A stretch of 64,000 bases of DNA from a virus (lineage: Duplodnaviria; Heunggongvirae; Uroviricota; Caudoviricetes), in the IMG/VR virus record IMGVR_UViG_3300006145_000007, positions 40,400 through 104,399 of that record; one strand, given 5' to 3'. Of this stretch, positions 1 to 64,000 are shown one piece after another (positions within the stretch are counted from its first letter, which is position 1; each line of letters starts with the position of its first letter). The position numbers were made by a program, and so were the translations under genes. A model generated the notes under the pieces. That model searched no databases. It was not told where the DNA came from and saw only the letters and a program-made list of their open reading frames with translations.

Positions 1-1
1 C

Positions 2-226
2 GCAGCGGGGTGGGTCAACAACCAGCAGGTCGTCAGCATCAGCGGTCTGACTGCGAACCAGAACGGTATCGCAGGTCTCTCCCAGGATATTTCCCAGGCT
101 GAGTTCGAGGCAGCAGCAAACGCGGAGATGCGTATCTGCGCTCAGGCCGATGGGTCATTCACGGTTGTGTATCACGGAGATAAGCCGGGGTGCGACATCC
201 CAATCACAATCATCATTCTGGACTAA
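2..226 (+). CDS. 3'-partial small protein whose C-terminus (..GDKPGCDIPITIIILD) is paralogous to the next ORF; tail-module accessory protein
   Basis: Open frame running into the window and ending at TAA 224-226; C-terminal ~60 aa align with the C-terminus of the 243-647 product. Confidence 0.4.
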   Translation, partial: AAGWVNNQQVVSISGLTANQNGIAGLSQDISQAEFEAAANAEMRICAQADGSFTVVYHGDKPGCDIPITIIILD

Positions 227-242
227 AAGGAGGCGATAGCGT

Positions 243-647
243 ATGAGCACAACACCGAACTATGGCCTCTATGTGACAGACGATGTGAAGGAGAAGGTCA
301 AGGAACTGCTGGAAAAGATGAGCAACACGACTGACTCCAACATGGTCAAGATCGATACGGCTCTCGGTGAGAAGGCCGACCACAGTTCTGACGTGACTCT
401 GACGCTGGTGTCTTCTGGTTGGTCAGGCGTGTCTGCTCCGTACACATATGAACTGAGTGTGGCTGGACTGAAAGCAAATCAAAACGGGCACATCGAGGTG
501 GCGCACAGCGCCACATTTGAACAGCGTCAGATGGCACGGGAAGCAATCCTATGCGTCACTGGACAGTCTGATGGCAAGATCATCATCTCTGCGGATGGTG
601 AGATGCCTGAACTGGACATCCCGGTCACCATCGTCATGCTGGACTAA
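243..647 (+). CDS. small hypothetical protein, tandem paralog of the upstream partial ORF (ends ..ELDIPVTIVMLD)
   Basis: 134-aa ORF with AGGAGG-like RBS at 229-235; paralogy to the preceding ORF; directly upstream of the tail fibre gene. Confidence 0.5.
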   Translation: MSTTPNYGLYVTDDVKEKVKELLEKMSNTTDSNMVKIDTALGEKADHSSDVTLTLVSSGWSGVSAPYTYELSVAGLKANQNGHIEVAHSATFEQRQMAREAILCVTGQSDGKIIISADGEMPELDIPVTIVMLD

Positions 648-670
648 TTTGAGATAAAGGAGATATCAAT

Positions 671-2935
671 ATGCCTATTCTTGGAAATTTCCCCGCTGGT
701 GGCGGTGGAGGCGGCACAGGCGGACTGGCATTGGCGGCGGTGACTAATATCGCCACCGTAACCGCGCACGAGAAAGTGTATGTCAGTTGGACTGACCCGA
801 ACGATCTGGTAGTGGCAGGCTCTACTCTGGCCGCGTGGGGAGGCACCCTGCTGGTGCGTAAGGCCGGCAGCGCTCCCGTGAGCCGCAGGGACGGCACGGT
901 TGTTCTTGACAGCAAGACACGCAACCAGTACAGCACTACCTACTTCTGTGATTCCGGTCTGACTGACGGCGTGACGTACTACTACAAGTTCTTCCCCTAC
1001 ACTACAAGCAGCACGTACACAGACAGCACGGACGATGAGTTCACCGCGACTCCTGCCGCTGTCGCCCCAGGTAATGTGTCCGGCATGAGCGCAGTCGCTG
1101 CCGGTAACGGGAAGATCACTGTGCAGTGGGGTGACCCAGCCGCCACTGTTGTGACGGACGGTATCACCGTGTCCACCTGGGCAAGCACGCAGGTCGTGTA
1201 TAAGGCCGGGAGCTATCCGACTGACCCGTCAGACGGCACACTGGCACTGAACAGCACCACACGCAACCAGTATGCCACCAACGGCTTTACCATTACCGGG
1301 CTTACGAACGGTACCACCTACTACATCGCCTTCTTCCCGACATCTACCGACGGCGCCGTGAACACCGATACAGCGAACCGCGTGGCCGGTGTTCCGAACC
1401 GGCTCGTCATCAACGATATCCCCGCGCAGAGCGGGGCTCTGACATACAATAAGTCTCCGCAGAACCCAGTGTGGGACAGCGCATATAACCCCGCCATCAT
1501 GACACTGGGCGGCGAGACTGTCGGAACCAACGCGAAGACATACGTGGCTACGTTCACCCCGGATGACGACCATGTATTCGCCGGCGAGACAGCACCGAAG
1601 GCCAAGAATGTATCGTGGGTAATCGGCAAAGCAACCGGTACACTGACGCTCACACCAGCTTCTCTGGTTCTGGACAAGACCACGACAAGCGCAACCTTCG
1701 CCATCTCCGGGGACTTCGATGGCAGCTACACTGTCACGTCGATGGATACCAGCATTGCAACCGTGGCTCTGGTGAGCGGTAAGACATACCGTGTCAGCAG
1801 TGTGAACAGCACGACCGGCACCGCTTCTATCAAGGTGAGCTGCTCGGGCGGCAGCAACTATACCGCCCCCGCCGACAAGTCTGTGAGTGTGACAGCGAAG
1901 TTCGTTACCATCTATGGCGTGAGCTGGGATGGTTCGAGTACCACGAAGTGGTCTCGTACAGATGCATCAGCCAGCTTCACAGATCCTGTGCCTGCTGTTA
2001 GCAATGGGAACGGCAGTTCCCCGTTCGACAGCCTGCAGCCATGGGCCGGAATGGTCAAGGATACTTCTGACAGCGCTGCCGGCGTTCTGGTGAAGATTCC
2101 GAAGTTCTGGTACAAATGGACAAAGAGCGGCAATACGTTGAAGCTCCAGATTGCAGACGGTCAGGTGGACGGGTTCAATGTTTCTCCCGCGCACGCCAAC
2201 AGGGGCGATGGCAAGGGTGAGCGCGACTTCGTTTACGTTGGGCGGTATCACTGCGCGAGTGGGTATAAGTCCACCACAGGCGCCGCACAGCAGGTAAATA
2301 TTACACGGTCAACAGCGCGTTCCAGTATTCACAATTTGGGTGCAACCATTTGGCAGTTCGACTACGCTATGCGCGTGACGATTCAGATGCTCTATCTGGT
2401 CGAGTTCGCCGATTGGAACTCTCAGGCAAAGATCGGCTACGGCTGCTCTGCCGGTGGCTCCAAGGAGAACAATGGCAAGACCGATGCTATGCAGTATCAC
2501 ACTGGTACTACTGCGGCAAACCGGACAACCTATGGCTACACGCAGTACCGCAACATCGAAGGTCTGTGGGACAACGTTTACGACTGGATGGATGGTTGTT
2601 ACTACAACGGTAACGGCATGAACATCATCATGAATCCCGCCAATTTCTCTGACTCTTCTGGCGGGACTTTGATCGGTAAGCCTTCCAGCGGTTGGCCTTC
2701 TGCTATTGCTGTGGCTACCGCAAGTGGTCTGGAGTGGGTGATCTACCCCACTGCGGCAAGCGGTTCCGAAAGCACATACGTCGCGGATGACTGGTACTAT
2801 AACGCTTCCTACCCGTGCCTGTTCTGTGGGGGTGACTACGGCCAGTACCAGAGCCACGGGTTGTTCTACGTGTACTACAACGGCGCCAGCAGCACGTACG
2901 CGTACATCGGCTGCCGCCTCCAAAAACTCCCCTAA
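671..2935 (+). CDS. tail fibre / receptor-binding protein, DGR target: Gly-rich N-terminus, two FN3-like repeats, Ig-like segment, FGE/DUF1566-like C-type-lectin fold C-terminus carrying the variable region
   Basis: RBS AAGGAG at 657-662; repeated motifs ..TRNQYSTTYFCDSGLTDGVTYYYKFFPYT.. and ..TRNQYATNGFTITGLTNGTTYYIAFFPTS.. (FN3-like); C-terminus ..DDWYYNASYPCLFCGGDYGQYQSHGLFYVYYNGASSTYAYIGCRL is matched by a downstream template repeat. Confidence 0.85.
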   Translation: MPILGNFPAGGGGGGTGGLALAAVTNIATVTAHEKVYVSWTDPNDLVVAGSTLAAWGGTLLVRKAGSAPVSRRDGTVVLDSKTRNQYSTTYFCDSGLTDGVTYYYKFFPYTTSSTYTDSTDDEFTATPAAVAPGNVSGMSAVAAGNGKITVQWGDPAATVVTDGITVSTWASTQVVYKAGSYPTDPSDGTLALNSTTRNQYATNGFTITGLTNGTTYYIAFFPTSTDGAVNTDTANRVAGVPNRLVINDIPAQSGALTYNKSPQNPVWDSAYNPAIMTLGGETVGTNAKTYVATFTPDDDHVFAGETAPKAKNVSWVIGKATGTLTLTPASLVLDKTTTSATFAISGDFDGSYTVTSMDTSIATVALVSGKTYRVSSVNSTTGTASIKVSCSGGSNYTAPADKSVSVTAKFVTIYGVSWDGSSTTKWSRTDASASFTDPVPAVSNGNGSSPFDSLQPWAGMVKDTSDSAAGVLVKIPKFWYKWTKSGNTLKLQIADGQVDGFNVSPAHANRGDGKGERDFVYVGRYHCASGYKSTTGAAQQVNITRSTARSSIHNLGATIWQFDYAMRVTIQMLYLVEFADWNSQAKIGYGCSAGGSKENNGKTDAMQYHTGTTAANRTTYGYTQYRNIEGLWDNVYDWMDGCYYNGNGMNIIMNPANFSDSSGGTLIGKPSSGWPSAIAVATASGLEWVIYPTAASGSESTYVADDWYYNASYPCLFCGGDYGQYQSHGLFYVYYNGASSTYAYIGCRLQKLP
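2779..2921 (+). repeat. DGR variable region (VR) at the 3' end of the tail fibre gene
   Basis: 143-bp near-identity to 3274-3416; 17 substitutions, 16 of them where the other copy has A; variable codons are AAC in the partner copy. Confidence 0.85.
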
Positions 2936-2946
2936 AGGAGGGGCGT

Positions 2947-2968
2947 GGGGAGGGTCGCAACCCTCCCC
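2947..2968 (+). promoter_or_regulatory. GC-rich hairpin (9-bp stem GGGGAGGGT/ACCCTCCCC, 4-nt loop CGCA) 26 nt downstream of VR; DGR homing hairpin/cruciform candidate
   Basis: Perfect inverted repeat read directly; position and size match hairpins reported 3' of VRs in DGRs. Confidence 0.55.
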
Positions 2969-3056
2969 ATCATGCAGCCTAACGAACAATTAAATGGCGG
3001 TAATCGCCATAAGCAACCATGACTTCCTATGTAGACGAAGACACCATATGCTCACA

Positions 3057-3083
3057 GGGGGGGGGGGGGGGGAAAGGGGGGGG
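3057..3083. repeat. homopolymer tract G16-AAA-G8 in the VR-TR spacer (with C9 at 3116-3124)
   Basis: Read directly from sequence; potential G-quadruplex or slipped-strand tract, or a sequencing/assembly artefact. Confidence 0.9.
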
Positions 3084-3273
3084 CACCAAATTGGCCCGTT
3101 CGGCGGGACACGCAACCCCCCCCCATGAGAGGCGGCGTCTTTGGACACGCTACACCCCTCCATGTGAGGCGGTGTCTTTTTGCATCTACACACAATTCAA
3201 TCGCATAAACGGCATGTTTTATACATGCCACGGGATTGCCTACGCAGCAGTCGCTGGTTCTTTTAATTGGTGC

Positions 3274-3416
3274 CGTCGCGGATAACTGGAACTATAACGC
3301 TTCCAACCCGTGCCTGCACTGTGGGGGTAACTACAACCAGAACCAGAACCACGGGTTGTTCTACGTGAACTACAACAACGCCAGCAACACGAACGCGAAC
3401 ATCGGCTGCCGCATCC
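3274..3416 (+). repeat. DGR template repeat (TR), adenine-rich (AAC codons) copy of VR
   Basis: Homologous to 2779-2921; carries A at nearly all positions that differ in VR; lies between target gene and RT as in canonical DGRs; the 69-aa ORF 3236-3445 is just the TR read in frame. Confidence 0.85.
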
Positions 3417-3655
3417 TTGTTTTCGCCAGACCTCACCAGAGGTAACGGGCGAGTGCTTGGTTAGCACAATTTCGGTAGAACGGGCTCCTCACCCTTTCTA
3501 TAAGGGCTGTCGTGCGTATATCGCACGGCACCCTTGGCGCGGGCAATCGCGTGCCCCTTGGCAAAGATTAACCGATAGGACATGGGTTAGTACCTCCTGT
3601 GAAAGCGGGACGTGGGAAAGCTCATGAGGTTACAAGGAGGATATTGTAACTCCTT
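3417..3655 (+). ncRNA. TR-RT spacer, probable structured 3' part of the DGR template RNA (priming region)
   Basis: Several local palindromes (CGTGCGTATATCGCACG, GGCGCGGGCAATCGCGTGCC); no ORF; position equivalent to the Sp region of the BPP-1 DGR RNA. Confidence 0.35.
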
Positions 3656-4771
3656 ATGAAACGTACAGCACATCTATACGAAGAACTCATTTCCCACGAC
3701 AACCTGATGCTCGCACTAATTGAGGTAAACGCGAGCCACAGGTGGCTCCCTAAGCACAGGCCAAACAAAATTGTTGCATGGGTCGAGCAGGATATGGAAG
3801 CCCGTGTGAATGAGTTGAGAAAGATCATCGAACAGATCGTATACCACAAGAGACAGCTATCCAAACCAAAGCAGAAGCAGCGTTACGATAAGAGCGCAGG
3901 CAAGTGGCGCATTATCAACGAGCCGAAGCTGTGGCCCGACCAGTATATCCATCACGCACTCGTGCAGGTGCTGCAGCCTACCATGATGCGTGGGATGGAC
4001 AGGCATTGCTGCGGAAGTATCAGATCGCGCGGTATCCACTACGGCAAGAAGAAAATCGAGAAGTGGATGGATACGGATGCGCGCGGAACGAAGTATTGCG
4101 AGGAACTCGACATACATCATTTCTACGACAGTATCGACCCGAAGTACATTATGGCTCGGCTCAGATGCCTTATCAAGGATTGGCGCGTGTTGAAAATCTG
4201 CGAGGAGATCCTGCGTTACGGCGTGCTGATTGGTCTTTACACATCCCAGTGGTTTGCGAATACACTCCTGCAGCCACTCGACCAACTCATTCGAGACAGC
4301 GGATTCTGTACTCACTATCTCAGATATATGGATAACTTTACCATATTCGGGAGCAACAAGAGGAAACTCCACAAGCTGAGAAAGCTAATTGAAGAATGGC
4401 TTGCAGAGGTCAATCTGTCGTTGAAGGAGAACTGGCAGGTGTTCCCGACTAAGAGCCGTATGCCATGCGCGCTTGGATACAGATTCGGTAGAGGCTATAC
4501 CTTACTTAAGAAAAGGAACCTGTTCCGGTTGAAGCGGAAGCTCAACGAGTATTACAGGCGCCGGCGGAAGCACAGGAAGATCTCTGCAAAAATGGCAACA
4601 GGTCTGATCTCAAGGCTTGGTCAACTCAAGCATTGCAGCAATAAGAATGTCTATGAAAAGATCTATCACGGCAAGGTTCAAAGAGAACTGAAGCAAGTGA
4701 TTCGAAATGATATGCGAAAGGAGCGATTAACGTGGAGTATGTATTTGGAACAAACAGCTATAGCGGCGTAG
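3656..4771 (+). CDS. DGR reverse transcriptase
   Basis: RBS AAGGAGG at 3636-3642; DGR-RT hallmark motif GLYTSQWFANTLLQPLD (cf. Brt SLTSQLFANVYGG); motif A ..IHHFYDSIDP..; motif C reads LRYMDNFTIFG (YMDN instead of YMDD). Confidence 0.9.
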   Translation: MKRTAHLYEELISHDNLMLALIEVNASHRWLPKHRPNKIVAWVEQDMEARVNELRKIIEQIVYHKRQLSKPKQKQRYDKSAGKWRIINEPKLWPDQYIHHALVQVLQPTMMRGMDRHCCGSIRSRGIHYGKKKIEKWMDTDARGTKYCEELDIHHFYDSIDPKYIMARLRCLIKDWRVLKICEEILRYGVLIGLYTSQWFANTLLQPLDQLIRDSGFCTHYLRYMDNFTIFGSNKRKLHKLRKLIEEWLAEVNLSLKENWQVFPTKSRMPCALGYRFGRGYTLLKKRNLFRLKRKLNEYYRRRRKHRKISAKMATGLISRLGQLKHCSNKNVYEKIYHGKVQRELKQVIRNDMRKERLTWSMYLEQTAIAA

Positions 4772-5016
4772 AGACTCTGCGTACAAAGGGGAGCGAGCAC
4801 ACAAATTTCGATGGGTTCGTTGAGACGGTGCAGGAGTTCGATGACAGCACCATCACAGATACCTTCCATGTTGTCAGCAAGACAAAGTCCGATGATGACG
4901 CAGAAGGTAACTGCTATGACTGGTACATCATTGACAAACACAACCGTGTCATCGACAAGACCAAGCGCCTGAAGGCGAACATCGACGTGCTTGCCGCGAC
5001 AATTCTGGAGGGGTAA
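4732..5016 (+). CDS. hypothetical acidic protein
   Basis: 94-aa ORF with GTG start overlapping the RT 3' end; no recognisable domain. Confidence 0.35.
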   Translation: MEYVFGTNSYSGVETLRTKGSEHTNFDGFVETVQEFDDSTITDTFHVVSKTKSDDDAEGNCYDWYIIDKHNRVIDKTKRLKANIDVLAATILEG

Positions 5017-5018
5017 CA

Positions 5019-5609
5019 ATGACAATGAAGATGGACAAGAATGATGTGGCGCGCCTGTATGAGAATCGTATGATCTCTGCCGTCGGCGTGCTGAACGCGA
5101 TCCGCAGCAAGTGGATCACCACCGAGGATGCGGTTGAAATCCTTGGGTCAGACAATGCACTCAGCGTCATCAGATCCGCGAAGCTCCAGGAAATCTCAGA
5201 GGCGTGCAACAATACAATCGTTGCCGGCATCGACGTGGTGATCGGCGACCGGACTGATCACTTCAACCTCGCTCTGGAGGATCAGAGCAACATCAATAAC
5301 TTGTTCCGCGTCGTGGAGCTGGGCGGTACTGAGTACCCATACCAGGCAGACGACGGGACATGTACCGTGTATAGCAAGCAGGAAATCGTTCAGATCTATA
5401 TCGCCGCCCAGACTCACATCACGGTCAACACCGCGTACCACAATGCGCTCAAGGCGTATCTGCTGTCTCTGGAGGACACCGATGTGATCGGCGCAATCGA
5501 GTATGGTATGGAGCTTCCTGCGCCATACGCCGAGGAGTTGGCTACCAAGCTGGGTGTCGCCGAGAATCAGATGCAGATGATCGTGGCGAAGCTGAGCGAG
5601 GTGGGATAA
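5019..5609 (+). CDS. hypothetical protein
   Basis: 196-aa ORF, coding-like composition, tight spacing with flanking ORFs. Confidence 0.5.
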   Translation: MTMKMDKNDVARLYENRMISAVGVLNAIRSKWITTEDAVEILGSDNALSVIRSAKLQEISEACNNTIVAGIDVVIGDRTDHFNLALEDQSNINNLFRVVELGGTEYPYQADDGTCTVYSKQEIVQIYIAAQTHITVNTAYHNALKAYLLSLEDTDVIGAIEYGMELPAPYAEELATKLGVAENQMQMIVAKLSEVG

Positions 5610-5759
5610 CTATGCACACCAAACTGGTGGAGATACTTTCGGATATCTGCATCAGGCAGGCGTCTGTCATCAAAGACCAAGCATTTGCTCTCGCTGCACT
5701 GGGAGCGGAAGTACGAGAGGACGAGGCGGCTGCTTTGCGCGACCTCCTCCGTTCTCTGA

Positions 5760-6230
5760 TTGGAGATTGGAGTGATGATGATGGAAAAGAGTAAGCTGAG
5801 CAAGTGGGTGCTTTCCGGGCTTCTGTGGGTGTTCGGCGGCACCCTCTACTTCTATATGGAGGTTATGTGGAAGACGCTGAACAGCAGACCAGAGTCAATC
5901 AGTTGGACGATGCTGACACTGGCGATGATCCTGTGCATCCCTCTTGAACGATTCGGGAGTGAACTGCCATGGAACTGCCCACTGCTTTTGCAGGCGTCCA
6001 TCTGTACTGTAGCAATCACAGCAACCGAGTTTATCGCCGGGTGCATCCTGAACCTCTGGCTCGGCCTGGGGATTTGGGACTACTCAAACGTCCCGTTCAA
6101 TATCCTTGGGCAAGTGTGCTTGGCGTTCTCCGGCGTATGGTTTGCGCTGTCGATCTTTGCAATCATTCTGTTTGACTGGATACGGTACATCGTGGAGGGC
6201 GGAGAGAAACCGCATTATCGCATTGTATGA
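5760..6230 (+). CDS. integral membrane protein (3-4 predicted TM helices)
   Basis: Hydrophobic segments LSGLLWVFGGTLYFYMEVMW, TMLTLAMILCIPL, VCLAFSGVWFALSIFAIILF. Confidence 0.5.
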   Translation: MEIGVMMMEKSKLSKWVLSGLLWVFGGTLYFYMEVMWKTLNSRPESISWTMLTLAMILCIPLERFGSELPWNCPLLLQASICTVAITATEFIAGCILNLWLGLGIWDYSNVPFNILGQVCLAFSGVWFALSIFAIILFDWIRYIVEGGEKPHYRIV

Positions 6231-6241
6231 AAGGGAAATAA

Positions 6242-6574
6242 ATGCCAAAATTCAACATCAATAAACTTCGGTCTGCTGGCCTGAGATACCTTGCCGCAGA
6301 CACAGACGGTCAGATGTGGGCGTATGAAGCAATGCCCGTACGAGAAGATGGGCATTGGAGGCTGTCAGACAAACATATGTGCCCATCTGATTACGGTGAA
6401 GCATACCTGGAACATTGGAGAAAGGTAATGCGATGGAGGTGGAAGGGCAGGGAGTTCTGTCTTCCAGTCTATGATACGCCCGTCAAGCTGACATCCGATG
6501 ACGACCCATATGACATTGTTCAACATGGGCTCGTGGATGGGAAAGACCTTAAGGCTTGGCCGGAGTTTATATAG
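6242..6574 (+). CDS. hypothetical protein
   Basis: 110-aa ORF preceded by GAAAGGGAAAT. Confidence 0.45.
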   Translation: MPKFNINKLRSAGLRYLAADTDGQMWAYEAMPVREDGHWRLSDKHMCPSDYGEAYLEHWRKVMRWRWKGREFCLPVYDTPVKLTSDDDPYDIVQHGLVDGKDLKAWPEFI

Positions 6575-6641
6575 AAGTCGTATTTTATTCAGCCTCGGCG
6601 GTGTGTCCTGCCGGGGCTGTTCTTGAAAGGAGGGGGACCTG

Positions 6642-7664
6642 ATGGGAAGAAAGACGACTCGGAGTATGGCTGCTACGCCTGAGAAGCTGGCAGAGGTTAA
6701 CCCAGAGAACATGCGGCTTAAGAAAGAATTTCTTGGCTACCTGAAATCTCTGAGCCGATCCAGCGAGACAATCAAGGTCTATGACTCCGACCTCAACATT
6801 TTCTTCTGCTGGGCGGTGGACAATGCCGCTAACAAGTTCTTCGTGGATGTGAGCAAGAGAGACATCGTGGCGTTCCAGAACTACATGCTGGAAGCCGGCT
6901 GCTCCGCTGCAAGGGTGCGGCACCTGAAAGCCGCGCTGTCATCTCTGTCCAACTATATCGAGAACATTCTCGATGACGAGTTCCCGAACTTCCGGCCCAT
7001 CATCCGTAAGATCGAGAACCCAGCCAATGAGGCGGTGCGTGAGAAAACCGTACTCACCAAAGAGCAGGTTCAGTCCTGCCTGGATCATCTGGTCGAGCAT
7101 AAAAAATTCAAACAGGCGTGCTTCTTTGCTTTGGCTGCCTACTCTGGCAGACGCAAGGCGGAGCTTGCACGCTTCAAGGTAACGTACTTCGACGACGCCA
7201 ATATTATTTGCGGGTCGCTCTATAAGACGCCTGAGAAAATCAGGACAAAGGGTCATGGGAGAAACGGCAAGATGCTGACCTGCTATACGCTGTCCAAGCC
7301 GTTCAAGCCCTATTTCGATCTGTGGATGGAGGAAAGGAAGCGCCTCGGTATCGAGAGCGAATGGCTGTTCCCAGATGTGCATGACACTACAAAGCCTATC
7401 GGGGTATCAACAATGAACAGCTACGCAAACAGCTTCTCCCGGATCATGGGCGTTCCATTCTACATGCACGCCCTCCGACACTTCATGACATCTGAACTGG
7501 CGAGAGCTAACCTGCCTGACTCCGCAATCCAGATGCTGATCGGATGGGATAGCGCAGATATGGTTGGCGTGTATAAGGACATTGACGCTGACGAGGAGTT
7601 CAGCAAGTATTTCAAAGACGGTGAGATCGTAGCGCAGAAGGCTACGAGTATTGAAGACCTATAG
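6642..7664 (+). CDS. tyrosine site-specific recombinase, XerC/XerD-like (second recombinase in window)
   Basis: N-terminal SAM-like core-binding segment (..LKKEFLGYLKSLSRSSETIKVYDSDLNIFFCW..), catalytic R (..YSGRRKAE..), HALRH box and C-terminal ..MVGVYKD.. tyrosine. Confidence 0.8.
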   Translation: MGRKTTRSMAATPEKLAEVNPENMRLKKEFLGYLKSLSRSSETIKVYDSDLNIFFCWAVDNAANKFFVDVSKRDIVAFQNYMLEAGCSAARVRHLKAALSSLSNYIENILDDEFPNFRPIIRKIENPANEAVREKTVLTKEQVQSCLDHLVEHKKFKQACFFALAAYSGRRKAELARFKVTYFDDANIICGSLYKTPEKIRTKGHGRNGKMLTCYTLSKPFKPYFDLWMEERKRLGIESEWLFPDVHDTTKPIGVSTMNSYANSFSRIMGVPFYMHALRHFMTSELARANLPDSAIQMLIGWDSADMVGVYKDIDADEEFSKYFKDGEIVAQKATSIEDL

Positions 7665-7676
7665 GGAGGTGGGTTC

Positions 7677-9110
7677 ATGGCTATGAGTTTTACACCGAGA
7701 CTGACCCGCCCAGAAGCGGGTAACAAATACTACATCACAAAGGCTGCCGGCGGATACTCGTCCGCTATCAAAGGTAGCCCAACCGACGCACACTGTGATG
7801 TCCTGTCGAACTGCGTAGGGTACGCATACGGCAGATTCAATGAAATCGCCGGAGAGGGTGCCTGTAAGTATCTGAGCCCAACCAATGCGGAGAACTTCAT
7901 CCAGTATGCGGGTGGGCTTGAAGTCGGTCAGACACCCAGGCTCGGCGCATGTATGGTCTGGCAGAAAGGCGCGACGCTGAAAGGATCTGACGGCGCAGGA
8001 CATGTCGCTATCGTGGAGCAGATCATCAGCCCCACTGAAATCATCACATCCGAGAGCGGATGGAAAGCCAAGAAACCATTCTGGACTCAGAACAGGAAGA
8101 AGGGCAACGGGAACTGGGGACAAGGCAGCGCTTACAAATTCCTTGGCTTCATCTACAACCCCGCTGTCAATGTTGTATCGACAGAGAAAGGAGATGGTGT
8201 GACGATGAAGTACACTTCTGCGAACCCACCCATGCAATGCTTCATGCGGCAGAGTACCTGGTATCGCGAAGCAGGCAAGACTACCATCAAGGGCGTACTG
8301 TGGCATTCAACAGGGGCCAACAACAAGACCGTGAAGCGCTACGTCCAGCCTGACGACAATGCTCCAGACCGGGAGAAGATACTTGAGATCATCGGTGTCA
8401 ACAAGAACGGCAATGATTGGAACCATCAGAAGCTGAAGAAGGGTGTCCACGCTTTCATCGGTACACTCGCTAATGGGGATGTGGCGGCTGTTCATGTCGG
8501 CCCGTGGGATAAGAAAGCATGGGGTTGTGGTTCAGGGAGCAAGGGTTCCTGCAATAACGGCTGGATTCAGTTTGAAATCTGTGAGGACAATCTGAATGAC
8601 CCTGTGTACTTCGAGAAAGTGTACCGTGAGGCGGTGGAGCTGACAGCTTATCTGTGCAAGCTCTACAATCTCAACCCACATGGGACTGTTACATATTGCG
8701 GTGTCAAGGTTCCTGTCATTCTGTGTCATCAGGACAGCTACCAGCTTGGGCTTGGTTCCCCCCACTCCGATGTGCTTCACTGGTTCCCGAAGTATGGGAA
8801 GAGTATGCAGACTGTTCGTGACGATGTTGCCGCATTGCTTGCGGGATCGAATGACAATACAGGGGAGGATGAAGATATGGATAATGCACGTTTCAAAGAA
8901 CTTTTCAATAATATGCGTTCTGAATGGCAGGACAATGACTGCGGGTCTTGGAGCCAGGAAGCCCGTGACTGGGCGACAAGCACCGGCCTGATTGCCGGTG
9001 GCGGGAAGATGCCGGATGGCACTCCCAACTATATGTGGGCTGACATGCTGACCCGTGAGCAGGCTGCTGCTCTGTTCTACCGGTTCGCTCAGATGATGGG
9101 TAAGGTGTAA
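7677..9110 (+). CDS. endolysin: N-terminal CHAP peptidase, central amidase_2/PGRP-like domain, C-terminal SLH-like cell-wall binding domain
   Basis: CHAP Cys/His context (..DAHCDVLSNCVGYAYGRF..GHVAIVEQI..); ..GVLWHSTGANNKTVKRYV.. and ..WIQFEICED.. amidase-like; C-terminal ..WSQEARDWATSTGLIAGGGKMPDGTPNYMWADMLTREQAAALFYRF.. SLH-like. Confidence 0.8.
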   Translation: MAMSFTPRLTRPEAGNKYYITKAAGGYSSAIKGSPTDAHCDVLSNCVGYAYGRFNEIAGEGACKYLSPTNAENFIQYAGGLEVGQTPRLGACMVWQKGATLKGSDGAGHVAIVEQIISPTEIITSESGWKAKKPFWTQNRKKGNGNWGQGSAYKFLGFIYNPAVNVVSTEKGDGVTMKYTSANPPMQCFMRQSTWYREAGKTTIKGVLWHSTGANNKTVKRYVQPDDNAPDREKILEIIGVNKNGNDWNHQKLKKGVHAFIGTLANGDVAAVHVGPWDKKAWGCGSGSKGSCNNGWIQFEICEDNLNDPVYFEKVYREAVELTAYLCKLYNLNPHGTVTYCGVKVPVILCHQDSYQLGLGSPHSDVLHWFPKYGKSMQTVRDDVAALLAGSNDNTGEDEDMDNARFKELFNNMRSEWQDNDCGSWSQEARDWATSTGLIAGGGKMPDGTPNYMWADMLTREQAAALFYRFAQMMGKV

Positions 9111-9114
9111 TACC

Positions 9115-9471
9115 ATGACCATCAAGATTGAGCGCGGGAGGAAGAAGCCCAGGCGGCGTAAGAAGAAGCGTCCAAGCATCGGGTTCACCAACCGGCTCGC
9201 TCTCTACCTCATGATGTTCCTGTTGGCGGGTCTTGTTGGTGGGTTCATCCTCGCTTGGAGGAGTATTGAGTTCCAGTATATGGGCGCTCTCGCGTGCTTC
9301 ACCGTGGTGTTTACCCCGGTGGGTACGGCAATCGGTATCGTGCTGAACAGCATCGTACATAAGAGCGACCATGAGAACACCGGCGCTGACGGTGAGGGAA
9401 TCAAGTTCGCCGCTGCAAAGGCGACAGGATTCGTACAGGATGATGTGGTAGAGGACAGCCCTGCAATATAA
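9115..9471 (+). CDS. membrane protein with basic N-terminus and two TM helices (lysis accessory / class II holin-like)
   Basis: MTIKIERGRKKPRRRKKKRP followed by LALYLMMFLLAGLVGGFILAW and ALACFTVVFTPVGTAIGIVL. Confidence 0.45.
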   Translation: MTIKIERGRKKPRRRKKKRPSIGFTNRLALYLMMFLLAGLVGGFILAWRSIEFQYMGALACFTVVFTPVGTAIGIVLNSIVHKSDHENTGADGEGIKFAAAKATGFVQDDVVEDSPAI

Positions 9472-9488
9472 CTTAGGAGGAAACGAAT

Positions 9489-9845
9489 ATGGAACACTAT
9501 ATGCAGCTTATTGTTTCTATCCTCGCAGGTCTGGCGACCGCTATTCCTCTGGCTATCAAGCTGGTGGAGTATGTCCGTAAGGCCGTGAAGGAAAAGAATT
9601 GGCCAGAGGTTGTAAGCCTTGTTATCGAACTGATGTCAGAGGTTGAGGGTAAGATGGAAGTCGGGGCGGATAAGAAAACGTACGTCCTGGCGGTGTTGAA
9701 AGCCTCTGCTGATACTATCGACTATGACCTGGATGAAAACGATTATAAGAAAATCGGGGATCTTATCGACAGTATGTGCGACATGAGTAAAGTTCTGAAT
9801 GCGAACAAGTCTGCTGCCGCTAACGGAAAGAAGGAGACAATGTAA
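9489..9845 (+). CDS. holin, LL-H / phi-LC3-like family
   Basis: RBS AGGAGG at 9474-9479; single N-terminal TM (LIVSILAGLATAIPLAI) then charged helical tail typical of LL-H holins; follows the endolysin. Confidence 0.6.
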   Translation: MEHYMQLIVSILAGLATAIPLAIKLVEYVRKAVKEKNWPEVVSLVIELMSEVEGKMEVGADKKTYVLAVLKASADTIDYDLDENDYKKIGDLIDSMCDMSKVLNANKSAAANGKKETM

Positions 9846-9864
9846 CTTTCAGGAGGTATGCAAC

Positions 9865-10317
9865 ATGAATCTCGGAGAAATCGCCGGGTGGAGTGGGGGT
9901 GCATTGCTCTTGCTCCTCACGTTTGTCCAGATTGCACCAATCAAGATTAACCCGTGGTCTGCTATCGTGCAGAGCATCGGGAAGGCACTCAATGGGGATG
10001 TGCTAAAGAAGCTGGATGTTCTTGAGGAAGGCCAGTTAGAAACCAGGAAGCGTTTGGATAAACATATCCGGATCGACGATGATCGCAATGCAGATACACA
10101 TCGTTCCCGGATCTTACATTTCAACACGGAACTGCTCCGTGGTAATAAGCACACGCGGGAAGACTTTATCGAAGCTCTTGCGGAGATTGACTTTTACGAA
10201 CGATACTGTCGGGAACATCCAGACTATGAGAACAACCGCGCAGTTCTCGCCATCGAGAACATAGAACGTGTGTATAAGAAACTTATGGAGAACGGCGGGT
10301 TCTTGCAAGAGACCTAA
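9865..10317 (+). CDS. membrane-anchored protein (N-terminal TM), putative lysis regulator
   Basis: RBS AGGAGG at 9851-9856 and ATG 9865; TM GGALLLLLTFVQIAPI; ORF-track start at 9799 is probably too early. Confidence 0.45.
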   Translation: MNLGEIAGWSGGALLLLLTFVQIAPIKINPWSAIVQSIGKALNGDVLKKLDVLEEGQLETRKRLDKHIRIDDDRNADTHRSRILHFNTELLRGNKHTREDFIEALAEIDFYERYCREHPDYENNRAVLAIENIERVYKKLMENGGFLQET

Positions 10318-10371
10318 AATTTGGGGGTCACCTTTTACGAGGTGGCTCCCATTTTTTTGCGAAAAAAAATA

Positions 10372-10400
10372 AGGCAGGACTGAATGACTCAGCCTGCCTT
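10372..10400. terminator. strong symmetric stem-loop (AAGGCAGG..CCTGCCTT) after the lysis genes, preceded by T7GCGA8 palindrome; bidirectional terminator candidate
   Basis: 8-bp GC-rich stem plus extended inner pairing read directly; lies between convergent lysis module (+) and int (-). Confidence 0.5.
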
Positions 10401-10545
10401 ACTCTGGTTGCCTACTTATAACAGCGCTCCATGCACTGGAACGATCTTATAAATGGGCACAACTATGTAATCACTCATGCCTCTGATGAGTGACCCAAAT
10501 CTGTGTTGGTGTTGTATGAGACTCTCCCCTCTGGACGACACAAAG

Positions 10546-10566
10546 TTGACACAGTTTTTGACACAG
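10546..10566 (+). promoter_or_regulatory. two direct TTGACACAG repeats (arm-type integrase binding site candidates, distal arm of attP)
   Basis: Exact 9-mers at 10546 and 10558 spaced 12 bp apart. Confidence 0.45.
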
Positions 10567-10761
10567 ATTTGCATGGAATTATGGGGAGCTTTGTGGATTT
10601 ACATATCTGAAATGTTTTGAAAAACGAGATATGTTGGGCTTTATTGAGCTATATGTGGGTATGAAAAGTTCGGAAGTCCCACGATGCCAAGTTTCATAGT
10701 TAACTTCAGCTCCTTCAAAAGTCCTGATTTTTCAAGGGGTTCGGGGTTCTGTCATTCGGTG

Positions 10762-10792
10762 TTGACACAGAATTGACACAGTTTTGACACAG
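10762..10792 (+). promoter_or_regulatory. three direct TTGACACAG repeats abutting the int stop codon (arm-type sites, proximal arm of attP)
   Basis: Exact 9-mers at 10762, 10773 and 10784, 11-bp phasing; same motif as the 10546-10566 cluster 215 bp away. Confidence 0.5.
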
Positions 10793-10794
10793 TT

Positions 10795-11985
10795 TCATAG
10801 TGAGACCGTCTGTCTGTGCTGCTCGAACTGCCTGACCCCGGCTGCCAAAGACTCGTCTGTGACATGGACGTATCTGTCCATGGTGGTCTTGATGCTGGCA
10901 TGTCCCAAAAGTTTTTGAAGGGTCTTGGGCTGCATACCAGACTCGATGCAGCGCGTGGCATAGGTGTGCCTGAGCGCGTGCATACAGAACCGTGCGATAC
11001 CGTTTTCATCACAGACTTTATAGATGTGCGTGTCGTAGCTGCTGTTCTTTGTCGGCATCCCTGTGCGGAAGTTCAAAAACACCAGCTCCGCCATAGCAAA
11101 CTCTCTCTCGTCGCCTGTGCGCCGGTCGATGTACGTCAGCCGTTCTGACAGGGACGGAGACTGCTTGCGAAATTCTTTTGTGGCTTGGACGGCTCTTAGG
11201 ATGTCATAGGCTCGATCTGTCATCGGAAGTGTGCGGTAGCTTGCTACGGTCTTGGGCGGCCCAGCTCTCCATTGCCCCTGCTTGTGACGGTACTCCAGCG
11301 TCTTGTTGACTGTGAGCGTGCGCTTCTCCCAGTCGATTGCGTCCCACGTCAGACCAATCATCTCACCGGTACGGAGTCCAGTCTCCAGAACGAGAGCATA
11401 CTGGAAGTAGTTGTGGGTACTCCTGCACGCCTCCAGGAACCTGTCCTGTTCTTCCACGGTCAGGAAGTGAATGTCGTCTACGGCGCGGACAGGCTTTGTA
11501 TAACGTACCCCGTCCATAGGATGCACGCTTATCATCCCATTCATCTTTGCCGCCTTGAACATAGACCCCATAGCGATGTACGTCTGACGGATAGTTGATC
11601 CTGCATAGTCGGCTTCCATCCGGTTGAGTATCATCTTGCAGTGCATGGGTTTGACATCTGACAGCTTCATTGCGCCGATGACTTCCTTGATGTTGTGACA
11701 GTACCGTTCCCTATAGTTCCGCTTCGTGTTTGGTGACAGACCGCCGAGGAGTTGGTCATGCCAAAACGAAAACCACTCGTCTACCGTCATGCTGCTTGAG
11801 ACAACGGGCGTCCCATGTTTCTCCTTATACTTAACTTCCTCTAACCAGTTGCGAGCGTCTGGGAGGGAGCGGAAGTATTTCTCAAACAGTCCACCCGTCT
11901 TGCTCTCGTACCTTACATAATAGCGCCCATCCTTTCTCTGACATATTCCTTTGCCACATTCTTTGCCTTTAAGGTTTTTGCCCAT
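10795..11985 (-). CDS. int: phage integrase, tyrosine recombinase (lambda/P4-like)
   Basis: N-terminal arm-binding-type domain; catalytic ..HALRHTYATRCIESGM.. box and ..LLGHASIKTTMDRYVHV.. tyrosine. Confidence 0.9.
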   Translation of the reverse strand: MGKNLKGKECGKGICQRKDGRYYVRYESKTGGLFEKYFRSLPDARNWLEEVKYKEKHGTPVVSSSMTVDEWFSFWHDQLLGGLSPNTKRNYRERYCHNIKEVIGAMKLSDVKPMHCKMILNRMEADYAGSTIRQTYIAMGSMFKAAKMNGMISVHPMDGVRYTKPVRAVDDIHFLTVEEQDRFLEACRSTHNYFQYALVLETGLRTGEMIGLTWDAIDWEKRTLTVNKTLEYRHKQGQWRAGPPKTVASYRTLPMTDRAYDILRAVQATKEFRKQSPSLSERLTYIDRRTGDEREFAMAELVFLNFRTGMPTKNSSYDTHIYKVCDENGIARFCMHALRHTYATRCIESGMQPKTLQKLLGHASIKTTMDRYVHVTDESLAAGVRQFEQHRQTVSL

Positions 11986-12069
11986 TTTAGAAACTCCTTC
12001 CCGGCGAACGAGGGAAGAGTCTCATACAACGAATTGTATTGTAGCATATCGGACATTTTTTCTCAAGAG

Positions 12070-12273
12070 TCAAATCATCAACTTATCACTGATGAATTGC
12101 TCAAACTCCCTCCTCTTCACCAGTTTTTTCGTGCCAACAAATAGGACGAACGGGCATTCAGGTTTCTTCAACATGCTGTCGATCTTGTTGATCCCTATGT
12201 TGCTGTACTCTGATGCTTCGCGGATCGTCAACGCTAACTTGAGATTGATTGGCACCTTCTCTTCATGATCCAT
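12070..12273 (-). CDS. xis: excisionase / MerR-like HTH DNA-binding protein
   Basis: 67 aa, ..LTIREASEYSNIGINKIDSML.. helix-turn-helix; immediately upstream of int on the same strand. Confidence 0.6.
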   Translation of the reverse strand: MDHEEKVPINLKLALTIREASEYSNIGINKIDSMLKKPECPFVLFVGTKKLVKRREFEQFISDKLMI

Positions 12274-12345
12274 TACCTTCCTCCTATGTAGCAGCAGAGC
12301 TGCCGTCGTCTAAGACAGCAGCCCTGCTTTTGCGATAGTGCTTCA

Positions 12346-12855
12346 TCAACGGCCCGTAGAGCCCATACCGCCGTCCCTGACGGCCTTTGCGTCGTCGTTG
12401 TATGTAATCCCATACGGGATAAAGATCGCCTGCATAAAGCCATCTCCGGCGTTTACACACAGGGTTTTGTTCTCCCGTGTGTCGTTGGTAATCTTGATGA
12501 AGATGTGACCCTCATTCGAGGAGCCGTAGTAATCTTCATCGATCACGCCCACCGTGTTGTCAAGTTGAATGCGGTACTTGAACCCCATGCCGCTGCGCGG
12601 GAGGGCGGCGAGCCACCACCCGGAATCGATCTTCACACGGATACCTGTCGGCACCTTGATCGTACAGCCCGGCGCCAAGTCAAACCTGATTGGTGACTTG
12701 AAGTCGTATCCAGCCGACCCTGACGTTGCCCTTGTCGGCAGCTCAATGCCGTCGTACAAATCACGGATAACACTGTCATCCATGCTGAAGCAGTCTTTGA
12801 TGGCGGTATAGAACTGCTCATAGCTTACCTTTTCAAACTTACCTACTCGCTCCAT
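12346..12855 (-). CDS. dut: dUTP diphosphatase
   Basis: Trimeric dUTPase motifs ..AGYDF.., ..RSGMGFK.., ..GVIDEDYYG.., C-terminal ..GGMGSTGR. Confidence 0.85.
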   Translation of the reverse strand: MERVGKFEKVSYEQFYTAIKDCFSMDDSVIRDLYDGIELPTRATSGSAGYDFKSPIRFDLAPGCTIKVPTGIRVKIDSGWWLAALPRSGMGFKYRIQLDNTVGVIDEDYYGSSNEGHIFIKITNDTRENKTLCVNAGDGFMQAIFIPYGITYNDDAKAVRDGGMGSTGR

Positions 12856-13213
12856 TGTCTTCCTCCATGTATTCTATGTGTGCCGTGCTAAGGCGAAACA
12901 CTGTATCGTGAGGGAGTTGCTTCACATACAGTATGCGATGGAACCTGTGCCCTCTGATATTGTTAATGGACGCGCTTATGAACTTGATATAGCTCCCATT
13001 ATTGAACGTGATGAACTGGTCATTCGACCTGTTGATATGCCCGTCAACAGCGGAGAGCATTTCGATATCTTCTTTGATCAGGTCGTATGCTTCTGCGCAG
13101 GCACACTTCGCGTCCGCGATAGTACGTGTGACTATACCAACATGGTATCCTGGTTTGTTCACACACGTCCTGATTGCCTTGAGCAAATCAAGGAAGCTGT
13201 ATTCCGCTATCAT
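12839..13213 (-). CDS. hypothetical protein
   Basis: 124-aa ORF overlapping neighbours by a few codons (operon-like packing). Confidence 0.4.
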   Translation of the reverse strand: MIAEYSFLDLLKAIRTCVNKPGYHVGIVTRTIADAKCACAEAYDLIKEDIEMLSAVDGHINRSNDQFITFNNGSYIKFISASINNIRGHRFHRILYVKQLPHDTVFRLSTAHIEYMEEDNGASR

Positions 13214-13515
13214 TTATCCATCATCTTCTTGATGACATGGTAGATGACATTGCCAAGGAGCGCGCCGGCTGTAGCAGTCAGGAGCGTTTCCAGCGGAGAC
13301 ACCACGATGACGCTATCCAGGTCAACACCATACTCCACACCGTCTTCACCCTCATTGTATACAGTAGTGGTACAGGGCGGCGTCGGGTCACTAAAGGAAG
13401 TGACAGAGTGGATCTTTGTCACCCTGCCGTTCTCGTTGTATTGGTACTCAGTATCCGTGGTAGTTGTCGGTTGTACGATACACATATCAGTTCTCCTTTT
13501 TTTACACAATCCCAT
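13210..13515 (-). CDS. hypothetical protein
   Basis: 101-aa ORF with ATGA-type overlap to the downstream gene. Confidence 0.35.
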   Translation of the reverse strand: MGLCKKRRTDMCIVQPTTTTDTEYQYNENGRVTKIHSVTSFSDPTPPCTTTVYNEGEDGVEYGVDLDSVIVVSPLETLLTATAGALLGNVIYHVIKKMMDK

Positions 13516-14101
13516 AGCTCCCGTATGGGCATTTTACTCTTCTCAGGATGTCGCTCGCGAGAGTGTCATAATCCTCTTTGCAGCCATCGTATTGCGCGCA
13601 AACAACACCATGGTCGTCCAGGAACGCGTGCATTACGTTGGACAGTTCGTCACTCTCGGCTTCAGTCTGGAACCGGCCAGACGGGTTGTAGGGCTTTACC
13701 CTATTGATGAAAACATTCATGGAGTCGTAGGAGTTGAACACCTTCATGATCAGCGCGTCGAACTCCTTGCCAAGAACTTCATCATTTGCGTAGAAACTTG
13801 ACAGCAGAATTGGAGAGTCGGTGATGACCACATCCACTTTACCTTGGACACGGCTGATGCGGAAATACTGCTTACCGAAGATATATGCTTGGTTTTGGAA
13901 TACGGCCTTACTTTCCTCCCACACTTTGTCCTTTACGAACTCAGTTACCAGTTCTGCATTGATGCCGGCCATTTTGAGCTTGGAGAATATGTAGGCCGCG
14001 CCGGTTGATTTGCCGGCGCCGGGAGCGCCAAAAAGATTTACAACAAGCATTTGTCTGCCCTCTTTCTTCATTTCGTTTTCACATACAGCCCACAGTGGCA
14101 T
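13502..14101 (-). CDS. P-loop NTPase, predicted nucleoside/nucleotide kinase
   Basis: Walker A ..LFGAPGAGKST.. and Walker B-like ..VVITDSP..; sits inside the nucleotide-metabolism block. Confidence 0.55.
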   Translation of the reverse strand: MPLWAVCENEMKKEGRQMLVVNLFGAPGAGKSTGAAYIFSKLKMAGINAELVTEFVKDKVWEESKAVFQNQAYIFGKQYFRISRVQGKVDVVITDSPILLSSFYANDEVLGKEFDALIMKVFNSYDSMNVFINRVKPYNPSGRFQTEAESDELSNVMHAFLDDHGVVCAQYDGCKEDYDTLASDILRRVKCPYGSYGIV

Positions 14102-14262
14102 GTGCCACTTTCCATCTCACGGAACTCTCTGCACATACACTTGGTGTCATCTGTTCTCACCAAAGAGCATGGGCAGTATCCTCCGTTTTCCTTGAGCTGT
14201 TTACGAATCTCCTCCACAAGTTTGCTGTCTGTGTTAACTCTGATACTCATGGCAATCCTCAC
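14068..14262 (-). CDS. small Cys-rich protein (ferredoxin-thioredoxin-reductase-like CPC..C.C..C.CG motif)
   Basis: 64 aa with ..YCPCSLV..CMCREF..CHCGLY..; adjacent to NrdG/NrdD. Confidence 0.35.
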   Translation of the reverse strand: MRIAMSIRVNTDSKLVEEIRKQLKENGGYCPCSLVRTDDTKCMCREFREMESGTCHCGLYVKTK

Positions 14263-14603
14263 TCTTTCCCGTAATTTTCTCCTTCAGCCGCAGCCTTCTC
14301 CATCTCGTTGCGAAGTTTGTCACGGTAATACTGATGGATGCCCATCTCTCCGTATCTCTCTGCTTCGATATCGACCCACGATTTTGCTGTCAGATGTATG
14401 ATTCCCTTTTTCTCCACGTTGTCCATATAGGAAGACGCGATGATATACGGGTAGTACGGTACGCAATCCGCACGGCAACGGAGCTCAAGCGGTTCGCGGC
14501 TGTCGCCTACATACACCTTGCTGTTTAAGATACAGTCAAGACCGAAGATATCAATCTCATCGAAGAAGTCACACTTACCTGAGAACCCGCTCATGATTTT
14601 CAC
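14259..14603 (-). CDS. hypothetical protein
   Basis: 114-aa ORF, overlaps the downstream gene by 4 nt. Confidence 0.4.
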   Translation of the reverse strand: MKIMSGFSGKCDFFDEIDIFGLDCILNSKVYVGDSREPLELRCRADCVPYYPYIIASSYMDNVEKKGIIHLTAKSWVDIEAERYGEMGIHQYYRDKLRNEMEKAAAEGENYGKE

Positions 14604-14615
14604 CCCTTATATTCG

Positions 14616-15101
14616 TTATGAAATTCGCTCTGCGTACTGGTTGTCACTGGCGAGAGTTACCCCCAGTATCTCGTCATATCTGCTTTGCCTGTTTGGGATG
14701 TAACGACCAAACTTGATGATGATATTATTGAACCCCTTGAGAACATCGAGCGCGTCTTTGATCTCGTCAGGGTAGTATCCGGTGTAAATCACCACGTCGT
14801 CGTCACACATAAACTCTGTGCGTAGCAGATATATGAAATGCTGAAGTTCCTCGAATTGCTCGAAAGGTTCCAACCCTCCAAATATGACTGCGTGTGTTAC
14901 CGGGTTATTGATGTACCGTTTGCACAGGTCACGATCGTCTAAAAAGACGGGGGCGCGTGAGCGCCACCCGTCATTTTGACATACCGACAGAGGGATACCG
15001 GCTTCGATACAGCACTTCCCTCCGCAGGAGATTGTGCCGATAAACATAGCCGGGGTGTGGTAATCATCAAACCTTTCGTCGATGACTGTCTTCATCCTCA
15101 T
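14616..15101 (-). CDS. nrdG: anaerobic ribonucleotide reductase activating protein (radical SAM, NrdG-like)
   Basis: ~160 aa, Cys cluster ..ISCGGKCCIEAG.., ..IFGGLEP.. glycine-rich SAM motif; directly downstream of nrdD with stop/start overlap. Confidence 0.6.
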   Translation of the reverse strand: MRMKTVIDERFDDYHTPAMFIGTISCGGKCCIEAGIPLSVCQNDGWRSRAPVFLDDRDLCKRYINNPVTHAVIFGGLEPFEQFEELQHFIYLLRTEFMCDDDVVIYTGYYPDEIKDALDVLKGFNNIIIKFGRYIPNRQSRYDEILGVTLASDNQYAERIS

Positions 15102-16948
15102 TAGAGCTGCACCCTATCTGAGAACTCAGCCTTCTTCCCGCGATTGAAGTTGTCCACATCGCGGAGATAGCCTGTGATACGCTGGTACTTTCTGAGCCGC
15201 TTCTTGCAGTACGGGCATTTGTCAACCCTCTCCGCAATATAGCCGTGGTCGTCGCAGTACCGTGAGATGGGGGACAGACTCATGTACGGAACCTTATAAT
15301 TCTCGCACATCGCCTTCACGATAGCCTTCGCCTGTTCACCGCTGATTGCACCGTTCTCCCAGATGTGGATGACAGTGCCGCCGGTGAACTGAGTCTGCAG
15401 TTCCTCCTGGTGCTTGAAGGTGCTATCGATACCCTCAATCAGTTTGACGGGGATGTGACAGCTATTGGTATAGTAGCAGTCGAGGCCGCTGCCCTGTGTG
15501 ATGATGTCCGGGTAGAGCTTACGGTCAGCCAACGCGAAGCGGTAGCAGGTGGACTCAGCCGGCGTTGCTTCATAGTTGTAGAGGTGACCGGTTTCCTCCT
15601 GGTAGGCCAGCAGGCGGTTGCGAATGTGGTCGCCCACCTCGACACAGAACTGCTTGGCGTCAGGATCGAGGATGTTCTTGCCCATGAAGTTCTCACACAT
15701 CTCGTTCATGCCACACACACCGATGGTGGAGAAGTGGTTATTGATGGTGCCAACATACTCCATGTACGCCGGGATCATATGCGTGTTGATGATCTCCGTC
15801 TGGAGCCACTGGCGCTTGATCTCAAGGCTGTCCCTTGCGATGTCAAGATACTTGTCCAGCTCCTTGAAGAACGACTCCTTGTTCCCCTTGTTCTCGTACC
15901 CGAGCCTTGGGAGATTCAGAGTCACGACGCCGATTGACCCAGTGGAGTCGCCGGCGCCAAACAGGCCACCGTTGCGGTGGCGCAGCTCAGACAGGTCAAG
16001 CCGCAGACGGCAGCACATAGAGCGCACGTCAGAGATATCCAGGTCGCTGTTGATGAAGTTCGTAAAGTACGGGGTGCCGTACTTGCCGGCCATCTCCCAC
16101 AGCATTTCGTTGTTCGGGTTCTCCCAGTCGAAGCGCTCGTGAATGTTGTATGTCGGGATGGGGTAGGCGAACAGCTTCCCATCCGCGTCACCGTTCAGCA
16201 TGATCTCGAAGAAGACACGGTTGAGCAGATCCATCTCCTGCTGACATGATCCATACGTGAAGCTCTGGAGCTTGCCGCCCACGATGACATACTCGTCAAG
16301 CATGTCCCTTGGCGGGGTCAGGTCAAAGGTGATATTAGAAAACGCCGGCTCTGCGCCGGCGCGGCTGTTGGAGTTGATACTGAAAATGAAGTTCTGCATG
16401 GACTGCTTCACTTCATCGTATCCGATCTTGTCCGCCTTGATAAACGGGGCGAGCAGAGTATCGAACCCGTTCAGTGCAACGGCGCCCATGATCTCGTTCT
16501 GGAAGATGGTCACCAGATTTGCAATCTGATTGAGTACGGAGTCGAAGTGCTTCGCCGGCGCTGAGGTCGGAACGCTCGGGATGTGCCGCACACCCTTGAG
16601 CAGGATATCCTTGAGGGAGTAACCCACACAATAGAGCGTCAGGCCGCCCAGGTCATGAATGTGGATATGCCCATCGACATATGCCTGCGCGATGTATTCG
16701 GGGTACACCTCACGAAGCCAGTAGTCCTTACTAACCTCTGAGCCGATGTACTTGTTCATCGCGCCGAAGCTGTATGGTGCGTTGGAGTTTTCCTTAACTC
16801 TCCAGTCCTTCTTCTCCAGATAGGACTCAACAATGTTCTTGCTACTTTTCATCTGATGCCTCCTTATATGTATTTGCCCAGTTGATTGCTGCGCCGCAAT
16901 CATAAAGCTGCCCATCCACAGACAGCACCGGGACTTTTGTAATTCCAA
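15101..16948 (-). CDS. nrdD: anaerobic ribonucleoside-triphosphate reductase (class III RNR)
   Basis: 615 aa; C-terminal glycyl-radical motif ..RITGYLR.. preceded by Zn ribbon ..CDDHGYIAERVDKCPYC.. Confidence 0.85.
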   Translation of the reverse strand: MELQKSRCCLWMGSFMIAAQQSTGQIHIRRHQMKSSKNIVESYLEKKDWRVKENSNAPYSFGAMNKYIGSEVSKDYWLREVYPEYIAQAYVDGHIHIHDLGGLTLYCVGYSLKDILLKGVRHIPSVPTSAPAKHFDSVLNQIANLVTIFQNEIMGAVALNGFDTLLAPFIKADKIGYDEVKQSMQNFIFSINSNSRAGAEPAFSNITFDLTPPRDMLDEYVIVGGKLQSFTYGSCQQEMDLLNRVFFEIMLNGDADGKLFAYPIPTYNIHERFDWENPNNEMLWEMAGKYGTPYFTNFINSDLDISDVRSMCCRLRLDLSELRHRNGGLFGAGDSTGSIGVVTLNLPRLGYENKGNKESFFKELDKYLDIARDSLEIKRQWLQTEIINTHMIPAYMEYVGTINNHFSTIGVCGMNEMCENFMGKNILDPDAKQFCVEVGDHIRNRLLAYQEETGHLYNYEATPAESTCYRFALADRKLYPDIITQGSGLDCYYTNSCHIPVKLIEGIDSTFKHQEELQTQFTGGTVIHIWENGAISGEQAKAIVKAMCENYKVPYMSLSPISRYCDDHGYIAERVDKCPYCKKRLRKYQRITGYLRDVDNFNRGKKAEFSDRVQL

Positions 16949-17060
16949 GAGAGAGCATCTTTTCGACGGAGGTTTCCTCCGTGTATTGGATCTTCTTCTC
17001 GTCCAGCAATGCTTTGAGCGCCCTACAGTTTGGACACCCAGTGGTATACATCGTGACCAC
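16842..17060 (-). CDS. nrdH: glutaredoxin-like protein NrdH
   Basis: 72 aa thioredoxin fold with CPNC active site (..MYTTGCPNCRALK..). Confidence 0.7.
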   Translation of the reverse strand: MVTMYTTGCPNCRALKALLDEKKIQYTEETSVEKMLSLGITKVPVLSVDGQLYDCGAAINWANTYKEASDEK

Positions 17061-17070
17061 CTTGTATCAC

Positions 17071-17631
17071 CTACCTCTCGTTCGCGATCTTGCAGACCTC
17101 GATATATGCTTCATCCCAGTTCATGACCCTGACAGAGCCAAGCACAGATGCGTCTATACCGCGATTGTGTATCGCGTCCATCAGGATCTTCCTGTATGAG
17201 CCGCCGTAATGGTTGTGAACGCCATCATCAATCAGCACATCGCCATTGATAAGCTGCTTACGACTGGTGACGATCACATCGTCCCACGTCAGGAAAGGGA
17301 AGTATTTGAACAATACCTTCTCCGCCTTTGCTCTGATGGTGACATAGGTAGAGGCGGTCACAATCAGAACATCGTGACCGTCCTCGATCATCTTCTGTAA
17401 AGCCTCCACTGCGCCGTCGATAGGCTTGACCCAATCCCAGAAGTCATCTTCGAGCAGAGGCGCGTAGACTTGCTCCCTGGTAAGCGTTGGGAATGCCTTG
17501 GACACATCCCACTGATTCACGGCTTCGTACGGTACGTTGGTCCCGTACTTCCACTTCAGGTACTGACACCATGCGAGGGACAGACCCTCTATCGTGTCGT
17601 CCATATCAACAAGCACAGTCAGCTTCCGCAT
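17071..17631 (-). CDS. 5'(3')-deoxyribonucleotidase, HAD superfamily
   Basis: HAD motif I ..VLVDMDDTI..; overall NT5C-like length and motifs. Confidence 0.7.
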   Translation of the reverse strand: MRKLTVLVDMDDTIEGLSLAWCQYLKWKYGTNVPYEAVNQWDVSKAFPTLTREQVYAPLLEDDFWDWVKPIDGAVEALQKMIEDGHDVLIVTASTYVTIRAKAEKVLFKYFPFLTWDDVIVTSRKQLINGDVLIDDGVHNHYGGSYRKILMDAIHNRGIDASVLGSVRVMNWDEAYIEVCKIANER

Positions 17632-17634
17632 AGC

Positions 17635-18090
17635 TTACACCCTGTTGCTCTCTTTATGAGCCGTCATATAGTCGTCAATCGTTATCTGATTCGGATCAAC
17701 ATACGGCTCGTCCTGTTCTTCCTGGTGTGATTTGCTGAGATAGTGCGGCATATCGTCAAACTGCGTCTGACCAAGTTCTTCGTGGTGGATGATCGCAAGG
17801 ATGTTCCATGCGGCGGCAGACAGGTGGTCTTCATCGTCCATGCCCATAATGAACTTGTCAATATGCCGCTTCGCGGAGTCTATGTATCGGGAGAACGGCA
17901 TACCCTTCTCCCAGTTGCGGTCAGCATACTTCCGGCTGCCGGCCTCATACCACATGGCAAGGCGCCTCATACCGAATGGCGTAATCAGATCATACCGACC
18001 TTTCTTGGTAGACGGTTCGCGAATCGCCATGCCTTCGCCGTATGTCATACGCTCTCCACCATCATTGATCTTCTCATCCGTATAGCTCAT
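17635..18090 (-). CDS. dATP/dGTP diphosphohydrolase-like (MazG-related) protein
   Basis: ..YDLITPFGMRRLAMWYEAGSRKYADRNWEKG.. resembles the N-terminal domain of phage dNTP pyrophosphohydrolases; assignment by memory of the family signature. Confidence 0.4.
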   Translation of the reverse strand: MSYTDEKINDGGERMTYGEGMAIREPSTKKGRYDLITPFGMRRLAMWYEAGSRKYADRNWEKGMPFSRYIDSAKRHIDKFIMGMDDEDHLSAAAWNILAIIHHEELGQTQFDDMPHYLSKSHQEEQDEPYVDPNQITIDDYMTAHKESNRV

Positions 18091-18770
18091 TTTGTTTCAC
18101 CCTTTCTCGGCATCAGGCCGCATGTCTTCCTCTCCTTGCAGAAGCCAACGTACTTACACTTCGGCATGAAGTAGTTGTCCACAACGTATGCCCACTCGGG
18201 CGAGTATGCGTGGAGTGCGTCACGCACATCACCAAAGAGTCCTCTGAACTCATGGTACGCCCGTGAACACAGCCTCTGGTGTGACATATCAATCAGATTG
18301 CGGAGGTTGTGCTTGCATACGATCTTCGTGGTCATACCAAGCGGGAGACCAAGAGCGGAGTCCTCACGGGGTACACCGGCCTCCTCCAGATCCTTCAGCC
18401 CATCTGCGATATCCGCCATGATACCCGCGTAGATATCGCTTGCCACAGGGTTCTTCTGGATACTCGGCGGTGTCACAAAATCGAACCCATGCTCATAGTC
18501 GATATAGCGTGTGCTTGCCTGCAGTCTGGTTGGAGCTCCGCCGACGTGCGTATACCACTCGCGGATGACCCTTGCGGAGTATCCGTCAAGGATCATATAC
18601 ACATCAGGGAACTCAAACGTTCTGCCATGCTCGCTTTCGAGGCAATCAAGGCCGCGCTTGTAGTTCTTCTCCTGGTTGGTGATGTCTGCACCCCAGCAGA
18701 CACCGGCTTCCTCACCAATCATTGAGATCGGAGAGTGATATGTAAATCGCTGAATTGTTACTGTTCCCAT
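18087..18770 (-). CDS. thyX: flavin-dependent thymidylate synthase
   Basis: ThyX signature ..REWYTHVGGAPTRLQASTRYIDY.. (RHR..S..S.RY pattern) and ..LRNLIDMSHQRLCSRAYHEFR.. Confidence 0.8.
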   Translation of the reverse strand: MGTVTIQRFTYHSPISMIGEEAGVCWGADITNQEKNYKRGLDCLESEHGRTFEFPDVYMILDGYSARVIREWYTHVGGAPTRLQASTRYIDYEHGFDFVTPPSIQKNPVASDIYAGIMADIADGLKDLEEAGVPREDSALGLPLGMTTKIVCKHNLRNLIDMSHQRLCSRAYHEFRGLFGDVRDALHAYSPEWAYVVDNYFMPKCKYVGFCKERKTCGLMPRKGETK

Positions 18771-18778
18771 TCAATTCC

Positions 18779-19417
18779 TCAACTTTCATATGGTGAGGGG
18801 AGACTATAATCCCATGTGGAGTAGTTCCCCTTGTAGGCATTACGGAAATGGTTGTGAGTACCATCTCCATGGAAATAGGTATAGTCTTTTGGCAGCACTC
18901 TGCCGACTGACACCTCTCCGTTTCTCTCTGCATTCCACCTTGAAAGTACATCCAGAGCGAGATCATATAGATCGTCTCTGACTGGGGTATCACTGACGTA
19001 CGCAAACTGGTTAGGGGCAGTCATGACATAGGTGATCGTGTCACCATCAAATTCATCACTGTCCACGCGATTGCAGACGCACCATGCAACACATGCTTTC
19101 TCTGTGTCGCTTGGAATACCGCCGCACTCGCGATACAGCAGCTTCGCCATCATGACGACTTCTTCCTCGGTGTAGTACATGATTTCCGTTTCTTCCTCGA
19201 TGCCAGCACTGGCTACATCGTTTTCTTTTATTTCATACGTTGGCCTTGCTTCTTCCACCGGACGTGCCGTATGCCTGAACATCGTTGGTGCTGCAGAGGT
19301 AGCCGGCACAGCATCTGCTGTACCGCGTACCATATTGCATCCAGCGCTGATCATAACGGACGCAGTCCATATAGCAGTGATCAATAGCAACGTAATAAAA
19401 ATCAAAGAGCGTTTCAT
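18779..19417 (-). CDS. secreted lipoprotein with SleB-like cell-wall hydrolase domain
   Basis: Signal peptide MKRSLIFITLLLITAIWTASVMISAGC (lipobox); hydrolase_2 motif ..MAKLLYRECGGIPSDTEKACVAWCVCNRV.. Confidence 0.7.
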   Translation of the reverse strand: MKRSLIFITLLLITAIWTASVMISAGCNMVRGTADAVPATSAAPTMFRHTARPVEEARPTYEIKENDVASAGIEEETEIMYYTEEEVVMMAKLLYRECGGIPSDTEKACVAWCVCNRVDSDEFDGDTITYVMTAPNQFAYVSDTPVRDDLYDLALDVLSRWNAERNGEVSVGRVLPKDYTYFHGDGTHNHFRNAYKGNYSTWDYSLPSPYES

Positions 19418-19509
19418 AGAGTACCTCCAATTACTACGGCAGCGAAAAAGACGACGCCGAAGCGCCGTCCATTCGCTGTATCGTAGCTTACTTGATGTTA
19501 TGAGCAGCT

Positions 19510-19959
19510 TTACTCCATAGCGTTCAGGATATCCATAAAGCTGCTCTCGTCGATCTCGTCCGGTTCCTCATCTGGTTTCTTTGCGTCATATGTATCAATC
19601 TTGAACGACACGCTGCTTGCTGATTGCCACTGTTGCGGTGTGTATCCTGCGGTGGTTGAGCTCATATATGGGCTCTGTACCCACCACGCATCGTAACCAG
19701 AATCGTATGTTCCATCGAACATCGGAGGACCTGGGACGAGGTAGAACTTGTCCTGCTCTACGCCTTCAGATAAGACGATTGGTATACCGTTGTATCGTGC
19801 GATAGACCCATCTCCGACCACGCCGCCTTCCGCGAGGTCGCTTGTGTTTGATACCATAGCCCGTGCTGTATCAGGGTGCATGACGATTCTATTCGGGATT
19901 CGACCTGATTGCGCGGTCATGATATCTACCATCCGGCTTAGTTCTTGCTCAAAGTCCAT
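19510..19959 (-). CDS. hypothetical acidic protein
   Basis: 149-aa ORF. Confidence 0.4.
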   Translation of the reverse strand: MDFEQELSRMVDIMTAQSGRIPNRIVMHPDTARAMVSNTSDLAEGGVVGDGSIARYNGIPIVLSEGVEQDKFYLVPGPPMFDGTYDSGYDAWWVQSPYMSSTTAGYTPQQWQSASSVSFKIDTYDAKKPDEEPDEIDESSFMDILNAME

Positions 19960-19964
19960 TCTTC

Positions 19965-20168
19965 CTAACCCTCTATTGGTGAGATCCGACAGCTTGGAAG
20001 GATGTGCTCTTTCATCAGCTTATCAAAGCATTCACAGCACAGGTCGAGGTTGATTACCTCGCCGTCGAACTCGCTTCCATATCCAACATGATGGTGAAAC
20101 CCAAATTTCTCTTGTGTATCCCACATGTCGAAATCCTTCCCGCACATATTACATACCAGCTTTGTCAT
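19965..20168 (-). CDS. small zinc-ribbon protein
   Basis: ..CNMCGK..CCECFDK.. paired Cys motifs. Confidence 0.4.
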   Translation of the reverse strand: MTKLVCNMCGKDFDMWDTQEKFGFHHHVGYGSEFDGEVINLDLCCECFDKLMKEHILPSCRISPIEG

Positions 20169-20199
20169 TCCATCTCATCCCTTTCTTCCATAGTGTTTC

Positions 20200-21855
20200 T
20201 TACGCAACTACCAACATACGCCACTCTTCCATACTGTGGCATATCTCTGGACGGGCGTACTCAGGCAGGTTGACTGCTGTGATCAGACCAGCAAGATCTG
20301 GGCATACTGCGTTCCCGCACTTCTCCATCTGCTCGGCGTTGGTCATCTTCCTGCCCTCGTAGTCTTCCGCGAACATGTAGTCAGGAGCGAAGCCCATAGC
20401 GCGGTACGCCTCTTTCGCCTTCAGCATCCGCAGGCCGATATCGGTCAGGAAGTACCAGTCCCCATCAATCATTCTCAGAAGGACTTCGTCATCCTTCAGA
20501 TCGTAACCAGCCCACTTATTCAGCATGGCCCGTATCTCAGGCCAACGTCCCATATTCACGCCGTCCCGATACTTTGCCACCATCGTATGTATCACAGCAA
20601 ACTCACCGGCGGATGCCGTCACAGTCTGCAAAGGCTGAGACAGGTGCTGCCCTATGTTGTCGCCCTTGAACTTACACACATGGGCGAGAACGAGACCTTC
20701 TCTATCCCGAGCCGTCACAGTATGAAGCGGCTCATGGATATCCTGTCCATGGTCGTCGTTCCCATAATACTTGGTCAGGATAGGAACCACGACGCCATAG
20801 CGATTAGATGCGTCCAGGGTCATGATAGGCTCATTGACACCCTGACCACGGACTTTCTCAGACTGCTCTGTATGATACTGAGCGAGGTATGGTGTCTTCA
20901 CTCCATCGGACGAACGCACGACATATATGTCGTTGGACTTCAGGATGAACTTGTCCAGTCCTCTGGTGATACGCCTCATGGTATTATCCTTGAGAGGACG
21001 TACGGCACGTATGGAATATCGCTCCATAATCTCCTGCTTCGTATCAAAGATACTTGGCGCCGGAATGTCGTAGTCAAGGATGTCGGCAACCTGACGCCAC
21101 GGCTCAAGCTCCCCGTGCAGGACGGCTTCACTGTCACGCTTCGCGTGTGTCTGCTTCGGCCAGACGATAGGTTTTCCATCACAGCGGAACACGCCGAAGA
21201 ATCTTGTGCGTGTGGTATACACACCGTAGTCTGCCGCGCATAGCTCACGCCACTCCATCTTGTACCCAAGACCATGAATCAGCTTCTGAGCTTCATCTCC
21301 CTTTGGGTCGATATGGAGAAACTCACAGCACTCATATAGCGCCGGATGGTCTGGCTCGATGCCGGTGGTCAGGATTTTCACAAACCCATCAAAGGTTTCT
21401 CCAGCTCTTGACTGGTCAGGGTACTGCTTGCCATCACGTTCAATGAGCGGTCCCCATGTCCTGATTTCCGGTACGTTCTCCATAGCCATGACCCTCGGCC
21501 TTACGCTGAGCGCCCACTTCACAAGCACCCATGACAGGCCACGGATCTCTTTCTTCACAGGGGTTCCGCCACGGGCACGGGAGAAGTGAGTACAGTCTGG
21601 TGAGAACCACGCGAACCCCATAGGGTAGCCGCCGCAGAACTCCTTCGGGTCAACGGCGAACACATCCTCTTTGTAGTGTTCCGTGAACGGGTGGTTGGTC
21701 TTGTGCATCCTGATGGCGGCGAGGTCGTGGTTGACCGCGCCTACCACAGGGATAGTCGTGTACCGGACGATGCCGTCCGTGCTTCCTCCGCCTCCGCAGA
21801 AAAACACGCCGGCTACCTCGTCCGTCTTAATCTTTGCTCCGTATATGGTTGCCAC
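20200..21855 (-). CDS. DNA (cytosine-5)-methyltransferase
   Basis: Motif I ..VFFCGGGGSTDG.., PC motif ..FSPDCTHFSRA.., ENV motif ..MENVPEI.. Confidence 0.8.
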   Translation of the reverse strand: MATIYGAKIKTDEVAGVFFCGGGGSTDGIVRYTTIPVVGAVNHDLAAIRMHKTNHPFTEHYKEDVFAVDPKEFCGGYPMGFAWFSPDCTHFSRARGGTPVKKEIRGLSWVLVKWALSVRPRVMAMENVPEIRTWGPLIERDGKQYPDQSRAGETFDGFVKILTTGIEPDHPALYECCEFLHIDPKGDEAQKLIHGLGYKMEWRELCAADYGVYTTRTRFFGVFRCDGKPIVWPKQTHAKRDSEAVLHGELEPWRQVADILDYDIPAPSIFDTKQEIMERYSIRAVRPLKDNTMRRITRGLDKFILKSNDIYVVRSSDGVKTPYLAQYHTEQSEKVRGQGVNEPIMTLDASNRYGVVVPILTKYYGNDDHGQDIHEPLHTVTARDREGLVLAHVCKFKGDNIGQHLSQPLQTVTASAGEFAVIHTMVAKYRDGVNMGRWPEIRAMLNKWAGYDLKDDEVLLRMIDGDWYFLTDIGLRMLKAKEAYRAMGFAPDYMFAEDYEGRKMTNAEQMEKCGNAVCPDLAGLITAVNLPEYARPEICHSMEEWRMLVVA

Positions 21856-21861
21856 CTCCGG

Positions 21862-22101
21862 TTATCTTATTGTGACACGCAGCTCTACTGCCCTGCCATC
21901 TTTCAGCGTCCACTCATACCCGCTTGACGTTGCCTTTGAACAACTGATCCCTCCGAGAAGTTCCTGCACCATGTAATCTCTCACAGCGCACAATGCTTCG
22001 TCGGTACACTCAGTCTTGTTCTGCCACAAACCCTTATTCTTGCTGTTCAGTGTTCCGGCATAGATGGCAAACGCCCCGCATCCGACATGATATTCTGCCA
22101 C
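21862..22101 (-). CDS. hypothetical protein
   Basis: 79-aa ORF. Confidence 0.35.
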   Translation of the reverse strand: MAEYHVGCGAFAIYAGTLNSKNKGLWQNKTECTDEALCAVRDYMVQELLGGISCSKATSSGYEWTLKDGRAVELRVTIR

Positions 22102-22129
22102 TTAAATCACCGATCCTTTTCGTGAGCCA

Positions 22130-22750
22130 TCACATGTTTTCGAGGCTTTCAATGAAGGCTTGCATAAATGAAGTCCTTTGCTTTGCGCGCTCCACTTCTG
22201 CCTCACATCTTTCTTTCGCGCGCTTAACATCATCTTCAGAAAGTTTTATCAGTTCATCCATATACTTTTGGATAGCCTCATCACTTTCATCCAGTTCGCT
22301 TGCGATATCATTACGGTATGTGTCAAACATCAATGGAGTATATACACACATATCTATTTGGCTCAGAGCGAACTCCTTGATCCCGTTATGTTCTTCGGAT
22401 GGAGGAACCCACGCCTCGACCTGGCGGCGTACATTCTCATATTTCTTGTTGATCTCTTCCATCATTTTGAGCTGCCGTTTTGCGCGCTCTACTCTGCTGG
22501 TATGTTCCGCCCGCATATGATCCCTTGCTTCTGTGAATGACATGTTCTTAACAACCTGAAGCTCTTTAACCGAGTCCTCATATCTTTTCTGGTAATAAGG
22601 GTCAGGTTCAAAATGAGTTGGCGTCGGAACAGACAGCGGTTCATCACGAACGTCGATTGCCACTCCAAACGCCCGTGAACAAAGCATTAGAAAATCTTTC
22701 CCGGTAGTGATATCTCCATCCTCGATATAAGCTGTGTATCCAGTTGGCAT
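22130..22750 (-). CDS. hypothetical coiled-coil protein
   Basis: 206-aa ORF rich in E/K/R heptads. Confidence 0.4.
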   Translation of the reverse strand: MPTGYTAYIEDGDITTGKDFLMLCSRAFGVAIDVRDEPLSVPTPTHFEPDPYYQKRYEDSVKELQVVKNMSFTEARDHMRAEHTSRVERAKRQLKMMEEINKKYENVRRQVEAWVPPSEEHNGIKEFALSQIDMCVYTPLMFDTYRNDIASELDESDEAIQKYMDELIKLSEDDVKRAKERCEAEVERAKQRTSFMQAFIESLENM

Positions 22751-22803
22751 ATTCTCACCTCACACTTCAAAAATAAAAGTAGAGTTTTATACACGCATTC
22801 AGG

Positions 22804-23232
22804 CTACACCTGCACGCTGGTTGCCATGCGGCCGTCTGTCACAAAGACCATAGTCATATGGTTTGCCTGTTCGCTTTCCTCGTACTCCGCATCGTCCATG
22901 ATGATGTCCTCACTGACAATGCTCTGCACGAGTTCCTTGATACTGCCGTGGAACTCATTCGCGAGGATCGTTGCGAACAGGTCTAACCGTTCATAGTCTG
23001 ATTTGCTCTCCAGCGTCATCAGGGCAGTCTCGCCTCGCTCGAAATCCCTGTAGTAGGTATTCTGAAAACGAAGGTACGTGTATAGATCGATCTCCGCTTT
23101 TCCGAGGTTCACCCATCTTCTTGTACCGCTCTCTCTGTAGCGAATTGTGAGTGTCGGAAACAGGTTGGACTTTGATGATATCCATCCGCCGTGCCGCACC
23201 GCCTTTACCTTATACTCAATTAAGTACCGCAC
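22804..23232 (-). CDS. hypothetical protein
   Basis: 142-aa ORF. Confidence 0.4.
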   Translation of the reverse strand: MRYLIEYKVKAVRHGGWISSKSNLFPTLTIRYRESGTRRWVNLGKAEIDLYTYLRFQNTYYRDFERGETALMTLESKSDYERLDLFATILANEFHGSIKELVQSIVSEDIIMDDAEYEESEQANHMTMVFVTDGRMATSVQV

Positions 23233-23505
23233 AGCTCACACCATCCCTAAATGCTTTCAGGCCGCTGATGGCCTTCTCCTGTTTCGCAATGCGGCTGTAT
23301 AGAGAGGCGATGGTACGCTCTACCTCCCGCCCATCCTCGGAGTAGTAGTACCCACGCCGGCACGAACAGATCGGCTCTCCCGCAGACCTTGTTACGTTAA
23401 TCATGGCGCGCACATCAATCCCGCTGACACACATATGGGATTGTGTGGCCCATTGCTATGGGCTTTTATGTATTCAGTGATAGGCTCCATACGGTTACCT
23501 CCAGG

Positions 23506-24459
23506 CTAAAATAAAAGATGCTCATAATCGAGCATCCTGAAGTAGATCTTGTCTCGTTCCCACCGCTTGCAGATGATGATGTCGCCCTCACGAATTGGGT
23601 CTTGGTCGAACCTCTTCTTGAACACTGTCATCCTGCTTTCCTTTCCGCCCCCTATGGACTGTGTCAGGACGCTGTATCCAAACACCTCGTTGTCCTTCTT
23701 GCGGCGGACAGGGTAGACATTGGTGATGAAGAGTTTGTTGCGGTCACATTCCTCACCAGACACATAGCCTGCGTATCCCATGATGTCCCGGAAGTTCTTG
23801 GCCTTCATGAACACGGACAGGTCGTTGACATGTGATCCCTTGATGAAGTGTTCAATGTCATGCAGAAGCTCGTCCATCTCTGTGATCGTGTAGCTCTTGG
23901 CATCTTCACCGCTTTTGGTCTTACCAGTTGCACACTTTTTGACGATGCGCTCCAGCCACGTCCCGTCAATGTTCTCCTTGCGAATCTTCTTCGCGTCACC
24001 CTTTTTGAAGAGTTCAAACATCTCAATAATCTTGAACAGCTCACGCTGGTTACCGAACATCGAGAAGTAGTCGATCTTAATCAGTATGTCGAGCTGTCTG
24101 GAATCAATGGACGTTTTGGTGTTGATGTCACGGAGCAGGTCAATGAAGTAGTCGTAGTGGTTGGACTTTGACAGCGCATACAGCTCGTCCGCCCCGGCCA
24201 TACTCATATACTTGACGCTGCTGACACCTTTTGCGATGACATTCTTTTCTTTGTCAAAGAAGTATTCTCCCTTTGACACACCGAACTTTGGCTGGATAAT
24301 CTTGATGCCGCGCTGACGAGCCAGCATTGTTCCGTTCTGGATATCATCTTCGTTGGCGGCGTTGTTCAGGAACGATGTGATAAATTCGATTGGGTTGTAG
24401 TACCGATAGTAGGCACACAGGTACCCAAGCAAGCAGTACGCAACCGAGTGGTTATCGCG
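23506..24459 (-). CDS. dnaE: DNA polymerase III alpha subunit, exon 2 (C-terminal fingers/OB region)
   Basis: Conserved ..NHSVAYCLLGYLCAYYRYYNPIEF.. (cf. E. coli ..[25 protein letters not shown]..) continues upstream of the annotated TTG start to 24459, implying splicing rather than an independent start. Confidence 0.7.
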   Translation of the reverse strand, partial: RDNHSVAYCLLGYLCAYYRYYNPIEFITSFLNNAANEDDIQNGTMLARQRGIKIIQPKFGVSKGEYFFDKEKNVIAKGVSSVKYMSMAGADELYALSKSNHYDYFIDLLRDINTKTSIDSRQLDILIKIDYFSMFGNQRELFKIIEMFELFKKGDAKKIRKENIDGTWLERIVKKCATGKTKSGEDAKSYTITEMDELLHDIEHFIKGSHVNDLSVFMKAKNFRDIMGYAGYVSGEECDRNKLFITNVYPVRRKKDNEVFGYSVLTQSIGGGKESRMTVFKKRFDQDPIREGDIIICKRWERDKIYFRMLDYEHLLF

Positions 24460-25326
24460 TTGACCCGCTGTTTCCAGCGGCGCAGACTATATCTTCGGCC
24501 TTAGCCGTCCTTGCACTTCCAGCGGAAACTCATCCTCCGCCGTACTCCCTCGCGGGATAGTCGTTACACCTTCCGATATGGCTCCCACGCAAAACCTCCA
24601 GCCGAGTATGCGCGCAGGCTGATACATTGCAGTATCGCTCTCGCGCTTATACCGGTCTCACGCTCCGCTTCTGTGGCGGAACTATATACCTCAATGATGT
24701 CGCCGTCCTCTGTCATCTGAATGACTGGCGTACCTTTTGGTTTGCGCAGGTTGTTATATAAAGCGTGCAGGTTATTGTAGCTGTATGTAGTCCATTCCAG
24801 ATTGCTGACATCGTTGTTTGTCTTATCCCCGTCAATATGATTGACCATCGGATACCCATATGGGTTTGGAATGAACGCGGTGGCGACCAGGATATGTACC
24901 AGTGCCACATTAGATGTTCCGTCCCGGCGAAGGTTGACGACCATATAGCCGTTACCATCCTTGCCCTTGGTACGGGTCAGCTTCATCTCTCGTCCACGTA
25001 GGCGCCTTGGGTTTCCTTTCCTATCTATAACCGTGCGGTCTACACTTCTGACGTGGCCTGAGTCGCTGACTTCATAATACCCTTCATAACCTTGTATCGC
25101 TTTCCAGAGCATAAACACACCTCTCTGATCGGCTTGGCACGGTATCGCCTGCTATCCGTTGCCGGACCGTAGGTTCTCTTAGTCAGATGCTTCGTCCTTG
25201 GTGATGGCGCATATCTCCCTGTAGGGCTTCATGCGCCGGTCTTATTCATCTGATACCGTTAGCACCGCTCTAAGCGGCACACCCCTGAGTCATAGGGTTC
25301 ACAAGAAATGAGCTAATCACTAACCC
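24460..25326 (-). mobile_element. intervening sequence (~867 nt) splitting dnaE, group-I-intron-like, carrying an HNH homing endonuclease ORF
   Basis: Exon 1 homology ends ..ASAYMF| (5' exon ends in U) and resumes |RDNHSVAY..; exon-1 frame reads through 18 codons into a stop; HEG ORF inside. Confidence 0.55.
24564..25118 (-). CDS. HNH homing endonuclease (NUMOD4 + HNH_3-like)
   Basis: ..GYEGYYEVSDSGHVRS.. NUMOD4-like N-terminus; ..HILVATAFIPNPYGYPMVNHIDGDKTNNDVSNLEW.. HNH core. Confidence 0.8.
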   Translation of the reverse strand: MFMLWKAIQGYEGYYEVSDSGHVRSVDRTVIDRKGNPRRLRGREMKLTRTKGKDGNGYMVVNLRRDGTSNVALVHILVATAFIPNPYGYPMVNHIDGDKTNNDVSNLEWTTYSYNNLHALYNNLRKPKGTPVIQMTEDGDIIEVYSSATEAERETGISARAILQCISLRAYSAGGFAWEPYRKV

Positions 25327-27564
25327 AAACATGTATGCGGATGCGTCCTCAATGATCTTGAGGAACTGCTTGGCCTCCTCCTCCGCAACCTCTCGCGGAT
25401 GTTCTGACTTATCGCAGTACCCGTTGAGGATGACTGGCATCCATTCATCGAGGAGTTCCATCTTCTTCTTTGCGATGCCGCGCCGAACAGAGTCCGCCTG
25501 GCTTCCATTCAGGCCGCAGATACGCTGCAGGAATTGAATGATATCCTCCTGATAGACAAGGTATCCGAGGTTATCCTTCAGAAGCTCGTCAATCAGTTCA
25601 GACGGATTGTGGTTCTGTACTCTGGCGAGGAGCTGCTCACGATAGGACGCTCCAGACGGTCTGATACAGGCTGTCACCAGAGACATGTCGAAGATACTGT
25701 GGGTCTTGAACTTCTTCAGACTGTCGAACGCGAAGTTACCCTCCATCTGGAAGATACCGACAGGGCTTTTCAGCATGTCCTCCCACACGGCATCGTCGTT
25801 CCAGTCAATCTCATGTGTCTTCGGATATGGCCTGTTAAAGTACGAACAGCAGTCGCGGATGACCTGGACGGTCTTGAGTACCAGGAAGTCATACTTGGCA
25901 AGCCCAGCCTCGTGTGCTTCGTCCATGTCCAGCATGAGGCAGTTCTCTCCGTCCTTCTCAAATATGCCATAGTTATCTACCAATGTAACAGGACTGATAA
26001 CCATGCCGGCAGGGTGGACGGACTGCGAAACTTTTACTCCGAACATCCCCTTGACGAACCGGAATAGCTCCGGGTACTTCTTGGTGGTCGGAACCTCACA
26101 CACCTCGTCGAGGTGTTTCTTGTAGAGCTCGTCCTCAATCACGTCGTATTTGTCCAGAAGAACCTGCACGTCTGCGGCGAACTCCTTCTTGATGTCGCTG
26201 ATGCGTTCCAAAGACCACGGGTTGTCCTTTGATTCACCGTGTTTCTTCACCCACTCAAACGACAGGTGACGCCCAACGTCATCTATGACGCCACGACCTT
26301 TGATTGTACCGTATGATGCGACACGAGCTGTCTTGTCCGCCCCAAACCTGTTCGTGATGTACTCGAAGATTGCAGGGCGGTCAGCCTTCACAACGTCGAT
26401 ATCGATGTCCCCGATCTCCACACGATCCTCGTTACAGAATCGAGAGAACACGGTATGCCATGTCTCGGGGTTGAGGTCGATGATGTCTGTCACATATGCG
26501 ACCCGTGAACCTCCGACAGAACCACGGGCTGTGCCTATGGCCATACCCTGTTCTTTGCACCAGCAAATGAGTTCTGACATGGAACCCATGAACCCCATCA
26601 TGCCGATCTTGTGGAAGACCGCCATCTCTTCGTCGATTGCGGTACGGAATGCTTCTACCTGCTCAGGCGGAATCACACCGCTGGCTACCTTCTCATTGAA
26701 CATCCTATCGACACGCTCAATGAACTTTTCCTCGTCAGCTTCCTTCGACCCATATAGGATAGGATACTTGATAGACGTATCCACCTCGAAGTTCTCAACC
26801 ATATCGTCCAGGAGGTTTGTGTTCGCGATTGCTTCCAGGTACACATCTTCATCCAATGCGCCCTGCTTGGCGAACATATCCACCAGTTCGTCGTAGGTCT
26901 TGAACGTGAGATCGAATGTGTCCTCGTCCCCGTAGGTCTTGCGCTTCGCGCCGAGAAGGATCTGCCGGCACTCAGCTTTATACGGAGATGAGCTGTGGGT
27001 GTCTGTGCCTGCAATCAGCGGTGTCCCGAGTTCCTTTGACAGGGCAAGCAGCCGCCGGTTGAACGCATACTGCTCTGGATGGTCATGTGCCTGAACCTCA
27101 AAGAAGGTGTACTTCTTCGCCAGCTCCATGTACCGTGGATGCGTCACAGGCAGCTTATTGAGCGGAGAGGCGAGACACGCACTGGTAGATATGATGTTGC
27201 CTGAGATACCGAGGAACTCGTCAAAGGTGATGCGGTTTGTGTAGTAGAAGTGAGCCTTGTCACAGGACTTCCGAATCAGAAGGTTCAGCTCACGGATACC
27301 ATCCATGTTTCTGGCGAGCAAAACTGTATGGTAGTTGTCACGAATGCGTTCATTGCCCTCTGTGAACAGGCGCTCTGTCAGGTAAACCTCAACACCATAG
27401 ATGAACTTAATGCCCATCTTGTCGCAGTAGAGCTTCTTTGAAAGCCAACCACGCGGCAGGCCATGCTCTGTTGACGCGATTGCCTTCTGACCATTCTGCA
27501 CCGCAAGATCTACATACTCGCTGAACTTTGTGCAACTGTCGAGCAAACTGTAGTCTGAGTGCAT
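25327..27564 (-). CDS. dnaE: DNA polymerase III alpha subunit, exon 1 (PHP and polymerase core)
   Basis: N-terminal PHP domain ..MHSDYSLLDSCTKFSEYVDLAVQNGQKAIASTEHG..; ..GYLVYQEDIIQFL.. and ..ASAYMF.. match DnaE fingers. Confidence 0.8.
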
Positions 27565-27584
27565 ATGGTACGGTATGTATGTGC

Positions 27585-28577
27585 CTATCGCAACCGCCTC
27601 CTTTCTTGGTAAAGCGTTTCGAAAACCTCCCGGCCTTTGTCGGTCGGGCTGTCCTTCGGCTCCAACATTTCATCTTTGTTGCGCACCCAGTACACGTTGG
27701 CATACTGCCTGAGCTTCATGATGTTCGCATCCTCACGTATGTTGATCTCGGCGTCCAATGCGAATGTTACCGCCACACCCAGTTTGATCAGGATCTTAAA
27801 CTGGTTGTCGTTCAGATGGCTTGTCAAAACCGCTCCGGTATTCTGGATACCCCAGCCGTCTGCCATCATCACGGACTTCGCGCCTTCAAACAGGATGATC
27901 TCACCCTTCGCACGAATCGGTGCGATGTTATCTGACAAACCGTAGATGGTATCCAGAGTACCAAGAGACTGAAAGTATGTGTACTTCCGAAGGTTCTTTT
28001 CCTTATAGTGTGGGTCGAGCGTTCTGCCGCATACGCTGATGATGTTGCCGCTGACATCACGGATTGGGTACACAAGGCGGTCGTAGAACGGATCATACCT
28101 GACCTGGAACTTTGCCATGGATTCCATACTGATACCTTCACGTTCCCACACAGCGAGCTTCTTTACATCCCACTCGTAGCGGTTCATGTAGTCGCTTTGC
28201 AGTACATAGGTTTTTGATTGTTTCTCCTTTTTATGCCTGACCTGAAACCTTTTCGCAACCGTTGTTGCAGCGAGCCGGCGCGGCGCGCTGGTCTGTTGTT
28301 CATCGTCTGTTATCCCGGCGTATCGTTTCAGGATATCGAGCCCCTTCAGGAACCCACAGTTGTGATATGCACATATGAAATCCAGAACATTCCCGCCCTT
28401 ACCGGACGAGAAGTCATAGAACTTCTGCATCTCTGTGTTAATGGAGAATGACGGTGTGCGTTCATCCTTGAGTGGACTGAGACACCAGTATTCGCCGTCC
28501 TCTTTTTCCACCGGATCGCAGAACTGAGATATGTATTCCAAGATATCAACACTCTCTACGATCTCGTAAACCTCCAC
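27585..28577 (-). CDS. dnaG: DNA primase (DnaG-like Zn-binding + TOPRIM)
   Basis: ..WCLSPLKDERTPSFSIN..FYDFSSGKGGNVLDFI.. matches the CHC2 zinc-finger region of primases. Confidence 0.65.
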   Translation of the reverse strand: MEVYEIVESVDILEYISQFCDPVEKEDGEYWCLSPLKDERTPSFSINTEMQKFYDFSSGKGGNVLDFICAYHNCGFLKGLDILKRYAGITDDEQQTSAPRRLAATTVAKRFQVRHKKEKQSKTYVLQSDYMNRYEWDVKKLAVWEREGISMESMAKFQVRYDPFYDRLVYPIRDVSGNIISVCGRTLDPHYKEKNLRKYTYFQSLGTLDTIYGLSDNIAPIRAKGEIILFEGAKSVMMADGWGIQNTGAVLTSHLNDNQFKILIKLGVAVTFALDAEINIREDANIMKLRQYANVYWVRNKDEMLEPKDSPTDKGREVFETLYQERRRLR

Positions 28578-28594
28578 ACCGTCACCCCCAAAAT

Positions 28595-29935
28595 TTAATA
28601 TGGTTCCTGCTGTACGTGCTGCTTTGCCTCTTCATACGAGATCAGGTTCCCGCAGAAGTTCATGTCTATGTATTCGTCTGGAGACATCTGCGGGCCGTTG
28701 CGGTTCAGCACGACACGAAGTTTCTTGTTGCCGCACTCAGGCCCGTCTGCCTCGATCTCTTCCGGCAGCTTGTCCTGGATGATTGCGATAGTCGAAGCAT
28801 TGCGCCCGATCTTTGCGCTGTCTGCGACTCTGCCTGTCGATGTGGCCTGCGCCGCTCCAATCCCGGCGATGTTCATATCACCACAGATCTGGTTCTTGAC
28901 CATATCGACAAACCTTCCGAGTTCCTGGTAGCTGTCGAAGGCGTCGCCCTCGCCCTTCCCCTTGAAGTAGTCCACAATCAGAACGTCAATACCCTGTGTG
29001 TGATTGACCTTCTTCACCGTCGTATAGATGCTTTGTGCGTCAAACATCGGCATATAGAGATGGGTGAAGCTCTTATTCTTCATCCACTTCCTGCACTCGT
29101 CAAGCCGCCTTGCTTCCTCTGGTGAGTAGTTTCCGCTGCGGACACGGTTAAACTCGATCTTCGCCAGATGTGCCATAAGCCTGCAGGTGAACAGGCGAGA
29201 GTTCAGCTCACTGTCTATATACATGACACGCTTACCTCTGCTCAGCAAATCAACAGCGCAGTTCAGGAGCATCATGCTCTTACCTTGCTTTGCCTCTGCT
29301 GCGAACACCACCAGCTCACCGGGTTCAATGGTCACATACTGATTGAGAGTCGGGAACTTGAAGGGGATACCGGATGTACCGTCCTTCTGCCTTTGACAGA
29401 TCTGATACCATAGGTCATCTACCACATCCTTATACTGAGGAACCTCTTTGTTTGTGGAGAACTGCATCATCACATCATCGAGGGTGGAGTAGATCTTTTG
29501 CTCGATTTCTTTTTCTGTCATACTTTGGCAGATATTCTGACACTCAGACAGCTTCTGGTAAGTAGCGCGGCGGAACGCCATATTGAGTACAGACTCTGCG
29601 GCGAGCCTGTAATCCTCCGGTGTGTTTCTGGCGATCGATGTCGCGGTATTGATGAACTCCTCAACATTCCTCTCGTTCAGGACACTGTCAACCTTCGCTC
29701 TCAGCTTTGGCTGCGACCTTAAGATATTCAGGATGTTGTATGCGTCAACCGTGTGGATGTTGTGCTCTTCGAGTTGCTTAAGTGCGTAGAAGAGCCAGGA
29801 GTTCGTTTGGTTTGTAAAATGCCTTGGGTTGAGCTGTTCCACCAAATACACGTAGTCCGGATGGAAGACCAGAGAGGCAACTACACCGGCCTCACTGTTC
29901 AAGTCGCAAATATCATTGACATCCAATGTAATCAC
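28595..29935 (-). CDS. dnaB: replicative DNA helicase (DnaB family)
   Basis: DnaB N-terminal domain, Walker A ..AAEAKQGKSMMLLN.., RecA-like core. Confidence 0.85.
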   Translation of the reverse strand: MITLDVNDICDLNSEAGVVASLVFHPDYVYLVEQLNPRHFTNQTNSWLFYALKQLEEHNIHTVDAYNILNILRSQPKLRAKVDSVLNERNVEEFINTATSIARNTPEDYRLAAESVLNMAFRRATYQKLSECQNICQSMTEKEIEQKIYSTLDDVMMQFSTNKEVPQYKDVVDDLWYQICQRQKDGTSGIPFKFPTLNQYVTIEPGELVVFAAEAKQGKSMMLLNCAVDLLSRGKRVMYIDSELNSRLFTCRLMAHLAKIEFNRVRSGNYSPEEARRLDECRKWMKNKSFTHLYMPMFDAQSIYTTVKKVNHTQGIDVLIVDYFKGKGEGDAFDSYQELGRFVDMVKNQICGDMNIAGIGAAQATSTGRVADSAKIGRNASTIAIIQDKLPEEIEADGPECGNKKLRVVLNRNGPQMSPDEYIDMNFCGNLISYEEAKQHVQQEPY

Positions 29936-30705
29936 CTTCCGTTCGTCTGGAAGAAGCAGCAGTCGCCGCTCTTATCACAGATATATCTGCACTTCCAGTA
30001 TTCTATCTTTGGAGACCAGTCTTCGTTCTCGGTGATTGTGTCAATGGTTTTGAGCGCCCATTCCTTTGTCTTTTCAAATTCTTCCTGACGGAAGGGCTCG
30101 GAGATCAACTGCCCCGTTCGGAAGCAGTTGAACTCCAGCCTGTCAGGGTATGTATGATAAAGCTGTTCCATCGGAACGCTATACAGGTAAAGCTGTCTCA
30201 GATATGAGTCCAGCTCGGCATCTGATACTGTTGGCTTCTTTCTCCCGGATCTTGGCTTCAGCGCCCTGGACTTGTTGTCAAGGATCACAAGTTTGCCGTC
30301 GTCCATCGCCACACAGTCGATGATACCTGTGAATGGTTTGTCACCAACGAGGAAGTCAACCTTCTGTTCCACCCCTACCGGCGACAAGTACGGGAAATCA
30401 ATCTCGCTTAGATAGTCGTAACCCTGATCAAAATAGCTTTTGAATATTCTGTTGCTCGGCGCCTTGCCCCTTACGTTCTTACGAAACCCGGACACATATG
30501 CGCCTGTCAGCTCTTCTTTCTCCAAAAAACCTCGCAGATACAGTTCAATCAGCTTGTGCATAAAGCTCCCGTAGTCCGAGAAGAACATGGGTTTCTTGTC
30601 CGCCTTCTTGATGTAAGAAAGCAAAAACCCATATGGGCACATCTCAAACTGACCGATCCGAGAATAAGACCATGTGAAATCCGAAATGATATTCGAGTAG
30701 TTCAC
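29932..30705 (-). CDS. PD-(D/E)XK nuclease, Cas4-like/RecB-family exonuclease with C-terminal Cys cluster
   Basis: ..IDCVAMDDGKLVILDNKS.. D..D/E.K motif; C-terminal ..CRYICDKSGDCCFFQ.. Fe-S-type cysteines. Confidence 0.6.
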   Translation of the reverse strand: MNYSNIISDFTWSYSRIGQFEMCPYGFLLSYIKKADKKPMFFSDYGSFMHKLIELYLRGFLEKEELTGAYVSGFRKNVRGKAPSNRIFKSYFDQGYDYLSEIDFPYLSPVGVEQKVDFLVGDKPFTGIIDCVAMDDGKLVILDNKSRALKPRSGRKKPTVSDAELDSYLRQLYLYSVPMEQLYHTYPDRLEFNCFRTGQLISEPFRQEEFEKTKEWALKTIDTITENEDWSPKIEYWKCRYICDKSGDCCFFQTNGR

Positions 30706-30723
30706 AAGTCTTCACCAGGTCTC

Positions 30724-31122
30724 TTAGAACGGCAGGCCGTCCTGATCGTCAACCTCACCGTCGTCCACGGAGAAAGCAGTCTTTTTCTTGCTGCCGCCAG
30801 ACTTCGCGGCGGTGTTCCCGGAAGTATTGCTGTCAGCCATCTCAAAGTCGAAGACCTTGTAGTTGACATACTCCTTCTGCTGCTCCTTGTTGTACGTGGT
30901 ACCCACGTCGCACTCCAGAATCCTGATCCGGTCTTTGGCCTTCAGGCTCTTGGCCGCCTCATGCGCCTTCCCGATGAAGGTGCAGAAGCCGGAGAAGTCC
31001 TGCTCATACTCACCGGTCATCTTGTTCTTGCGACTGGATGACAGGCGAACTCGTGTGGTGTTTCCGGACTTACTCGGCTCAGTTGACCACACAGACATGT
31101 AGTTCCCTACGCGAAATCCCAT
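30724..31122 (-). CDS. ssb: single-stranded DNA-binding protein
   Basis: OB-fold-sized protein with acidic C-terminal tail ..DDGEVDDQDGLPF (cf. SSB DDDIPF). Confidence 0.7.
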   Translation of the reverse strand: MGFRVGNYMSVWSTEPSKSGNTTRVRLSSSRKNKMTGEYEQDFSGFCTFIGKAHEAAKSLKAKDRIRILECDVGTTYNKEQQKEYVNYKVFDFEMADSNTSGNTAAKSGGSKKKTAFSVDDGEVDDQDGLPF

Positions 31123-31147
31123 AGTACCAACCTTCCTTATGTAATAC

Positions 31148-31861
31148 TTATTTCACGCCGAGTTCCTGCTTCAGCGCCTCGAACAGCTCGGACGCCTGAG
31201 CGGAAGTCTCTACGGCGTAGTAGTTCGCGCTCGGCTTGCCGTTCTCGCGAACATACTTCTTGGTCAACGTGATGACCTTCGGTTTGTCGTCAGGGTGCTG
31301 CGACAGATGGGCGGTCACCAGCCCATGGATCTGCTCCACGATCTTCCCGGCGATTGCGCGGTCTTCCTCGCCTTCAGCAAACCTCTGCTTGCTTCGCCAG
31401 TCGTCCGGGTCTTCGCCGTCCAGCGTTGCGATCTGGAAGAACTGCGTCAGGAACTGACGCAGGCCGTAGGTCAGACCGCTGCCGACTGCTTGTGCAGGAT
31501 CGGCTTGGCTCCCTGCGATGAACCATGGCACATCGATCCTCTCGGTCGGGTCATCATCATTCACCCAGGTGTAGACGATGCCGGCCTTCGCCGTGAACTC
31601 ATTGTTCTTCTCCTCGTACTGCTGGCCGTCTTTGGTGAACTTGGTCTTGCAGTATGTATACGGTTCGACGGACTCAGAGCCAGGAACGATGCTGGGGATC
31701 AGGGACACATTGTACTTGTTCATGCCGGCCGTGACCCTTGCCAGAATCTCGTCGATGGAGGTGTACTTGTAGTTGAACCCTTTCCGGTTCTTCTGGATCA
31801 CCTCTGTCATCTTGCGGATCTTGGACAGCTTCTGTTGGAGGTTCAAAACTTCTTCTGCCAT
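31148..31861 (-). CDS. ERF-family single-strand annealing recombinase
   Basis: N-terminal ..NLQQKLSKIRKMTEVIQKNRKGFNYKYTSIDEILARV.. matches the Erf superfamily pattern. Confidence 0.7.
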   Translation of the reverse strand: MAEEVLNLQQKLSKIRKMTEVIQKNRKGFNYKYTSIDEILARVTAGMNKYNVSLIPSIVPGSESVEPYTYCKTKFTKDGQQYEEKNNEFTAKAGIVYTWVNDDDPTERIDVPWFIAGSQADPAQAVGSGLTYGLRQFLTQFFQIATLDGEDPDDWRSKQRFAEGEEDRAIAGKIVEQIHGLVTAHLSQHPDDKPKVITLTKKYVRENGKPSANYYAVETSAQASELFEALKQELGVK

Positions 31862-31875
31862 ACTCGGTTCTCCTG

Positions 31876-32160
31876 TTACTCCACGGCGAGCAGCGACTTG
31901 AAGTTGGAGATCACCTTGTCGTTCTTGGCCTTTGCCTCGGCCAAGCCGCTCTTCGTAGCAGCAAGCTCCCTCTCATACTCGTCGATTTCGCCCATGGTCT
32001 CGCTGATGTTCTGGCTGATCTTCCCAAGCTCGTCAATCGTGTTGGTGACGAGAGACACCGCACGGTCAAACTGAGCATTGAACTGATTCAGCCGGTTCTT
32101 CTTCTGCGCCAAGATATCCATTGGCGCCTGCTGAGGTGTTGCCTGCTTCTTGAAAGCCAT
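31876..32160 (-). CDS. hypothetical coiled-coil protein
   Basis: 94-aa ORF. Confidence 0.4.
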   Translation of the reverse strand: MAFKKQATPQQAPMDILAQKKNRLNQFNAQFDRAVSLVTNTIDELGKISQNISETMGEIDEYERELAATKSGLAEAKAKNDKVISNFKSLLAVE

Positions 32161-32175
32161 GTTGTTTCCTCCTTT

Positions 32176-32787
32176 TTAATCTTGTTTTGCTTCTTGTATG
32201 TACGTAGCGGCCTCATCAGCCACATGAAGCAACCATGCCAGTGGGAACTGCTCATATGTCTGGCCGACATTCTCGTTATCGAATGCGCCCATATGGCAGT
32301 TGATCGCGGCGGCCTCCTCCGGTGTGAGCTTAATGAAATTCTGAACAATGAACACCGACTTACTGCCGTGACCGCCGAAGCAGAACTTTTCCTTGATGGC
32401 GTAGGAATCGTAGCTTTCCCACCTACCCTCGCTGTTCTTCCGATTCCGCTTCTCGGTCACATAGAAATTGACCTTACAGAGATCATGGAACAGCGCGATA
32501 ATCGCTGCCGTTTCCTCGGACGCCTGGATCTGTGGGTACGCTGCGAGCAAACGCTTCAGCTCGTCGTAGACGTTGAGTGAATGCTCCAGCAGACCACCCT
32601 GGTAACTGCCGTGGTATCTCCTGCTTGCCGGCGCTGTGTAGAAGTCACTGCTTTCCAGCCAGTCCATCAGACCATCTACGCCTTCTCTGTGGATCGCGCT
32701 GCACAGCGAGAGAAACCTTTCTTTCTCGTTCAATGGAACCACCCCTTTCATTCCGCGTACTCCCATGGATAGATAGGAATACTGCAT
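32176..32787 (-). CDS. HD-domain metal-dependent phosphohydrolase
   Basis: ..HSLNVYDELK.. and ..ALFHDLCK.. (H..HD..K signature). Confidence 0.65.
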   Translation of the reverse strand: MQYSYLSMGVRGMKGVVPLNEKERFLSLCSAIHREGVDGLMDWLESSDFYTAPASRRYHGSYQGGLLEHSLNVYDELKRLLAAYPQIQASEETAAIIALFHDLCKVNFYVTEKRNRKNSEGRWESYDSYAIKEKFCFGGHGSKSVFIVQNFIKLTPEEAAAINCHMGAFDNENVGQTYEQFPLAWLLHVADEAATYIQEAKQD

Positions 32788-33159
32788 TGATAGTTGATAG
32801 TGCCCATTTCAAGGCACTTATAGAGGGCGTCAGAATCAAACATTTTGAAAAATTTAACGCCCGGTCAACAGCTCTCGCTGGTGAACCCCTTATAGGTGGA
32901 TGTATTTATCTTCCAAAACTTTAGGGTTCCTGTCCCTCCCGAGCTTGACGAACTTGCCGTCTTTCAGCTCGTAGAGGAAGTAGTATTCCCTGGATGGCTT
33001 CGATGTTGTAATGTAGCGAAGGTTGCCGTCCTTGTCGTAGTGGCCGACCCATACAATCTCTCCCTTTGGATACGCATACTCCATACTCTCGCCTCAAATA
33101 ATAGTGTTGATAGAGCAAAAGAAAAGAGCCAGCCAGCACGGCTGTCTCTTTCCTGCCTG

Positions 33160-34089
33160 TTAGGTGAACACTGCTTTCCAGCAAGCGTAGTCATCAAACA
33201 GATCCCGCCTCAATATCCCTGCCACCTTGCTCCTTGTATAGTTCGTGTGGTAGGTGCTTCCCATCTTACTGATATGGTCAGCTATCAGTGTATCAAAGTT
33301 GACTGGGTCTCCCATACGTTCCGCCTCGTATACTCTGTAGAACACACCAGACAGGCGGAGCTTGCCGTATGTCAGCTCAACATCATGCGCCTTGAACGCC
33401 TTTTGGATGATACTTTTCACCGTGTTCAGCTTGACCTGTTCTGATCTGATACCACGCATCAGATACTCTCCGGCGCACCTGTTTCTGGTCTGCTTGTAAC
33501 GCGGGTGTTCATAGACGAACTCTGTCGCGTCACATGCCATGCGGAACGCTGGTATCGCTTCACGGTACAGCTCATAGGACTTGCCGCCATGCTCAATCAA
33601 CATAGAGGAGAAGTCCACTTCGCTGACCTTGATGTCAAGTGCGTCCTCTTCTGTGATGCCGGCGAACGCCATCCATAGGTAGCACCTGTAGATACAGTCA
33701 ACCGTGTTGCTCTCAACAGGCTGGAACACCTTGTCCAATGTCGCCTGGAGATGCCTCGGAGATGAAACCATACGGCGCCTTATCTTTTCGTCCATCTGAG
33801 ACTGCACATCGTAGATAGCGTCACATGTCTCATATCCGTTGTCCTTACACCACACGACGTATGAACGGAGGAAGGCGACATACGAATCCATAGACCTTGT
33901 TCTTGCACCGAAGTTCCCGTTTATAATCTCCTGCACAGTCTCCAGAGGAAGCTCGCAGAAGTCGGTGCCGGCTGCCTCCTCATACCTTCCTGTTGTCCGG
34001 AACACAGAACGTCCGAAGTCTGACGAACTCCGCGTGCTTTCGATGAACTGTACCTTGCGCTCTTCGTTATACATACCCGTCCTCCTCAT
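33160..34089 (-). CDS. hypothetical protein, translationally coupled to the upstream MazF-like gene
   Basis: 309-aa ORF whose ATG overlaps the MazF-like stop (ATGA at 34086-34089). Confidence 0.5.
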   Translation of the reverse strand: MRRTGMYNEERKVQFIESTRSSSDFGRSVFRTTGRYEEAAGTDFCELPLETVQEIINGNFGARTRSMDSYVAFLRSYVVWCKDNGYETCDAIYDVQSQMDEKIRRRMVSSPRHLQATLDKVFQPVESNTVDCIYRCYLWMAFAGITEEDALDIKVSEVDFSSMLIEHGGKSYELYREAIPAFRMACDATEFVYEHPRYKQTRNRCAGEYLMRGIRSEQVKLNTVKSIIQKAFKAHDVELTYGKLRLSGVFYRVYEAERMGDPVNFDTLIADHISKMGSTYHTNYTRSKVAGILRRDLFDDYACWKAVFT

Positions 34090-34517
34090 GCCACACTGTT
34101 CAGTCTGACAGACTTGCGCCAGACATCAATCAGCTCGGCTTCGTCCAGGAAGGAGATCGCTGCCGTGGCGATCAGACTTGCTATGGCGATCTGCTTCATG
34201 TACTTGTCGGACAGTTTAGTGATGAAGCTGCCGATACGTGTCTTGGACATCTTCTCTGGATTCTCGCATAGCACCATGCTGTCTTTTGGAAGCCCAGACT
34301 CTGATGATGCAACCAGGACATGGGTAGGTTGGCCTGTCTTCTTCATGACCTTAGTCATAGGGAGCGCAATCACATTAGGGCTGTGTGCGTTGCCAACATT
34401 GTTCTGGAAGACCACACCAGGTCTCCACCCGCTCTGCTCGTTCCCGACCCCTTCAAATTTCATGTAGTATACTTCCCCGATCAGTGGGGACACACATGCT
34501 TGACGAGTCTCGCTCAT
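34086..34517 (-). CDS. MazF/PemK-family endoribonuclease-like protein with ~50-aa C-terminal extension
   Basis: ..GEVYYMKFEGVGNEQSGWRPGVVFQNNVGNAHSPNVIALPMTKV.. matches MazF/Kid core (G.RP.VV...N); no MazE-like ORF upstream. Confidence 0.6.
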   Translation of the reverse strand: MSETRQACVSPLIGEVYYMKFEGVGNEQSGWRPGVVFQNNVGNAHSPNVIALPMTKVMKKTGQPTHVLVASSESGLPKDSMVLCENPEKMSKTRIGSFITKLSDKYMKQIAIASLIATAAISFLDEAELIDVWRKSVRLNSVA

Positions 34518-34554
34518 AACTCAGTACCTCGCTATAGTTTTTTAGGTTGGCCTG

Positions 34555-34583
34555 ATTATATCATATGGGCGCAGTTTTGTCAA
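34555..34583 (-). promoter_or_regulatory. consensus sigma-70-type promoter (TTGACA-17-TATAAT) driving the MazF-like operon
   Basis: On - strand: TTGACA (34583-34578), 17-nt spacer, TATAAT (34560-34555); GAGGT RBS before ATG 34517; near-perfect palindrome GAATTTTCGAGAAAATTTTC at 34598-34617 just upstream. Confidence 0.6.
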
Positions 34584-34615
34584 CACTTTTTTTTGAAGAA
34601 TTTTCGAGAAAATTT

Positions 34616-34924
34616 TCAAGCACATTTTAGGGTGAATCTTACCGGTATAGGCTCCCCATCCATAGAATAATCACCACATACGAAGATATAAACCTGGTAA
34701 CCATCCATTTTCCCTTTCTTCTTGATAGCCTGAATGTGGGTAAGACACAGGAAGTCAACACCATTTTTCAGAGCGATATAGGGGGACGCCGACAGGATCA
34801 CGGACGCATGGCTGAACTGGGTAGAGAAGGCGAGTGGGGTAAGCGGGTCGTCGTATTCCAGCATGAACCGGCTATACGTACCGATTTCATTGCGGAACTT
34901 CCCGAGAGACAGGTTTGATTTCAT
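34616..34924 (-). CDS. hypothetical protein, first gene of the leftward early operon divergent from cI
   Basis: 102-aa ORF. Confidence 0.4.
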   Translation of the reverse strand: MKSNLSLGKFRNEIGTYSRFMLEYDDPLTPLAFSTQFSHASVILSASPYIALKNGVDFLCLTHIQAIKKKGKMDGYQVYIFVCGDYSMDGEPIPVRFTLKCA

Positions 34925-35054
34925 TGTTTACCTCCAAAAAGGAACTTGACATACATGGTGTTTTGTGCTACTCTGTGAATGTAACATTCTGTTGATGTAA
35001 CAAACAATAACACAAACACTCTGTTATGTCAAGGCAAATTTTTCGGAGGTAGCT
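34925..35054. promoter_or_regulatory. divergent promoter/operator region between the leftward early operon and cI
   Basis: TTGACA..TACTCT promoter-like elements; repeated TGTAACA and CTCTGT(T/G) motifs (GAATGTAACATTC near-palindrome). Confidence 0.5.
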
Positions 35055-35825
35055 ATGGACTTCAAAGAAAACCTGAAAGCCATCAGGATGGATAGAGGCA
35101 TGACGCAAAGGTCTCTGGGTGTAAGCCTTGGCGTGACTCCAGTTACGATTGGCAACTGGGAGAGAGGAACAAGACAGCCATCCTTTGACCTGCTTGTCCG
35201 CCTTGCAGAAACTCTTAAAACGAGTACCGACGAACTGCTTGGCAGGTACTCCGGCAAGATACTGAGTCTTGAGGCAGAAGCTATAGCGCGCAAGTATGCA
35301 TCGCTTGACACACACGGCCGCAGCTTAGTCGATACTGTATGCACAATGGAGTATGAGCGAGTACAACATAGTGCGAAAGTTATCAGACTGCCGTCCCGTG
35401 ATGAATCTCAGCATGTGTCGCGGCACAGGTTCCTTCCCAAATACTTGTCCCCTCCGGCGGCAGGCTTTGGTGTACCGCTCGAAGGGGATGACTTTGAGAT
35501 GATTCTTGTAGATGACAACACACCAGATGATGCCGATTACGCGGTCTGCATCTCTGGTGACAGCATGGAGCCGTATATCTCAGATGGCGATATGGTGTTT
35601 GTGATGGAGACCAACGAGCTGGATGATGGAGATGTCGGCATCTTCTGTGTGAACGGAGAGATGTACTGCAAGCAGTATCATGTCGATGACAACGGAACCC
35701 TGCACCTCCTGTCTGCAAATCCGGACAGAGAGCGTGCAAGTTTCCATATCTCACCAGACAGCGGGTACAGTGTGCGGTGCTGCGGGAAAGTCCTTCTGGA
35801 CTTCTGTGTCCCTCTTCCTGACTAA
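35055..35825 (+). CDS. cI: CI-like phage repressor (XRE HTH + S24 LexA-type peptidase domain)
   Basis: HTH ..MTQRSLGVSLGVTPVTIGNWERG..; S24 motif ..AVCISGDSMEP.. and Lys in ..YCKQY..; only + strand gene within the leftward block. Confidence 0.85.
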   Translation: MDFKENLKAIRMDRGMTQRSLGVSLGVTPVTIGNWERGTRQPSFDLLVRLAETLKTSTDELLGRYSGKILSLEAEAIARKYASLDTHGRSLVDTVCTMEYERVQHSAKVIRLPSRDESQHVSRHRFLPKYLSPPAAGFGVPLEGDDFEMILVDDNTPDDADYAVCISGDSMEPYISDGDMVFVMETNELDDGDVGIFCVNGEMYCKQYHVDDNGTLHLLSANPDRERASFHISPDSGYSVRCCGKVLLDFCVPLPD

Positions 35826-36358
35826 CGCCTGTTCAAATAGGCGTGAGCAACCGCCGCACGGTACAGAGCTTCCGTTTCAAAGTTCATCGGGAAAACATGA
35901 ACCTCGTCGCCGTGTTCGCACCGTTCAATCCACGCTTTACGTCGTTCAATTTCAGCGATTCGTTCTTTCGCCTTATCTTCGACGGCCTTCCATTTCCTTT
36001 CCATTTCCTTCGGGTCAACCCACTCTGGGCATTTACCACCTATGAGTTTGAGGTATGACGGGTTGTTGAACAGTTCAGTGGCGTCATAATACTTCCAACC
36101 TTCTCGGATGGATATCTCACGAACAGCCATCTTTCTTTCATGTTCCCCGTGCGGGATGTACCCGCACATACGCTCAAACTCCATACGCTCCGCGCGGTCG
36201 GCACTTGTAGCCATACGTTCCAGCATACGCTGCCTCTCTCTATTGAAGCCGCAAGATGCTATATACTTCTGCTCTGCAGCAAGACCTACTGTCTCTTTCG
36301 CAGCTCTCCCGGCTATATACCCACCGCCTGCAAGCATCCACAAAAATTCAGATAGCAC
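35822..36358 (-). CDS. hypothetical protein
   Basis: 178-aa ORF convergent with cI. Confidence 0.45.
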   Translation of the reverse strand: MLSEFLWMLAGGGYIAGRAAKETVGLAAEQKYIASCGFNRERQRMLERMATSADRAERMEFERMCGYIPHGEHERKMAVREISIREGWKYYDATELFNNPSYLKLIGGKCPEWVDPKEMERKWKAVEDKAKERIAEIERRKAWIERCEHGDEVHVFPMNFETEALYRAAVAHAYLNRR

Positions 36359-36384
36359 GAACCTTCACCTCGGGTTACCTTTCG

Positions 36385-36615
36385 TTACGCAACAGCTTCG
36401 CTGATACTTTCCTTCGCCTCGTCAATCTTATCCAGGGCATCCTCCAGATTGTCGATCGCATTTTCCATACTCTCATACCGTTCACTATTCTGGAGATTCT
36501 CTGGGAGATTGTCGAGGCAATCCTGTTCCTCATCACGCGCATCAGATATCAGGCTGATGGCGCGGTCAAGGAGACTTGTCGCTTCTTTGAGCGAAGACCG
36601 TCTTCCCTTATTCAT
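36385..36615 (-). CDS. small highly acidic helical protein (DNA-mimic-like composition)
   Basis: Likely start at ATG 36615 (MNKGRRSSLKEATSLL..); ..DARDEEQDCLDNLPENLQNSERYESMENAIDNLEDALDKIDEAKE.. Confidence 0.4.
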   Translation of the reverse strand: MNKGRRSSLKEATSLLDRAISLISDARDEEQDCLDNLPENLQNSERYESMENAIDNLEDALDKIDEAKESISEAVA

Positions 36616-36616
36616 C

Positions 36617-36979
36617 TTAGTCCTCCCAAACATGCTTGACGCAGACATAGATCGCGACCTCACCGGACTTGGTCTGGCCCACAGAGAACACATCCACATA
36701 TTGCAGGATGTCTACGAACCTGACCATATCATCGCCATGCAGGTCTACACTCGGGACCTCTACAGAAAAGCTCGCATGGACAGACTCCGGGCGCACATCG
36801 AGGTTCTTTACCTCCACGTCGTTATCGTCTGCGAGCCAGCAGAAGAAGTCATACACCTTGTTGAACTTCTCCATGTTCGTCTGGTTCACGACGCCACGGC
36901 CGCCGGCCACGGCTTCGTTCACACGTTCTGAGAGATCCCTGACGTACTCACGCGGCGCGTTCCCATACACATCTGACAT
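36617..36979 (-). CDS. hypothetical protein
   Basis: 120-aa ORF. Confidence 0.45.
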   Translation of the reverse strand: MSDVYGNAPREYVRDLSERVNEAVAGGRGVVNQTNMEKFNKVYDFFCWLADDNDVEVKNLDVRPESVHASFSVEVPSVDLHGDDMVRFVDILQYVDVFSVGQTKSGEVAIYVCVKHVWED

Positions 36980-37045
36980 TACATTTACCTCCGTAGTTGT
37001 TCTTAAGATATTATACTTGATATGTAAAAATTTTTCAACCTTATA

Positions 37046-37696
37046 TCAGGCAATCACAGAACATCTGACATCAAGCCTGACCTTCGCTCCAGGAACCAGC
37101 ATCGCCACGATGGAATTTACTACCGCTTCCGCATTGATGGCACCCTGGAAGCTCATGCTGAAGTCCGTCATCTCCATACCGGAAGATGACGGCTTCGCTT
37201 TACTCATATCAAGCTGACAGATAAGCGGAGCCTGAACAACATCCTGTGGTTCTTCAGCGGCAGGCGGAGGAGGCGCCTCAACCTCTGCCTCGACTTCATT
37301 AAGGAACAGACGTTCAAACTCCTCGCGCCGATCCTTCGGCATCTTCTTCCCTGGGGAGAACTTGATCCCGATCTCCTCTGAGCTGCAATGCTTCGTCACG
37401 GTAGGAGCGCCGATTCCAAACAGCCTTGCGAGATCGGATGCGGTCGTTGAGTATTTCCGAATCATATCCAGCAGGTACTCCTTTTGGATCTGAACCGGCA
37501 TCTTCTTGAACTCCTCCCATGGCATAGGCTTCCCAAGCTGATATGTCACAGATTCACCACACCTTTCTAACCATTGTTTCCGTGTCATATGGTCTGTTGA
37601 CATAGGACACTTCTTACTTTTACTACCGGACTTCCTATGGAAAGCCTGTCGTGCAAGGCGCTTGCGCTGCATGACTTCGTAGTCAAAGTCATTCAT
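37046..37696 (-). CDS. HTH-containing protein with proline-rich linker (putative transcriptional regulator)
   Basis: Probable start ATG 37696 (MNDFDYEV..); ..TTASDLARLFGIGAPTVTKH.. HTH; ORF-track N-terminal extension to 37933 overlaps a better gene. Confidence 0.5.
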   Translation of the reverse strand: MNDFDYEVMQRKRLARQAFHRKSGSKSKKCPMSTDHMTRKQWLERCGESVTYQLGKPMPWEEFKKMPVQIQKEYLLDMIRKYSTTASDLARLFGIGAPTVTKHCSSEEIGIKFSPGKKMPKDRREEFERLFLNEVEAEVEAPPPPAAEEPQDVVQAPLICQLDMSKAKPSSSGMEMTDFSMSFQGAINAEAVVNSIVAMLVPGAKVRLDVRCSVIA

Positions 37697-37706
37697 ACCG
37701 CACCTC

Positions 37707-38117
37707 CTATAACTCGTAGCTGTAAGTATGATTCCCCAGATTGTCGGGAGGCGCGCCTTCGAGTTTCTTCGGATCGAAGTCGTCGTAGACGATACGTGCG
37801 TAGCACGCCTGCATCTTGCCGGCCATGAAGAACTTCTGCCACAGGTCTTCGTCGCTTTCACCGTGGCCGCTGAGCCAAAAGATCTGGTCAGGATACTTTG
37901 CGGACAGGATACGCATGTCCTCTTCGTGGTCATACCACTTACAGTTGGCGTAGTACGAGTCGGTCATATCCCCGTCCGTGAACACGTTCATCTTGTCAAT
38001 CTCCAACGCGATCTGCTCCTCAAGGATTGGGGAGATCTTGTCGGTCATCTTGACTGACCCATCCTCCTGGGTCTCCGTCCCATATACGCTGAGTGTGTAG
38101 TCGGTGTAGTATCCCAT
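37707..38117 (-). CDS. hypothetical protein
   Basis: 136-aa ORF. Confidence 0.45.
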   Translation of the reverse strand: MGYYTDYTLSVYGTETQEDGSVKMTDKISPILEEQIALEIDKMNVFTDGDMTDSYYANCKWYDHEEDMRILSAKYPDQIFWLSGHGESDEDLWQKFFMAGKMQACYARIVYDDFDPKKLEGAPPDNLGNHTYSYEL

Positions 38118-38119
38118 AA

Positions 38120-39265
38120 TTATCCTCCTCGTAGCTGATTTACTGAATCGATGATAAGCCGAATGGCCTCCTCGATCTCCTCGCCTGTAGTGTACTGTGA
38201 CACAGAAACCCGGATGGAGCTTCGGGCCTCATCTTCTGTCAGACCGATGGCAGACAGAACATGGCTTGGAACTGCATAGTGCGCCGAACAGGCAGACCCA
38301 GCAGATACCTCAACGCCTTGACTGTCCAGAAGCATAAGCAGCGTTTCTCCGTCCACATCATCAAAGCGCAGGTTCAATGTCTTCGAGTTATAGTGCGGCG
38401 TCCCGTTGACATAGACCCCAGACAACTGTGACAGAACGCCGTTCCTGATCGCCCCAACCTTTTTGCCGTACGCATAGGTATCATGGAGCCACTCTGCATG
38501 AGAAAGCTCTGCAGCCTTCCCGAGGCCGACGATGTATGGCACGTTGTGTGTGCCTCCCCGCAGCTCGTACTCCTGACTGCCGCCGTGAATCACAGGGCGA
38601 AGGAACTCCTTGTGTCTGGCGTACAAAAAACCGACCCCTTTCGGCGCGTGGACTTTGTGCCCAGATGCCGACAGGAAGTCGATACACGACAGGTCTACAT
38701 CAATGTTTGTACCGCAGTATGCCTGAACGCAATCCGTATGGAATAGAGCGCCGGCGCTCCTGCAAATTTCTCCGATACGTTCGATGGGGTATCGGTTCCC
38801 GATCTCATTGTTGACCGCCATGATTGACACGAGGCCAGTGTTCTCACGCATAGCTTCTGCCACACGCTCTGGTGGGATGTCACCGTCGCGGTCAACGTCC
38901 AGCCAAGTCACCTCGAATCCTGAATCAAACAGGGATTTTATTGCATTCAGAACGGAGTGATGTTCGACTTTCGTGGTGATGATGTGTGTGCGGCCCACAG
39001 ACTTCAGATAGTCTGCCAAGCCAACAATCGCCAAGGTGTTTGCCTCCGAGCCGCCAGACGTGAAGATGATGTTGCTCGGGTCGGCGCCGATGGGAACCGC
39101 GACCTGCTCCCGTGCTTTCTCTATTGCCTTCGCCGCTTTTCTCCCAGCGGAGTGGATGCTCTCCGGGTTCCCGTACACATCGGAGAAGTACGGTGTCATA
39201 GCCTCCAGAACCTCTGGGGATACCTTTGTGGTCGCCGCGTTGTCAAGATAAATCATTGGAATCAC
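38120..39265 (-). CDS. cysteine desulfurase (NifS/IscS-like class V aminotransferase)
   Basis: ..IYLDNAATTKVSPEVLEAM..; ..FTSGGSEANTLAI..; ..SASGHKVHAPKGVGFLY.. PLP-lysine region; ..SAGSACSA.. active-site Cys loop. Confidence 0.8.
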   Translation of the reverse strand: MIPMIYLDNAATTKVSPEVLEAMTPYFSDVYGNPESIHSAGRKAAKAIEKAREQVAVPIGADPSNIIFTSGGSEANTLAIVGLADYLKSVGRTHIITTKVEHHSVLNAIKSLFDSGFEVTWLDVDRDGDIPPERVAEAMRENTGLVSIMAVNNEIGNRYPIERIGEICRSAGALFHTDCVQAYCGTNIDVDLSCIDFLSASGHKVHAPKGVGFLYARHKEFLRPVIHGGSQEYELRGGTHNVPYIVGLGKAAELSHAEWLHDTYAYGKKVGAIRNGVLSQLSGVYVNGTPHYNSKTLNLRFDDVDGETLLMLLDSQGVEVSAGSACSAHYAVPSHVLSAIGLTEDEARSSIRVSVSQYTTGEEIEEAIRLIIDSVNQLRGG

Positions 39266-39271
39266 CTACTT

Positions 39272-40171
39272 TCACTTGCCGCTTTGTTTCATTTCTTCCC
39301 GGAACCTTAGATATGCTCTGGTGTACTCGTAGCTATCCTTGAAGATTGCGTTCGCAGCTTTCAATAGCTTAGGCTCATACTGCTCGATAGACGCCAGTTC
39401 CTCTTCAAACCGTTTGCCAAACGGACACCCAAAACATCCTGTGCGCACAAGGCCATATTCTGTGTAGCAACGGCTATGTGTTACATCGTAATGCCTGCAA
39501 TACTCTTCCTTGTCCGTATCTCGCAACCAGAAGATTGGGCGGAAGTAATCCATGCCGCCGGCTCCATCCGAGAAACAGCTATGTAATGCCGCAGACCTGA
39601 CGCCTCCTTCTGATTGGCGTATGCCGATACACGACAGGTCATATCCTTTTCCTTTTGCAAATTGTGCCGCAACATTTTTCTTTGCATAGGTGCAGCACTT
39701 GCTTGATATTTTGAATGTGGGAGGGTTCTGTACCATGAACTCCTTAAGATATGGGTTCCGCTTGATGGCGTATTGCGTTGTATTTCCGTAGGTAACATCA
39801 CACCACCATTCCAAAGCTGTTTTGCACTTTGGGTACTTGGCATACAGCTCGTCAAATGGTTTGTCTTCCCACTGGAAGTTGTGTCGCTGAAGGCGATAAA
39901 TCATCTCAGCGGCAAACTTTGACATAAATGGAACACCGTACTCCCGGTTTGATACTGGAATCGGTTTGACGGGATGCGCCTTCACAATTTTGATGCCATA
40001 CTTATCTTCGAGGTAACCAAGGTGTTCCAGTGTCGCTTGATATTCCAGACCCGTATTGAAAAACACAAAGTCTGTCTTGTTCTTGGCGCCACAGCGCACA
40101 AGCATATCAAGCATCACATCACTGTCGCCCCCCCCCGCTGATGGAGCACATAATCTTCTTATGCTCTTCAA
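39272..40171 (-). CDS. PP-loop ATP pyrophosphatase, PAPS-reductase/TtcA-like, with Fe-S type Cys pairs
   Basis: PP-loop ..PSAGGGDSDVML.. (SGGxDS); ..FFNTGLEYQATLEH.. (PAPS_reduct DTG..ET); Cys pairs ..SSKCCTY.. and ..GCFGCPFG..; in-frame G9 tract encodes the GGG of the P-loop. Confidence 0.7.
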   Translation of the reverse strand: MKSIRRLCAPSAGGGDSDVMLDMLVRCGAKNKTDFVFFNTGLEYQATLEHLGYLEDKYGIKIVKAHPVKPIPVSNREYGVPFMSKFAAEMIYRLQRHNFQWEDKPFDELYAKYPKCKTALEWWCDVTYGNTTQYAIKRNPYLKEFMVQNPPTFKISSKCCTYAKKNVAAQFAKGKGYDLSCIGIRQSEGGVRSAALHSCFSDGAGGMDYFRPIFWLRDTDKEEYCRHYDVTHSRCYTEYGLVRTGCFGCPFGKRFEEELASIEQYEPKLLKAANAIFKDSYEYTRAYLRFREEMKQSGK

Positions 40172-40279
40172 CGACTTCGACGCATTTTGCCAATGCGTCT
40201 ACAATAACAAAGTTGTTTGGCGCACCGGCGAGTAGTTTGTCAACGTCAACTATAACTCTCACCTCTATTTTCGTTAACG

Positions 40280-40567
40280 CTAATCTTTTGTATAAATCCC
40301 GCCAGCAATATCAAGGTCGCCAACCGCCCGTATACCGAAAAGCCTAATAAATTTTTCGCCCTCCCACCAGTCATACAGAAACTCGATGTCGTCAAAATTT
40401 ATAGGGCTTGCAATCTCCTTATGCAAGTCAAATGTATTGCCGTCATATGAAGTTCCTATCGAAACAATAACCGTATCTGTGATATCATTGCGCTTCCAGT
40501 ATCTTTGAATGTACTCTCCTATTGCGTCATAACCAGATTGACCTTCTTTTAGTTTAATCTCAATCAT
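40280..40567 (-). CDS. hypothetical protein
   Basis: 95-aa ORF. Confidence 0.4.
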   Translation of the reverse strand: MIEIKLKEGQSGYDAIGEYIQRYWKRNDITDTVIVSIGTSYDGNTFDLHKEIASPINFDDIEFLYDWWEGEKFIRLFGIRAVGDLDIAGGIYTKD

Positions 40568-40588
40568 TTGCTACCACTCCTTATAAAA

Positions 40589-40807
40589 TTAACCTTTCGT
40601 GCAGATGTAAACGCTGTGGATGTCTTGCTCTTCTTTGCTAATATTCAATAGAACTTGCTCTCTCCCTACGAATTTATCCCACAGCCTACATACCACTCTG
40701 TCTGGATATACATCCTGGACGAAGCCAATCGGTTTTTCGTCTGCAACGACTGGGATACCCACAGCAGACTTTCCGTATGATCCGTCGTTTTTGAAGTAAA
40801 TTTCCAT
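40589..40807 (-). CDS. hypothetical protein
   Basis: 72-aa ORF. Confidence 0.35.
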   Translation of the reverse strand: MEIYFKNDGSYGKSAVGIPVVADEKPIGFVQDVYPDRVVCRLWDKFVGREQVLLNISKEEQDIHSVYICTKG

Positions 40808-40810
40808 TAT

Positions 40811-40996
40811 CTAATTAACTCCTATATGTTCTTTCATATGTGAACAAGCCCCGTTTTCAATTTGACATTTCCCACCAAAAGAACACTCGTAGTACCCAGG
40901 TAACTGGACAACCGGAGGATATGGATACCATGTTGAAAACGGGCAGTCTCGCGGATCTCGCGGGACTTTTTCTACAATAAACACGATGTTGCTCAT
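40811..40996 (-). CDS. small Cys-rich protein
   Basis: 61 aa with ..CPFSTWYPYPPVVQLPGYYECSFGGKCQIENGACSH.. Confidence 0.35.
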   Translation of the reverse strand: MSNIVFIVEKVPRDPRDCPFSTWYPYPPVVQLPGYYECSFGGKCQIENGACSHMKEHIGVN

Positions 40997-41000
40997 AAAA

Positions 41001-41354
41001 TCAGCCCTTTACATTGTCCTCCGTGACCTTTGTAAGATCACCGATCCAAAACAGCCACTTCGGTTTTGTCTGATCCTCTTTCAGGCACACGACGCTGTTC
41101 CGCATGTTCGGGTCAATGCAGACCGTGAACACGCGGCCCGCGTTCATTTCACAGAACCGCCGATATGCCGGCAGCTTTCTCTCATACCCAGGGTGTTTCC
41201 TGATTTCCTCCAGATTGAGAGTGACCTTGTCACCGTCATGAATCGGCCAGTCCCCTTCGATGATGCCCTTGAACTTGTTCGCCATACTCAAATCGTCCAG
41301 GAATTGCTTGATAAGGCCGCTCTTTGACTGCTTGCGTCTTTGTTCACGATTCAT
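41001..41354 (-). CDS. hypothetical protein
   Basis: 117-aa ORF. Confidence 0.4.
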   Translation of the reverse strand: MNREQRRKQSKSGLIKQFLDDLSMANKFKGIIEGDWPIHDGDKVTLNLEEIRKHPGYERKLPAYRRFCEMNAGRVFTVCIDPNMRNSVVCLKEDQTKPKWLFWIGDLTKVTEDNVKG

Positions 41355-41363
41355 ACCAACACC

Positions 41364-41858
41364 TCAGTGGTTGTCGTTGTCTGTATGTACGACGTTCCCG
41401 CGCCCAAACACGAATTCAACGACGTTCGTATTGTAGTAATCCAGGAAATCCTGGAAGTCACGGAAGTCCTCGTGGCTCTGGTGATCGATAAACCCGCCGC
41501 TTGGGTCGATGATCACACCCCTGCACCGGGCATGGCGCCCGATCTCGTCGCTGAGTTTCTCAAACTCACGCGTCTTCATGAGATCCTCTACGATATCCTT
41601 GTCAGTTCTGTTTTCATCCTCTTCATAGAGCCAGAGTGTGACATCACTTTTTACCGCAAGCATTGTCACCAGATAGGAGAGTCTTTCTGCCTGACCTCTA
41701 TAGTCACAGACCTCCCACCCAAAATCGCCGAGTTCCGTGTGGATGTACCCATCACGATCCACATGGATATCATTGTTTGAAATCTTCCCATGCGTGATGG
41801 TGATTGAATGGGTACTGCTGCTGTTTGTCTCGAAAACGCTACGCCTGACCTGTTTCAT
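41364..41858 (-). CDS. hypothetical protein
   Basis: 164-aa ORF overlapping the upstream gene start. Confidence 0.4.
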   Translation of the reverse strand: MKQVRRSVFETNSSSTHSITITHGKISNNDIHVDRDGYIHTELGDFGWEVCDYRGQAERLSYLVTMLAVKSDVTLWLYEEDENRTDKDIVEDLMKTREFEKLSDEIGRHARCRGVIIDPSGGFIDHQSHEDFRDFQDFLDYYNTNVVEFVFGRGNVVHTDNDNH

Positions 41859-42423
41859 CCATTCTTACCTCCTTTACCGAAGCAATGATTTCGTCCAATG
41901 TACGCGGCGTGTAATCCATCCAGGGCATCATGGCGCCTACATTGAACATCTGACACTTACGGTCATATAGCTGTTCCATCAGGAACTTATCGTACTCCAT
42001 CATATGGGACTCAAAGGAGTTGTGGACATGACCGTACAGGTGATACCACCCATAGAAGTGGTTCTTGAAGCACGGGATCGGATAGTGGCACAGCACTACG
42101 TCGCGGTCTCTGTCTTTGATCTCCATGTACTCCGATACCTTCACGAACTGTTTAATGAACTTCCCATCGTTGCACCTGTCATGATTACCGCGCACCAGGA
42201 ATTTCTGTCCATTGAGGTGTTCGAGAACCTGCATGGCCGGCTCCGTCTTGCACCAGAACATATCGCCGAGCACATACACGATATCTCCTTGCTTGACTAC
42301 ACTGTTCCACCTATCCACCAAAGCCGCGTTCATCTCTTCAACGGTGACGAACGGGCGGTTATCGAATGCGATACAGTTCTTGTGGCCATAGTGCCAGTCA
42401 GCAATGTAAAATTTATCCTGCAC
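41839..42423 (-). CDS. calcineurin-like metallophosphoesterase
   Basis: ..YIADWHYGH.., ..VYVLGDMF.., ..LVRGNHD.. metallophosphatase motifs. Confidence 0.7.
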   Translation of the reverse strand: MQDKFYIADWHYGHKNCIAFDNRPFVTVEEMNAALVDRWNSVVKQGDIVYVLGDMFWCKTEPAMQVLEHLNGQKFLVRGNHDRCNDGKFIKQFVKVSEYMEIKDRDRDVVLCHYPIPCFKNHFYGWYHLYGHVHNSFESHMMEYDKFLMEQLYDRKCQMFNVGAMMPWMDYTPRTLDEIIASVKEVRMDETGQA

Positions 42424-42435
42424 TTAATCACCTCC

Positions 42436-42984
42436 TTACCACATCTCCCACATGACGCTGAAGACTTTCTTGTTATAAGACTGGGCTCTGCCGATGAAGT
42501 CAGTCCTGCGGAACAATTTGTTTGCGTACCGCTTGAGAAACTTCTTACGGTTGGATTCATGGGGCTTTTTGATGTAGGTATACTTGACATCATCGTCGTC
42601 GATACCAAACAGCCAGAGCTGGTATGGCCGGGCCGCCGGCATACTTTTCCTATCCATACCAATAGACATCGCGCCGTTCTGATTGAGCGCGATATCTTTT
42701 TGGCGGTTGAACTTCTGGACACGCATTGCACGGCGGTAAGCGCGCCCAGTCTTGCGCTTACCTTTGTGCGCCCGCTCTCTGGGCTCTCCCCAGGCATCCT
42801 CGCACCCGTTCCACATCCACAGCTCGCCGTCGATCTTGTCACATCCACAGTGGTCAAACATGCCGAAGTATTCAAAGCTGCCGTCTTCCTGAGCGTACTG
42901 AAGCCTGCGCTCCAAGTCACATACGATAGGGCATTCGTCACACGTCCATACCCTTGAGAGCCCAAAATCCATCATGTTGACCAC
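42436..42984 (-). CDS. hypothetical Cys-rich basic protein
   Basis: 182-aa ORF; ..WTCDECPIVCD..HCGCDK.. Confidence 0.4.
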   Translation of the reverse strand: MVNMMDFGLSRVWTCDECPIVCDLERRLQYAQEDGSFEYFGMFDHCGCDKIDGELWMWNGCEDAWGEPRERAHKGKRKTGRAYRRAMRVQKFNRQKDIALNQNGAMSIGMDRKSMPAARPYQLWLFGIDDDDVKYTYIKKPHESNRKKFLKRYANKLFRRTDFIGRAQSYNKKVFSVMWEMW

Positions 42985-43008
42985 ACCTTTCTTATTCAGT
43001 TGATTGGA

Positions 43009-43638
43009 TTAGTGTTCGTTGAACACAACCTGTTCCCCACACTGGAGAGTCCAGCATCCATCATCCGTGCAGGCACACTCGGAACAGTTCCCGCCGCACA
43101 GTTTCGCATCGTCACGGGCGGTGGTCGTCCTGTCCGTGTAACGCACATGAGCCTCCGGCAGGCAAAACGGGTTCTGCATTTCGAGACCAACCCATGCGCT
43201 CAGGATAATATGTAAATTCTTTGGGAAAGACCCGCCAGAACTGAGGTAGTCGTTTACGATCTCATACTTTTTGGTAAAGCAGAGGATCTGACAGTGCTGG
43301 TTCCGGCGAGCCACGTTGACCATACGCACCAGATAGGTGCTGTCAGGGATGTCGCCGGAGACATGGAATCTAAAAAATCGAGACAGCATAACCGCTGCCT
43401 CGACCTCTCTCCAATATGTATCTGGATCATTCCGAAGAATGTCCAGATTGCGCCGGTATGCTGCGGCAACACTTGGTCGCAGCCGTTCCAGCTTTCGTGC
43501 GTAACACTTCTTATGACAATCGCACTCTCGGCATGTCACGACAGACGGCAGAGAGACGCTTGCGATGTTACCCATCTTCTTGTTTGACTGACTGATGCTG
43601 AGTTCGCCCATCAATATACACCTCCAACAAAACGCCAC
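43009..43638 (-). CDS. hypothetical Cys-cluster protein
   Basis: 209 aa; N-terminal ..CRECDCHKKC.. and C-terminal ..CGGNCSECACTDDGCWTLQC.. clusters. Confidence 0.4.
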   Translation of the reverse strand: MAFCWRCILMGELSISQSNKKMGNIASVSLPSVVTCRECDCHKKCYARKLERLRPSVAAAYRRNLDILRNDPDTYWREVEAAVMLSRFFRFHVSGDIPDSTYLVRMVNVARRNQHCQILCFTKKYEIVNDYLSSGGSFPKNLHIILSAWVGLEMQNPFCLPEAHVRYTDRTTTARDDAKLCGGNCSECACTDDGCWTLQCGEQVVFNEH

Positions 43639-43661
43639 ATATGGGCGGCGCTAAACTCGCT

Positions 43662-44348
43662 TTAGAACTTCAACTTGATATGGTGTACTTTCTTCATGTA
43701 CGCAGCGATGAACTGTTTGCTTTGCTCAACCTGTGACTCATATGGCAGCTCTGTGTCATAGCCGACATACATAGCAAGGATCATAGCGTTGATCATGTCC
43801 TGTGTGATCTTCGCTCTGTCCATATTGGCCATCACCGAAGAAACGCCAACCATAAGGGAAATCCATGCCCTTGCCATGGTTTCGGTTTCCTCAATCCTGA
43901 ACGCACTGAGCCAATCCTTCAATGTGATTTCATTGCCTCTCTTGACACCTGGGCAGGATACATTCTGCGTGAAGTAGCTTGCCTCCATCGTGTCTGCGTC
44001 CGTGAATCTGCCGAGAGGGAAGATTGCACAGACGACCGGCTTGTCGTCCTGAACCATACACTTACCATTTCGCAGCAGGCTGCAACTCCCGTCCATACGT
44101 TCTCTCAGGACAAACACAGGAGTATTTGATGTTGATCCGAGATACCCGGTCAGATATTTGCTGACTACCTCTCCAGGTCTGATGCCAAGAGACTTCGCGA
44201 TCCTGAAGATATCTGGCCCGGTGAGCAGAATTGGTTCTGCTCTGTTGCGACAACAATTCCCGCACATCTGGCAGGTAAATGTGAATGTGTCGTCAGGCTT
44301 CAGGACATTCGCCTTCATTCTTTCTACGTCTTCTGCTGTGTACGCCAT
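43662..44348 (-). CDS. YkgJ-family putative Fe-S/zinc-binding protein (CxxCxxCC)
   Basis: ..FTCQMCGNCCRN.. signature. Confidence 0.5.
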   Translation of the reverse strand: MAYTAEDVERMKANVLKPDDTFTFTCQMCGNCCRNRAEPILLTGPDIFRIAKSLGIRPGEVVSKYLTGYLGSTSNTPVFVLRERMDGSCSLLRNGKCMVQDDKPVVCAIFPLGRFTDADTMEASYFTQNVSCPGVKRGNEITLKDWLSAFRIEETETMARAWISLMVGVSSVMANMDRAKITQDMINAMILAMYVGYDTELPYESQVEQSKQFIAAYMKKVHHIKLKF

Positions 44349-44423
44349 TGTGATACTCCTCCTTTTTATTCACCACGAGCGCAGCCCGTGGTATGTATCA
44401 CATCCACACCTGTCTGCAATGTG

Positions 44424-44888
44424 TTATCGTGCAAGAACAGCGACCGGGAGCATCTTCATCCCTTTGTTCTTGCACACAAGAAACGCCGTGTACCCATCCT
44501 TCAGGATGCCATCCTCGATGCAAACATTGGTATGGAAGCACCCAAACTCCTGCAGCTCACGCTTACGCCTATCGAGCTTGCTCTTGTGCGGAGTGGACAT
44601 CTCCATCCAGATCGGAACACGGACATCTGAGATGTCGATGGTCTCAACGACCGCAGAAATGTACTTCAGCGGCATCCGGGCGCCGCACTCCATAAGCATC
44701 CGCTCGATTTCCTGGTCAGCTTCATTGCCGCTCATGACATCCGACACGACGACTCCGGGCATATTACCGCGACGTGTGTCGCAGATCACATTGACGCCCA
44801 TCTTGACGTACGGAAGAAGATGATCCGGGACAGCGAAGCAATACTTTTTGCTCTGCTCGGTATTGTGTTTGACGAGGGCAACATTCAT
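44424..44888 (-). CDS. hypothetical protein
   Basis: 154-aa ORF. Confidence 0.4.
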   Translation of the reverse strand: MNVALVKHNTEQSKKYCFAVPDHLLPYVKMGVNVICDTRRGNMPGVVVSDVMSGNEADQEIERMLMECGARMPLKYISAVVETIDISDVRVPIWMEMSTPHKSKLDRRKRELQEFGCFHTNVCIEDGILKDGYTAFLVCKNKGMKMLPVAVLAR

Positions 44889-44927
44889 CTTGATCTCTCC
44901 TTTACATATTTTTGTCGTGGATGTAGG

Positions 44928-45449
44928 CTACTTAGCCAGTCTTCCTGTTGCTTTCAGATAGTCTTCACGGAGGATCTCATAGGACTTGTCGTTCAGCGGG
45001 TTGCCGGCAAGATCCCTGGAACGATTATGACGGATACCGATAATATGACCGCCAAGTTTCTCACACATACGGTCGTAGCTCGGCTCGATCGGGTTCCCGC
45101 AAATGACATTCCACTCAATCACGTTCATTCCGAACTTGATGAAGCAATCGTCGATAACCTGTCGGAGAGCGTAGCCGAATGTGATTTTGTCATCGGAGAA
45201 ATTGATCGCCCCAAACCACTGTGCAATCCTCAAGTCTGGGTCCATGGAGTATGAGATACATCCGATCAATTCATCCGAGTTGTTCAGAACCGCAAAGGCG
45301 CGGCGCGGCCACTCGTTGTTCCTGTCATCGAGCGAGAAGTCATTCCGCCATGACCCGCCCCAGAAATACTGGTACTTCTCGTCGTACCAGACTTCCCAAA
45401 ACTTGCGCTTGATCTGTTCCTCGTACAGTTTCGCATTGACGATTTTCAC
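44928..45449 (-). CDS. hypothetical protein, possibly GNAT-like acetyltransferase
   Basis: 173-aa ORF, weak resemblance only. Confidence 0.3.
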   Translation of the reverse strand: MKIVNAKLYEEQIKRKFWEVWYDEKYQYFWGGSWRNDFSLDDRNNEWPRRAFAVLNNSDELIGCISYSMDPDLRIAQWFGAINFSDDKITFGYALRQVIDDCFIKFGMNVIEWNVICGNPIEPSYDRMCEKLGGHIIGIRHNRSRDLAGNPLNDKSYEILREDYLKATGRLAK

Positions 45450-45781
45450 TTAGCCGCCTCCTTCGAACGTGCCTGAAGTTTGTCTGCGAGCTTCCACAAA
45501 TTCCTGGGGAGAGGAAGTACGGTGATGAGTTTCGTATCCCGAAACAGGTAAGTGGAATGATTGTATACCCGCATATTGGTTGGCCTGTAGTTGCGCAAGA
45601 AAATGCTGTCCAGATATTTACATAGCTGCCCAGTCGCTTCCGCGTGAGTGACACCACACTGCAGCGCCTTCTCAGCATTTCTTTCCGTTGCCTTCTTGTT
45701 GATGCCAAGACGCTGACGGATACGCTTCTCGGCATGTCGTGTCACATCAACAGTCTTGTCTTCCACAGTTAACACCTTCAA
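45446..45781 (-). CDS. DUF4258-like (RelE/ParE-fold) small protein
   Basis: ..VTRHAEKRIRQRLGINKKATERNAEKAL.. resembles the HAxxRMxERGI signature of DUF4258. Confidence 0.35.
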   Translation of the reverse strand: MKVLTVEDKTVDVTRHAEKRIRQRLGINKKATERNAEKALQCGVTHAEATGQLCKYLDSIFLRNYRPTNMRVYNHSTYLFRDTKLITVLPLPRNLWKLADKLQARSKEAAK

Positions 45782-46337
45782 TCACATCCGACACGTATTT
45801 CATTGTGAAGTCATCAATACGACGCTGCCACTCTTTGATGAACTCAGCCAAATCGATCTCCGCAACCTGTGTGTGGAAGAACTTGTCATATCCACCGCAC
45901 CATGCGGACGAATGGAGATGACCATAGTGGAACGGGAACGGATTCTTAAAGCGCGTGAAATCCGGATTGGAACCAAGGCGCAAAGCCGGATACTGATATT
46001 GGTTGTAAATGATATCTGTCTTTGTCAGCTCCACTTCTGGGATACCAATGATCTTCACGTAGTCAGTTCCAATTTTGAAGCAGCGTCCAATGTTCTTTAT
46101 AGCTTCTTCTTGCATAGAGGAAATATTTTCCCGCTTAAGCTCTGCTTGTCTGGCGCGGCATTTCTCCATCAGCTCGTTCAGTTCTTCAGCGCCCAGCTTA
46201 GATACATCAACCATATCTCTACACCCCCAAATATGGGTTAAAGCGCCGGTCGCGGAAGATGTTGAGTGGCTTCCCGTCCTCGTAGAACTCGAACTGCACC
46301 GAGTTAAATGCGCCTTGGAAATTCTCCAGATAGACAC
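45747..46337 (-). CDS. hypothetical protein
   Basis: 196-aa ORF. Confidence 0.4.
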   Translation of the reverse strand: MSIWRISKAHLTRCSSSSTRTGSHSTSSATGALTHIWGCRDMVDVSKLGAEELNELMEKCRARQAELKRENISSMQEEAIKNIGRCFKIGTDYVKIIGIPEVELTKTDIIYNQYQYPALRLGSNPDFTRFKNPFPFHYGHLHSSAWCGGYDKFFHTQVAEIDLAEFIKEWQRRIDDFTMKYVSDVIEGVNCGRQDC

Positions 46338-46464
46338 TGGTATATGACTGCCCGATAGAGATGTCGCTTACCGGATACTCATTCCCGGCTATGAGGCCAG
46401 CCTTCTTGGCCTTCTCTTCATCATGAGGGAATCCGTTCTCTGGATTAGTAAATTTAGCAGTTAC
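46219..46464 (-). CDS. hypothetical small protein (likely start MVTAKF.. at 46464)
   Basis: Longer ORF-track version overlaps the SPFH gene; internal ATG after the intergenic hairpin is more plausible. Confidence 0.35.
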   Translation of the reverse strand, partial: VTAKFTNPENGFPHDEEKAKKAGLIAGNEYPVSDISIGQSYTSVYLENFQGAFNSVQFEFYEDGKPLNIFRDRRFNPYLGV

Positions 46465-46508
46465 CATATTGACCTCCTCTCTTGCGCGCAATGCGCACGA
46501 AATGCAGG

Positions 46509-46536
46509 CAGGGGGTGAGCCAACGCCCACCCCCTG
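46509..46536. promoter_or_regulatory. GC-rich stem-loop (CAGGGGGTG..CACCCCCTG, 9-bp stem) between the SPFH gene and the next gene
   Basis: Inverted repeat read directly. Confidence 0.45.
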
Positions 46537-46550
46537 CGTATGTATCATAT

Positions 46551-47510
46551 TCAGTCCGTCAGCAGTTGCGGCTGATTCGGGTTGACGATCACAGAGGATG
46601 ACTCGCCGGCCTGCACAGTCGGCAGCTTCCCATCCCACTTGTCGATCCAAAGCTGCTGGATGTACGCCTCCGGCATATCAATCAGCGCCTCACGAACGAT
46701 ACGGATCGCTTCCGCCTCACCTTGTGCCTGCGCAATCGCGGCCTGCGCCTGGATCTCCGCAACCTCCTTGTCCTGCTGAGCCCGGACAACGGCAGTCCGC
46801 TTTTCCTGTTCCGCTTTCAGAGCGTCCTGCTCCGCCTTCATCTTCGCCTCAACCGAAGCCTCGAACGCATCGGAAAAGTCGATGTTGTTTACCACGGCGG
46901 AAGTGAACGTAACATGGTACAGATCCTCCAGATCCTTCAGGCGATCAAACACTCGCGCTGAGAGGGAAGACCGGTTCTCCAGAAGCGGCATCGCGCTGTA
47001 CTCGGCGAACACGACCTTGACCTTTTCCTCAACCACGCTGGACAGCTTGGTCTCCAGGATCTCATAGGAGCCATACTCTTTGGCCACTTCGAGAACCTCG
47101 CCAGGACGCAGCTTGTACTGGTACTCAACGCCGGCGTCCAAAGCCTGGGCGTCCTTTGTATAGGACGAAAAGGTTGCCTCCCGTACATGGACGCGCAGGT
47201 CATAGTTTTCAACGCTCTCTGAGATCGGATTGACGATATTAAAACCTGCCCCGATCTCACGATTGATCTGACCCCATGTCCTCACCACACCAATCTCTGT
47301 GCTGTCGATGATGCGGATGCCGGAGATCAGCATGATGAGAGCCAACACGGCGAGGATTGCGCCGCTGACGACCCAGCGCAGATTCTTCAGCTTCCTCCCA
47401 GTCTTATGGTCTCCGCTGTACTCGGACTTTGCGTACGAGTTGCTGATGCCGGTCATCACAGCAAAGCTGCAAACTGCCAGCACCAGCATGATGATAAGTA
47501 ATACGATCAT
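46551..47510 (-). CDS. SPFH/band-7 (prohibitin/HflK-like) membrane protein
   Basis: N-terminal TMs then ..IDSTEIGVVRTWGQINREIGAGFNIVNPISESVENYDLRV.. PHB domain and Ala/Gln-rich coiled coil. Confidence 0.8.
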   Translation of the reverse strand: MIVLLIIMLVLAVCSFAVMTGISNSYAKSEYSGDHKTGRKLKNLRWVVSGAILAVLALIMLISGIRIIDSTEIGVVRTWGQINREIGAGFNIVNPISESVENYDLRVHVREATFSSYTKDAQALDAGVEYQYKLRPGEVLEVAKEYGSYEILETKLSSVVEEKVKVVFAEYSAMPLLENRSSLSARVFDRLKDLEDLYHVTFTSAVVNNIDFSDAFEASVEAKMKAEQDALKAEQEKRTAVVRAQQDKEVAEIQAQAAIAQAQGEAEAIRIVREALIDMPEAYIQQLWIDKWDGKLPTVQAGESSSVIVNPNQPQLLTD

Positions 47511-47533
47511 GTCTTTCTGCTCCTTTAATTCAT

Positions 47534-48178
47534 TTATTCAATCCAGCAGAGTACGGTATCATCGTCCATCCGTACTCCGACAGGGTTGTCCACAATAGCT
47601 TTTCGGAACTTCTCAAAGTCCGAAAATTTACACGACTCTGTAAGGTCGATTTGCGTATCCGGAAGTTGGCTTGCATCGCTTTCCCAACAGTCCTCAAAGT
47701 CAGCGTTGTCCATGATGTTCATCACATCAAAGGTGAACTCCTCGGTACCGATGTCAACTGTGACACGGCCTTCCTCCCACTTCCTCGTTTCCTCCATACC
47801 CTGTTCCGTAACAGAAAGGAGGCCGGTGTTTCTGCTTTCACATTCTTGGAATGAGATATTATTGAACCGCCCTGTCTTATCTTTGGCGATATTCTGTCTC
47901 TCCTCTTCATTAATACCGGCTCCGGTTGCCTGCAGGATCTCTACAGCTACCTTCAGTTTATTGATTTCTGTACGGCTCCGATACGCCTCGATAACCTTAC
48001 CAAGCAGATTGAGCGAGCTTGATGTATACGCTGACCAGTGGTAGTATGCGTTGGCGATCAACTCACCATCGTAATGTACCTCTATGTTCAATCTCTGCCC
48101 CATGTCCGCGCCTCCTTTCTTCCAGTCGCATACCTCACATATAGAGGTGATACTTCTTGCTGATGGACTTCGACACAT
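47534..48178 (-). CDS. hypothetical protein
   Basis: ORF with probable internal start (MGQRLNIEV..). Confidence 0.4.
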   Translation of the reverse strand: MCRSPSARSITSICEVCDWKKGGADMGQRLNIEVHYDGELIANAYYHWSAYTSSSLNLLGKVIEAYRSRTEINKLKVAVEILQATGAGINEEERQNIAKDKTGRFNNISFQECESRNTGLLSVTEQGMEETRKWEEGRVTVDIGTEEFTFDVMNIMDNADFEDCWESDASQLPDTQIDLTESCKFSDFEKFRKAIVDNPVGVRMDDDTVLCWIE

Positions 48179-48569
48179 CGTCCGGCAAAGGGCAGAACCA
48201 AATCCCGGTCAATGTCGTGCCGTCAGCTTCCTCCGGCTGCAGTTCAGTGTAACAGTTGTCGTAGATAAGGCCGAAATGCTCACCTTCAATCAGACCCGTT
48301 GCCTCAGCAGCTTCCTTCGCTTTCATCAGGTGATTCTTATTCCGAGCCTCGCAGATGGTTTTGACAAACGCACCACATACATACCCATCATAGAGTTCCT
48401 TATCGAAGGACAGATGCTCTATCTCGTAGTGCGTGTCATCGCGCAAGACCTCCTTGCCACGGAGCTGACGTGTCCAGTACGCTTCGGCGCAATGGCCGAC
48501 CTGCGCAGCAAGTTTACCTGCGGACATGTTGAGGTCTTTACGCATAATGAATAGACGACGATATCCCAT
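48135..48569 (-). CDS. pth2: peptidyl-tRNA hydrolase, PTH2 family
   Basis: ..MRKDLNMSAGKLAAQVGHCAEAY.. matches the Pth2 N-terminal signature (GK.AAQ..HA). Confidence 0.65.
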   Translation of the reverse strand: MGYRRLFIMRKDLNMSAGKLAAQVGHCAEAYWTRQLRGKEVLRDDTHYEIEHLSFDKELYDGYVCGAFVKTICEARNKNHLMKAKEAAEATGLIEGEHFGLIYDNCYTELQPEEADGTTLTGIWFCPLPDDVSKSISKKYHLYM

Positions 48570-48594
48570 TGCCTACATAACCTCCTGTGTGAAC

Positions 48595-49281
48595 TTAAAG
48601 GAATAGGATAACGACGGCGTTGACCTCTCCGTCTTCGGAACAATGGTAGAACGAAACATACGAACCATCGCCATAGCCGGAGTTTGACACTACACCGTTC
48701 GGAATGACACCGCCACACGCATCGGAAAGCGTGAGGTCACAGCAGTGGTTATAGAACAGGCTGCCGAAGTCTACGCTCGGCGGCTCGCACCCTGCGAACT
48801 GCTCGTCCTTATCGTACATCAGGTCATCGAACAGGCCGGCCTGGCCGCTGTCCACGCCCACAGTAAAGCCGCCCTCTTTCCAGTCTTTCGGGAAGGCGAC
48901 CTGCCAGTCACCGGTATCTTCATCCACGCTTTCAGTCCTGATCTTGTCGAGGGTGGTCTTATTGACCCTTGAGCTTTGATGGATCGCAGCGACCATAGAG
49001 ACACGGACTCCCCAGGAGCCCTCGTCCTGTTTGGCGATGATACCGTTCCACTTGCCGGTTTTGCAGTTCTTGATAGTCCCACAACACCACGTATCATCGT
49101 CGTAACACGGGTCGCTCACACGCATGACATCACCAGTCATGGTGAACGAGCCGAGATCGACATACTCTCTGACAGGTTTCATAGTTCCTCCTTTATCTCC
49201 GCCGTTAGTCGTACCAGCAGTACATACCTTCTTTGTCCACGTTGAACTCGTCTGCTCCACGGAACATATTCGTGAAGTCAA
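48595..49281 (-). CDS. hypothetical protein
   Basis: ORF with probable start MKPVREYV.. Confidence 0.4.
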   Translation of the reverse strand: MTSRICSVEQTSSTWTKKVCTAGTTNGGDKGGTMKPVREYVDLGSFTMTGDVMRVSDPCYDDDTWCCGTIKNCKTGKWNGIIAKQDEGSWGVRVSMVAAIHQSSRVNKTTLDKIRTESVDEDTGDWQVAFPKDWKEGGFTVGVDSGQAGLFDDLMYDKDEQFAGCEPPSVDFGSLFYNHCCDLTLSDACGGVIPNGVVSNSGYGDGSYVSFYHCSEDGEVNAVVILFL

Positions 49282-49612
49282 TCAGCTCGTCCTTCGATGG
49301 CGGTGTCTTTTTCCCAACACCCTCGAATGTAATACGGAAATCATGGCGCTCCGGGCTGATACAGTACCCGTGGGCATACCAGCCATCGGTCTTATGTTCG
49401 CGCAGGAAGTCGATGATCTCGCCAGTGGTCGGGCTGTAGTTCTGTGCCTCTTCCATATCCAGAACGCCGAGCTCCTCCAGCTTGTCGATCTGCTCAAGAG
49501 TAAGCTCGTCGAACCGGCGGAGCCCTCCGCCATACTTCTTCCGGTTGAAAAACTCACCAAATATGATCTCATCGCGCTGGTCGGCAACGCTTAAACGCAT
49601 GATGTCTACCAT
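49205..49612 (-). CDS. hypothetical protein
   Basis: 135-aa ORF. Confidence 0.4.
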   Translation of the reverse strand: MVDIMRLSVADQRDEIIFGEFFNRKKYGGGLRRFDELTLEQIDKLEELGVLDMEEAQNYSPTTGEIIDFLREHKTDGWYAHGYCISPERHDFRITFEGVGKKTPPSKDELIDFTNMFRGADEFNVDKEGMYCWYD

Positions 49613-49629
49613 GTTTGGAACCTCCTTCT

Positions 49630-50493
49630 CTATGCCTTCGGATGTAGCTTAAGAATCTCGCTGTAAGCGGTATCATCGCTCAGCATTGTTGCGATAAACG
49701 TGTTGATACCATAGGATTTACACATTTCGTATATCGTTCTGTGATACCCACCTTCAGTGAACGACCTTTGGATATCCGGGGTATAGACAGTCGTTGACTT
49801 GAACCACCTGTCACGCTCTGCGTCAAATCTCAGGTATTCAAACTTGATAGCCTTGAAGACGTTAGAGTTCTTTGACTTCTCCATAGTTACATCAACAGGG
49901 ACTATTATTTCGCTGAGCCCTTCAAACTGTGACGCGACCTTCCTGCATGGGATAAAACATACATTCATGCAGGCACGCCTGAGCTTTATCAAGAGCGGGT
50001 GCTTCTGATCGAACACACTGCTCATCAGATACTGAAGCTCAGCGATATCAGTGGAACACATACGTATCATACAAGAAGACGGGTGCGAGGCATTGAACTC
50101 CTCAAAGTCTCTGTTCCTATCTGCATCTTGTACGATTTTGTCAACCTTTGCTCCAATAGCCTCCTTGACCTTTGCGTCAATGTTTTGCTGGAATACGCTC
50201 GCGACTTGCTCGTTGATTTCTTCAGTCATAGCGTCATTGATTGTGCCTTGCATGAGCTCGTCCAGCTTATTGTCTGCGAACTTATCTGCCATCTTTTTCA
50301 GGTACTCCTCAGACGCCCGAAGCTCCTCCTCGACTTGCTCACCGCTTAGTTTCGCCTTGTGGGTATAGGAATCCAGGTCGTCATACAGACTTTGAAGTTC
50401 AGTGACACGTTTGCTCAGGATCTTCTTGGCGATCAAGATCACAATGATGGTCATGACAACCTGGAAGACTATGTATGCAATCAGCAATTTCAT
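49630..50493 (-). CDS. membrane-anchored coiled-coil protein
   Basis: N-terminal TM LIAYIVFQVVMTIIVILIA then long charged helices. Confidence 0.45.
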   Translation of the reverse strand: MKLLIAYIVFQVVMTIIVILIAKKILSKRVTELQSLYDDLDSYTHKAKLSGEQVEEELRASEEYLKKMADKFADNKLDELMQGTINDAMTEEINEQVASVFQQNIDAKVKEAIGAKVDKIVQDADRNRDFEEFNASHPSSCMIRMCSTDIAELQYLMSSVFDQKHPLLIKLRRACMNVCFIPCRKVASQFEGLSEIIVPVDVTMEKSKNSNVFKAIKFEYLRFDAERDRWFKSTTVYTPDIQRSFTEGGYHRTIYEMCKSYGINTFIATMLSDDTAYSEILKLHPKA

Positions 50494-50505
50494 GTCACGT
50501 CCTCC

Positions 50506-51063
50506 TTAATACCACTCCCAGTAGCAGTACGCGTACTCTTCGTTTGGCGCCTCCACAGGAAGCTCCTCATCCTCGAACCTCATGTTGAAAGCCTGCAGAA
50601 GTTCTTTGCTCAGGATGTAGTAGCCTGTGTTCTCCACATGGCCGATGTGGTCATAGAACCACTCCTGTATGTCATACGCTTTGCGCCAGTAGCGAACCTC
50701 GGTATAGGAACACACATAGCATGTTTCCTCGCGATCCACCGTGTAGCTCTCGTCGATTTCTGCGTCGGACTTCGAGATTGTGACGCTCTGACCATTCGGC
50801 TTTGTGCCGGTAAAGGAAAGCACACCGCCGATGATGCTGCTCAGGTGTAGGCTCTTGGCTCCGCTTTCTGCCTTCAGCTTCTCGATGTCGTAGTAGTGCC
50901 GGATGGCCTGCACTTTATCGCAGTACGGCAGGAGCTCACGATACATCGCATCTTTGATGTCCTCCTCGCTAAGGATGATATCGTGTATCTCATCCGCGTC
51001 AAATACCTTCGACGTGTCGAGCCCGGGTTTCTTTACTCGGTACACATACATGTCCAGTCCCAT
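50506..51063 (-). CDS. hypothetical protein
   Basis: 185-aa ORF. Confidence 0.4.
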   Translation of the reverse strand: MGLDMYVYRVKKPGLDTSKVFDADEIHDIILSEEDIKDAMYRELLPYCDKVQAIRHYYDIEKLKAESGAKSLHLSSIIGGVLSFTGTKPNGQSVTISKSDAEIDESYTVDREETCYVCSYTEVRYWRKAYDIQEWFYDHIGHVENTGYYILSKELLQAFNMRFEDEELPVEAPNEEYAYCYWEWY

Positions 51064-51087
51064 ATCTTATTTCTCCTTTCCGTCTTT

Positions 51088-51122
51088 GAAAAAATATCCG
51101 GATGCCCATGGCGGACATCCGG
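51088..51122 (-). terminator. hairpin (CCGGATG..CATCCGG) followed by T-run on the - strand; putative intrinsic terminator/attenuator in a 0.5-kb intergenic region
   Basis: 7-bp stem with 12-nt loop and T6 tail on the - strand, read directly. Confidence 0.35.
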
Positions 51123-51599
51123 GTGCTGTTTATGTATCCATTCGGCTGCTTCGTTCAGATCCAGTGCTTCGTAATCGACAAAACCAATTTTGTTTGCTGA
51201 GTCAAATTGAAGTGAAAGCAGATGCTTTCAATATAGTAAAATCGTTTTCAAGACGATTATTAAAGAACGGCGTATAGCGAAACGTGTATCGTGTTCTGCG
51301 TTTGGCGAGGCCGGCATCACCCGGCCCGTGTCGAGTTGGTGAGCTTTGCAGAGAACGCCGTAACGGTTAGCGTCAAAAATGACGATGAGCAAATCTTGAT
51401 CTTCATTTGTTATAGAATCAAGTCTATATTCTTTTCCAGAAATCATGACCTAATCATGTTTTGGATGGATTACTTGCTCATTCAAGTATTGTGGTGTACT
51501 TGAATCACCCCGCAGCACTACACTTCGTCTGCGGCTGAAGCGGTTTTGTTATCATAGCCCACAATGGATCTGAACGAGGCAGCCGAAGCTGCCGCGTTC

Positions 51600-52238
51600 T
51601 CAGGAATGCTCTTCCAGCTTTTCGACGAATGCCGCAACGACATCCTCAAAGGCATCGTTGACGCTGTACTCGGGCTCGTACACAACCTCAAGCTCCACCA
51701 TGACCTTGTCGATGCTGGTTGAGATACTGTCTGACGCACTCACCAGGGAACGGGAGATTTCCCGTGCCTTGTTGCGGTCGAAGTCGATGGTCGTGACCTG
51801 CTTCACGTCGTAATTGTACGTGACCTGGTTCCCTTCGCCATTGAACTTGTAGGCGCTGCCGCGAATGATGTTCTCGCTCGGCCGGATCTTGGCCATGTCA
51901 CCCAGGACACGGGCAACCCTCTGACGGACGCGGTTGTTGGCCAGCTCTCCGTCGATGTCGATATCGCAGCTACGCTTTGCCGCGCTGATGGCGGCGGTCA
52001 GCTTCTCCTTTTCCGCCATGATGTGGCTCAGGAACTGGATGAGCTGGTTGTTACTGCATTCATAGGGGCATTCGATCTTGACCTCGATGGTCTCATCCTC
52101 CGCATCAGGATTGACCTTCTTGCGGAGATGCTCCTGCGTGGTCTTGGTGATGTAGTTCCGGTTTGACAGGAGCATGGTCGTCCTGTCAATCAGGGCGCCC
52201 AGGAAATTCTGATACCGGAATGCTTCTTTCAGATACAT
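51600..52238 (-). CDS. hypothetical protein
   Basis: 212-aa ORF. Confidence 0.4.
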   Translation of the reverse strand: MYLKEAFRYQNFLGALIDRTTMLLSNRNYITKTTQEHLRKKVNPDAEDETIEVKIECPYECSNNQLIQFLSHIMAEKEKLTAAISAAKRSCDIDIDGELANNRVRQRVARVLGDMAKIRPSENIIRGSAYKFNGEGNQVTYNYDVKQVTTIDFDRNKAREISRSLVSASDSISTSIDKVMVELEVVYEPEYSVNDAFEDVVAAFVEKLEEHS

Positions 52239-52241
52239 TTA

Positions 52242-52622
52242 CTATTCCTCCTCTTTTCTCCACAGCTTCAGCCTGATTTCGCTCAGGCTGTAGTATTCGA
52301 TACATTGGTCAAAGCACAGCTCGTCCGCCTCCTCGTCGATGCAGACCTGCACTCCGATCATGTAGTTACCTTCGCTGACCGCGATGCATTCGACCACACG
52401 GCACACAGTACCATGCGTATCCTCGAACTGGCTCTCATCCATGAAAGCCTTCTCCTGTTCATACGGCGTATACCCCCTGCGGTACACCCAGAAGCAGAAC
52501 AGGTCATCGCTGTGGGTCTCCAGAAAGTCAGGGAAGGTGGTGAACTCAAGCACCATTAGTACCCCTCCAATCCTTGTATAGGTGCATACCGCGATGCGTT
52601 TCCTCCGCACGTACAGCTTCAT
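52242..52622 (-). CDS. hypothetical protein
   Basis: 126-aa ORF. Confidence 0.4.
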   Translation of the reverse strand: MKLYVRRKRIAVCTYTRIGGVLMVLEFTTFPDFLETHSDDLFCFWVYRRGYTPYEQEKAFMDESQFEDTHGTVCRVVECIAVSEGNYMIGVQVCIDEEADELCFDQCIEYYSLSEIRLKLWRKEEE

Positions 52623-52863
52623 GGAACCGCATCCACACAGGCTCGTCGATGTCTGGATCTCCGTATCCTCCGCAATACTTCTGGTCTGTTATGTCCTGGT
52701 CGAAGACATAGAGCGCATGATTTGAGACATGCGGCAGCAGGGGAGTGATGAAGTCCACGACGAGGCCAGGCATATAGCTTCGCCTGCCAAGAGCGTAACG
52801 AACGGCACAGTTCAAGATGATCCCGAACCCCTCGTTCTGGACAGATATCTTCATGCCGGGCAT
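52546..52863 (-). CDS. hypothetical protein
   Basis: 105-aa ORF. Confidence 0.35.
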   Translation of the reverse strand: MPGMKISVQNEGFGIILNCAVRYALGRRSYMPGLVVDFITPLLPHVSNHALYVFDQDITDQKYCGGYGDPDIDEPVWMRFHEAVRAEETHRGMHLYKDWRGTNGA

Positions 52864-53010
52864 ATCTTCAACCCCTGTTCCTTCGGCCTCGGTGCGTTAC
52901 GCAGTTCCAGGCGCCGCTGCTGAACCTCCGGGTTCCACCCACACTTATTGCAGGGGCGGACAGGGCCAGAGCATTCGACCATCGAGTTGAACTTACAGCT
53001 ACGTACAGGT

Positions 53011-53412
53011 TCAGACATCGTCATCTTCCTCCTTAAATAAAATACAGTCCCGTACCACACGGCGCTCCCAGCGTATGTCCTCGAACGTAGGCCATCTGCT
53101 CCAGTTATACTTCTCAGTGCAGTCTCCCGTAATGTCATACACACGGTCGTGTATCCTGCACACGAAGTGGTTGATGACTGAGTCGTACACAATGACGACG
53201 TCTGGATCTCCTACGCACGTACTGAAACGCTCATGCAATATCTTCGCAAACCAGTAGCACGCACCGGATGTAAAGACCTGGATTACATCTCTGAACTTCC
53301 CGCCTCCGGTAAAGCGGGAAATGAACGACATGATTTCGTGATCCATCAGAAGTGATAGTCCACGATTCCGCCGAGGTAGTACACACCTGACGGTTTGACT
53401 TGCCGCATCCAC
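53011..53412 (-). CDS. hypothetical protein
   Basis: 133-aa ORF. Confidence 0.35.
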   Translation of the reverse strand: MDAASQTVRCVLPRRNRGLSLLMDHEIMSFISRFTGGGKFRDVIQVFTSGACYWFAKILHERFSTCVGDPDVVIVYDSVINHFVCRIHDRVYDITGDCTEKYNWSRWPTFEDIRWERRVVRDCILFKEEDDDV

Positions 53413-53837
53413 TCCTGCATGGTATACAGTTCGTCACAGTACCACACATAGAACCCGCGCTTGTCGTTATACGACTTTTCCAGTTGGAACATCAGGCTGT
53501 CTACGCTTTCTGAGCCATGCTTAAAGGCGTCGATGAACTGGTCGATGCTGATATCAGACAGCCTCTTAACCGCGTCCATGAAGCGGGTGAAGTAACTTTC
53601 AAAGAAGTCGATGACATCGACCTTGAAAGTGATCTTATCGCCGTCCAGCTTACATACCTCTCCGAAGTTTGTTCCCATCAGCCACTCGATGTCGTCATCG
53701 CGATACTGCTCGTTGATGTCGTCCACATAGTCTGCGATAGACGATGTGAACCAATCAGGAATCGTCTCGCTGCAGATACGGTCTTCCTTGCTGACCGGTT
53801 TATCTTCGATCTGAAAAATCCTACTATGCATACTCAC
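53346..53837 (-). CDS. hypothetical protein
   Basis: 163-aa ORF. Confidence 0.4.
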   Translation of the reverse strand: MSMHSRIFQIEDKPVSKEDRICSETIPDWFTSSIADYVDDINEQYRDDDIEWLMGTNFGEVCKLDGDKITFKVDVIDFFESYFTRFMDAVKRLSDISIDQFIDAFKHGSESVDSLMFQLEKSYNDKRGFYVWYCDELYTMQEWMRQVKPSGVYYLGGIVDYHF

Positions 53838-54757
53838 CGGTACTCCCTTCTTAAAAATTGGAACATCTCGGCGATATCACCTGTGATGTCATACCTTATG
53901 GGGCAGCATGAGTTGTATGCAAACTTCCCGTCAACCGCATCAATATACATGGATGCGGAATCGAACGAGCCGTTTCTTCCATCATCTCCCATGTAGAACT
54001 CGTCCCACTCTTCCTTTGTCATGAAGCGTCCTGGGGAGAGCTGACCAAGCCCGATGTTATCAAAGCTGATCGCTTTGAACTCACCGTTCTTGATGGCATC
54101 TCCCAGCCGGTCGTGGAGCCAGATCTTTTTATCCTCGACCTCTCGCCAGTGGGCGTTGTGGTTGTACGCGCCACGGCGGAAATCCTTGTACCCAAGGATC
54201 AGGATTTTCAGTCCGTGGTTTGCCAGGGCATTGAACCCGTTCTCCGAGATAATTCCGTTGATGATGTGGATGACAGCGTTGGGAAACTTACTGACCTCTC
54301 TGATAAAGTCAGGCGTGTCGTCCTCCAGCCCGAGGAAAGAGACGCCAAGGCCATAAATTAACCCCTGCTCCGTCAGATCGTGGAGCAGGGGAATGGCCTT
54401 CATGAAGTGAACCTTGTTCACCGTGATGTTTGGAATCAGGTCGTGGTCTTTACAGAGCCGGAGAAACGGAACCAAGTCCGGGTGAACCAGCGGATTTCCT
54501 CCGCCGATAGCCAGCTCTGTGTATGGGTGTATGGAATCCAGGAATGGAAGATGGAGGATGTCCCCGTGTTTGCCGTCCGGTTTGGAATCCTCGTGGCACA
54601 TCGGGCAACCCATGTCACACTGGTTCGTTATCTTGATGTCGAATGATTCCGGGAATGCCGGCTCAAAGAAATTCAGGTCGTTCTCACGGATCTTCGTGCC
54701 GTCACTATAAATCCGCACATAATAATTCCCGTTGACATAATCGCCTAAGATGCTCAC
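53834..54757 (-). CDS. radical SAM enzyme (unassigned subfamily)
   Basis: Cx3Cx2C motif ..ITNQCDMGCPMCHE.. and Gly-rich ..LAIGGGNPLVH.. Confidence 0.6.
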   Translation of the reverse strand: MSILGDYVNGNYYVRIYSDGTKIRENDLNFFEPAFPESFDIKITNQCDMGCPMCHEDSKPDGKHGDILHLPFLDSIHPYTELAIGGGNPLVHPDLVPFLRLCKDHDLIPNITVNKVHFMKAIPLLHDLTEQGLIYGLGVSFLGLEDDTPDFIREVSKFPNAVIHIINGIISENGFNALANHGLKILILGYKDFRRGAYNHNAHWREVEDKKIWLHDRLGDAIKNGEFKAISFDNIGLGQLSPGRFMTKEEWDEFYMGDDGRNGSFDSASMYIDAVDGKFAYNSCCPIRYDITGDIAEMFQFLRREYR

Positions 54758-54769
54758 GAAGACACCTCC

Positions 54770-55072
54770 TTAGTTATCCTCACTCTGGAGACCTTTCCAC
54801 TCCCAGTTATCAGAACACTGATCCTTCGGAAGTAACGCTCCTGCAGTTTCATGCGTGCAGTACGTACACTTTCCCACATTGTGCCACCCGGTATTATGCT
54901 TACAGGCGTGGCACTCGCCTCTCAGCATTTCGATTGCTGCTCCCAGCTCCATCAGTAATGTCTCTATCGCAACAGACATTTCAGCGATGATGTTGCGCGG
55001 CTCATTCGTTTCCTGTCGGAAGTTGTTCCCTCTCCAGCTATGTCCACGCCTGAGCAGTTCTTTGTAATCCAT
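54770..55072 (-). CDS. small Cys/His-rich protein
   Basis: ..CHACKHNTGWHNVGKCTYCTHE.. Confidence 0.35.
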   Translation of the reverse strand: MDYKELLRRGHSWRGNNFRQETNEPRNIIAEMSVAIETLLMELGAAIEMLRGECHACKHNTGWHNVGKCTYCTHETAGALLPKDQCSDNWEWKGLQSEDN

Positions 55073-55081
55073 TATGTATCC

Positions 55082-55648
55082 TCACGTTCCTTTGAACACC
55101 ACAATCATACTGGGGAATGGTGCCTTTGTAGCGACCCCTGACCTGTCAAGGATCGGCTGGCCATCTACTTCAAAGGCGAGCCTGCCGCGCAGGAACTGAA
55201 TCGTGACGCCGGGTTTGTTGTAGATGTAGTCATGAAATGAGGCCCGGTCAGTTCTCGCCGGGATCAACAACACAACGGTTGTGCCTGGCTTCTTTGCCTC
55301 CTCAAAACATTTCTTTGTCCAGATCCCGGTCTCCTTGTTCCCATACGGCGGATTACAGAAGACCGTCTCCCCCCCCCAGTCTTGAGCGAGACCGTCATCA
55401 TCCGCCGTAAAGTACCTGTCCACCTTGTGGTTGGTGTGAGATGCTGCGGCATCCAAGGTGAAATGATAATGACGATCTAATTCATCGAACAGACGCTGCG
55501 GGGTTTCCCAGTCGTTTTTGTCGCTGCTGAACATTACAGCCTGTGTTGCCCTGTCTATGTGAATCACCTCATTTTGAAAACTTTTATCCGTAATATGCGG
55601 GCAGGGATTTGCACCCTGCATAGAGCCGATTATTGCCTGCACGAGCAT
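55082..55648 (-). CDS. dam: phage DNA N6-adenine methyltransferase (Dam-like)
   Basis: ..WETPQRLFDELDRHYHFTLDAAAS.. and ..FCNPPYG.. (motif IV); in-frame G9 tract encodes WGGE. Confidence 0.8.
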   Translation of the reverse strand: MLVQAIIGSMQGANPCPHITDKSFQNEVIHIDRATQAVMFSSDKNDWETPQRLFDELDRHYHFTLDAAASHTNHKVDRYFTADDDGLAQDWGGETVFCNPPYGNKETGIWTKKCFEEAKKPGTTVVLLIPARTDRASFHDYIYNKPGVTIQFLRGRLAFEVDGQPILDRSGVATKAPFPSMIVVFKGT

Positions 55649-55687
55649 CTCGGCGCGGGGCTACTTCACCTTTGCCGTCAAAGCGGT

Positions 55688-55763
55688 ATCACACCAATGG
55701 GAGAATCGAACTCCTGTCTGCTCCTACCTCTCGTTATAGCGTCTACCTATTCCGCCACCGCAT
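55688..55763 (-). pseudogene. tRNA-like element (Leu-type D-arm TGGCGGAATAGGTAGACGC and T-arm GGAGTTCGATTCTCC) that does not fold into a complete cloverleaf; tRNA remnant
   Basis: D-arm and T-arm consensus segments at the right spacing (~74 nt) but acceptor and anticodon stems do not pair by eye. Confidence 0.3.
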
Positions 55764-55769
55764 GAAGGT

Positions 55770-56060
55770 TCACGAATCCCTGTCGATTTCGACAAGCTCC
55801 TGGTTGAATGGGTCATAGAGATACGGCAGTCCATTTGGTGCATAGTAGGCAGACATATACCCATATCCGCTATACCCCATACTTTCATTGAATACGAAGT
55901 ACACGATCTTGGTTTGGCTGTCATAGTACAGATCGCTGAACCCCTGGACAGGAACCAGACCAGTGTTCGACTCGTAGTTCTTCGATCCCTTGGTTGCACA
56001 GGCCGTCAACCCAAGGAGAAGCACAACAAGCAGTGCTATGGAAAGACATTTCTTTTTCAT
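55770..56060 (-). CDS. small secreted lipoprotein
   Basis: Signal peptide MKKKCLSIALLVVLLLGLTAC with lipobox; Tyr/Gly-rich mature part. Confidence 0.6.
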   Translation of the reverse strand: MKKKCLSIALLVVLLLGLTACATKGSKNYESNTGLVPVQGFSDLYYDSQTKIVYFVFNESMGYSGYGYMSAYYAPNGLPYLYDPFNQELVEIDRDS

Positions 56061-56097
56061 AGATACCTCACATAAAAACTAAGTTTTATCCATTGAT

Positions 56098-57042
56098 TTA
56101 GAATGGCAAGTCGTATTCCACGTTGTTTCCTGCGTTACTTAAGACCTTACTTGCACCATCGCAAATCTTTGAGAACCCGGCGATAGTTGTGATAGCAGCT
56201 CGCTCGAACTGTTTGTTGATGAGCTTCTCATACTCAACCGTAACGCTACCCACATGAATCATTTCCAGAGCAAAGCGTTTGTCCAGCCCGATCACAGTTT
56301 GCTCTGGTGCTGCGCTGGTTCGGATCAATGTCGCACCAAAAGGTGTAGTCATTGCGTTCGGGTGTTGAATATTGAACCCAAGAATCTGCGGTTGGAACTC
56401 CTGAGTTCTTAACAATTCAAGCACTACATCATTCGATGCAAGCACTACATTCATCTCATACGGGTCAAACCTCATCCAGAAGTTTAGCATTGCGTCATAG
56501 TTGAATAGAGCCCCGTTCATAGGAACAACTTCTGCTGGGTTGCTATCGTTCCCATCAATAAGTACACCGATGGCATCTTGCAAGCGAGACCGAGCAATAT
56601 ATGCGCCAATCTGTCGGAGTGTAACAGAAAACAAATCCAACTTTTGTGCGCGGATTGCATCGTAACTCGATACCATCATCCTACCCCGCTTGGATATTTT
56701 CACATGGTTGGTGTTCGCCTGTTCTACTGTGCTGACTATTGTTGTAGAGGCCGTAATCATTGGGAGGATGCCAGACTCCTCTATGCCATGACGTACTGCT
56801 CTTGCAACATATTCCGGGAACAACACTGCAGAGTCTGTTGTCGCAAAGAACTTTTCAACGGGGTCTGAGCCGGCCCCGCGTACTTTAATATCGAAGCGTT
56901 TGAGCTGACGCTGAAAGGCGTCAAGACCTTCTAACGGTGTACCAATATATTTGTCGCTTGGGTCTATACTCTCTAACACCTGACTGAAAGAGCGCCCATG
57001 CTCTTGGTACATGCCCTTTTCCAGTTTGAAGTTATTGTTCAT
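56098..57042 (-). CDS. hypothetical 314-aa protein (possibly HK97-fold/encapsulin-like; unconfirmed)
   Basis: Well-formed ORF; no motif identified with certainty. Confidence 0.35.
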   Translation of the reverse strand: MNNNFKLEKGMYQEHGRSFSQVLESIDPSDKYIGTPLEGLDAFQRQLKRFDIKVRGAGSDPVEKFFATTDSAVLFPEYVARAVRHGIEESGILPMITASTTIVSTVEQANTNHVKISKRGRMMVSSYDAIRAQKLDLFSVTLRQIGAYIARSRLQDAIGVLIDGNDSNPAEVVPMNGALFNYDAMLNFWMRFDPYEMNVVLASNDVVLELLRTQEFQPQILGFNIQHPNAMTTPFGATLIRTSAAPEQTVIGLDKRFALEMIHVGSVTVEYEKLINKQFERAAITTIAGFSKICDGASKVLSNAGNNVEYDLPF

Positions 57043-57427
57043 TTTCCCTCCGCTTCTCTATCCACTTTTCATGCTCCGCATACAGGTCAATCTTGGCCCA
57101 CTTGAGAGCGTTGGAGAATGAGTTGGCGAGTCCCTTGTTGTCGTGGCAAGCCCAGCGAAATGCCATAAGCATCAGCGTAATACTATGCTCATTTGGCTCT
57201 TTGATGTACCTGCCAAGGTGAACCCAGAACAGCTCGGACATATCGTCATGTCCCCAGCAGGAGAAATTAGAAGCCTTGTGAACCTCGGCGCTTTTCTCTT
57301 CCAGCTCTGCATGGCGCCTCTTACTCACGCACTCATCACAGAGTGCGACATTCCCGTATTTACTGTGGATGGTATAGGTGTACTTGCCGCAATCGGCACA
57401 CTCCATTTCTCTCACCTCGCTCGTCAT
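57032..57427 (-). CDS. hypothetical protein with N-terminal Zn ribbon
   Basis: ..CADCGKYTYTIHSKYGNVALCDEC.. Confidence 0.4.
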   Translation of the reverse strand: MTSEVREMECADCGKYTYTIHSKYGNVALCDECVSKRRHAELEEKSAEVHKASNFSCWGHDDMSELFWVHLGRYIKEPNEHSITLMLMAFRWACHDNKGLANSFSNALKWAKIDLYAEHEKWIEKRRENEQ

Positions 57428-57460
57428 TCCTTTGTAATCGCACGCTGTCTGTTGATATAT

Positions 57461-57778
57461 TCAGGCATCAGCATCACCTTCAGTTTCTTTCTCTGCAATA
57501 GCTGCAAGACATCTCTGTTCCGCAAAAGCATTCTTATACCAGTCTCGCTCGGCGGTTAAAATTCGGACGTTACTTTCCGCAGTTGCGAGCCGGTTAAAGA
57601 TCTCGTCGTACACATCTTTCAAAACCAGATAGCACCCGTCTGCAACTAAAATTCCTGTATCGCCCTTAAGTGCCATGAACCGTGCCCTGGCAAGCAAATC
57701 GTCCAGACCATGTGCCTCTCTACGAAGCCGTCCATTTTCATTTTGGAGATCTTCATATACAGCCTTGCTAACCCACAT
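57461..57778 (-). CDS. hypothetical coiled-coil protein
   Basis: 105-aa ORF. Confidence 0.35.
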   Translation of the reverse strand: MWVSKAVYEDLQNENGRLRREAHGLDDLLARARFMALKGDTGILVADGCYLVLKDVYDEIFNRLATAESNVRILTAERDWYKNAFAEQRCLAAIAEKETEGDADA

Positions 57779-58004
57779 TCATTTCACCACCAAATCCCGG
57801 CTTATTCGTCTTCGTCAAGGTCATCTTCAGTACCTGCGAACCGGTCAAAAATTTCCTCATAAGCGTTATTGACGGGGCAAATATCACACGAATCTGCTTC
57901 GCAATGACCTTTGTTGATCTCTTGCCGACAATACTTACTGAAAAGCTCTTTGAACGTTTGCATCTCTTTCTCAGTCATGCTACACCCCTTTACAAAATGC
58001 TATC

Positions 58005-58247
58005 TTATATCGCTCCGAAATGCTGCCCGTTCCAGATCGGGACGCAAACATCATCCTTCTCACACATCGTGTTCTGACAAAGGCAGCAGATATTATACGC
58101 TTTAATTATGGAGTTGATGGTGCCTTCCATTTTGACGTGGTTACATCTGCTGTACTCGGATTCGTTCACACAGTTCCCGTCTGCTTGAAACCTGCAGTTC
58201 TTGAACCCACATCGCGGGAGATCAATTCTCAAGTCTTTCACCACCAA
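58005..58247 (-). CDS. small Cys-rich protein
   Basis: 80 aa with ten Cys. Confidence 0.35.
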   Translation of the reverse strand: MVVKDLRIDLPRCGFKNCRFQADGNCVNESEYSRCNHVKMEGTINSIIKAYNICCLCQNTMCEKDDVCVPIWNGQHFGAI

Positions 58248-58250
58248 ACT

Positions 58251-58481
58251 CTATCTGATTGTGCAGCTCACATCATCATTCGACTTTTCAATGGAGTCAT
58301 ACCCGATAATGATTTCTGCGTCATCATCCTCCGAGTATGCGGACTTTGAGATGGAGCATATTCCACACGCACACCAGTGAGGTTTTATCCTGTCACATTG
58401 CTTAAGCAGTTGCTCAAGCGTGATATCAGCGGGTGCCTCCGCAACAAATGAGATGTCGCACCCGTTCAGTACAAACTTCAT
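58251..58481 (-). CDS. hypothetical protein
   Basis: 76-aa ORF. Confidence 0.3.
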   Translation of the reverse strand: MKFVLNGCDISFVAEAPADITLEQLLKQCDRIKPHWCACGICSISKSAYSEDDDAEIIIGYDSIEKSNDDVSCTIR

Positions 58482-58771
58482 TCTTCCTCCTCATATAAGC
58501 CGATCGTGAAGGCGTCCGTAAAATCCTCGTTGCCTTTATCACCATACACAAGGACTTCAAACTTTTTATCATCCCACACAATCTTGCCGTCGTCTATACT
58601 GTAGTCGCTACGAACGACAGCGAGATCTTGATGCCACACGCCGTCCGGGTCAACGATCCCGATGAACATCTCCCGGTCATATTGCGGGTCTGTGTTTCGC
58701 TCTGCCACCAGCTTATAGCCGTTTGGAAGGTCAATCTCAATACGGGTTGCCTTTTCCTTGTGCATCATCAA
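58478..58771 (-). CDS. hypothetical protein
   Basis: 97-aa ORF. Confidence 0.35.
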   Translation of the reverse strand: MMMHKEKATRIEIDLPNGYKLVAERNTDPQYDREMFIGIVDPDGVWHQDLAVVRSDYSIDDGKIVWDDKKFEVLVYGDKGNEDFTDAFTIGLYEEEE

Positions 58772-59026
58772 TACCTCCTGTCTGTAACATAGGTTTTAGA
58801 AACAGTGATCCCGAGTATCTTATACCTGATGTAGCAGCTATCCACCTGAACGCTGGTCAGGTTCTGCAACCATACCCAGTTCGATATGATCAGTTTTCTA
58901 TATAGCCACATATCACTCTTCCTCATCATCTTCGATTTGGGAGTCATCAACTAACTGCTCGTCCCAGTTAACCTCGATGTCAGATATGACGGCGTCGATC
59001 TTCTTGAAACCATATCTTTCACAAAA

Positions 59027-59251
59027 TTAACTTTTTATAAACTGTTTTCCACACAGAGGACAATGATGTGTTTCTACAATATCTTGAGTTGTAAAACTAC
59101 CATCATTGGCAAGCACTCTTACCCTTAACATCCCCTGCCTGTTTATAGAAATTTCAATCCCGCTGTATTCAACAGTCTGGTTCATTACCACAAAGTCATT
59201 TGTCTCTTGCTCACAATATGGACACTTCATAAAATCAGTCTCCCGTTGCAA
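59027..59251 (-). CDS. zinc-ribbon protein
   Basis: ..CPYCEQ..HHCPLCGK.. Confidence 0.4.
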   Translation of the reverse strand: MQRETDFMKCPYCEQETNDFVVMNQTVEYSGIEISINRQGMLRVRVLANDGSFTTQDIVETHHCPLCGKQFIKS

Positions 59252-60206
59252 TCAAGGCGTTCCCACAGGTGATGCGGTCACTATCCTCTTCCTCACTTGG
59301 GACAAACACGATGACATCCCACCCGGCTGCAACAAGCGGAGCCTCGAACTTACGATAAACATCGTAGTCAGTGTACTCGGTCGTCACATTGAAACCGTTC
59401 TTAACGGCGGACGCCGTCTTGTGGACGGGTGTGATCTTCACCATGAAGGTGTCCTTTTCGAACAGCTCGGACAGCCGGCCGGCGTCCAGGATGGTTTCTT
59501 CTGTGACAGCGAAGTTCAGTGTGTACTTCCGGCCCACGGGGCGGGGGAGGCGACGAGCCAGGACGGAGATTTCCTCCAGACTTAGGCTCATGTTATTGAA
59601 CTGCGCATCACGCTGTTCGTCATTGGTGGAGTTGATACTGAACTGAAGCCCAGCTTCTCCGCCGTATACCTTGTTCTTAATGCGGCACCATTCCAGAATG
59701 AACCCCTCAAGTACCTTGTTATATTTGGGAAGCATGGTGGAAACCACAGGGTGAACGGTATCCGCAGCGATGTACTTGGCGACCAGTTCCCGCAGGTCAT
59801 GTTCGGTGAAAGCGAGAACTTCGCCGTTCCAGGTTGGCTCTCCCATACGGGCGAAGTGGACATTGAACCGGCTGGTTGAGCGCACGTCCTCATTCTTGAG
59901 AATCGTTTCGACCTCATAGGCCAGCTCATCGCGGGAAATATTTCCATAGAAACCAAACTTGGGACAGTCGCAGAACTGACAGTGCATCGGGCAACCCTTC
60001 TGCGTGCTGATGGTGGCGACCCACTTCTGGGTCAGGTCAACGTCATGGTGCTGCACACCATGAATCTCTTTATGGAGGCCGAGGAAGTCAGCCTTGATGT
60101 TGTTCTCCTTCCCATAATCTCCCACGGTCAGAAACTCCAGCTTGCGTTCCCGGTCAACATAGATCTTTCCGGTATGTGTTTTGATAATTTCCATTTCTAT
60201 CACCAA
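59235..60206 (-). CDS. radical SAM methyltransferase-like enzyme of the RlmN/Cfr family
   Basis: ..KGCPMHCQFCD.. Cx3Cx2C; ..FARMGEPTWN.. (cf. RlmN MGMGEPL); C-terminal ..DSDRITCGNALIA.. resembles the RlmN C-terminal catalytic Cys region. Confidence 0.55.
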   Translation of the reverse strand: MVIEMEIIKTHTGKIYVDRERKLEFLTVGDYGKENNIKADFLGLHKEIHGVQHHDVDLTQKWVATISTQKGCPMHCQFCDCPKFGFYGNISRDELAYEVETILKNEDVRSTSRFNVHFARMGEPTWNGEVLAFTEHDLRELVAKYIAADTVHPVVSTMLPKYNKVLEGFILEWCRIKNKVYGGEAGLQFSINSTNDEQRDAQFNNMSLSLEEISVLARRLPRPVGRKYTLNFAVTEETILDAGRLSELFEKDTFMVKITPVHKTASAVKNGFNVTTEYTDYDVYRKFEAPLVAAGWDVIVFVPSEEEDSDRITCGNALIATGD

Positions 60207-60218
60207 ACTATCCTTTCT

Positions 60219-60440
60219 TCAGTAGCGATATATGGTTGACCACTCCACGTTTCTCCAGTCCATTTTCTGGCCGCACTCTCTACAGAACTTATCCTGGTAT
60301 GTACTCCAGTCATCGTCCCCAGTCCCAGTGATGATAAAGCCGCCGACCTCAGACCCACACACCGGACACCCGAAATAGTGATGGTGGACTGCGTGGCTGC
60401 CGGCGTTGCACAAAACAGGAGTTCTCCCTTCGTTCTCCAT
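60219..60440 (-). CDS. small zinc-finger protein
   Basis: ..HHHYFGCPVCGS.. and ..CRECGQ.. Confidence 0.35.
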   Translation of the reverse strand: MENEGRTPVLCNAGSHAVHHHYFGCPVCGSEVGGFIITGTGDDDWSTYQDKFCRECGQKMDWRNVEWSTIYRY

Positions 60441-60574
60441 GAATCAACCCTCCATAACATATTGGCACGGACGGTAAGGAATCGAACCCACCACAAGCGG
60501 TTTTGGAGACCGCCTCGCTACCTTGGAACATGCGCCCGTATATATGGCACTATCGCAGTTCCCGCGTTATTTGC

Positions 60575-61702
60575 TTACCACCACATGGCCGGGAAAACAA
60601 TGGACCAAATTTTCTCAATCTCAGAGACATAGTCGTACTGCTTTTCATCATGGTCATTATACTCAGGCTTGAACGAAAACTCTAATCGCTCGATCATCAT
60701 GTCGATCATTTGTCTCTGTGTGTATTCTTTCCCGTTGTATTCAAATTTGTGGTAGTCCAAATTGACACAACACACATCAACAAATTTCTTCAGCCGTTCA
60801 TAGAGCCACAGGTGGAAAGTGAAGTCCAGATTCCAGGTTTCTCTTTCATCAAAACCGTACTTTGCTCGTTCCAAAGCCCAGGCTCCTTGCCGTTTATCGT
60901 CCATGTTCCAGGTGTCCGGCCGCTGTGTAACGCCGATATCATCCAGATACTTTCTCATAACAGGTTCTCTACGGGAAAATGACGGCATAGGCAAAAGTTT
61001 GTGGAGATTGTGGTCATGCATCTTGGTGATCTTATCGTCCAGTTCCTTATCTCCGGTCGTTCCGATCAGGATAAACTGATCGAGCTGAGCATATGTGAAA
61101 CCGAGATTGTCCTCGTCCGACTTGCCACACAGGCCATCGGATGGCGTTTTATCAATCAGGTCTTTTGGAATAGGAAGCTCATGCCCAATCTGGATGACCT
61201 CGCTCACCAGTAGGTTGGCGAGCGGGCTGAAGTCTCCGGCACTATCCCCAAATTTGGTGGAATACCCGACGAAGTCTTCAGACCTGTTGCAGGTGTTTGC
61301 CACACGCCCGCCGTTCGGGAGAGACTGAGCAACAGCGTAAAGCGTTGTCATACGGATACGGGCGGGGAGGTTCACCTTTGTCTGCTCACTAACCTCCATC
61401 TTGATACGGACTCTGAACAGGATAGAGTCAACAGGACTCTGAATGTTTACCATGTATGAGCGGATGCCAAGAGTCTCCACGATACGTTTGCTGTCATCAA
61501 TGTCGATCTGCTCACCACACGGCATCAAAACACCTACGACTCGTTCCTTCCCAAGAGCCTCGACGCAAAGAGCGGCAACAACACTCGAATCCTTTCCGCC
61601 TGAGATCCCGACCACGGCGTCACAGTGAGGTCCATTCGCATCAAAGTAGTCACGAATCCACTGGACAATAGCGTCTTTTGTTTGCTTTGGATTCTCCAAC
61701 AT
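60575..61702 (-). CDS. nadE: NAD synthetase-like PP-loop amidotransferase (NadE family) with C-terminal extension
   Basis: ..AVVGISGGKDSSVVAALC.. PP-loop at the NadE position; ~100-aa extra C-terminal region. Confidence 0.65.
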   Translation of the reverse strand: MLENPKQTKDAIVQWIRDYFDANGPHCDAVVGISGGKDSSVVAALCVEALGKERVVGVLMPCGEQIDIDDSKRIVETLGIRSYMVNIQSPVDSILFRVRIKMEVSEQTKVNLPARIRMTTLYAVAQSLPNGGRVANTCNRSEDFVGYSTKFGDSAGDFSPLANLLVSEVIQIGHELPIPKDLIDKTPSDGLCGKSDEDNLGFTYAQLDQFILIGTTGDKELDDKITKMHDHNLHKLLPMPSFSRREPVMRKYLDDIGVTQRPDTWNMDDKRQGAWALERAKYGFDERETWNLDFTFHLWLYERLKKFVDVCCVNLDYHKFEYNGKEYTQRQMIDMMIERLEFSFKPEYNDHDEKQYDYVSEIEKIWSIVFPAMWW

Positions 61703-63207
61703 CAGAATCCACCTCCATGAAGATTGTGGCGAACATCCGTCAGAGTATACTGGCGGACGAAGCTACCATCTTTGAAGACAGTCTGGAGCTCATTGTTTTC
61801 CCGAGCCTCTGCCCAGGTTAGCCCGTCTTCATAGGTGTAGTTATCGCCGTCCTTGACCACCCGGCAGCAACCCCGCTGGGACTTCTTGAAGTGACCGGTG
61901 TCAGTCTTGGGGTTCTTGAAAATCATGATAGGTTTGCCGTCGGCATCCTCGGCGTAGGTCGCCTTGACAGCGATGCCGAAAGTGTCGCGGGTGTAGGGTA
62001 CATAATACTTTGTACCCTTATACACCTCTCCATCGTGGATAGTCTCCAGACACTGCATCGAGAAAGAACCGACGCCCAGCGCCACGTTGTTGATGGCGAA
62101 CCCGGCACGTTCCAGGATTTCATAAATCTGCTGGCAGCGCTGGGGCGTGATGCTGTCGCCGTACAGTGCCTTGACATGAGGATTCAGAACCTTGAATCCC
62201 TTACTGTTGACCGTGCCGCCGAAGATATTCCACAGGCGGAACACAGTCTTGGTAACAACCTCAACAGGATCGCCGCTGTCGCCACGAACAGACAGGCAAC
62301 CATCGTGCGTCAGAATCTCATCTTTGAGTTGAGGCAGGATATTGTCTACCAGATTCCAGTAATCGTAGCTGTCGCTGACCATGGAGAAGCTCTGATGAGG
62401 ATAGACCTCGTTCAGCAAGCGCCGGATATGCGTAACTTCATCGCCGTCCATGGCAAAGTTGGAGCACATCACGCTGTGCTCGGTGGACAGGGCGCCATAG
62501 GCGACAGGCTCCTGGGTGCAGTCGCAGTTGTAGTTGTTCTCCAACCAGAGGATGGCGGGGACAGTAGCGGTGTTCAGGAAGCTGAGGCAGAACGCCGCAG
62601 AACTCTTGGTGGCACTCTCAACGCTCTCCTGGCCACGCATGGAGAAATCGCCCAGAAGCCGGGCCCGAACCACGTTGTCATCGCAGGTGCGCTTGGCGAA
62701 CTCGTTGACAATCTGGCGATAGCGGTAGCCGACCTCGGCGGACACCTGAGTGTGCCACATGGTGCAGGACAGCATGGTTTCGATGGAGTTCACCAGCCAG
62801 ACGAAAGCGGGGTGCGTGTTGGAAATCTCAATCTGCGGCACCTTGATGTCGGTGCGCGTCCCCTCTGGCACAGCCCGAATCTCCAAGGGCAAATAGCCCA
62901 GGTCATGGAGGGCTTTCAGTCGCTGTTCTCCGACGCCATCGGTGTTGATGGTGGCATTGAGAACCCGCTTGTACTCGTCCAGCACATCCTCCCAATCTTC
63001 CCAGAAGAAAAAGAGGTTGAAGGCATCGACAAGGTACTCCTTGATGAACGCCTGGAGGCCAAACATCGTGACCTTATCGGTGTCTCCCAGCCGGGCCATG
63101 CGAGGAGTATAGTAGGAGACCATTTTGGTTAGGGTCTGCGGATACTGCTCTGCATGGGCGGTCTTGTAAAAGTCCAAGCAGAGCAGGGGATTATAGGTTG
63201 TTCTCAT
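61702..63207 (-). CDS. nadV: nicotinamide phosphoribosyltransferase (NAMPT/NadV)
   Basis: N-terminal ..LCLDFYKTAHAEQYP.. (NAMPT DSYK..H..QYP signature), ~500 aa. Confidence 0.8.
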   Translation of the reverse strand: MRTTYNPLLCLDFYKTAHAEQYPQTLTKMVSYYTPRMARLGDTDKVTMFGLQAFIKEYLVDAFNLFFFWEDWEDVLDEYKRVLNATINTDGVGEQRLKALHDLGYLPLEIRAVPEGTRTDIKVPQIEISNTHPAFVWLVNSIETMLSCTMWHTQVSAEVGYRYRQIVNEFAKRTCDDNVVRARLLGDFSMRGQESVESATKSSAAFCLSFLNTATVPAILWLENNYNCDCTQEPVAYGALSTEHSVMCSNFAMDGDEVTHIRRLLNEVYPHQSFSMVSDSYDYWNLVDNILPQLKDEILTHDGCLSVRGDSGDPVEVVTKTVFRLWNIFGGTVNSKGFKVLNPHVKALYGDSITPQRCQQIYEILERAGFAINNVALGVGSFSMQCLETIHDGEVYKGTKYYVPYTRDTFGIAVKATYAEDADGKPIMIFKNPKTDTGHFKKSQRGCCRVVKDGDNYTYEDGLTWAEARENNELQTVFKDGSFVRQYTLTDVRHNLHGGGF

Positions 63208-63428
63208 TTCTCATCATCCTCACTTTCAGCTTTCTTTTTCGCATAGTAGATTGCAAATGCAAGAGGAGCTACAATGAACCATAGAGCCGTAATCCATATG
63301 GGCAGATAGCACATATCTTCCAGGTCTGTGTAGCTGTCCTCTTTATACATCAGATAGTAGTAGAAACCACCAAGCGAGGAACCTATGAGAATGTAGATGG
63401 TGAGAAGCAAAATGATTAGAAACGCCAT
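63204..63428 (-). CDS. small membrane protein
   Basis: Two hydrophobic helices (LIILLLTIYILIGSSLGGFYYYL; ALWFIVAPLAFAIYYA). Confidence 0.4.
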   Translation of the reverse strand: MAFLIILLLTIYILIGSSLGGFYYYLMYKEDSYTDLEDMCYLPIWITALWFIVAPLAFAIYYAKKKAESEDDEK

Positions 63429-63604
63429 ATTGTCACCTCAATAGTGAATTTTTTGAACATATCCGCATTTTTTGCAGCGGTATATTTCCGTGTACCCCAT
63501 GGGCATATTTTGTGGAGTGTCCAGTCAGAATAATTGGTGACCCTTGTAATATGCTCCCATTCATGTTTGCAAAAAAAGTGAGCGGATATAGTTGATGAGC
63601 CACC

Positions 63605-64000
63605 TCATTCACCGTCACCAGCCTTAAAGTTGTAGATAGGTTTGATTACCACATCCACATTTACCGTAGGCTCGATATTCCCCACGATATCCTCCATGCC
63701 CTTATAGGCCATAGGGCACTCATCCAGAGTGCTGCGGCCAACGGATGTCGTGTAGATTCCCTCCATCTCCTTCTTGAACTCGGAGACAGTGAAAGTTTCT
63801 TTGGCGGCGCTGCGGCTCATCAGACGGCCAGCGCCGTGTGGCGCTGAGAAGTTCCAGTCCTCATTGCCCTTGCCGGTACAGAGTAAACTGCCGTCCCGCA
63901 TATTGATGGGGATGAGCAGCCGTTCTCCGGCCTGAGCGGAGACAGAGCCCTTCCGAAGAATCATGTTGTCGATGTCAATGTAGTTATGGATGGTGGTGAA
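63605..64000 (-). CDS. rtcB: RtcB-family RNA ligase, C-terminal part (gene continues beyond the window)
   Basis: ..NFSAPHGAGRLMSRSAAKETFT.. (RtcB HGAGR motif); open frame continues upstream past position 64000. Confidence 0.55.
   Translation of the reverse strand, partial: FTTIHNYIDIDNMILRKGSVSAQAGERLLIPINMRDGSLLCTGKGNEDWNFSAPHGAGRLMSRSAAKETFTVSEFKKEMEGIYTTSVGRSTLDECPMAYKGMEDIVGNIEPTVNVDVVIKPIYNFKAGDGE

Follow-up and report, generated by a model that had tools for sequence, protein, structure and literature searches.

We find that a phage of gut Clostridia encodes a MazF-family endoribonuclease and an integrase-like repressor of the MrpR/SroF type in a single operon, a previously undescribed pairing. 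The source, record IMGVR_UViG_3300006145_000007, is a large temperate phage with Oscillospiraceae-type Clostridia of the gut as hosts, and the analysis covers 64,000 nt of it (hereafter the window, which may not span the whole phage). The operon sits in the lysis–lysogeny control region and is self-contained, with the order promoter, mazF, mrpR-like gene, terminator. Early replication genes (ERF, SSB, PDDEXK, DnaB, DnaG and DnaE) lie downstream of it. By analogy with Bacillus phages, we put at about an even chance that the two genes act as a lysis–lysogeny control module. The region contains the following features:

33130..33144, - strand: terminator-like hairpin CAGCCG-TGC-TGGCTG followed by a T-rich run, 16 nt past the stop of the mrpR-like gene
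33160..34074, - strand: MrpR/SroF-like repressor, 304 aa, with core-binding and catalytic-like domains (PF22822, 7e-11)
34080..34087, - strand: ribosome-binding site GAGGAGGA of the mrpR-like gene, overlapping the mazF stop codon (TGA, 34088-34086)
34086..34517, - strand: MazF/PemK-family endoribonuclease, 143 aa, with a conserved 20-aa C-terminal tail (PF02452, 4.8e-20)
34555..34583, - strand: predicted sigma-70/SigA-type promoter of the mazF-mrpR-like operon, TTGACA-17-TGaTATAAT (12/12 plus TG extended -10)
34591..34620, - strand: A+T-rich upstream element with phased A-tracts, GAAAATT-N5-GAAAATT-N4-A8, containing the sequence initially annotated as a palindrome
34616..34924, - strand: p102, a small all-beta conserved protein of 102 aa, the usual upstream neighbour of mazF (iterated HMM)
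35004..35032, - strand: promoter-like site TTGACA-17-TATTGT with TG, in the divergent region (10/12, consensus scan)
35055..35825, + strand: LexA/CI-type phage repressor (HTH_3 and Peptidase_S24), divergent from the p102 gene

The second protein of the operon had been described initially as a 309-aa product with no recognisable domains, the start of which overlaps the mazF stop. The longest open reading frame does begin in such an ATGA overlap, but the real protein has 304 aa and starts downstream, at the ATG at 34074-34072, 11 nt past the mazF stop; every homologue begins at MYNEE. A domain is also recognisable, as PF22822 (MrpR_N_CB) matches at 43.1 bits against a cut-off of 27 and is carried by all 120 MrpR-like homologues listed. 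The remote homology search that had been proposed for this protein led to MrpR/YopR/SroF by two routes. Searched against the PDB, the family profile matched SroF (9rd5, 4e-7) and YopR/MrpR (8bjv, 8bj6 and 8a0a) over residues 1-285. Using an AF2 model of the protein (pLDDT 90), we obtained MrpR/YopR/SroF structures as the top six Foldseek matches (E ~1e-7, TM 0.43-0.56), followed by Xer/Int/Cre; the TM values are lowered by a domain hinge in the MrpR-like protein. Its composition is basic and DNA-binding-like.

Proteins of the MrpR/YopR/SroF family are monomeric DNA-binding repressors that have the tyrosine-recombinase fold and have lost the recombinase active site. We mapped the recombinase residues onto the MrpR-like protein by HMMER alignment to YopR together with Table 3 of PMC10516654, which is a sequence alignment and not a structural superposition. 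On this basis F137/A138 occupy the Arg-I position, G237 that of His-II and R240 that of Arg-II. Across the family, the column aligned with Arg-II varies (R/Y/F/W/K/Q), and the Lys position is likewise not conserved. Phage_integrase (PF00589) did not match the protein even at E values up to 1, and the family profile showed no similarity to the window's own integrase; the PHROG family phrog_5830, labelled integrase, matched at 4.5e-10. Together, sequence and model identify the protein as related, remotely but over its full length, to MrpR/YopR/SroF, with their tyrosine-recombinase fold and without the recombinase active site. The MrpR-like repressor family comprises at least 848 clusters at 50% identity, and a search of 50,697 phage records with the MrpR-like protein gave no match at all.

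For the product of 34086-34517 (- strand), the MazF/PemK core recognised initially holds up. PF02452 matches at 72.2 bits against a Pfam gathering score of 23.1, phrog_1936 (MazF-like growth inhibitor) matches as well, and residues 14-123 align end to end with residues 6-116 of B. subtilis MazF/EndoA (PDB search, 5.5e-16). In this alignment R32 and T55 correspond to B. subtilis R25 and T48, which we take to be the catalytic Arg and Thr of that enzyme (4MDX/4ME7), and they are conserved in 100% and 99%, respectively, of 73 distinct members of the MazF family. Both residues, the loss of which the initial annotation had considered, are kept, and the protein is predicted to be a catalytically intact MazF-family endoribonuclease. 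Its C-terminal extension, put at 50 aa initially, really amounts to ~20 aa (residues 124-143) beyond the end of B. subtilis MazF; the higher figure arose because the Pfam model ends ahead of MazF's own last helix. Conserved positions in the tail are L129, W133, K135, A136, L139 and N140. MazF is under strong constraint, its mean pairwise identity of 0.60 exceeding the values of 0.46 in the MrpR-like protein and 0.28 in p102.

The promoter reported at 34583-34555 (- strand), TTGACA-17-TATAAT, fits the consensus perfectly (12 of 12) and includes the TG of an extended -10. A consensus scan gave no other perfect site within 28000-40000, and a promoter with at least 10 of 12 matches occupies the same place in all 77 of 77 distinct related loci, 75 of which have the TG. 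Other promoter-like sites lie near 37038 and 32870. Upstream of the -35 element, the 20-bp near-palindrome noted earlier (GAATTTTCGAGAAAATTTTC) is indeed present at 34598-34617, where it has its only occurrence in the window, but the actual inverted repeat consists of two 7-nt arms separated by 2 nt (34599-34614), and TRF identifies the stretch that holds it as a 12-nt direct repeat. Inverted repeats of at least 7 nt upstream of the -35 are found in 8 of 75 related loci versus 3.7% of shuffles, and conservation thus gives no support to the autoregulatory palindromic operator suggested initially. What is conserved upstream of the mazF promoter is a composition of 73% A+T, frequently in A/T tracts, and the palindrome is better read as phased A-tracts. 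The upstream element overlaps the stop codon of the p102 gene. Besides its A4T4 tract, the 64 kb contain just one more, and both are located at promoters. At the other end of the operon, a similar hairpin and T-run follow the mrpR-like gene in 51 of 81 distinct related loci (63%), compared with 18 of 300 random segments (6%). The cassette yielded no sign of an RNA antitoxin or other ncRNA, with no Rfam match and no ToxI-like tandem array.

Recurrence of the pair elsewhere, which had been put forward as a check, is strongly positive. The mazF and mrpR-like genes occur together in ~95% of ~190 related phage loci, with an intact mazF directly upstream in 106 of 111 MrpR-anchored loci, an mrpR-like gene directly downstream in 76 of 78 MazF-anchored loci, and a spacing between the two of 10-35 nt. 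The pair is kept down to ~28-35% MrpR identity and is also found in a different element that bears a Tn916-type Xis/Int. The genes for p102, MazF and the MrpR-like protein are present as a trio in a small element that is not phage-like (L009-L012). Among cultivable hosts, the Intestinimonas butyriciproducens isolates GCA_015553415.1 and GCA_028321485.1 harbour a cassette with 48% identity. Exceptions are few. The mrpR-like gene stands without mazF in L099/L100/L102 and L105, with p102 still beside it in L099 and L105, and next to a split mazF in L059. Loci with an intact mazF but no partner are very rare (L159; the partner is shortened in L179). Both genes are present without p102 in L033, L108 and L114, and p102 lies inverted, downstream of the mrpR-like gene, in L016. 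The long MrpR-like family members P0258 and P0264 contain no MazF, and the sole MazF-MrpR fusion (L171), considered as a Rosetta-stone clue, was set aside as a 1-nt frameshift caused by one extra A in a homopolymer. These comparisons of related loci point to mazF and the mrpR-like gene as a conserved transcription unit.

According to the initial annotation, no antitoxin-sized open reading frame precedes mazF. However, the conserved 102-aa frame at 34616-34924 ends 98 nt upstream of it. The p102 family was recovered by iterated HMM in ~90% of loci and lies directly upstream of mazF in 65 of 66 MazF-anchored loci. The AF2 model of p102 (pLDDT 90) has one helix and eight strands. No match was obtained in Pfam, PHROG, NCBIfam or PADLOC or by PDB sequence search, and a fold search of the PDB and BFVD returned nothing significant. 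Assignment of p102 as a MazE was rejected, as neither its sequence nor its fold matches MazE, AbrB or RHH proteins. Assignment as a Sar was also rejected: no Sar fold or sequence match was found, the composition is not acidic or DNA-mimic-like, and the pI is near neutral. We consider p102 a candidate anti-repressor or MazF modulator that is not MazE-like. Judging from its position, the promoter-like site at 35004..35032, which overlaps repeated TGTTACAT motifs, would drive the p102 gene. Divergence of p102 follows that of MrpR (raw correlation r = 0.90, partial correlation 0.88), but binning reveals a plateau of MazF identity at ~0.55-0.65, and we therefore do not count this correlation as evidence of a specific pairing.

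Transcribed divergently from the p102 gene is the gene for the S24 repressor, assigned by Pfam (HTH_3, 6e-15; Peptidase_S24, 5e-18) and by phrog_4 (transcriptional repressor, 1e-36); RstR-like and LexA-like NCBIfam models also match, each under its curated cut-off. Of 102 related loci, 65 have a homologue of this gene upstream of p102 in divergent orientation. On the other side of the operon, a 64-aa downstream gene was considered as a fixed partner and dismissed, being directly downstream in just 13 of 116 loci.

Several features liken the MrpR-like protein to MrpR (YopR)/SroF of SPbeta and phi3T: (i) It has the two-domain tyrosine-recombinase fold with the PF22822 core-binding domain. (ii) Profile homology is full-length, the best structural matches are to these proteins, and the catalytic Arg and His are gone. 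(iii) The gene is the last of its operon, as in the yopM-R (sroA-F) operon, which is functionally tied to MazF. (iv) It is carried by a large temperate phage with its own DnaE-type polymerase. In contrast, identity to MrpR/SroF is just ~12-13%, and the host belongs to the gut Clostridia rather than Bacillus. The six-gene sro operon is absent at the locus, which has two genes instead, and the preceding gene encodes MazF itself where yopM-R (sroA-F) has YopQ/SroE. Unlike in SPbeta and phi3T, no arbitrium genes or SPBRE-like repeats were seen in the window, where the scanned open reading frames include no unassigned one of AimR size, and a CI/LexA-type S24 repressor adjoins the operon.

MazF is linked to this group of repressors in Bacillus as well. 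SPbeta MrpR binds SPBRE sites, one of which lies at yopM, with which its own operon starts, and YopM acts on MazE/MazF (PMC10516654). Lysogeny of phi3T is promoted by host MazF (PMC10769878), and MazF has been reported to degrade most phage mRNAs while sparing the sro operon (bioRxiv 10.1101/2025.11.27.690993). The co-option of host MazEF by arbitrium phages (AimX, YosL, phi3T_93/YopM) resembles the present arrangement in tying MazF to the operon of an integrase-like repressor and to the lysis–lysogeny outcome (PMC10769878; PMC10516654). Those phages control host MazF through small phage-encoded MazE mimics and MazE binders, whereas in the present case the phage itself encodes MazF, and no MazE mimic was identified. 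Compared with B. subtilis MazF/EndoA (YdcE; 4ME7, 4MDX), the phage protein shares the full-length MazF fold, the catalytic Arg/Thr and the GSEQ-G-RP loop, but it has an extra conserved 20-aa tail and no gene for a MazE-type antitoxin such as MazE/EndoAI. In contrast to B. subtilis mazEF, phage mazF comes first in its operon and the second gene encodes a repressor. The canonical layout with a co-transcribed upstream MazE-type antitoxin is not seen at this locus, as the conserved promoter separates p102 from mazF. Solitary MazF-like growth inhibitors of phages (PHROG 1936; e.g., in Coprococcus phage NatCom_10489 and Psychrobacillus phage Perkons) are likewise phage-borne without an annotated MazE, but they are ~120 aa long, lack the C-terminal tail, show at most 45% identity and lie in other neighbourhoods.

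Because the partner belongs to the MrpR/SroF family and the site adjoins an S24/HTH repressor, the likeliest role shifts to lysogeny control. Among the roles proposed initially, a toxin-first pair with a large partner still fits, since the cassette recurs and the MazF catalytic residues are kept, but an addiction or abortive-infection module and host take-over are now less likely than lysogeny control. In the module we propose, the MrpR-like protein would repress lytic promoters and probably also its own A/T-rich promoter region, by analogy with SPbeta MrpR at yopM-R. MazF, produced from the same transcript, would be the RNA-level arm, holding down lytic transcripts and favouring or stabilising lysogeny. 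The RNA arm in phi3T and SPbeta would be host MazF mobilised by the repressor operon, whereas here the RNase would be carried within that operon. MazF would have to be restrained, either by a narrow sequence specificity or by a protein partner, for which the MrpR-like protein is a likelier candidate than p102. Characterised members of the MrpR/SroF family are phage master repressors (PMC10516654; bioRxiv 10.1101/2025.11.27.690993); as this phage also encodes a CI/LexA-type repressor, the MrpR-like protein need not be one.

The same module could include p102 which, encoded in a region shared with the S24 repressor, is a candidate SOS-released modulator and might be a functional analogue, not a homologue, of Sar, the SOS-controlled anti-repressor that co-evolves with SroF (bioRxiv 10.1101/2025.11.27.690993). 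The two are alike in their small size, in having a gene beside that of the repressor and in diverging in step with it, and a further likeness is that p102 follows a promoter region linked with a repressor of SOS type (S24). However, p102 is all-beta, not acidic and without detected homology to Sar, which is a mixed alpha/beta intertwined dimer, and its gene lies upstream of the repressor gene rather than downstream; a Sar-like role for p102 is purely hypothetical. With more hesitation, we raise the doubtful possibility that the integrase-fold repressor also serves as antitoxin to the MazF encoded beside it, a repressor-antitoxin hybrid. Were this so, inactivation of the repressor at induction, e.g., by p102 after cleavage of the S24 repressor, would free the RNase too, and transcriptional and RNA-level switching would be coupled within one complex. 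The protein would then be the first tyrosine-recombinase-fold antitoxin, and the phage would have internalised the MazF arm of an SPbeta-type lysogeny circuit.

Other explanations compete with lysogeny control. A toxin-first type II toxin-antitoxin system serving addiction or stabilisation, in which the MrpR-like protein would bind MazF as its antitoxin and autoregulate without repressing lytic genes, is a minority possibility in our estimate. It would fit the tight linkage of two translationally close genes, the basic, DNA-binding-like partner, the loci that keep both genes without p102, and the presence of the trio in a small non-phage-like element. The partner without mazF exists and intact mazF without the partner is very rare, as expected of such a system, but this asymmetry of loss is weak, with few loci per side. 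We know of no antitoxin with a tyrosine-recombinase fold, which counts against this explanation, as do the master-repressor function of the characterised relatives, the lack of conservation of the palindromic operator typical of toxin-antitoxin autoregulation and the artefactual look of the lone fusion frame, with its frameshift in an A-run. The reverse assignment, with p102 as a novel MazF antitoxin in canonical antitoxin-toxin order and the mrpR-like gene merely an adjacent repressor gene, would suit the antitoxin-like size of p102 and its usual position directly upstream of mazF. We judge it very unlikely, because a conserved strong promoter lies between p102 and mazF, p102 is found without mazF and intact mazF without p102, p102 is inverted and displaced in one locus, and its all-beta fold is unlike MazE, AbrB and RHH.

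Unlikely, too, is a prophage defence or superinfection-exclusion moron, with MazF cleaving the RNAs of incoming phages and the MrpR-like protein as its regulator or an immunity repressor. The operon does have a moron-like layout with its own strong promoter and terminator, solitary MazF-like genes (phrog_1936) are common in phages, and B. subtilis MazEF restricts antitoxin-deficient SPbeta and phi3T, with the cell not killed (bioRxiv 10.1101/2023.04.27.537455). However, PADLOC has no match for MazF, the MrpR-like protein or p102; the operon has a fixed place in the switch region, with the S24 repressor on one side and early replication genes on the other, not in a variable hotspot; and defence would leave the obligate pairing with a repressor-family protein unexplained. 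The PHROG category of MazF-like proteins ('moron, auxiliary metabolic gene and host takeover') and the location of the operon at the head of the early gene array would suit an RNase for host take-over in lytic growth, co-expressed with an accessory DNA-binding protein. Yet the promoter is host-type and constitutive-looking, the terminator insulates the early genes, and pairing with a repressor family fits lysogeny maintenance better, making this highly improbable. We give next to no chance to an active site-specific recombinase (integrase or invertase) in an element stabilised by MazF: the fold and the PHROG integrase match would agree with it, but PF00589 is missing, Arg-I and His-II are not R and H, Arg-II and Lys are not conserved among family members, the closest structural matches are to MrpR/SroF, which are non-catalytic, and the phage has two bona fide integrases elsewhere.

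For lysogeny control, the operon offers a minimal two-gene system for testing how MazF promotes lysogeny and how it is linked to an integrase-like repressor, a question posed by SPbeta-like Bacillus phages, which recruit host MazF for a partnership that is hard-wired here. The finding that a large family of uncultured gut-Clostridia phages has an apparently intact MazF fixed in the operon of a repressor homologue suggests an ancient partnership between MazF and such repressors that is general rather than peculiar to Bacillus. The finding further indicates that MrpR/SroF-type repressors are widespread outside Bacillus and able to coexist with a CI/LexA-type repressor.

Two sequence searches with negative outcomes count against the proposed lysogeny-control module. 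As possible self-protection from MazF, avoidance of 5-mers was sought across 55 diverged cassettes, none being convincingly depleted; UACAU was observed 106 times versus 134 expected. Per-gene counts in the window were not significant and were uninformative. A k-mer search with mismatches across the 39 intergenic regions of the window, which may not span the whole phage, identified no SPBRE-like dispersed operator, i.e., no 12-20-mer in four or more regions. Only weak A/T-tract similarity was seen, at three promoter-like sites.

The module lies on the − strand and comprises the following features:

34616–34924, −: p102, a 102-aa ORF that ends 98 nt 5′ of mazF
34599–34614: inverted repeat AATTTTC-GA-GAAAATT (7+7)
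34583–34555, −: promoter TTGACA-17-TATAAT, matching at 12/12 positions, with a TG extended −10
34086–34517, −: mazF ORF, 143 aa, a MazF/PemK protein
34088–34086, −: mazF stop codon, TGA
33160–34074, −: mrpR-like gene, 304 aa
33144–33130, −: terminator-like hairpin after the mrpR-like gene

The mazF product matches PF02452 (72 bits, cut-off 23) and phrog_1936, and its residues 14–123 cover the whole of B. subtilis MazF/EndoA (E = 5.5e-16), in agreement with the MazF/PemK core named in the initial annotation. Because this alignment spans the entire Bacillus protein, the C-terminal extension is ~20 aa rather than the 50 aa proposed there. Arg32 and Thr55 align with Arg25 and Thr48, the catalytic residues of B. 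subtilis MazF. The consensus promoter was likewise recovered, and a consensus scan of 28000–40000 found no other perfect TTGACA-17-TATAAT site. The initial annotation saw no antitoxin-sized ORF ahead of mazF, but p102 occupies that position. It also had the start of a 309-aa protein overlapping the mazF stop; this is true of the longest ORF but not of the start supported by homologues, all of which begin MYNEE and thus indicate ATG 34074, 11 nt past the stop and preceded by GAGGAGGA. UACAU occurs twice in the mazF ORF (4.6 per kb; z = 2.8 vs shuffles, alone not significant), at sites that are not kept across the family; the MrpR-like, p102 and S24-repressor genes contain none.

The second protein, initially described as lacking recognizable domains, is a homologue of the integrase-fold repressors MrpR/YopR/SroF by both profile and fold. 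It matches PF22822, the MrpR N-terminal core-binding domain, with 43 bits (cut-off 27). A 24-member family profile matches phi3T SroF (9rd5) at 4e-7 and SPbeta YopR/MrpR (8bjv, 8bj6, 8a0a) over residues 1–285. The six best PDB matches of its AF2 model (pLDDT 90) are MrpR/YopR/SroF (E ~1e-7), followed by XerA, phage integrases and Cre. A 48%-identical member from Intestinimonas butyriciproducens carries the UniRef name 'phage lytic cycle repressor MrpR', and the family comprises 848 clusters at 50% identity (E ≤ 1e-30). Recombinase active-site positions were mapped by HMMER alignment to YopR and then Table 3 of Kohm et al. (PMC10516654).

Active-site positions in the MrpR-like protein
Arg-I: F137/A138, not Arg
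Acidic catalytic position: D144, acidic residue kept
Beta-hairpin Lys: K165, in close relatives only
His-II: G237, not His
Arg-II: R240, family column varied (R/Y/F/W/K/Q)
Catalytic Tyr: probably Y296, invariant

Because active-site residues are changed and a Pfam search gave no PF00589 match, the protein is, as judged from its sequence, a dead-recombinase DNA binder like MrpR.

Related loci were analyzed with HMMs built for this analysis, with the MrpR-like protein (103 loci) and MazF (80 loci) as anchors, plus additional loci. The gene pair recurs as a cassette: an intact mazF lies directly 5′ of the mrpR-like gene in 106/111 MrpR-anchored loci with enough upstream sequence, and the mrpR-like gene lies directly 3′ of mazF in 76/78 MazF-anchored loci, where it is full length in 62/63. 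The pair is kept down to ~28–35% MrpR identity and extends to a small element of another kind that has Tn916-type Xis/Int. All 77 distinct loci have a promoter (≥10/12 positions) at the same position in the p102–mazF gap, with the TG extension in 75, and 51/81 distinct loci have a terminator-like hairpin after the second gene (vs 18/300 random segments). Thus, mazF and the mrpR-like gene form a conserved transcription unit. MazF is the most constrained of the three proteins, with a mean pairwise identity of 0.60 (MrpR-like protein, 0.46; p102, 0.28); the MazF catalytic residues are invariant, and its 20-aa tail is kept at L129, W133, K135, A136, L139 and N140. The few exceptions include loci with p102 and the MrpR-like gene and no mazF (L099/L100/L102, L105), a split mazF (L059), MazF and MrpR-like without p102 (L033, L108, L114), p102 downstream and inverted (L016), and mazF alone (L159).

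Several variants were also observed. The mrpR-like gene occurs in tandem copies at L109 (4072–6945), and the 453-aa protein P0258 has a duplicated core-binding domain. An apparent MazF–MrpR fusion in a single ORF (L171, 3971–5389) was rejected as a probable frameshift, a homopolymer there being longer by a single A. The mazF 5′ UTR, 3′ of the −10, has two alternative conserved leaders in related loci (e.g., L008, L014, L022; L023, L025, L026), either ATCAACATAATTG then GAAGGAG, or a hairpin (CCGTAAGAT...ACGG) touching the ribosome-binding site; neither is present in the window.

The palindromic element reported upstream of the −35 is a real 7+7 inverted repeat, but conservation does not support it as an operator: inverted repeats of at least 7 nt occur at this position in only 8/75 related loci, vs 3.7% of shuffles. 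TRF calls the stretch a 12-nt direct repeat, and on the − strand it consists of three A-tracts spaced 11–12 nt apart just 5′ of the −35. What is conserved upstream of the mazF promoter is 73% A+T with frequent A/T tracts. The element is compatible with an UP-element or curved-DNA activator, and also with an asymmetric A-tract operator of the type recognized by monomeric SroF (bioRxiv 10.1101/2025.11.27.690993), but does not look like the palindromic operator of a dimer. The 64 kb contain only two A4T4 tracts, each at a promoter; a second strong promoter, TTGAAA-17-TATAAT (37010–37038), overlaps the other one, and an HD-domain gene is preceded by a related A/T-tract stretch (32840–32870). Both are possible MrpR-like operators. 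No SPBRE-like repeat, the operator type bound by MrpR in SPbeta, was found in the intergenic regions of the window.

The window is from a large temperate phage, with genes for integrases, endolysin, capsid protein, NrdD, DnaB, DnaG and DnaE. Relatives reside on viral contigs of 50–139 kb, as well as in genomes or MAGs of Intestinimonas, Flavonifractor, Acutalibacter, Angelakisella, Ruminococcus and Oscillospiraceae. On the − strand, p102 and the mazF–mrpR-like unit are followed by early recombination and replication genes. p102 and a divergent LexA/CI-type repressor (HTH+S24; 35055–35825) have a promoter region in common; the repressor is found in 65/102 related loci. The divergent region (34925–35054) contains a TTGACA-17-TATTGT promoter, recurring TGTTACAT motifs and short palindromes (TGTTacatcAACA, GAATGttaCATTC), the motifs and palindromes being likely operators of the CI/LexA-type repressor. 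A 64-aa protein (MEYAYPKGE...YYLYE; 32890–33084) belongs to a small family present in ~60% of related loci, where its position relative to the cassette varies.

In SPbeta/phi3T, MrpR/SroF is the master repressor, encoded by the final gene in the yopM-R/sroA-F operon, and its binding sites include its own operon (PMC10516654). Products of this operon, as well as AimX/YosL, modulate the MazE-MazF of the host, and MazF activity favors lysogeny (PMC10516654; PMC10769878; bioRxiv 10.1101/2023.04.27.537455). Most phage mRNAs are reportedly degraded by MazF, with the sro transcript spared, and SroF is released by the SOS-controlled anti-repressor Sar (bioRxiv 10.1101/2025.11.27.690993). Whereas those phages rely on the MazF of the host, the Clostridia phages appear to carry the RNase inside the repressor operon. 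Beyond the demonstrated protein identities, operon structure and linkage, we therefore favor, by analogy, a lysogeny-control module in which the MrpR-like protein would be the transcriptional arm and the phage MazF the RNA arm.

MazF could be restrained by its MrpR-like partner, as in a toxin-first toxin–antitoxin reading, through narrow cleavage specificity, by the conserved C-terminal tail, or by p102, each of which is a candidate. The predicted structure of p102 is confident and all-beta, its composition lacks acidic character, and sequence and fold searches returned no informative relatives. Because p102 adjoins the mrpR-like gene even without mazF, and given its promoter context, a Sar-like role is conceivable. 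An apparent p102–MrpR co-divergence was discarded as a pairing signal because a plateau in MazF identity accounts for it. The cassette gave no 5-mer motif avoidance and no Rfam, PADLOC or NCBIfam assignment.

The MazF and MrpR/SroF families and the functional link of MazF to this repressor type were already known; what is new is that the two are fixed together genetically, that this occurs outside Bacillus and that an S24 repressor coexists with the pair. Full-text literature searches did not find a phage-encoded MazF tied to an MrpR/SroF homologue, no MrpR-like homologue was detectable in 50,697 GenBank phage records, and the MazF-like genes of such records reach no more than 45% identity, lack the tail and have different neighborhoods.

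Elsewhere in the window, a likely diversity-generating retroelement (671–4771) has a VR/TR/RT layout, with a 143-nt direct repeat of 88% identity (2779–2921/3274–3416), of which one copy lies at the 3′ terminus of a 754-aa ORF and its partner immediately 5′ of the RT (3656–4771; RVT_1, 1e-13). A second integrase-like gene lies at 6642–7664, and GACACAGnnTTGACACAGTTTT occurs three times (10537–10796) in the 477-nt intergenic region by a 396-aa tyrosine integrase (10795–11985); these copies may be arm-type or regulatory sites. The DnaE-type polymerase, a single 1077-aa ORF in relatives, is split (23506–27564) into a 764-aa ORF with PHP, pol3-alpha and finger domains (25270–27564) and a 308-aa ORF with HHH_6 (23506–24432), with a 184-aa ORF between them (24564–25118), possibly through insertion of an intron, intein or homing endonuclease. 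An NAD synthase gene adjoins a NAPRTase/NAMPT-like gene (60575–63207), a phage NAD-salvage pair that could counter NAD-depleting defence systems.

Follow-up and report, generated by a model that had tools for sequence, protein, structure and literature searches.

We propose that a temperate phage of gut Clostridia carries a minimal, switchable module which would insert sulfur into phage DNA, most likely as phosphorothioation of the backbone; chemistry and target are what we infer from motifs, fold, context and precedent, and we assign this reading a probability of roughly 40%. The module was found in a stretch of 64,000 nucleotides (the window) and is composed of a cysteine desulfurase gene and an adjoining gene for a PP-loop enzyme of the PAPS-reductase superfamily, the latter being thrown out of frame by one additional G in a homopolymer run. 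A comparable run is located in a Dam-like methylase gene of the same phage. The features concerned are the following:

38120..39265, minus strand: cysteine desulfurase, class-V PLP type, NifS/IscS/DndA/SspA-like; intact, 381 aa from GTG 39265
39272..40262, minus strand: full PP-loop/[4Fe-4S] gene of the PAPS-reductase superfamily (phrog_424 family); 329 aa with G8, +1 frameshift in the window
40119..40262, minus strand: upstream-frame segment of this gene (three-frame translation); 47 codons, MRVIV...CSISGGGRQ, ending with TGA 40119-40121
39272..40171, minus strand: downstream-frame segment, i.e., the 299-aa ORF; first ~11 residues out of frame
40128..40136, minus (coding) strand: G9 homopolymer (C9 on the plus strand) within the PP-loop codons (S-G-G-G-D-S)
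55082..55648, minus strand: Dam-like N6-adenine DNA methyltransferase (Pfam PF05869, 4e-25)
55369-55377, minus strand: second coding G9 run, in the W-G-G-E codons of the Dam-like gene; in frame (ON) in the window

The desulfurase gene probably starts at ATG 39256, as called in the relative L206, which would give a protein of 378 aa. Its product matched Aminotran_5 (PF00266, 5e-83) and phrog_12787 of the PHROG collection. Among the NCBIfam models NifS scored 412 bits, DndA 358 and IscS 356, and since all of these values fall below the respective equivalog cut-offs, no subfamily was assigned. With the PADLOC models SspA was the best desulfurase hit (444 bits), next to DndA (442 bits). The residues of IscS-type enzymes are kept (H102/H103, D178, Q181, K204, C326), and the enzyme has the hallmarks of group I (NifS/IscS-type) desulfurases, namely the class-V aminotransferase fold, a PLP lysine within SGHK and the catalytic cysteine in a GSAC loop, in agreement with the IscS/NifS-type assignment of the first-pass annotation.

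The partner enzyme had been described there as a 299-aa protein with an SGGxDS PP-loop, a DTG..ET motif and cysteine pairs. The 299-aa ORF does represent coding sequence, but belongs to a frameshifted 329-aa gene which extends from GTG 40262 to 39272. The true N-terminus (MRVIVDVDKLL...KKIMCSISGGG) lies in a different frame from the ORF, and the upstream segment is colinear with the N-termini of the homologues P0001, P0021 and CS266P3. The block conserved with relatives begins at 40270, just 5' of the GTG, and deletion of one G restores a 329-aa protein that is colinear with all homologues. Likewise SGGxDS is encoded once one G is removed, whereas the ORF as found reads S-A-G-G-G-D-S with its leading residues in the wrong frame; re-initiation at GTG/ATG 40106-40117 would yield a product devoid of the PP-loop. 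A DTG..ET motif does not exist, the sequence at this position being NTGLEYQAT. The cysteine pairs, CC (189/190) and CxxC (276/279), do exist and do not vary among family members.

For the 299-aa ORF the Pfam PAPS_reduct match (PF01507, 41.5 bits) was limited to residues 10-66; with PHROG, residues 11-285 of the window protein matched positions 167-373 of the 460 positions of the phrog_424 profile (5.4e-27). The repaired protein was modeled by AlphaFold with a pLDDT of 94 and has SGGxDS where the first strand of a Rossmann-like fold ends, as is characteristic of the PP-loop superfamily and PAPS_reduct. A total of 2974 family homologues, mostly of 322-336 aa, form 253 clusters at 50% identity (E<=1e-30), and S42, G43, G44, D46, D48, C189, C190, C276, C279, R215, E218, G220 and R222 are invariant. 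KCC and GCxxC align with the cluster ligands ECC and GCAPC of the Mycobacterium tuberculosis APS reductase (7lhr), so that CC...CxxC is predicted to bind a [4Fe-4S] cluster in the manner of the Fe-S subclass of CysH. No cysteine follows C279, and therefore the C-terminal catalytic cysteine of the reductases has no counterpart.

An HMM classification into DndC, TtcA or CysH, which the first-pass annotation had named as a check, assigned none of the three. The DndC models (TIGR03183 and PADLOC) matched neither the window protein nor any of 64 family members at E<=0.01. TtcA matches were weak and restricted to 34 of the 64 members, and no TtcA or TtuA model was reached above its cut-off. Matches to APS/PAPS reductases were universal among the members but far below family level, with 25-45 bits against cut-offs of 154-235 (TIGR02055, 25 versus 235; NF002537, 29 versus 154); they spanned about 70-100 N-terminal residues, and an ECGLH-type tail is lacking. 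The nearest defense-system matches appear to be the phosphorothioation enzymes BrxP and SspD, albeit weakly: both PADLOC models matched all 64 members (best values 2e-12 and 7e-10; repaired window protein 6e-8 and 1.4e-5, respectively), with the alignment confined to residues ~33-111, the PP-loop region common to all PP-loop enzymes. Solved structures of TtuA, NcsA and LarE were among the fold matches in the PDB, and no structure of DndC, SspD or TdpC was among them.

With G8 the PP-loop gene is in frame (ON) and with G9 out of frame (OFF); the copy in the window is G9 and thus OFF. Eight G residues were found in L091-L095, L066/L173, L174 and L199-L205, and nine in the window, L083, L206 (and three further contigs), L171, L172, L175 and L176, so that, e.g., L172 and L176 (G9) differ from L174 (G8). 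In comparisons of the window with L094 (8.9 kb), L091 and L092, covering 9-16 kb, the run was the sole frame-breaking indel; L091 differs by one further indel, of 3 nt, over 9 kb. The same was observed for near-identical pairs over 6.7-13 kb, in which a T8 run was invariant. Independent assemblies show the +1 state in at least four lineages, and a -1 state occurs in a fifth, L207. A second run occupies codons 8-10 of the PP-loop gene in a lineage with 30% GC (L010, G8; L038 and L128, G9; L133, G10). GGG accounts for 23% of the glycine codons, yet GGG-GGG-GGC is kept in all five lineages which were sampled at the DNA level from the clade with 62-98% identity. Shuffling gave an expectation of 0.34 G9 runs per window, and four separate G/C runs of at least nine bases are present.

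Across the family, the shifted frame was present in some 15 of the best 120 protein clusters. Counted by members of the large protein collection, shifted forms were a minority of roughly 10%, where sequences with out-of-frame residues before GGxDSD were counted and L208 and L209 were left out. The assumption that all N-terminally short database proteins are frameshift products was rejected, as L208 and L209 lack a run and represent start-codon miscalls. A run whose length differs between near-identical genomes and thereby toggles the reading frame is a hallmark of a contingency locus. We regard the homopolymer runs as probable phase-variation switches, with length variation seen by sequence comparison and reversibility deduced from it, and such switches seem to have arisen at least twice in the PP-loop gene family. 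Expression from G9 could be rescued by programmed +1 frameshifting of the ribosome or by slippage during transcription, but such a rescue is not needed since G8 alleles exist.

Homopolymer phase variation is known from the phasevarion methyltransferases of Neisseria, Haemophilus and Helicobacter, and receptor-binding genes of Campylobacter phages contain poly-G tracts. As in these cases, gain or loss of one G in a coding tract switches the gene between on and off; in the present phages the run lies in the catalytic motif of a predicted sulfur-transfer enzyme of temperate phages from gut Clostridia, for which we found no report in the literature. The Dam-like methylase of the same phage, which probably starts at ATG 55534, is subject to the same kind of variation. 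In 22 IMG/VR relatives its run was G8 in four, G9 in ten, G10 in six and G11 in two, so that 12 of the 22 copies are out of frame, and in near-identical pairs this run was the only indel. The combination of an OFF PP-loop gene with an ON Dam-like gene suggests bet-hedging over the DNA marks which the phage carries.

Several statements of the first-pass annotation on the surroundings of the gene pair were borne out. The PP-loop gene and the desulfurase gene are indeed adjacent, both on the minus strand and separated by 6 nt. It was likewise correct to call such a pairing the core of DNA phosphorothioation, as it accounts for the first steps of all known systems (PMC12914056, PMC12839542). No DndB, DndD or DndE, nor any other Dnd, Ssp or Brx component, was found among the best 25 of 88 PADLOC families (E<=1e-3) for 80 window proteins. 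The element is best explained as a temperate phage of gut Oscillospiraceae/Clostridia with the gene pair in its early/replication region, and the temperate lifestyle that had been proposed is substantiated by integrases, an S24 repressor (domains assigned via L206), a capsid protein and replication genes. Replication and recombination genes surround the module, and no tRNA genes are present in the 64,000 nt. When the phage collection was searched at the DNA level with the 4.5-kb region, no match was obtained.

The same pair occurs in all seven close relatives (L083, L091-L095, L206), in which the desulfurase is 96-98% identical and directly downstream of the PP-loop gene. A separate pairing was detected in L086, with a desulfurase of 31% identity, the opposite gene order and an overlap of 14 nt; in L172 a desulfurase of 49% identity is encoded 5.8 kb from the PP-loop gene. 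The pairing thus appears to be lineage-specific, yet to have arisen at least twice independently. A role of the desulfurase as family-wide partner was rejected: none of 82 loci of the clade with 50-56% identity, taken from IMG/VR and the phage collection, encodes a desulfurase within 6 kb, and reciprocally none of 34 phage desulfurase loci has a PP-loop gene within 7 kb. Over 34 lineages, DNA methyltransferases were the commonest neighbors, and no ATPase or DNA-binding protein was conserved as partner. In P0128 the PP-loop protein is fused to an EcoRI-methylase-like domain within a single ORF at the DNA level; this is the one convincing domain fusion of the family and is known from one 4.3-kb contig, with a methylase motif reading TAPPS. 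An apparent PTH2 fusion in P0002 proved to be an artifact of the frameshift. The DNA-recognition and ATPase partners required in Dnd, Ssp and BREX-4 are absent, which counts against the module reading.

A PAPS-reductase-domain protein together with a desulfurase is part of all four known phosphorothioation systems (PMC12914056). The phage pair resembles DndA-DndC in that a NifS-like desulfurase adjoins a PAPS-reductase-superfamily PP-loop protein with a predicted Fe-S cluster; it differs in lacking both a match to the DndC models and the DndD ATPase, DndE and DndB operon partners within the PADLOC search described above, in being phage-borne and in possessing a homopolymer switch. SspA-SspD and BrxP provide the nearest defense models, and in type-4 BREX, too, the desulfurase is sporadic and substituted by housekeeping enzymes (PMC12839542). 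However, only ~80 residues around the phage PP-loop align with SspD/BrxP instead of the full length, and the phage protein comes without a DUF4007/SspB DNA-binding module, SspC/BrxC ATPase, PglZ or BrxL. The sole precedent for an ATPase-free writer is TdpC, a single PAPS-reductase-like protein to which the window enzyme can be likened by description: tdpC alone is stated to suffice for the synthesis of phosphorothioates, which proceeds through adenylated DNA (An et al., Nat Chem Biol 2025, as summarized in PMC12914056). Tdp is a chromosomal defense system of thermophiles, whereas the window gene is carried by a phage. A further parallel, again by description, is the p0018 region of Vibrio phage P5a_red, which encodes a fusion of a PAPS-reductase domain with Dam and which, as phage-engineering experiments showed, allows escape from Dnd restriction by the host (Piel et al., bioRxiv 10.1101/2021.05.05.442762). 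It thus also ties a phage-encoded PAPS-reductase-domain protein to a Dam-type methylase, but is a fusion with a PAPS domain of ~175 aa, without a linked desulfurase or a reported homopolymer switch. Among the 11 phage-collection matches (E<=1e-5), phage LP.1 was the only Vibrio-phage record.

From these comparisons the following course of events can be envisaged. The desulfurase would take sulfur from cysteine as a persulfide, as its family membership and intact catalytic residues imply, and would pass it to the adjoining 329-aa enzyme, for assembly of the [4Fe-4S] cluster, as transferred sulfur or both. Judged by its motifs and fold, the 329-aa enzyme most likely adenylates an oxygen of a nucleic acid and swaps in sulfur. 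Context favors DNA as the target, and context and precedent together point to the backbone of the phage's own DNA as the most likely substrate, modified by a stand-alone writer that, like TdpC, may operate without ATPases of the DndD/SspC/BrxC type. Such a mark would serve to evade phosphorothioate-based or other restriction by the host, and its synthesis would be set ON (G8) or OFF (G9) by gain or loss of a G within the PP-loop codons.

Other readings deserve consideration. The desulfurase may be a general helper of Fe-S maturation for Fe-S or cysteine-rich phage proteins, since most family members and most phage desulfurases are unlinked; the PP-loop enzyme would then perform a task other than sulfur insertion, e.g., DNA or nucleotide chemistry that depends on adenylation, or interference with the Dnd/Ssp machinery of the host. 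Of 44 PP-loop lineages about 40 lack a nearby desulfurase, most of the 34 unlinked phage desulfurases adjoin a homing endonuclease, and among the products of the window are NrdD, a radical-SAM-like protein, a CxxCxxCC protein and GP88. A window protein (24564-25118) of a kind that accompanies phage desulfurases elsewhere was suspected to be an Fe-S scaffold and was rejected as an HNH/NUMOD4 homing endonuclease. Furthermore, DndA is reported to assemble the cluster of DndC (reference cited in PMC12914056), and the mechanism of the anti-Dnd PAPS domain of Vibrio phage is unknown (10.1101/2021.05.05.442762). We nevertheless consider a mere helper somewhat unlikely, as closely adjoining genes, probably coupled in translation, evolved twice with unrelated desulfurases in opposite gene order, and a canonical PP-loop beside a cluster site is the non-redox sulfur-insertion arrangement of the solved TtuA, NcsA and LarE; helper and sulfur-donor roles are also compatible with each other. 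Alternatively, the PP-loop enzyme might serve in the thiolation of tRNA or another RNA with sulfur from the desulfurase, as by TtcA, TtuA or NcsA, which might tune translation during infection. We hold this to be unlikely.

Two further explanations question the gene itself or its product. The frameshift could be a sequencing or assembly error or mark a dead gene, with noise as the cause of the run-length differences: homopolymers are error-prone, run lengths were read from consensus assemblies, some of low coverage, and some short database proteins are the miscalls mentioned above. This is quite unlikely in view of the recurrence of the +1 state in independent assemblies, a -1 state in a fifth lineage, the restriction of frame-breaking indels to the run while a T8 run is invariant, the variable second-site and Dam-like runs (the latter from G8 to G11) and a G8 codon choice conserved against codon usage. 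An assimilatory APS/PAPS reductase, i.e., an auxiliary metabolic gene as stated in PHROG-based annotations, would agree with the names of the best HMM and fold matches and with the label "PAPS reductase / host metabolism" of phrog_424 (PMC11318856). Phage "PAPS reductase" genes are common and routinely labeled as host metabolism, with their function untested (PMC11437467, PMC11318856). In contrast to the Fe-S APS reductases (4bwv, 2goy, 7lhr), however, the phage protein carries SGGxDS in canonical form, lacks a catalytic cysteine after C279 and is longer by ~100 residues, which form inserted helices and a helical tail at the C-terminus; its scores are far below the family cut-offs and limited to the N-terminal part, and no other gene of sulfate assimilation was found among the scanned window ORFs. 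We therefore regard this reading as very improbable.

Three observations indicate a role of the module in nucleic-acid modification during the phage-host arms race rather than in sulfate assimilation: an ATP-pyrophosphatase loop is combined with a cluster site in the absence of the reductase cysteine, a desulfurase was apparently recruited twice and independently, and homopolymer switches seem to have arisen twice within the gene family. A more far-reaching proposal, which we put forward tentatively and with some doubt, is that temperate phages of gut Clostridia carry stand-alone, single-enzyme DNA thiolation, be it phosphorothioation or an undescribed thiolation of bases, which is switched stochastically by poly-G runs in parallel to a phase-variable Dam and is equipped in some lineages with an own desulfurase. 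ON and OFF alleles of both the PP-loop gene and the Dam methylase occur naturally in the same phages. If the proposal is true, a phage population would always hold virions with differing combinations of DNA marks, a hedge against meeting either a host that restricts DNA without modification or one that restricts DNA bearing it. Should the product be phosphorothioate DNA, the enzyme would be the first phage-encoded writer of this mark found in the literature searched, and a minimal one, and phosphorothioates that have been observed in gut microbiomes might stem from such a module.

The first-pass annotation had placed an IscS/NifS-type cysteine desulfurase directly beside a 299-aa PP-loop enzyme, and two adjoining minus-strand ORFs (38120-39265 and 39272-40171) were found accordingly. 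The second ORF is coding, but it is only a fragment of a frameshifted gene of 329 aa. It starts with TTG, matches the phage family phrog_424 at 5e-27, and its Pfam PAPS_reduct match is limited to residues 10-66 (41.5 bits). At 40128-40136 the coding strand carries a run of nine guanines (G9; C9 on the plus strand), and the three glycines in the PP-loop motif S-G-G-G-D-S derive from it. On the 5' side of this run another frame reads VRVIVDVDKLLAGAPNNFVIVDALAKCVEVVEEHKKIMCSISGGGRQ*, with the stop of the G9 state at 40119-40121, and is collinear with the N-terminus of every homologue, e.g., '...KKIMVSISGGADSDIILD' in Clostridium phage CS266P3. Removal of one G results in a 329-aa ORF starting with GTG at 40262. 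Any restart of translation at the next GTG/ATG in the G9 state would yield a product without the PP-loop. The sequence block common to the window and its relatives starts at 40270, just before this GTG. Immediately 5' of the PP-loop gene the window has three or four small ORFs (40270-41017); its close relatives L083 and L091-L093 carry unrelated sequence there, with both flanks conserved, which marks a mosaic junction exactly at the ribosome-binding site of this gene.

Within the lineage of the window (93-98% amino acid identity) G8, the in-frame length, occurs in L091, L092, L093, L094 and L095, and G9 in the window, an Oscillospiraceae MAG (L083), L206 and three similar contigs. The sole indel between the window and L094 (99.2% identity over 8.9 kb), and likewise L092, lies at 40128; L091 differs by this indel and one more of 3 nt. 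Other lineages with 62-70% identity also keep the codons GGG-GGG-GGC at the run, with G8 in L066/L173, L174 and L199-L205 and G9 in L171, L172, L175 and L176 (L172, L174 and L176 represent a single lineage from three samples). In the SGGA subgroup the run of L207 is G7, where G8 is required for the frame, and among the 120 best protein clusters some 15 have out-of-frame sequence directly before GG(G/A)DSD. Certain other short homologues were rejected as frameshift forms, L208 and L209 being plain start-codon miscalls. A lineage of 30% GC (L010, L038, L128, L133) possesses a separate poly-G run at codons 8-10 of the homologous gene (~5943-5952 in L010; MEKLKLTGGGNKN...), with lengths of G8, G9, G9 and G10. 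Only the G8 copy is intact and encodes 356 aa; the others run into a stop after 10 or 23 codons, and no alternative in-frame start was found in them. Run-length variation in this gene family is recurrent and convergent.

The other coding G9 run of the window (55369-55377) is in frame within a Dam-like methylase, where it encodes W-G-G-E ahead of NPPY. Among 22 IMG/VR relatives (L177-L198) this run is G8 in four, G9 in ten, G10 in six and G11 in two, and the methylase is out of frame in 12. The run is the sole indel in the near-identical methylase pairs L180/L183 (7.9 kb) and L184/L194 (6.7 kb). In one IMG/VR contig, of which L175 and L187 are parts, the PP-loop gene is off and the methylase on, as in the window. 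The methylase appears to be a phase-variable phage enzyme in its own right. Two genes away lies a radical-SAM-like ORF (53834-54757) with a CDMGCPMC motif (Pfam Radical_SAM 6e-4, under the cut-off), homologues of which (46-48% identity) occur in six PP-loop loci.

The phage is temperate, as had been noted, with integrases, an S24 repressor and a capsid protein among the annotated genes:

Annotated features of the window (strand where assigned)
6642-7664 and 10795-11985, integrases
7677-9110, endolysin
15101-16948, NrdD
20200-21855, C5 methylase
25270-27564, Pol III alpha
27585-28577, primase
28595-29935, DnaB helicase
29932-30705, PD-(D/E)XK nuclease
31148-31861, ERF
33160-34089, MrpR-like recombinase
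34086-34517, PemK
35055-35825, S24 repressor
43009-43638, GP88-family protein, cysteine-rich
43662-44348, CxxCxxCC protein, putative Fe/Zn-binding
55082-55648, minus strand, Dam-family methyltransferase (Pfam PF05869, 4e-25)
56098-57042, capsid protein

The adjoining GP88-family and CxxCxxCC genes (43009-44348) are shared with L172, L176 and L187, which are related mosaic phages. A diversity-generating retroelement (671-4771) comprises a 754-aa ORF without Pfam match (671-2935) with a variable repeat (2779-2921) at its 3' end, a template repeat (3274-3416) and a reverse transcriptase (3656-4771, plus strand). The repeats are 88% identical, with 16 of 17 differences at template adenines; between them (3057-3179) lie the homopolymers G16 (3057-3072), G8 (3076-3083) and C9 (3116-3124) and a 37-nt tandem pair (3106-3142, 3143-3179). 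NAD synthase (NadE, likewise a PP-loop-type enzyme) beside a nicotinamide/nicotinate phosphoribosyltransferase (60575-63207) looks like phage NAD salvage. Across 34 lineages no conserved neighbor of the PP-loop gene was found; the commonest were DNA methyltransferases (Dam-like in seven lineages, N4/N6 in five, two C5 families in three each), a sigma factor and SSB.

The repaired PP-loop protein has 2974 homologues, typically of 322-336 aa with PF01507 as only domain, and a full HMMER scan yielded 253 clusters (50% identity) at E<=1e-30. Invariant are S42, G43, G44, D46 and D48, which form a canonical ATP-pyrophosphatase loop, as well as C189-C190, C276, C279, cysteines 57, 154, 229 and 265, K194, K195, G213, R215, E218, G220 and R222. 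KCC and GCxxC align to the residues that bind the cluster in M. tuberculosis APS reductase. AlphaFold gave a model of high confidence (pLDDT 94, pTM 0.89), and fold matches next in rank are TtuA (12.3), LarE (11.6), NcsA (10.2) and QueC (9.1). From these motifs we concluded that the protein belongs to the PAPS-reductase superfamily and is probably an adenylating Fe-S enzyme. In PADLOC, BrxP (best 2e-12) and SspD (best 7e-10) were each matched by 64/64 family members. One chimeric 568-aa protein (P0128, locus L244), a true single ORF known from one 4.3-kb contig, has an EcoRI-methylase-like domain (catalytic motif TAPPS) followed directly by family sequence that starts with the SGG motif.

The desulfurase, of 381 aa, belongs to the class-V PLP enzymes (Pfam Aminotran_5, 5e-83). 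Its best NCBIfam scores (NifS 412, DndA 358, IscS 356 bits) are all under the equivalog cut-offs, PADLOC gives SspA 444 and DndA 442 bits, and the IscS-type residues H102/103, D178, Q181, K204 (SGHK) and C326 (GSAC) are kept; we therefore class it as an intact group-I desulfurase that cannot be assigned to a subfamily. In the window and 7/7 close relatives the two genes are neighbors, separated by 6 nt. In L086 a desulfurase (31% identity) lies immediately upstream of a 53%-identical PP-loop gene with a 14-nt overlap, an independent pairing with an unrelated desulfurase and opposite gene order; in L172 a desulfurase (49% identity) is located 5.8 kb away. The pairing is lineage-specific, yet evolved twice. 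An HNH/NUMOD4 homing endonuclease (24564-25118; loci L210-L231) lies between Pol III alpha and an HHH_6 ORF (23506-24432), so that the polymerase gene may be split. Homologues of this endonuclease immediately adjoin phage desulfurases at at least 25 IMG/VR loci.

Every established phosphorothioation system (dnd, ssp, brx type 4, tdp) combines a cysteine desulfurase with a protein bearing a PAPS-reductase domain; a P-loop ATPase is also needed in dnd, ssp and brx, but tdpC alone is reported as sufficient (PMC12914056). In a PADLOC scan of 80 proteins of the window, the best 25 of 88 families included no Dnd, Ssp or Brx partner, in line with the previously noted absence of DndB/D/E nearby. We tentatively propose that the PP-loop enzyme adenylates and thiolates nucleic acid and that its substrate would be DNA, most likely the backbone; as a whole we give this DNA-thiolation reading a probability of roughly 40%.

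The enzyme had been described as TtcA- or PAPS-reductase-like, and HMM classification fitted none of DndC, TtcA and CysH. DndC was matched by 0/64 family members (in PADLOC, too), and we concluded that these proteins form a phage family of their own. Thiolation of RNA appears improbable. TtcA was weakly matched by 34/64 members, and no tRNA genes were found in the window. A role in sulfate assimilation is very hard to credit. APS/PAPS-reductase models were matched by 64/64 members (best E 3e-13), and the scores fall short of the cut-offs by an order of magnitude. No cysteine was found beyond C279, so that the protein lacks the catalytic cysteine which sulfonucleotide reductases carry at the C-terminus.

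That the desulfurase is a general Fe-S helper and the PP-loop enzyme performs other chemistry is unlikely, if still worth considering. No desulfurase was found within 6 kb of the PP-loop gene at 82 loci of the 50-56% clade, and no PP-loop gene within 7 kb at 34 phage desulfurase loci, most of which adjoin an HNH/NUMOD4 homing endonuclease; these counts speak against desulfurase linkage as a general rule. Type-4 BREX shares such sporadic linkage, with housekeeping IscS, NifS or SufS standing in (PMC12839542). An artefact or pseudogene as the origin of the frameshift is slightly less probable than RNA thiolation. GGG accounts for 23% of glycine codons in the genes of the window and shuffles predict 0.34 G9 runs per window, and a T8 run at 34587 is invariant in the same near-identical comparisons. 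We consider the run of the PP-loop gene very probably a genuine hypervariable switch.

Phage PAPS-reductase homologues were repeatedly noted as uncharacterised (PMC11437467) or listed under host metabolism (PMC11318856), and our literature search found no report that phage genes of this kind are switched by homopolymers. A Vibrio phage region with a PAPS-domain::Dam fusion led to escape of recombinant phages from host Dnd (bioRxiv 10.1101/2021.05.05.442762; cited so in PMC13551039). For the phages described here, the poly-G runs may act as reversible switches and would permit bet-hedging against hosts which restrict unmodified or modified DNA.

Follow-up and report, generated by a model that had tools for sequence, protein, structure and literature searches.

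A NAMPT-family gene and an NAD+ synthetase gene (NadE) that adjoin in a caudoviricete genome form the downstream half of a conserved, same-strand four-gene phage cassette. The pair lies near the end of a 64,000-nucleotide stretch, here called the window (positions 40,400 to 104,399 of IMG/VR record IMGVR_UViG_3300006145_000007). What we observe directly is which genes these are, that they stay linked across related loci, and that residues of the active site covary with the genes present. Weighing these together, we lean slightly towards a cassette that rebuilds NAD+ from the products of NADase effectors via the deamidated (nicotinic acid) branch. The original prediction had also placed the pair in phage NAD+ rebuilding, where our analysis leaves it, and had treated the pair as a unit. 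The two genes are indeed adjacent and coupled, but the recurring unit has four genes, including a PncA-like nicotinamidase and an Adps-like enzyme.

A Namat-like transferase and its coupled NadE

The first gene of the pair (61702..63207, minus strand) encodes a 501-aa protein containing LCLDFYKTAHAEQYP, the signature by which a NAMPT of ~500 aa had been called. Its profile scores (Pfam NAPRTase, PF04095, 87 bits; NAMPT_N, PF18127, 35 bits; NCBIfam PRK09198, 454 bits against a cut-off of 405; phrog_448, 526 bits) indicate a type II phosphoribosyltransferase fold with the NAMPT N-terminal domain. The family assignment was thus correct, but by sequence score the protein is nearer to Namat, which serves as ADP-ribose transferase in the phage pathway NARP1 (bioRxiv 10.1101/2024.02.11.579819; PMC12774641), than to NAMPT. 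Its best solved relative is SPbetaL1 Namat (9W5X; 401 bits, E 4e-119), compared with 176 bits for Xcc NAMPT and ~148-150 bits for human NAMPT. It is 36-43% identical to phage homologues that have a Prs-like neighbour and ~28% identical to the NAMPT homologue of a T4-like Klebsiella phage, which we assume to be of the NARP2 type and which has GGG where Namat has GSF. Megablast of positions 59000-64000 against 50,697 phage records gave no match; among deposited records the closest, at ~60% protein identity, is MT835544, a scaffold from faeces that carries no annotation.

Directly after it, as predicted, comes a PP-loop gene of the NadE family, a 375-aa ORF at 60575-61702 on the minus strand. Residues 1-243 (60974..61702) make up an NH3-dependent NadE with the PP-loop SGGKDS and without a glutaminase domain (no CN-hydrolase match). 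Residues 11-227 match Pfam NAD_synthase (PF02540) with 172 bits, and the ORF scores 169 bits against TIGR00552 nadE (cut-off 64). All of its PDB matches are NadE enzymes, led by the NH3-dependent NadE 2E18 (140 bits); a likewise close solved relative is 3FIU (123 bits), which we take to be the Francisella NMN synthetase. Identity of 71% to a Clostridia enzyme named NAD(+) synthase (P0092, Acutalibacter muris) suggests that the substrate of NadE is nicotinic acid adenine dinucleotide (NaAD, or deamido-NAD). A tRNA-modification PP-loop enzyme, the identity that would have refuted the original prediction, does not fit the ORF: it stays below the cut-offs of QueC (20.2 bits against 22) and tRNA_Me_trans (18.6 against 20.6) and far under those of the NCBIfam MnmA and QueC models. 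The two genes are, judging from a TGATG stop/start overlap (61700..61704, minus strand) with GGAGGTGGA just upstream, translationally coupled.

An extra C-terminal domain had been noted in the NadE-like protein and recommended for HMM and structure checks. It is present, as residues 249-375, but it is a neighbouring gene fused to NadE rather than a NadE variant. This part (60575..60958 with the stop, minus strand) matches phrog_17000 and phrog_3857 along their full length of ~128 aa and belongs to a phage protein family of 127 aa with the conserved motifs RKYLDD, GFDERETW, LWLYERL and MWW, represented by 252 homologues that measure 122-147 aa among the 120 matches listed. A relative (L001), whose NadE is 94% identical, encodes the 127-aa protein separately. 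DNA alignment against this relative locates the junction at 60959..60980 (minus strand): one extra base in a TTTTCC run (about 60973-60976) joins the NadE reading frame to that of the following gene, and the linker RREPV replaces the relative's ending MEDYL-stop together with its GGAGGA ribosome-binding site. The exact 375-aa fusion recurs in 14 contigs; the four we inspected each derive from a separate sample, and the fusion is therefore no sequencing error of the window. We rejected the C-terminal part as a functional extension of NadE, considering that it is a full-length, free-standing family, separate in L001, joined by a single-nucleotide indel and missing from all other cassette loci. 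On this comparison it is a recently fused neighbour that lies outside the pathway, and the fusion is confined to the window lineage. An AlphaFold2 model of the 127-aa part (pLDDT 95) gave no informative fold match. Fusions to unrelated neighbours, for example methyltransferases and Zn-ribbons, occur in other NadE relatives as well.

Conserved linkage and its covariation with two pocket residues

The other two cassette genes lie beyond the window end. They are visible in a contig of the same phage (L002; 99-100% protein identity), where a PncA-like gene (L002:2208-2744) and an Adps-like, or Prs-like, gene (L002:2749-3558) stand upstream of the pair, the latter 2.5 kb upstream of the Namat-like gene; from this contig we expect both about +1.7 to +3.0 kb past the window end. 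As in NARP1, the Prs-like gene precedes the NAMPT-family gene on the same strand. In most relatives the two adjoin directly, whereas in the window's phage they are set apart by three further genes: RtcB RNA ligase, a PAPS-reductase-like gene and a 74-aa ORF. Profile matches identify the C-terminal part of RtcB at 63605..63964 (minus strand), where the listed ORF begins at an internal codon. The 74-aa ORF (63204..63428, minus strand), which is rich in hydrophobic stretches, sits between RtcB and the Namat-like gene in the window lineage and overlaps the start codon of the latter by 4 nt with its stop; a homologue occurs in three further loci (L006, L007 and L010).

The PncA-like protein matches Pfam Isochorismatase (91 bits), and nicotinamidases are its top named hits in PDB and NCBIfam, although its score against the nicotinamidase model PRK11609 (31-36 bits) is far under the cut-off of 174. 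Across 107 unique cassette proteins there is no variation at the equivalents of Pyrococcus horikoshii D10, D52, H54, H71 and C133, which comprise the catalytic Asp and Cys and, as is typical of nicotinamidases, an Asp-His-His metal site; the catalytic Lys aligns in a comparison with 6KUA. The Adps-like protein (269 aa; phrog_619, 243 bits) lacks the stretch corresponding to the last ~25 residues of Escherichia coli Prs, a feature shared with Adps (PMC13586617). Against ICP1 Adps, whose activity is biochemically verified, it scores 112 bits, and against Kayvirus and Felixounavirus Adps 88 bits, compared with 44 bits for E. coli Prs and 64 bits for the best PDB Prs, and it falls under every NCBIfam Prs cut-off (TIGR01251, 95 against 113; equivalogs, at most 88 against at least 296). 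The Lys/Arg catalytic loop IKHRD and equivalents of R87, H121, D161, D212 and D213 are conserved. The PP loop reads DDICSRGGTF, compared with DDICDGAASF in ICP1 Adps; F18, DDIC and F221 are retained, and D216 is replaced by Ser, A218/A219/S220 by Gly-Gly-Thr, F92 by Lys and F223 by His. Other sequences assumed to be Adps vary at these PP-loop and adenine-stacking positions too.

We surveyed linkage around 203 unique NAMPT-family proteins from viral contigs and reference phages. Ala or Ser at Namat position 215 together with Ser at 242 marks 121 of them, all in the window's clade. Where such variant loci have 4 kb or more of flanking sequence on each side, NadE, PncA-like and Adps-like genes occur together in 98 of 102, whereas the 81 canonical homologues with Asp/Glu215 and Ala242 have NadE in 0/81, PncA in 0/81 and a Prs-like gene in 75/81; the loci are phylogenetically related, and these counts overstate the number of independent events. 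Gene order varies and strand is retained (PncA>Prs>NAMPT>NadE, 85; Prs>NAMPT>NadE>PncA, 18; few others). The same linkage pattern is found in seven further loci and 10 bacterial genome loci. Identity within the clade reaches down to 43%, and the residue pair recurs in ~50 of the best 150 clusters (50% identity); scanning with more divergent Ala/Ser215 seeds gave mostly the same IMG/VR contigs, and the most divergent clusters lie outside the linkage counts. Carriers are phages and prophages of gut Oscillospiraceae, Lachnospiraceae and Christensenella, abundant human-gut Clostridia, with two cultured lysogens among the hosts (Dysosmobacter segnis BX15 and Hominicoprocola fusiformis CLA-AA-H269).

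The two residues that track gene content belong to the substrate pocket. Catalytic and ribose/phosphate contact residues are all retained in the clade, with H245, R306 and D308 (Namat numbering; the catalytic His, human H247, and the Arg311 and Asp313 equivalents) invariant in 121/121 members. Only 6 of ~490 aligned columns set the variant and canonical clades apart, among them 215, 242 and 239, the last three residues from 242. Namat D215 (human D219) is Ala in the window protein (motif NTATVPA) and A242 is Ser (motif STEHS); across the 121 clade members, position 215 is occupied by Ala (101) or Ser (20), always together with Ser242. Residues 215 and 242 are both listed in the nicotinamide pocket of the Namat crystal structure, where Asp215 hydrogen-bonds nicotinamide, and the D215A change lowers nicotinamide-dependent activity ~8-fold (PMC12774641); in the human enzyme Asp219 sets the specificity of NAMPT for nicotinamide (PMC7096376, PMC12143786). 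Loss of this Asp, which also unsettles the name NAMPT, argues against nicotinamide as the substrate of the Namat-like enzyme.

The adenine clamp, unlike the catalytic core, is shared with Namat only in part. Within the Namat signature GSXΦXΦXΦTRD, position 3 is invariantly Phe (GSF, F392) and T398 and D400 remain; position 5 is Met or Phe, position 7 is Cys, Ala or Ser, and Y394 and Y396 are lost. R40 is kept in the window lineage and in 99/121 clade members, and is Met in one sub-clade. An 18-aa insertion interrupts the clamp helix of the window protein (GSFSMQC[LETIHDGEVYKGTKYYVP]YTRD); the insertion varies from about 9 to >40 aa in the loci examined and sits ahead of (Y/F)TRD. Because the aromatics at motif positions 5 and 7 are replaced and the helix is interrupted, adenine binding, and hence the use of ADPR-PP, could have been lost in this clade.

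Several accessory genes accompany the cassette. A Macro gene is present in 73/121 variant loci (60%), usually between the Namat-like gene and NadE, compared with 12/81 canonical loci, a rate that agrees with the 15% reported for NARP1-AP (bioRxiv 10.64898/2026.01.28.702374). The cassette Macro protein matches phrog_335 'phosphatase' with 140 bits, and one locus (L026) holds a Macro-NadE fusion ORF. About 10 loci have an HAD-like gene instead in the slot between the Namat-like gene and NadE, and NADAR genes occur in 3/12 sampled loci. Among 12 representative loci we found no recurring adenylyltransferase family. The expectation that NMNAT would be missing also held, as there was no PF01467 match (E<=1e-4) among the 75 larger window ORFs scanned; a NARP2 reading was rejected on the lack of any NMNAT or Nudix domain among these ORFs. 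A P-loop AAA_28 protein at 13502-14101, of the same Pfam family as the NadR kinase domain, is encoded 47 kb away.

A candidate deamidated route and its competitors

From the sequences and their linkage we infer the substrates and products of all cassette enzymes, as well as an anti-defence purpose. The PncA-type nicotinamidase would convert nicotinamide to nicotinate and NH3, and the Adps-like enzyme would pyrophosphorylate ADP-ribose (ADPR) to ADPR-PP. The Namat-like enzyme would then join nicotinate and ADPR-PP into NaAD, which the NH3-dependent NadE would amidate to NAD+. In many relatives the Macro protein, which resembles Adpp, would feed ADPR into the Adps-like step. Amidation had been foreseen, and the NadE step does imply a deamidated intermediate; amidation of NaMN, the other form proposed, is unneeded by any model that fits the cassette. 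We rate the chances as about even that the clade is a nicotinate ADP-ribosyltransferase, a new activity, which with PncA, Adps and NadE would make up a widespread fourth kind of phage NAD+ reconstitution, a deamidated NARP1. We found neither an ADPR-based nor a PRPP-based version of the cassette described in the papers surveyed. Compared with NARP1, the deamidated route spends one additional ATP. It may be selected in that its pyridine pool or an intermediate escapes NADase-based defences.

The loss of Asp215 and the linkage to PncA and NadE would fit equally well if the chemistry ran on PRPP, as a boost to the Preiss-Handler pathway: PncA would yield nicotinate, the Prs-like enzyme PRPP and the NAMPT-family enzyme NaMN, with host NadD making NaAD and phage NadE making NAD+. 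Host NadD would be available, because NadD is essential in bacteria. The degraded clamp, with both tyrosines gone and the helix interrupted, points the same way; SPbetaL1 Namat retains the ability to use PRPP (PMC12774641), and gut jumbo phages are known to carry pncB-nadD-nadE clusters (PMC11662467). We consider this unlikely, though with real weight, as verified Adps outscores every Prs as a relative of the Prs-like protein and, unlike in the jumbo-phage clusters, the 12 representative loci have no recurrent NadD or NMNAT gene. Most cassettes enclose Macro and NADAR genes, whose products deal with ADP-ribose. These points, the Namat score, the retained F392, T398 and D400 and the R40 kept in most of the clade favour ADPR-type over PRPP-type chemistry.

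Whichever chemistry applies, the cassette could be a general metabolic set that raises NAD+ for the needs of the phage, such as replication and NAD-consuming RNA repair, rather than for counter-defence. RNA-repair genes are interleaved with it: RtcB here, RlaP and a CCA-adding enzyme in L001, and Tpt1/KptA in one relative. Tpt1 consumes NAD+. NARP2, moreover, increases NAD+ when no defence system is present (bioRxiv 10.1101/2024.02.11.579819). We hold a purely metabolic purpose to be rather unlikely, given the argument made for NARP1 that an ADPR-dependent route works only once NAD+ has been cleaved (bioRxiv 10.1101/2024.02.11.579819) and the Macro/Adpp-like genes, which point to defence-derived ADPR derivatives (bioRxiv 10.64898/2026.01.28.702374). 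By analogy with NARP1, an anti-defence purpose is plausible.

The affinity to Namat and the nearby Adps-like gene could also mean that the enzyme makes NAD+ from nicotinamide and ADPR-PP as in canonical NARP1, with PncA and NadE as auxiliary genes reinforcing deamidated salvage by the host; the ~70% identity of NadE to Clostridia NadE suggests recent capture from a host. This is improbable: position 215 is never Asp/Glu with PncA and NadE and always Asp/Glu without them (121 versus 81 proteins), the D215A effect concerns precisely nicotinamide-dependent activity, and a PncA made by the phage would remove the very nicotinamide that the enzyme needs. Most improbable of all is a self-contained two-gene alternative to NAMPT plus NMNAT, in which NAMPT makes NMN from nicotinamide and a NadE-like protein with a special C-terminal domain amidates NaMN, Francisella-style, or NaAD; coupling of the adjoining genes and a short-type NadE with 3FIU as its second-best PDB match speak for it, but the pair belongs to a four-gene cassette, the nicotinamide-specifying Asp is gone, an NMN endpoint still needs the NMNAT missing from the scanned window ORFs, and the C-terminal domain is an accidental fusion.

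Place among known pathways

Three phage NAD+ rebuilding pathways (NARP1, NARP2 and NARP3) and one extension (NARP1-AP) have been described so far. The closest is NARP1 (Adps + Namat; Osterman et al., bioRxiv 10.1101/2024.02.11.579819; PMC12774641; PMC13586617), whose verified Namat and Adps are the top matches of the Namat-like and Adps-like proteins; unlike NARP1 loci, the cassette obligatorily includes nicotinamidase and NadE. NARP1-AP adds the Macro phosphatase Adpp, an ADPR-1''-phosphate phosphatase (Adps + Adpp + Namat; bioRxiv 10.64898/2026.01.28.702374), resembling the majority of variant cassettes with a Macro gene, whereas the window's phage has none in its cluster. The Preiss-Handler pathway (PncA-PncB-NadD-NadE) and its jumbo-phage pncB-nadD-nadE counterpart (PMC11662467) share the deamidation of nicotinamide as first step and NadE amidation of NaAD as last, but in the cassette Namat-clade and Adps-like enzymes stand in place of PncB and NadD. 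NARP2 (KVP40-type Nampt + Nmnat) and NARP3 (PnuC + NadR; PMC13464706) are likewise phage-encoded NAD+ restoration, yet we found no NMNAT, NadR or PnuC for the cassette. The Francisella route (NadE acting on NaMN; PDB 3FIU) also uses a short NH3-dependent NadE; it needs a downstream NMN adenylyltransferase, which we did not find, whereas the logic of the cassette needs NaAD as the NadE substrate.

NAD+ depletion is among the commonest outcomes of bacterial anti-phage immunity. If our reading is true, the cassette adds a nicotinic acid/deamido-NAD route to the known countermeasures and predicts for the Namat family a substrate specificity that would be new, a prediction that rests on two pocket residues. 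The products of many phage genes now labelled "NAMPT" may use a substrate other than nicotinamide, and searches for NARP1 that rely only on Adps and Namat will merge two chemically different pathways. Most likely, the cassette is a variant of the known anti-defence pathway NARP1 that proceeds via nicotinic acid rather than nicotinamide.

A Namat-like and NadE gene pair in a phage

The original prediction placed two long open reading frames (ORFs) side by side, and both are present on the minus strand. One encodes a 501-aa protein (61702-63207) containing LCLDFYKTAHAEQYP, and the other a 375-aa protein (60575-61702) with the PP-loop motif SGGKDS. A TGATG overlap joins the genes, with GGAGGTGGA upstream, and no convincing promoter or terminator was found in the interval between them. 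The 375-aa product matches NAD_synthase over residues 11-227 (172 bits) and TIGR00552 at 169 bits (cut-off 64). The QueC and tRNA thiolase families score below their cut-offs, so the reading that would have refuted the prediction, a tRNA-modification PP-loop enzyme, falls away.

The phage, with a genome of roughly 100 kb or more, has a gene set that includes NrdD, ThyX, DNA polymerase III alpha, DnaB, primase, a capsid protein, integrases and lysins. Related sequences come from human-gut and other gut contigs, and from prophage-like regions in genomes of Oscillospiraceae, Lachnospiraceae and Christensenella. Downstream, NadE is followed closely by a 73-aa Zn-ribbon ORF (60219-60440) and then by a radical-SAM gene (59235-60206, minus strand, 323 aa; phrog_24834, 342 bits) whose product weakly resembles RlmN/Cfr in its N-terminal part; this arrangement is kept in loci L001-L005. 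Distant from the NAD genes is a 199-aa P-loop protein (13502-14101, minus strand) with the motif GAPGAGKS and a match to AAA_28, the Pfam family that includes the NadR ribosylnicotinamide kinase domain. Within positions 1-58000, Pfam hits from a pooled scan of the window ORFs point to a reverse transcriptase (RVT_1), two tyrosine integrases, a MazF/PemK toxin, peptidyl-tRNA hydrolase PTH2, a class-V aminotransferase (E 5e-83), a Band_7/SPFH protein, Dam and Dcm methylases and a dATP/dGTP diphosphohydrolase.

The 501-aa protein had been called a NAMPT. It does belong to that family, matching Pfam NAPRTase and NAMPT_N, NCBIfam PRK09198 (454 bits, cut-off 405) and phrog_448 (526 bits). Among solved structures, however, it scores highest against 9W5X and 9W5W (401 bits), both from SPbetaL1 Namat, the ADP-ribose transferase of NARP1, versus 148-176 bits for NAMPT structures. 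Cultured-phage homologues that adjoin a Prs-like gene (Kayvirus, Felixounavirus, ICP1, mycobacteriophages) are 36-43% identical to it, and T4-like NARP2-type enzymes about 28%. Transferring the published ligand contacts of Namat (PMC12774641) onto an alignment showed that the catalytic residues and those that stack on the ring or contact ribose and phosphate are all kept, while Asp215 is replaced by Ala and Ala242 by Ser (Namat numbering). In Namat, Asp215 hydrogen-bonds nicotinamide, Ala242 also lies in the nicotinamide pocket, and D215A lowers activity about 8-fold (PMC12774641); the human equivalent, Asp219, sets the nicotinamide specificity of NAMPT (PMC7096376, PMC12143786). The observation behind the prediction stands, and its interpretation holds in part. 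The loss of Asp215 speaks against nicotinamide as substrate. Several Namat-family proteins of 800-1100 aa (P0396, P0410, P0416 and P0419) are interrupted by large insertions, placed precisely at either the catalytic ATEHS site or the GSF clamp, which look like inteins or homing-endonuclease insertions.

The C-terminal part of the NadE ORF

An extra C-terminal NadE domain had also been proposed. Two PHROGs without an assigned function are matched from end to end, over about 128 aa, by residues 249-375. We found 252 homologues of this part; each of the 120 listed stands alone as a 122-147-aa protein starting MRKYLDD. In the close relative L001 the two parts are separate genes: NadE is a 248-aa protein 94% identical to that of the window, and the 127-aa ORF that follows overlaps it at ATGA and has its own ribosome-binding site, GGAGGA. 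DNA alignment with L001 revealed one additional base in a TTTTC(C) run of the window, which brings the two genes into frame. The identical fused protein occurs on 14 contigs, and the fused allele is real because the four contigs read derive from four different samples. Across more than 200 other cassette loci, the 127-aa gene was absent from the surrounding 8-10 kb. An AF2 model of the C-terminal part is confident (pLDDT 95) and resembles no annotated structure. We conclude that a neighbouring gene became fused to NadE by accident, and that this part is no innovation of NadE itself.

Fusions with unrelated downstream genes occur in other NadE relatives as well. In related phages, NadE ORFs (P0049, P0052, P0073, P0075, P0104, P0106 and P0078) are repeatedly joined to adjoining genes, including Zn-ribbon proteins, DNA methyltransferases of two kinds and a homologue of window ORF 57802-57978; P0078 is joined to the N-terminal third of the NAMPT-family gene. 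Such fusions suggest that frameshifts or deletions often arise at this boundary.

A four-gene cassette with covarying pocket residues

At 99-100% protein identity, locus L002 is the same phage, and it runs on beyond the end of the window. Its genes upstream of the pair encode, in order, an isochorismatase-family protein (L002:2208-2744), a Prs-like protein (L002:2749-3558), a PAPS-reductase-like protein, RtcB and a 74-aa ORF. The isochorismatase-family protein is PncA-like, with the nicotinamidase catalytic Asp and Cys and an Asp-His-His metal site, all invariant in 107 unique cassette homologues. The Prs-like protein scores 112 bits against the experimentally verified Adps (ADPR pyrophosphokinase) of ICP1 and 88 bits against those of Kayvirus and Felixounavirus, versus 44 bits against E. 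coli Prs and 64 bits against the best PDB Prs. At 269 aa, it has nothing corresponding to the last ~25 residues of E. coli Prs, and in this it resembles Adps (PMC13586617). It does not reach the cut-off of any NCBIfam Prs model, and its phrog_619 match scores 243 bits; it looks like an Adps rather than a Prs.

We then compared 203 unique NAMPT-family proteins, drawn from reference phages and three viral-contig scans seeded with the window protein, a mixed alignment and, as a control, canonical Namat. Ala or Ser at 215 with Ser at 242 characterizes 121 proteins; 102 of them have flanks of 4 kb or more, and in 98 of these loci NadE, PncA and Prs-like genes occur together. Asp or Glu at 215 with Ala at 242 marks 81 canonical proteins; none has NadE or PncA nearby, whereas 75 have a Prs-like gene. 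One protein was unclassifiable. The same pattern recurred in seven further loci and ten bacterial genome loci. Cassette genes always share a single strand, yet they adopt four or more orders and identity within the variant clade drops to 43%; linkage has therefore survived reordering of the genes. The variant and canonical clades are told apart by no more than six aligned columns; 215 and 242 are among them, as is 239, which lies three residues from 242. Among the 150 nearest clusters (50% identity, 1.84 billion representatives), about 50 carry Ala/Ser215 with Ser242.

Two cultured gut isolates, Dysosmobacter segnis BX15 (NZ_JACOQI010000002.1, at about 300-318 kb) and Hominicoprocola fusiformis CLA-AA-H269, hold the complete four-gene cassette with an NTAT motif, presumably on prophages. 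Both are usable experimental hosts.

Macro genes, donor chemistry and the proposed route

When 146 ORFs surrounding 12 diverse cassettes were compared with Pfam, five loci had Macro domains, three had NADAR, and no adenylyltransferase family recurred. With a cleaned Macro HMM, Macro genes were detected in 73 of 121 variant loci (60%; for example, L011:11485-11937, L041:11481-11975 and L123:9443-9904, with 70 others) versus 12 of 81 canonical loci. Those of the variant loci match phrog_335 ('phosphatase') and an NCBIfam DarG-like macro model, usually sit between the Namat-like gene and NadE, and in L026 (11485-12705) form a Macro-NadE fusion in one 406-aa ORF. The 15% in canonical loci matches the frequency reported for NARP1-AP, whose Macro protein Adpp converts ADPR-1''-phosphate to ADPR (bioRxiv 10.64898/2026.01.28.702374). 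In about 10 cassettes the usual Macro slot holds a ~160-aa protein with a HAD-type DxDxT/V motif and no Pfam match (L052:11452-11925, L136:9436-9924, L038:11479-11904), which may be an alternative phosphatase.

The adenine clamp of the Namat-like protein is remodelled: Phe392, Thr398 and Asp400 are retained, as is Arg40 in the window lineage, while Tyr394 and Tyr396 are gone and a variable insertion breaks the helix. With this remodelling, PRPP has to be counted as a rival donor, which we rate as less likely than ADPR-PP. The Macro and NADAR genes, the lack of a recurring adenylyltransferase in the 12 surveyed cassettes, the Macro-NadE fusion and the affinities of the Adps-like and Namat-like proteins favour ADP-ribose chemistry.

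Under ADP-ribose chemistry, PncA would convert nicotinamide to nicotinate and NH3, the Adps-like enzyme would form ADPR-PP from ADPR and ATP, the Namat-like enzyme would join nicotinate and ADPR-PP into NaAD, and NadE would use NaAD, NH3 and ATP to yield NAD+. What the data show directly are the identities of the genes, their linkage and the covarying residues; the chemistry is an inference. We think it very likely that, in one way or another, the cassette works via nicotinate and deamidated intermediates; this full four-step, ADP-ribose-based rebuilding of NAD+ we judge somewhat better than an even bet. Neither the four-gene cassette nor a nicotinate-using Namat is mentioned in papers on NARP1 and NARP2 (bioRxiv 10.1101/2024.02.11.579819), NARP3 (PMC13464706) or NARP1-AP, in a survey of phage NAD genes (PMC9503650) or in a report of Preiss-Handler gene sets in gut jumbo phages (PMC11662467). 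Full-text searches of papers free of subscription, pairing Namat/Adps or NARP1 with nicotinamidase, PncA or NadE, returned nothing relevant.

RNA-repair genes are interspersed with the cassette. In this phage, the stretch from the Adps-like to the Namat-like gene holds RtcB and the PAPS-reductase-like gene (window 63605-63964, minus strand; L002:3680-5651), and RlaP and a CCA-adding/HD enzyme follow NadE in L001 (L001:2399-4766). Tpt1/KptA, which consumes NAD+, is found in the cassette region of one relative. We infer an anti-defence role for the cassette, and together with the RNA-repair genes it may make up a single island that counters both defences that cleave tRNA and defences that deplete NAD.
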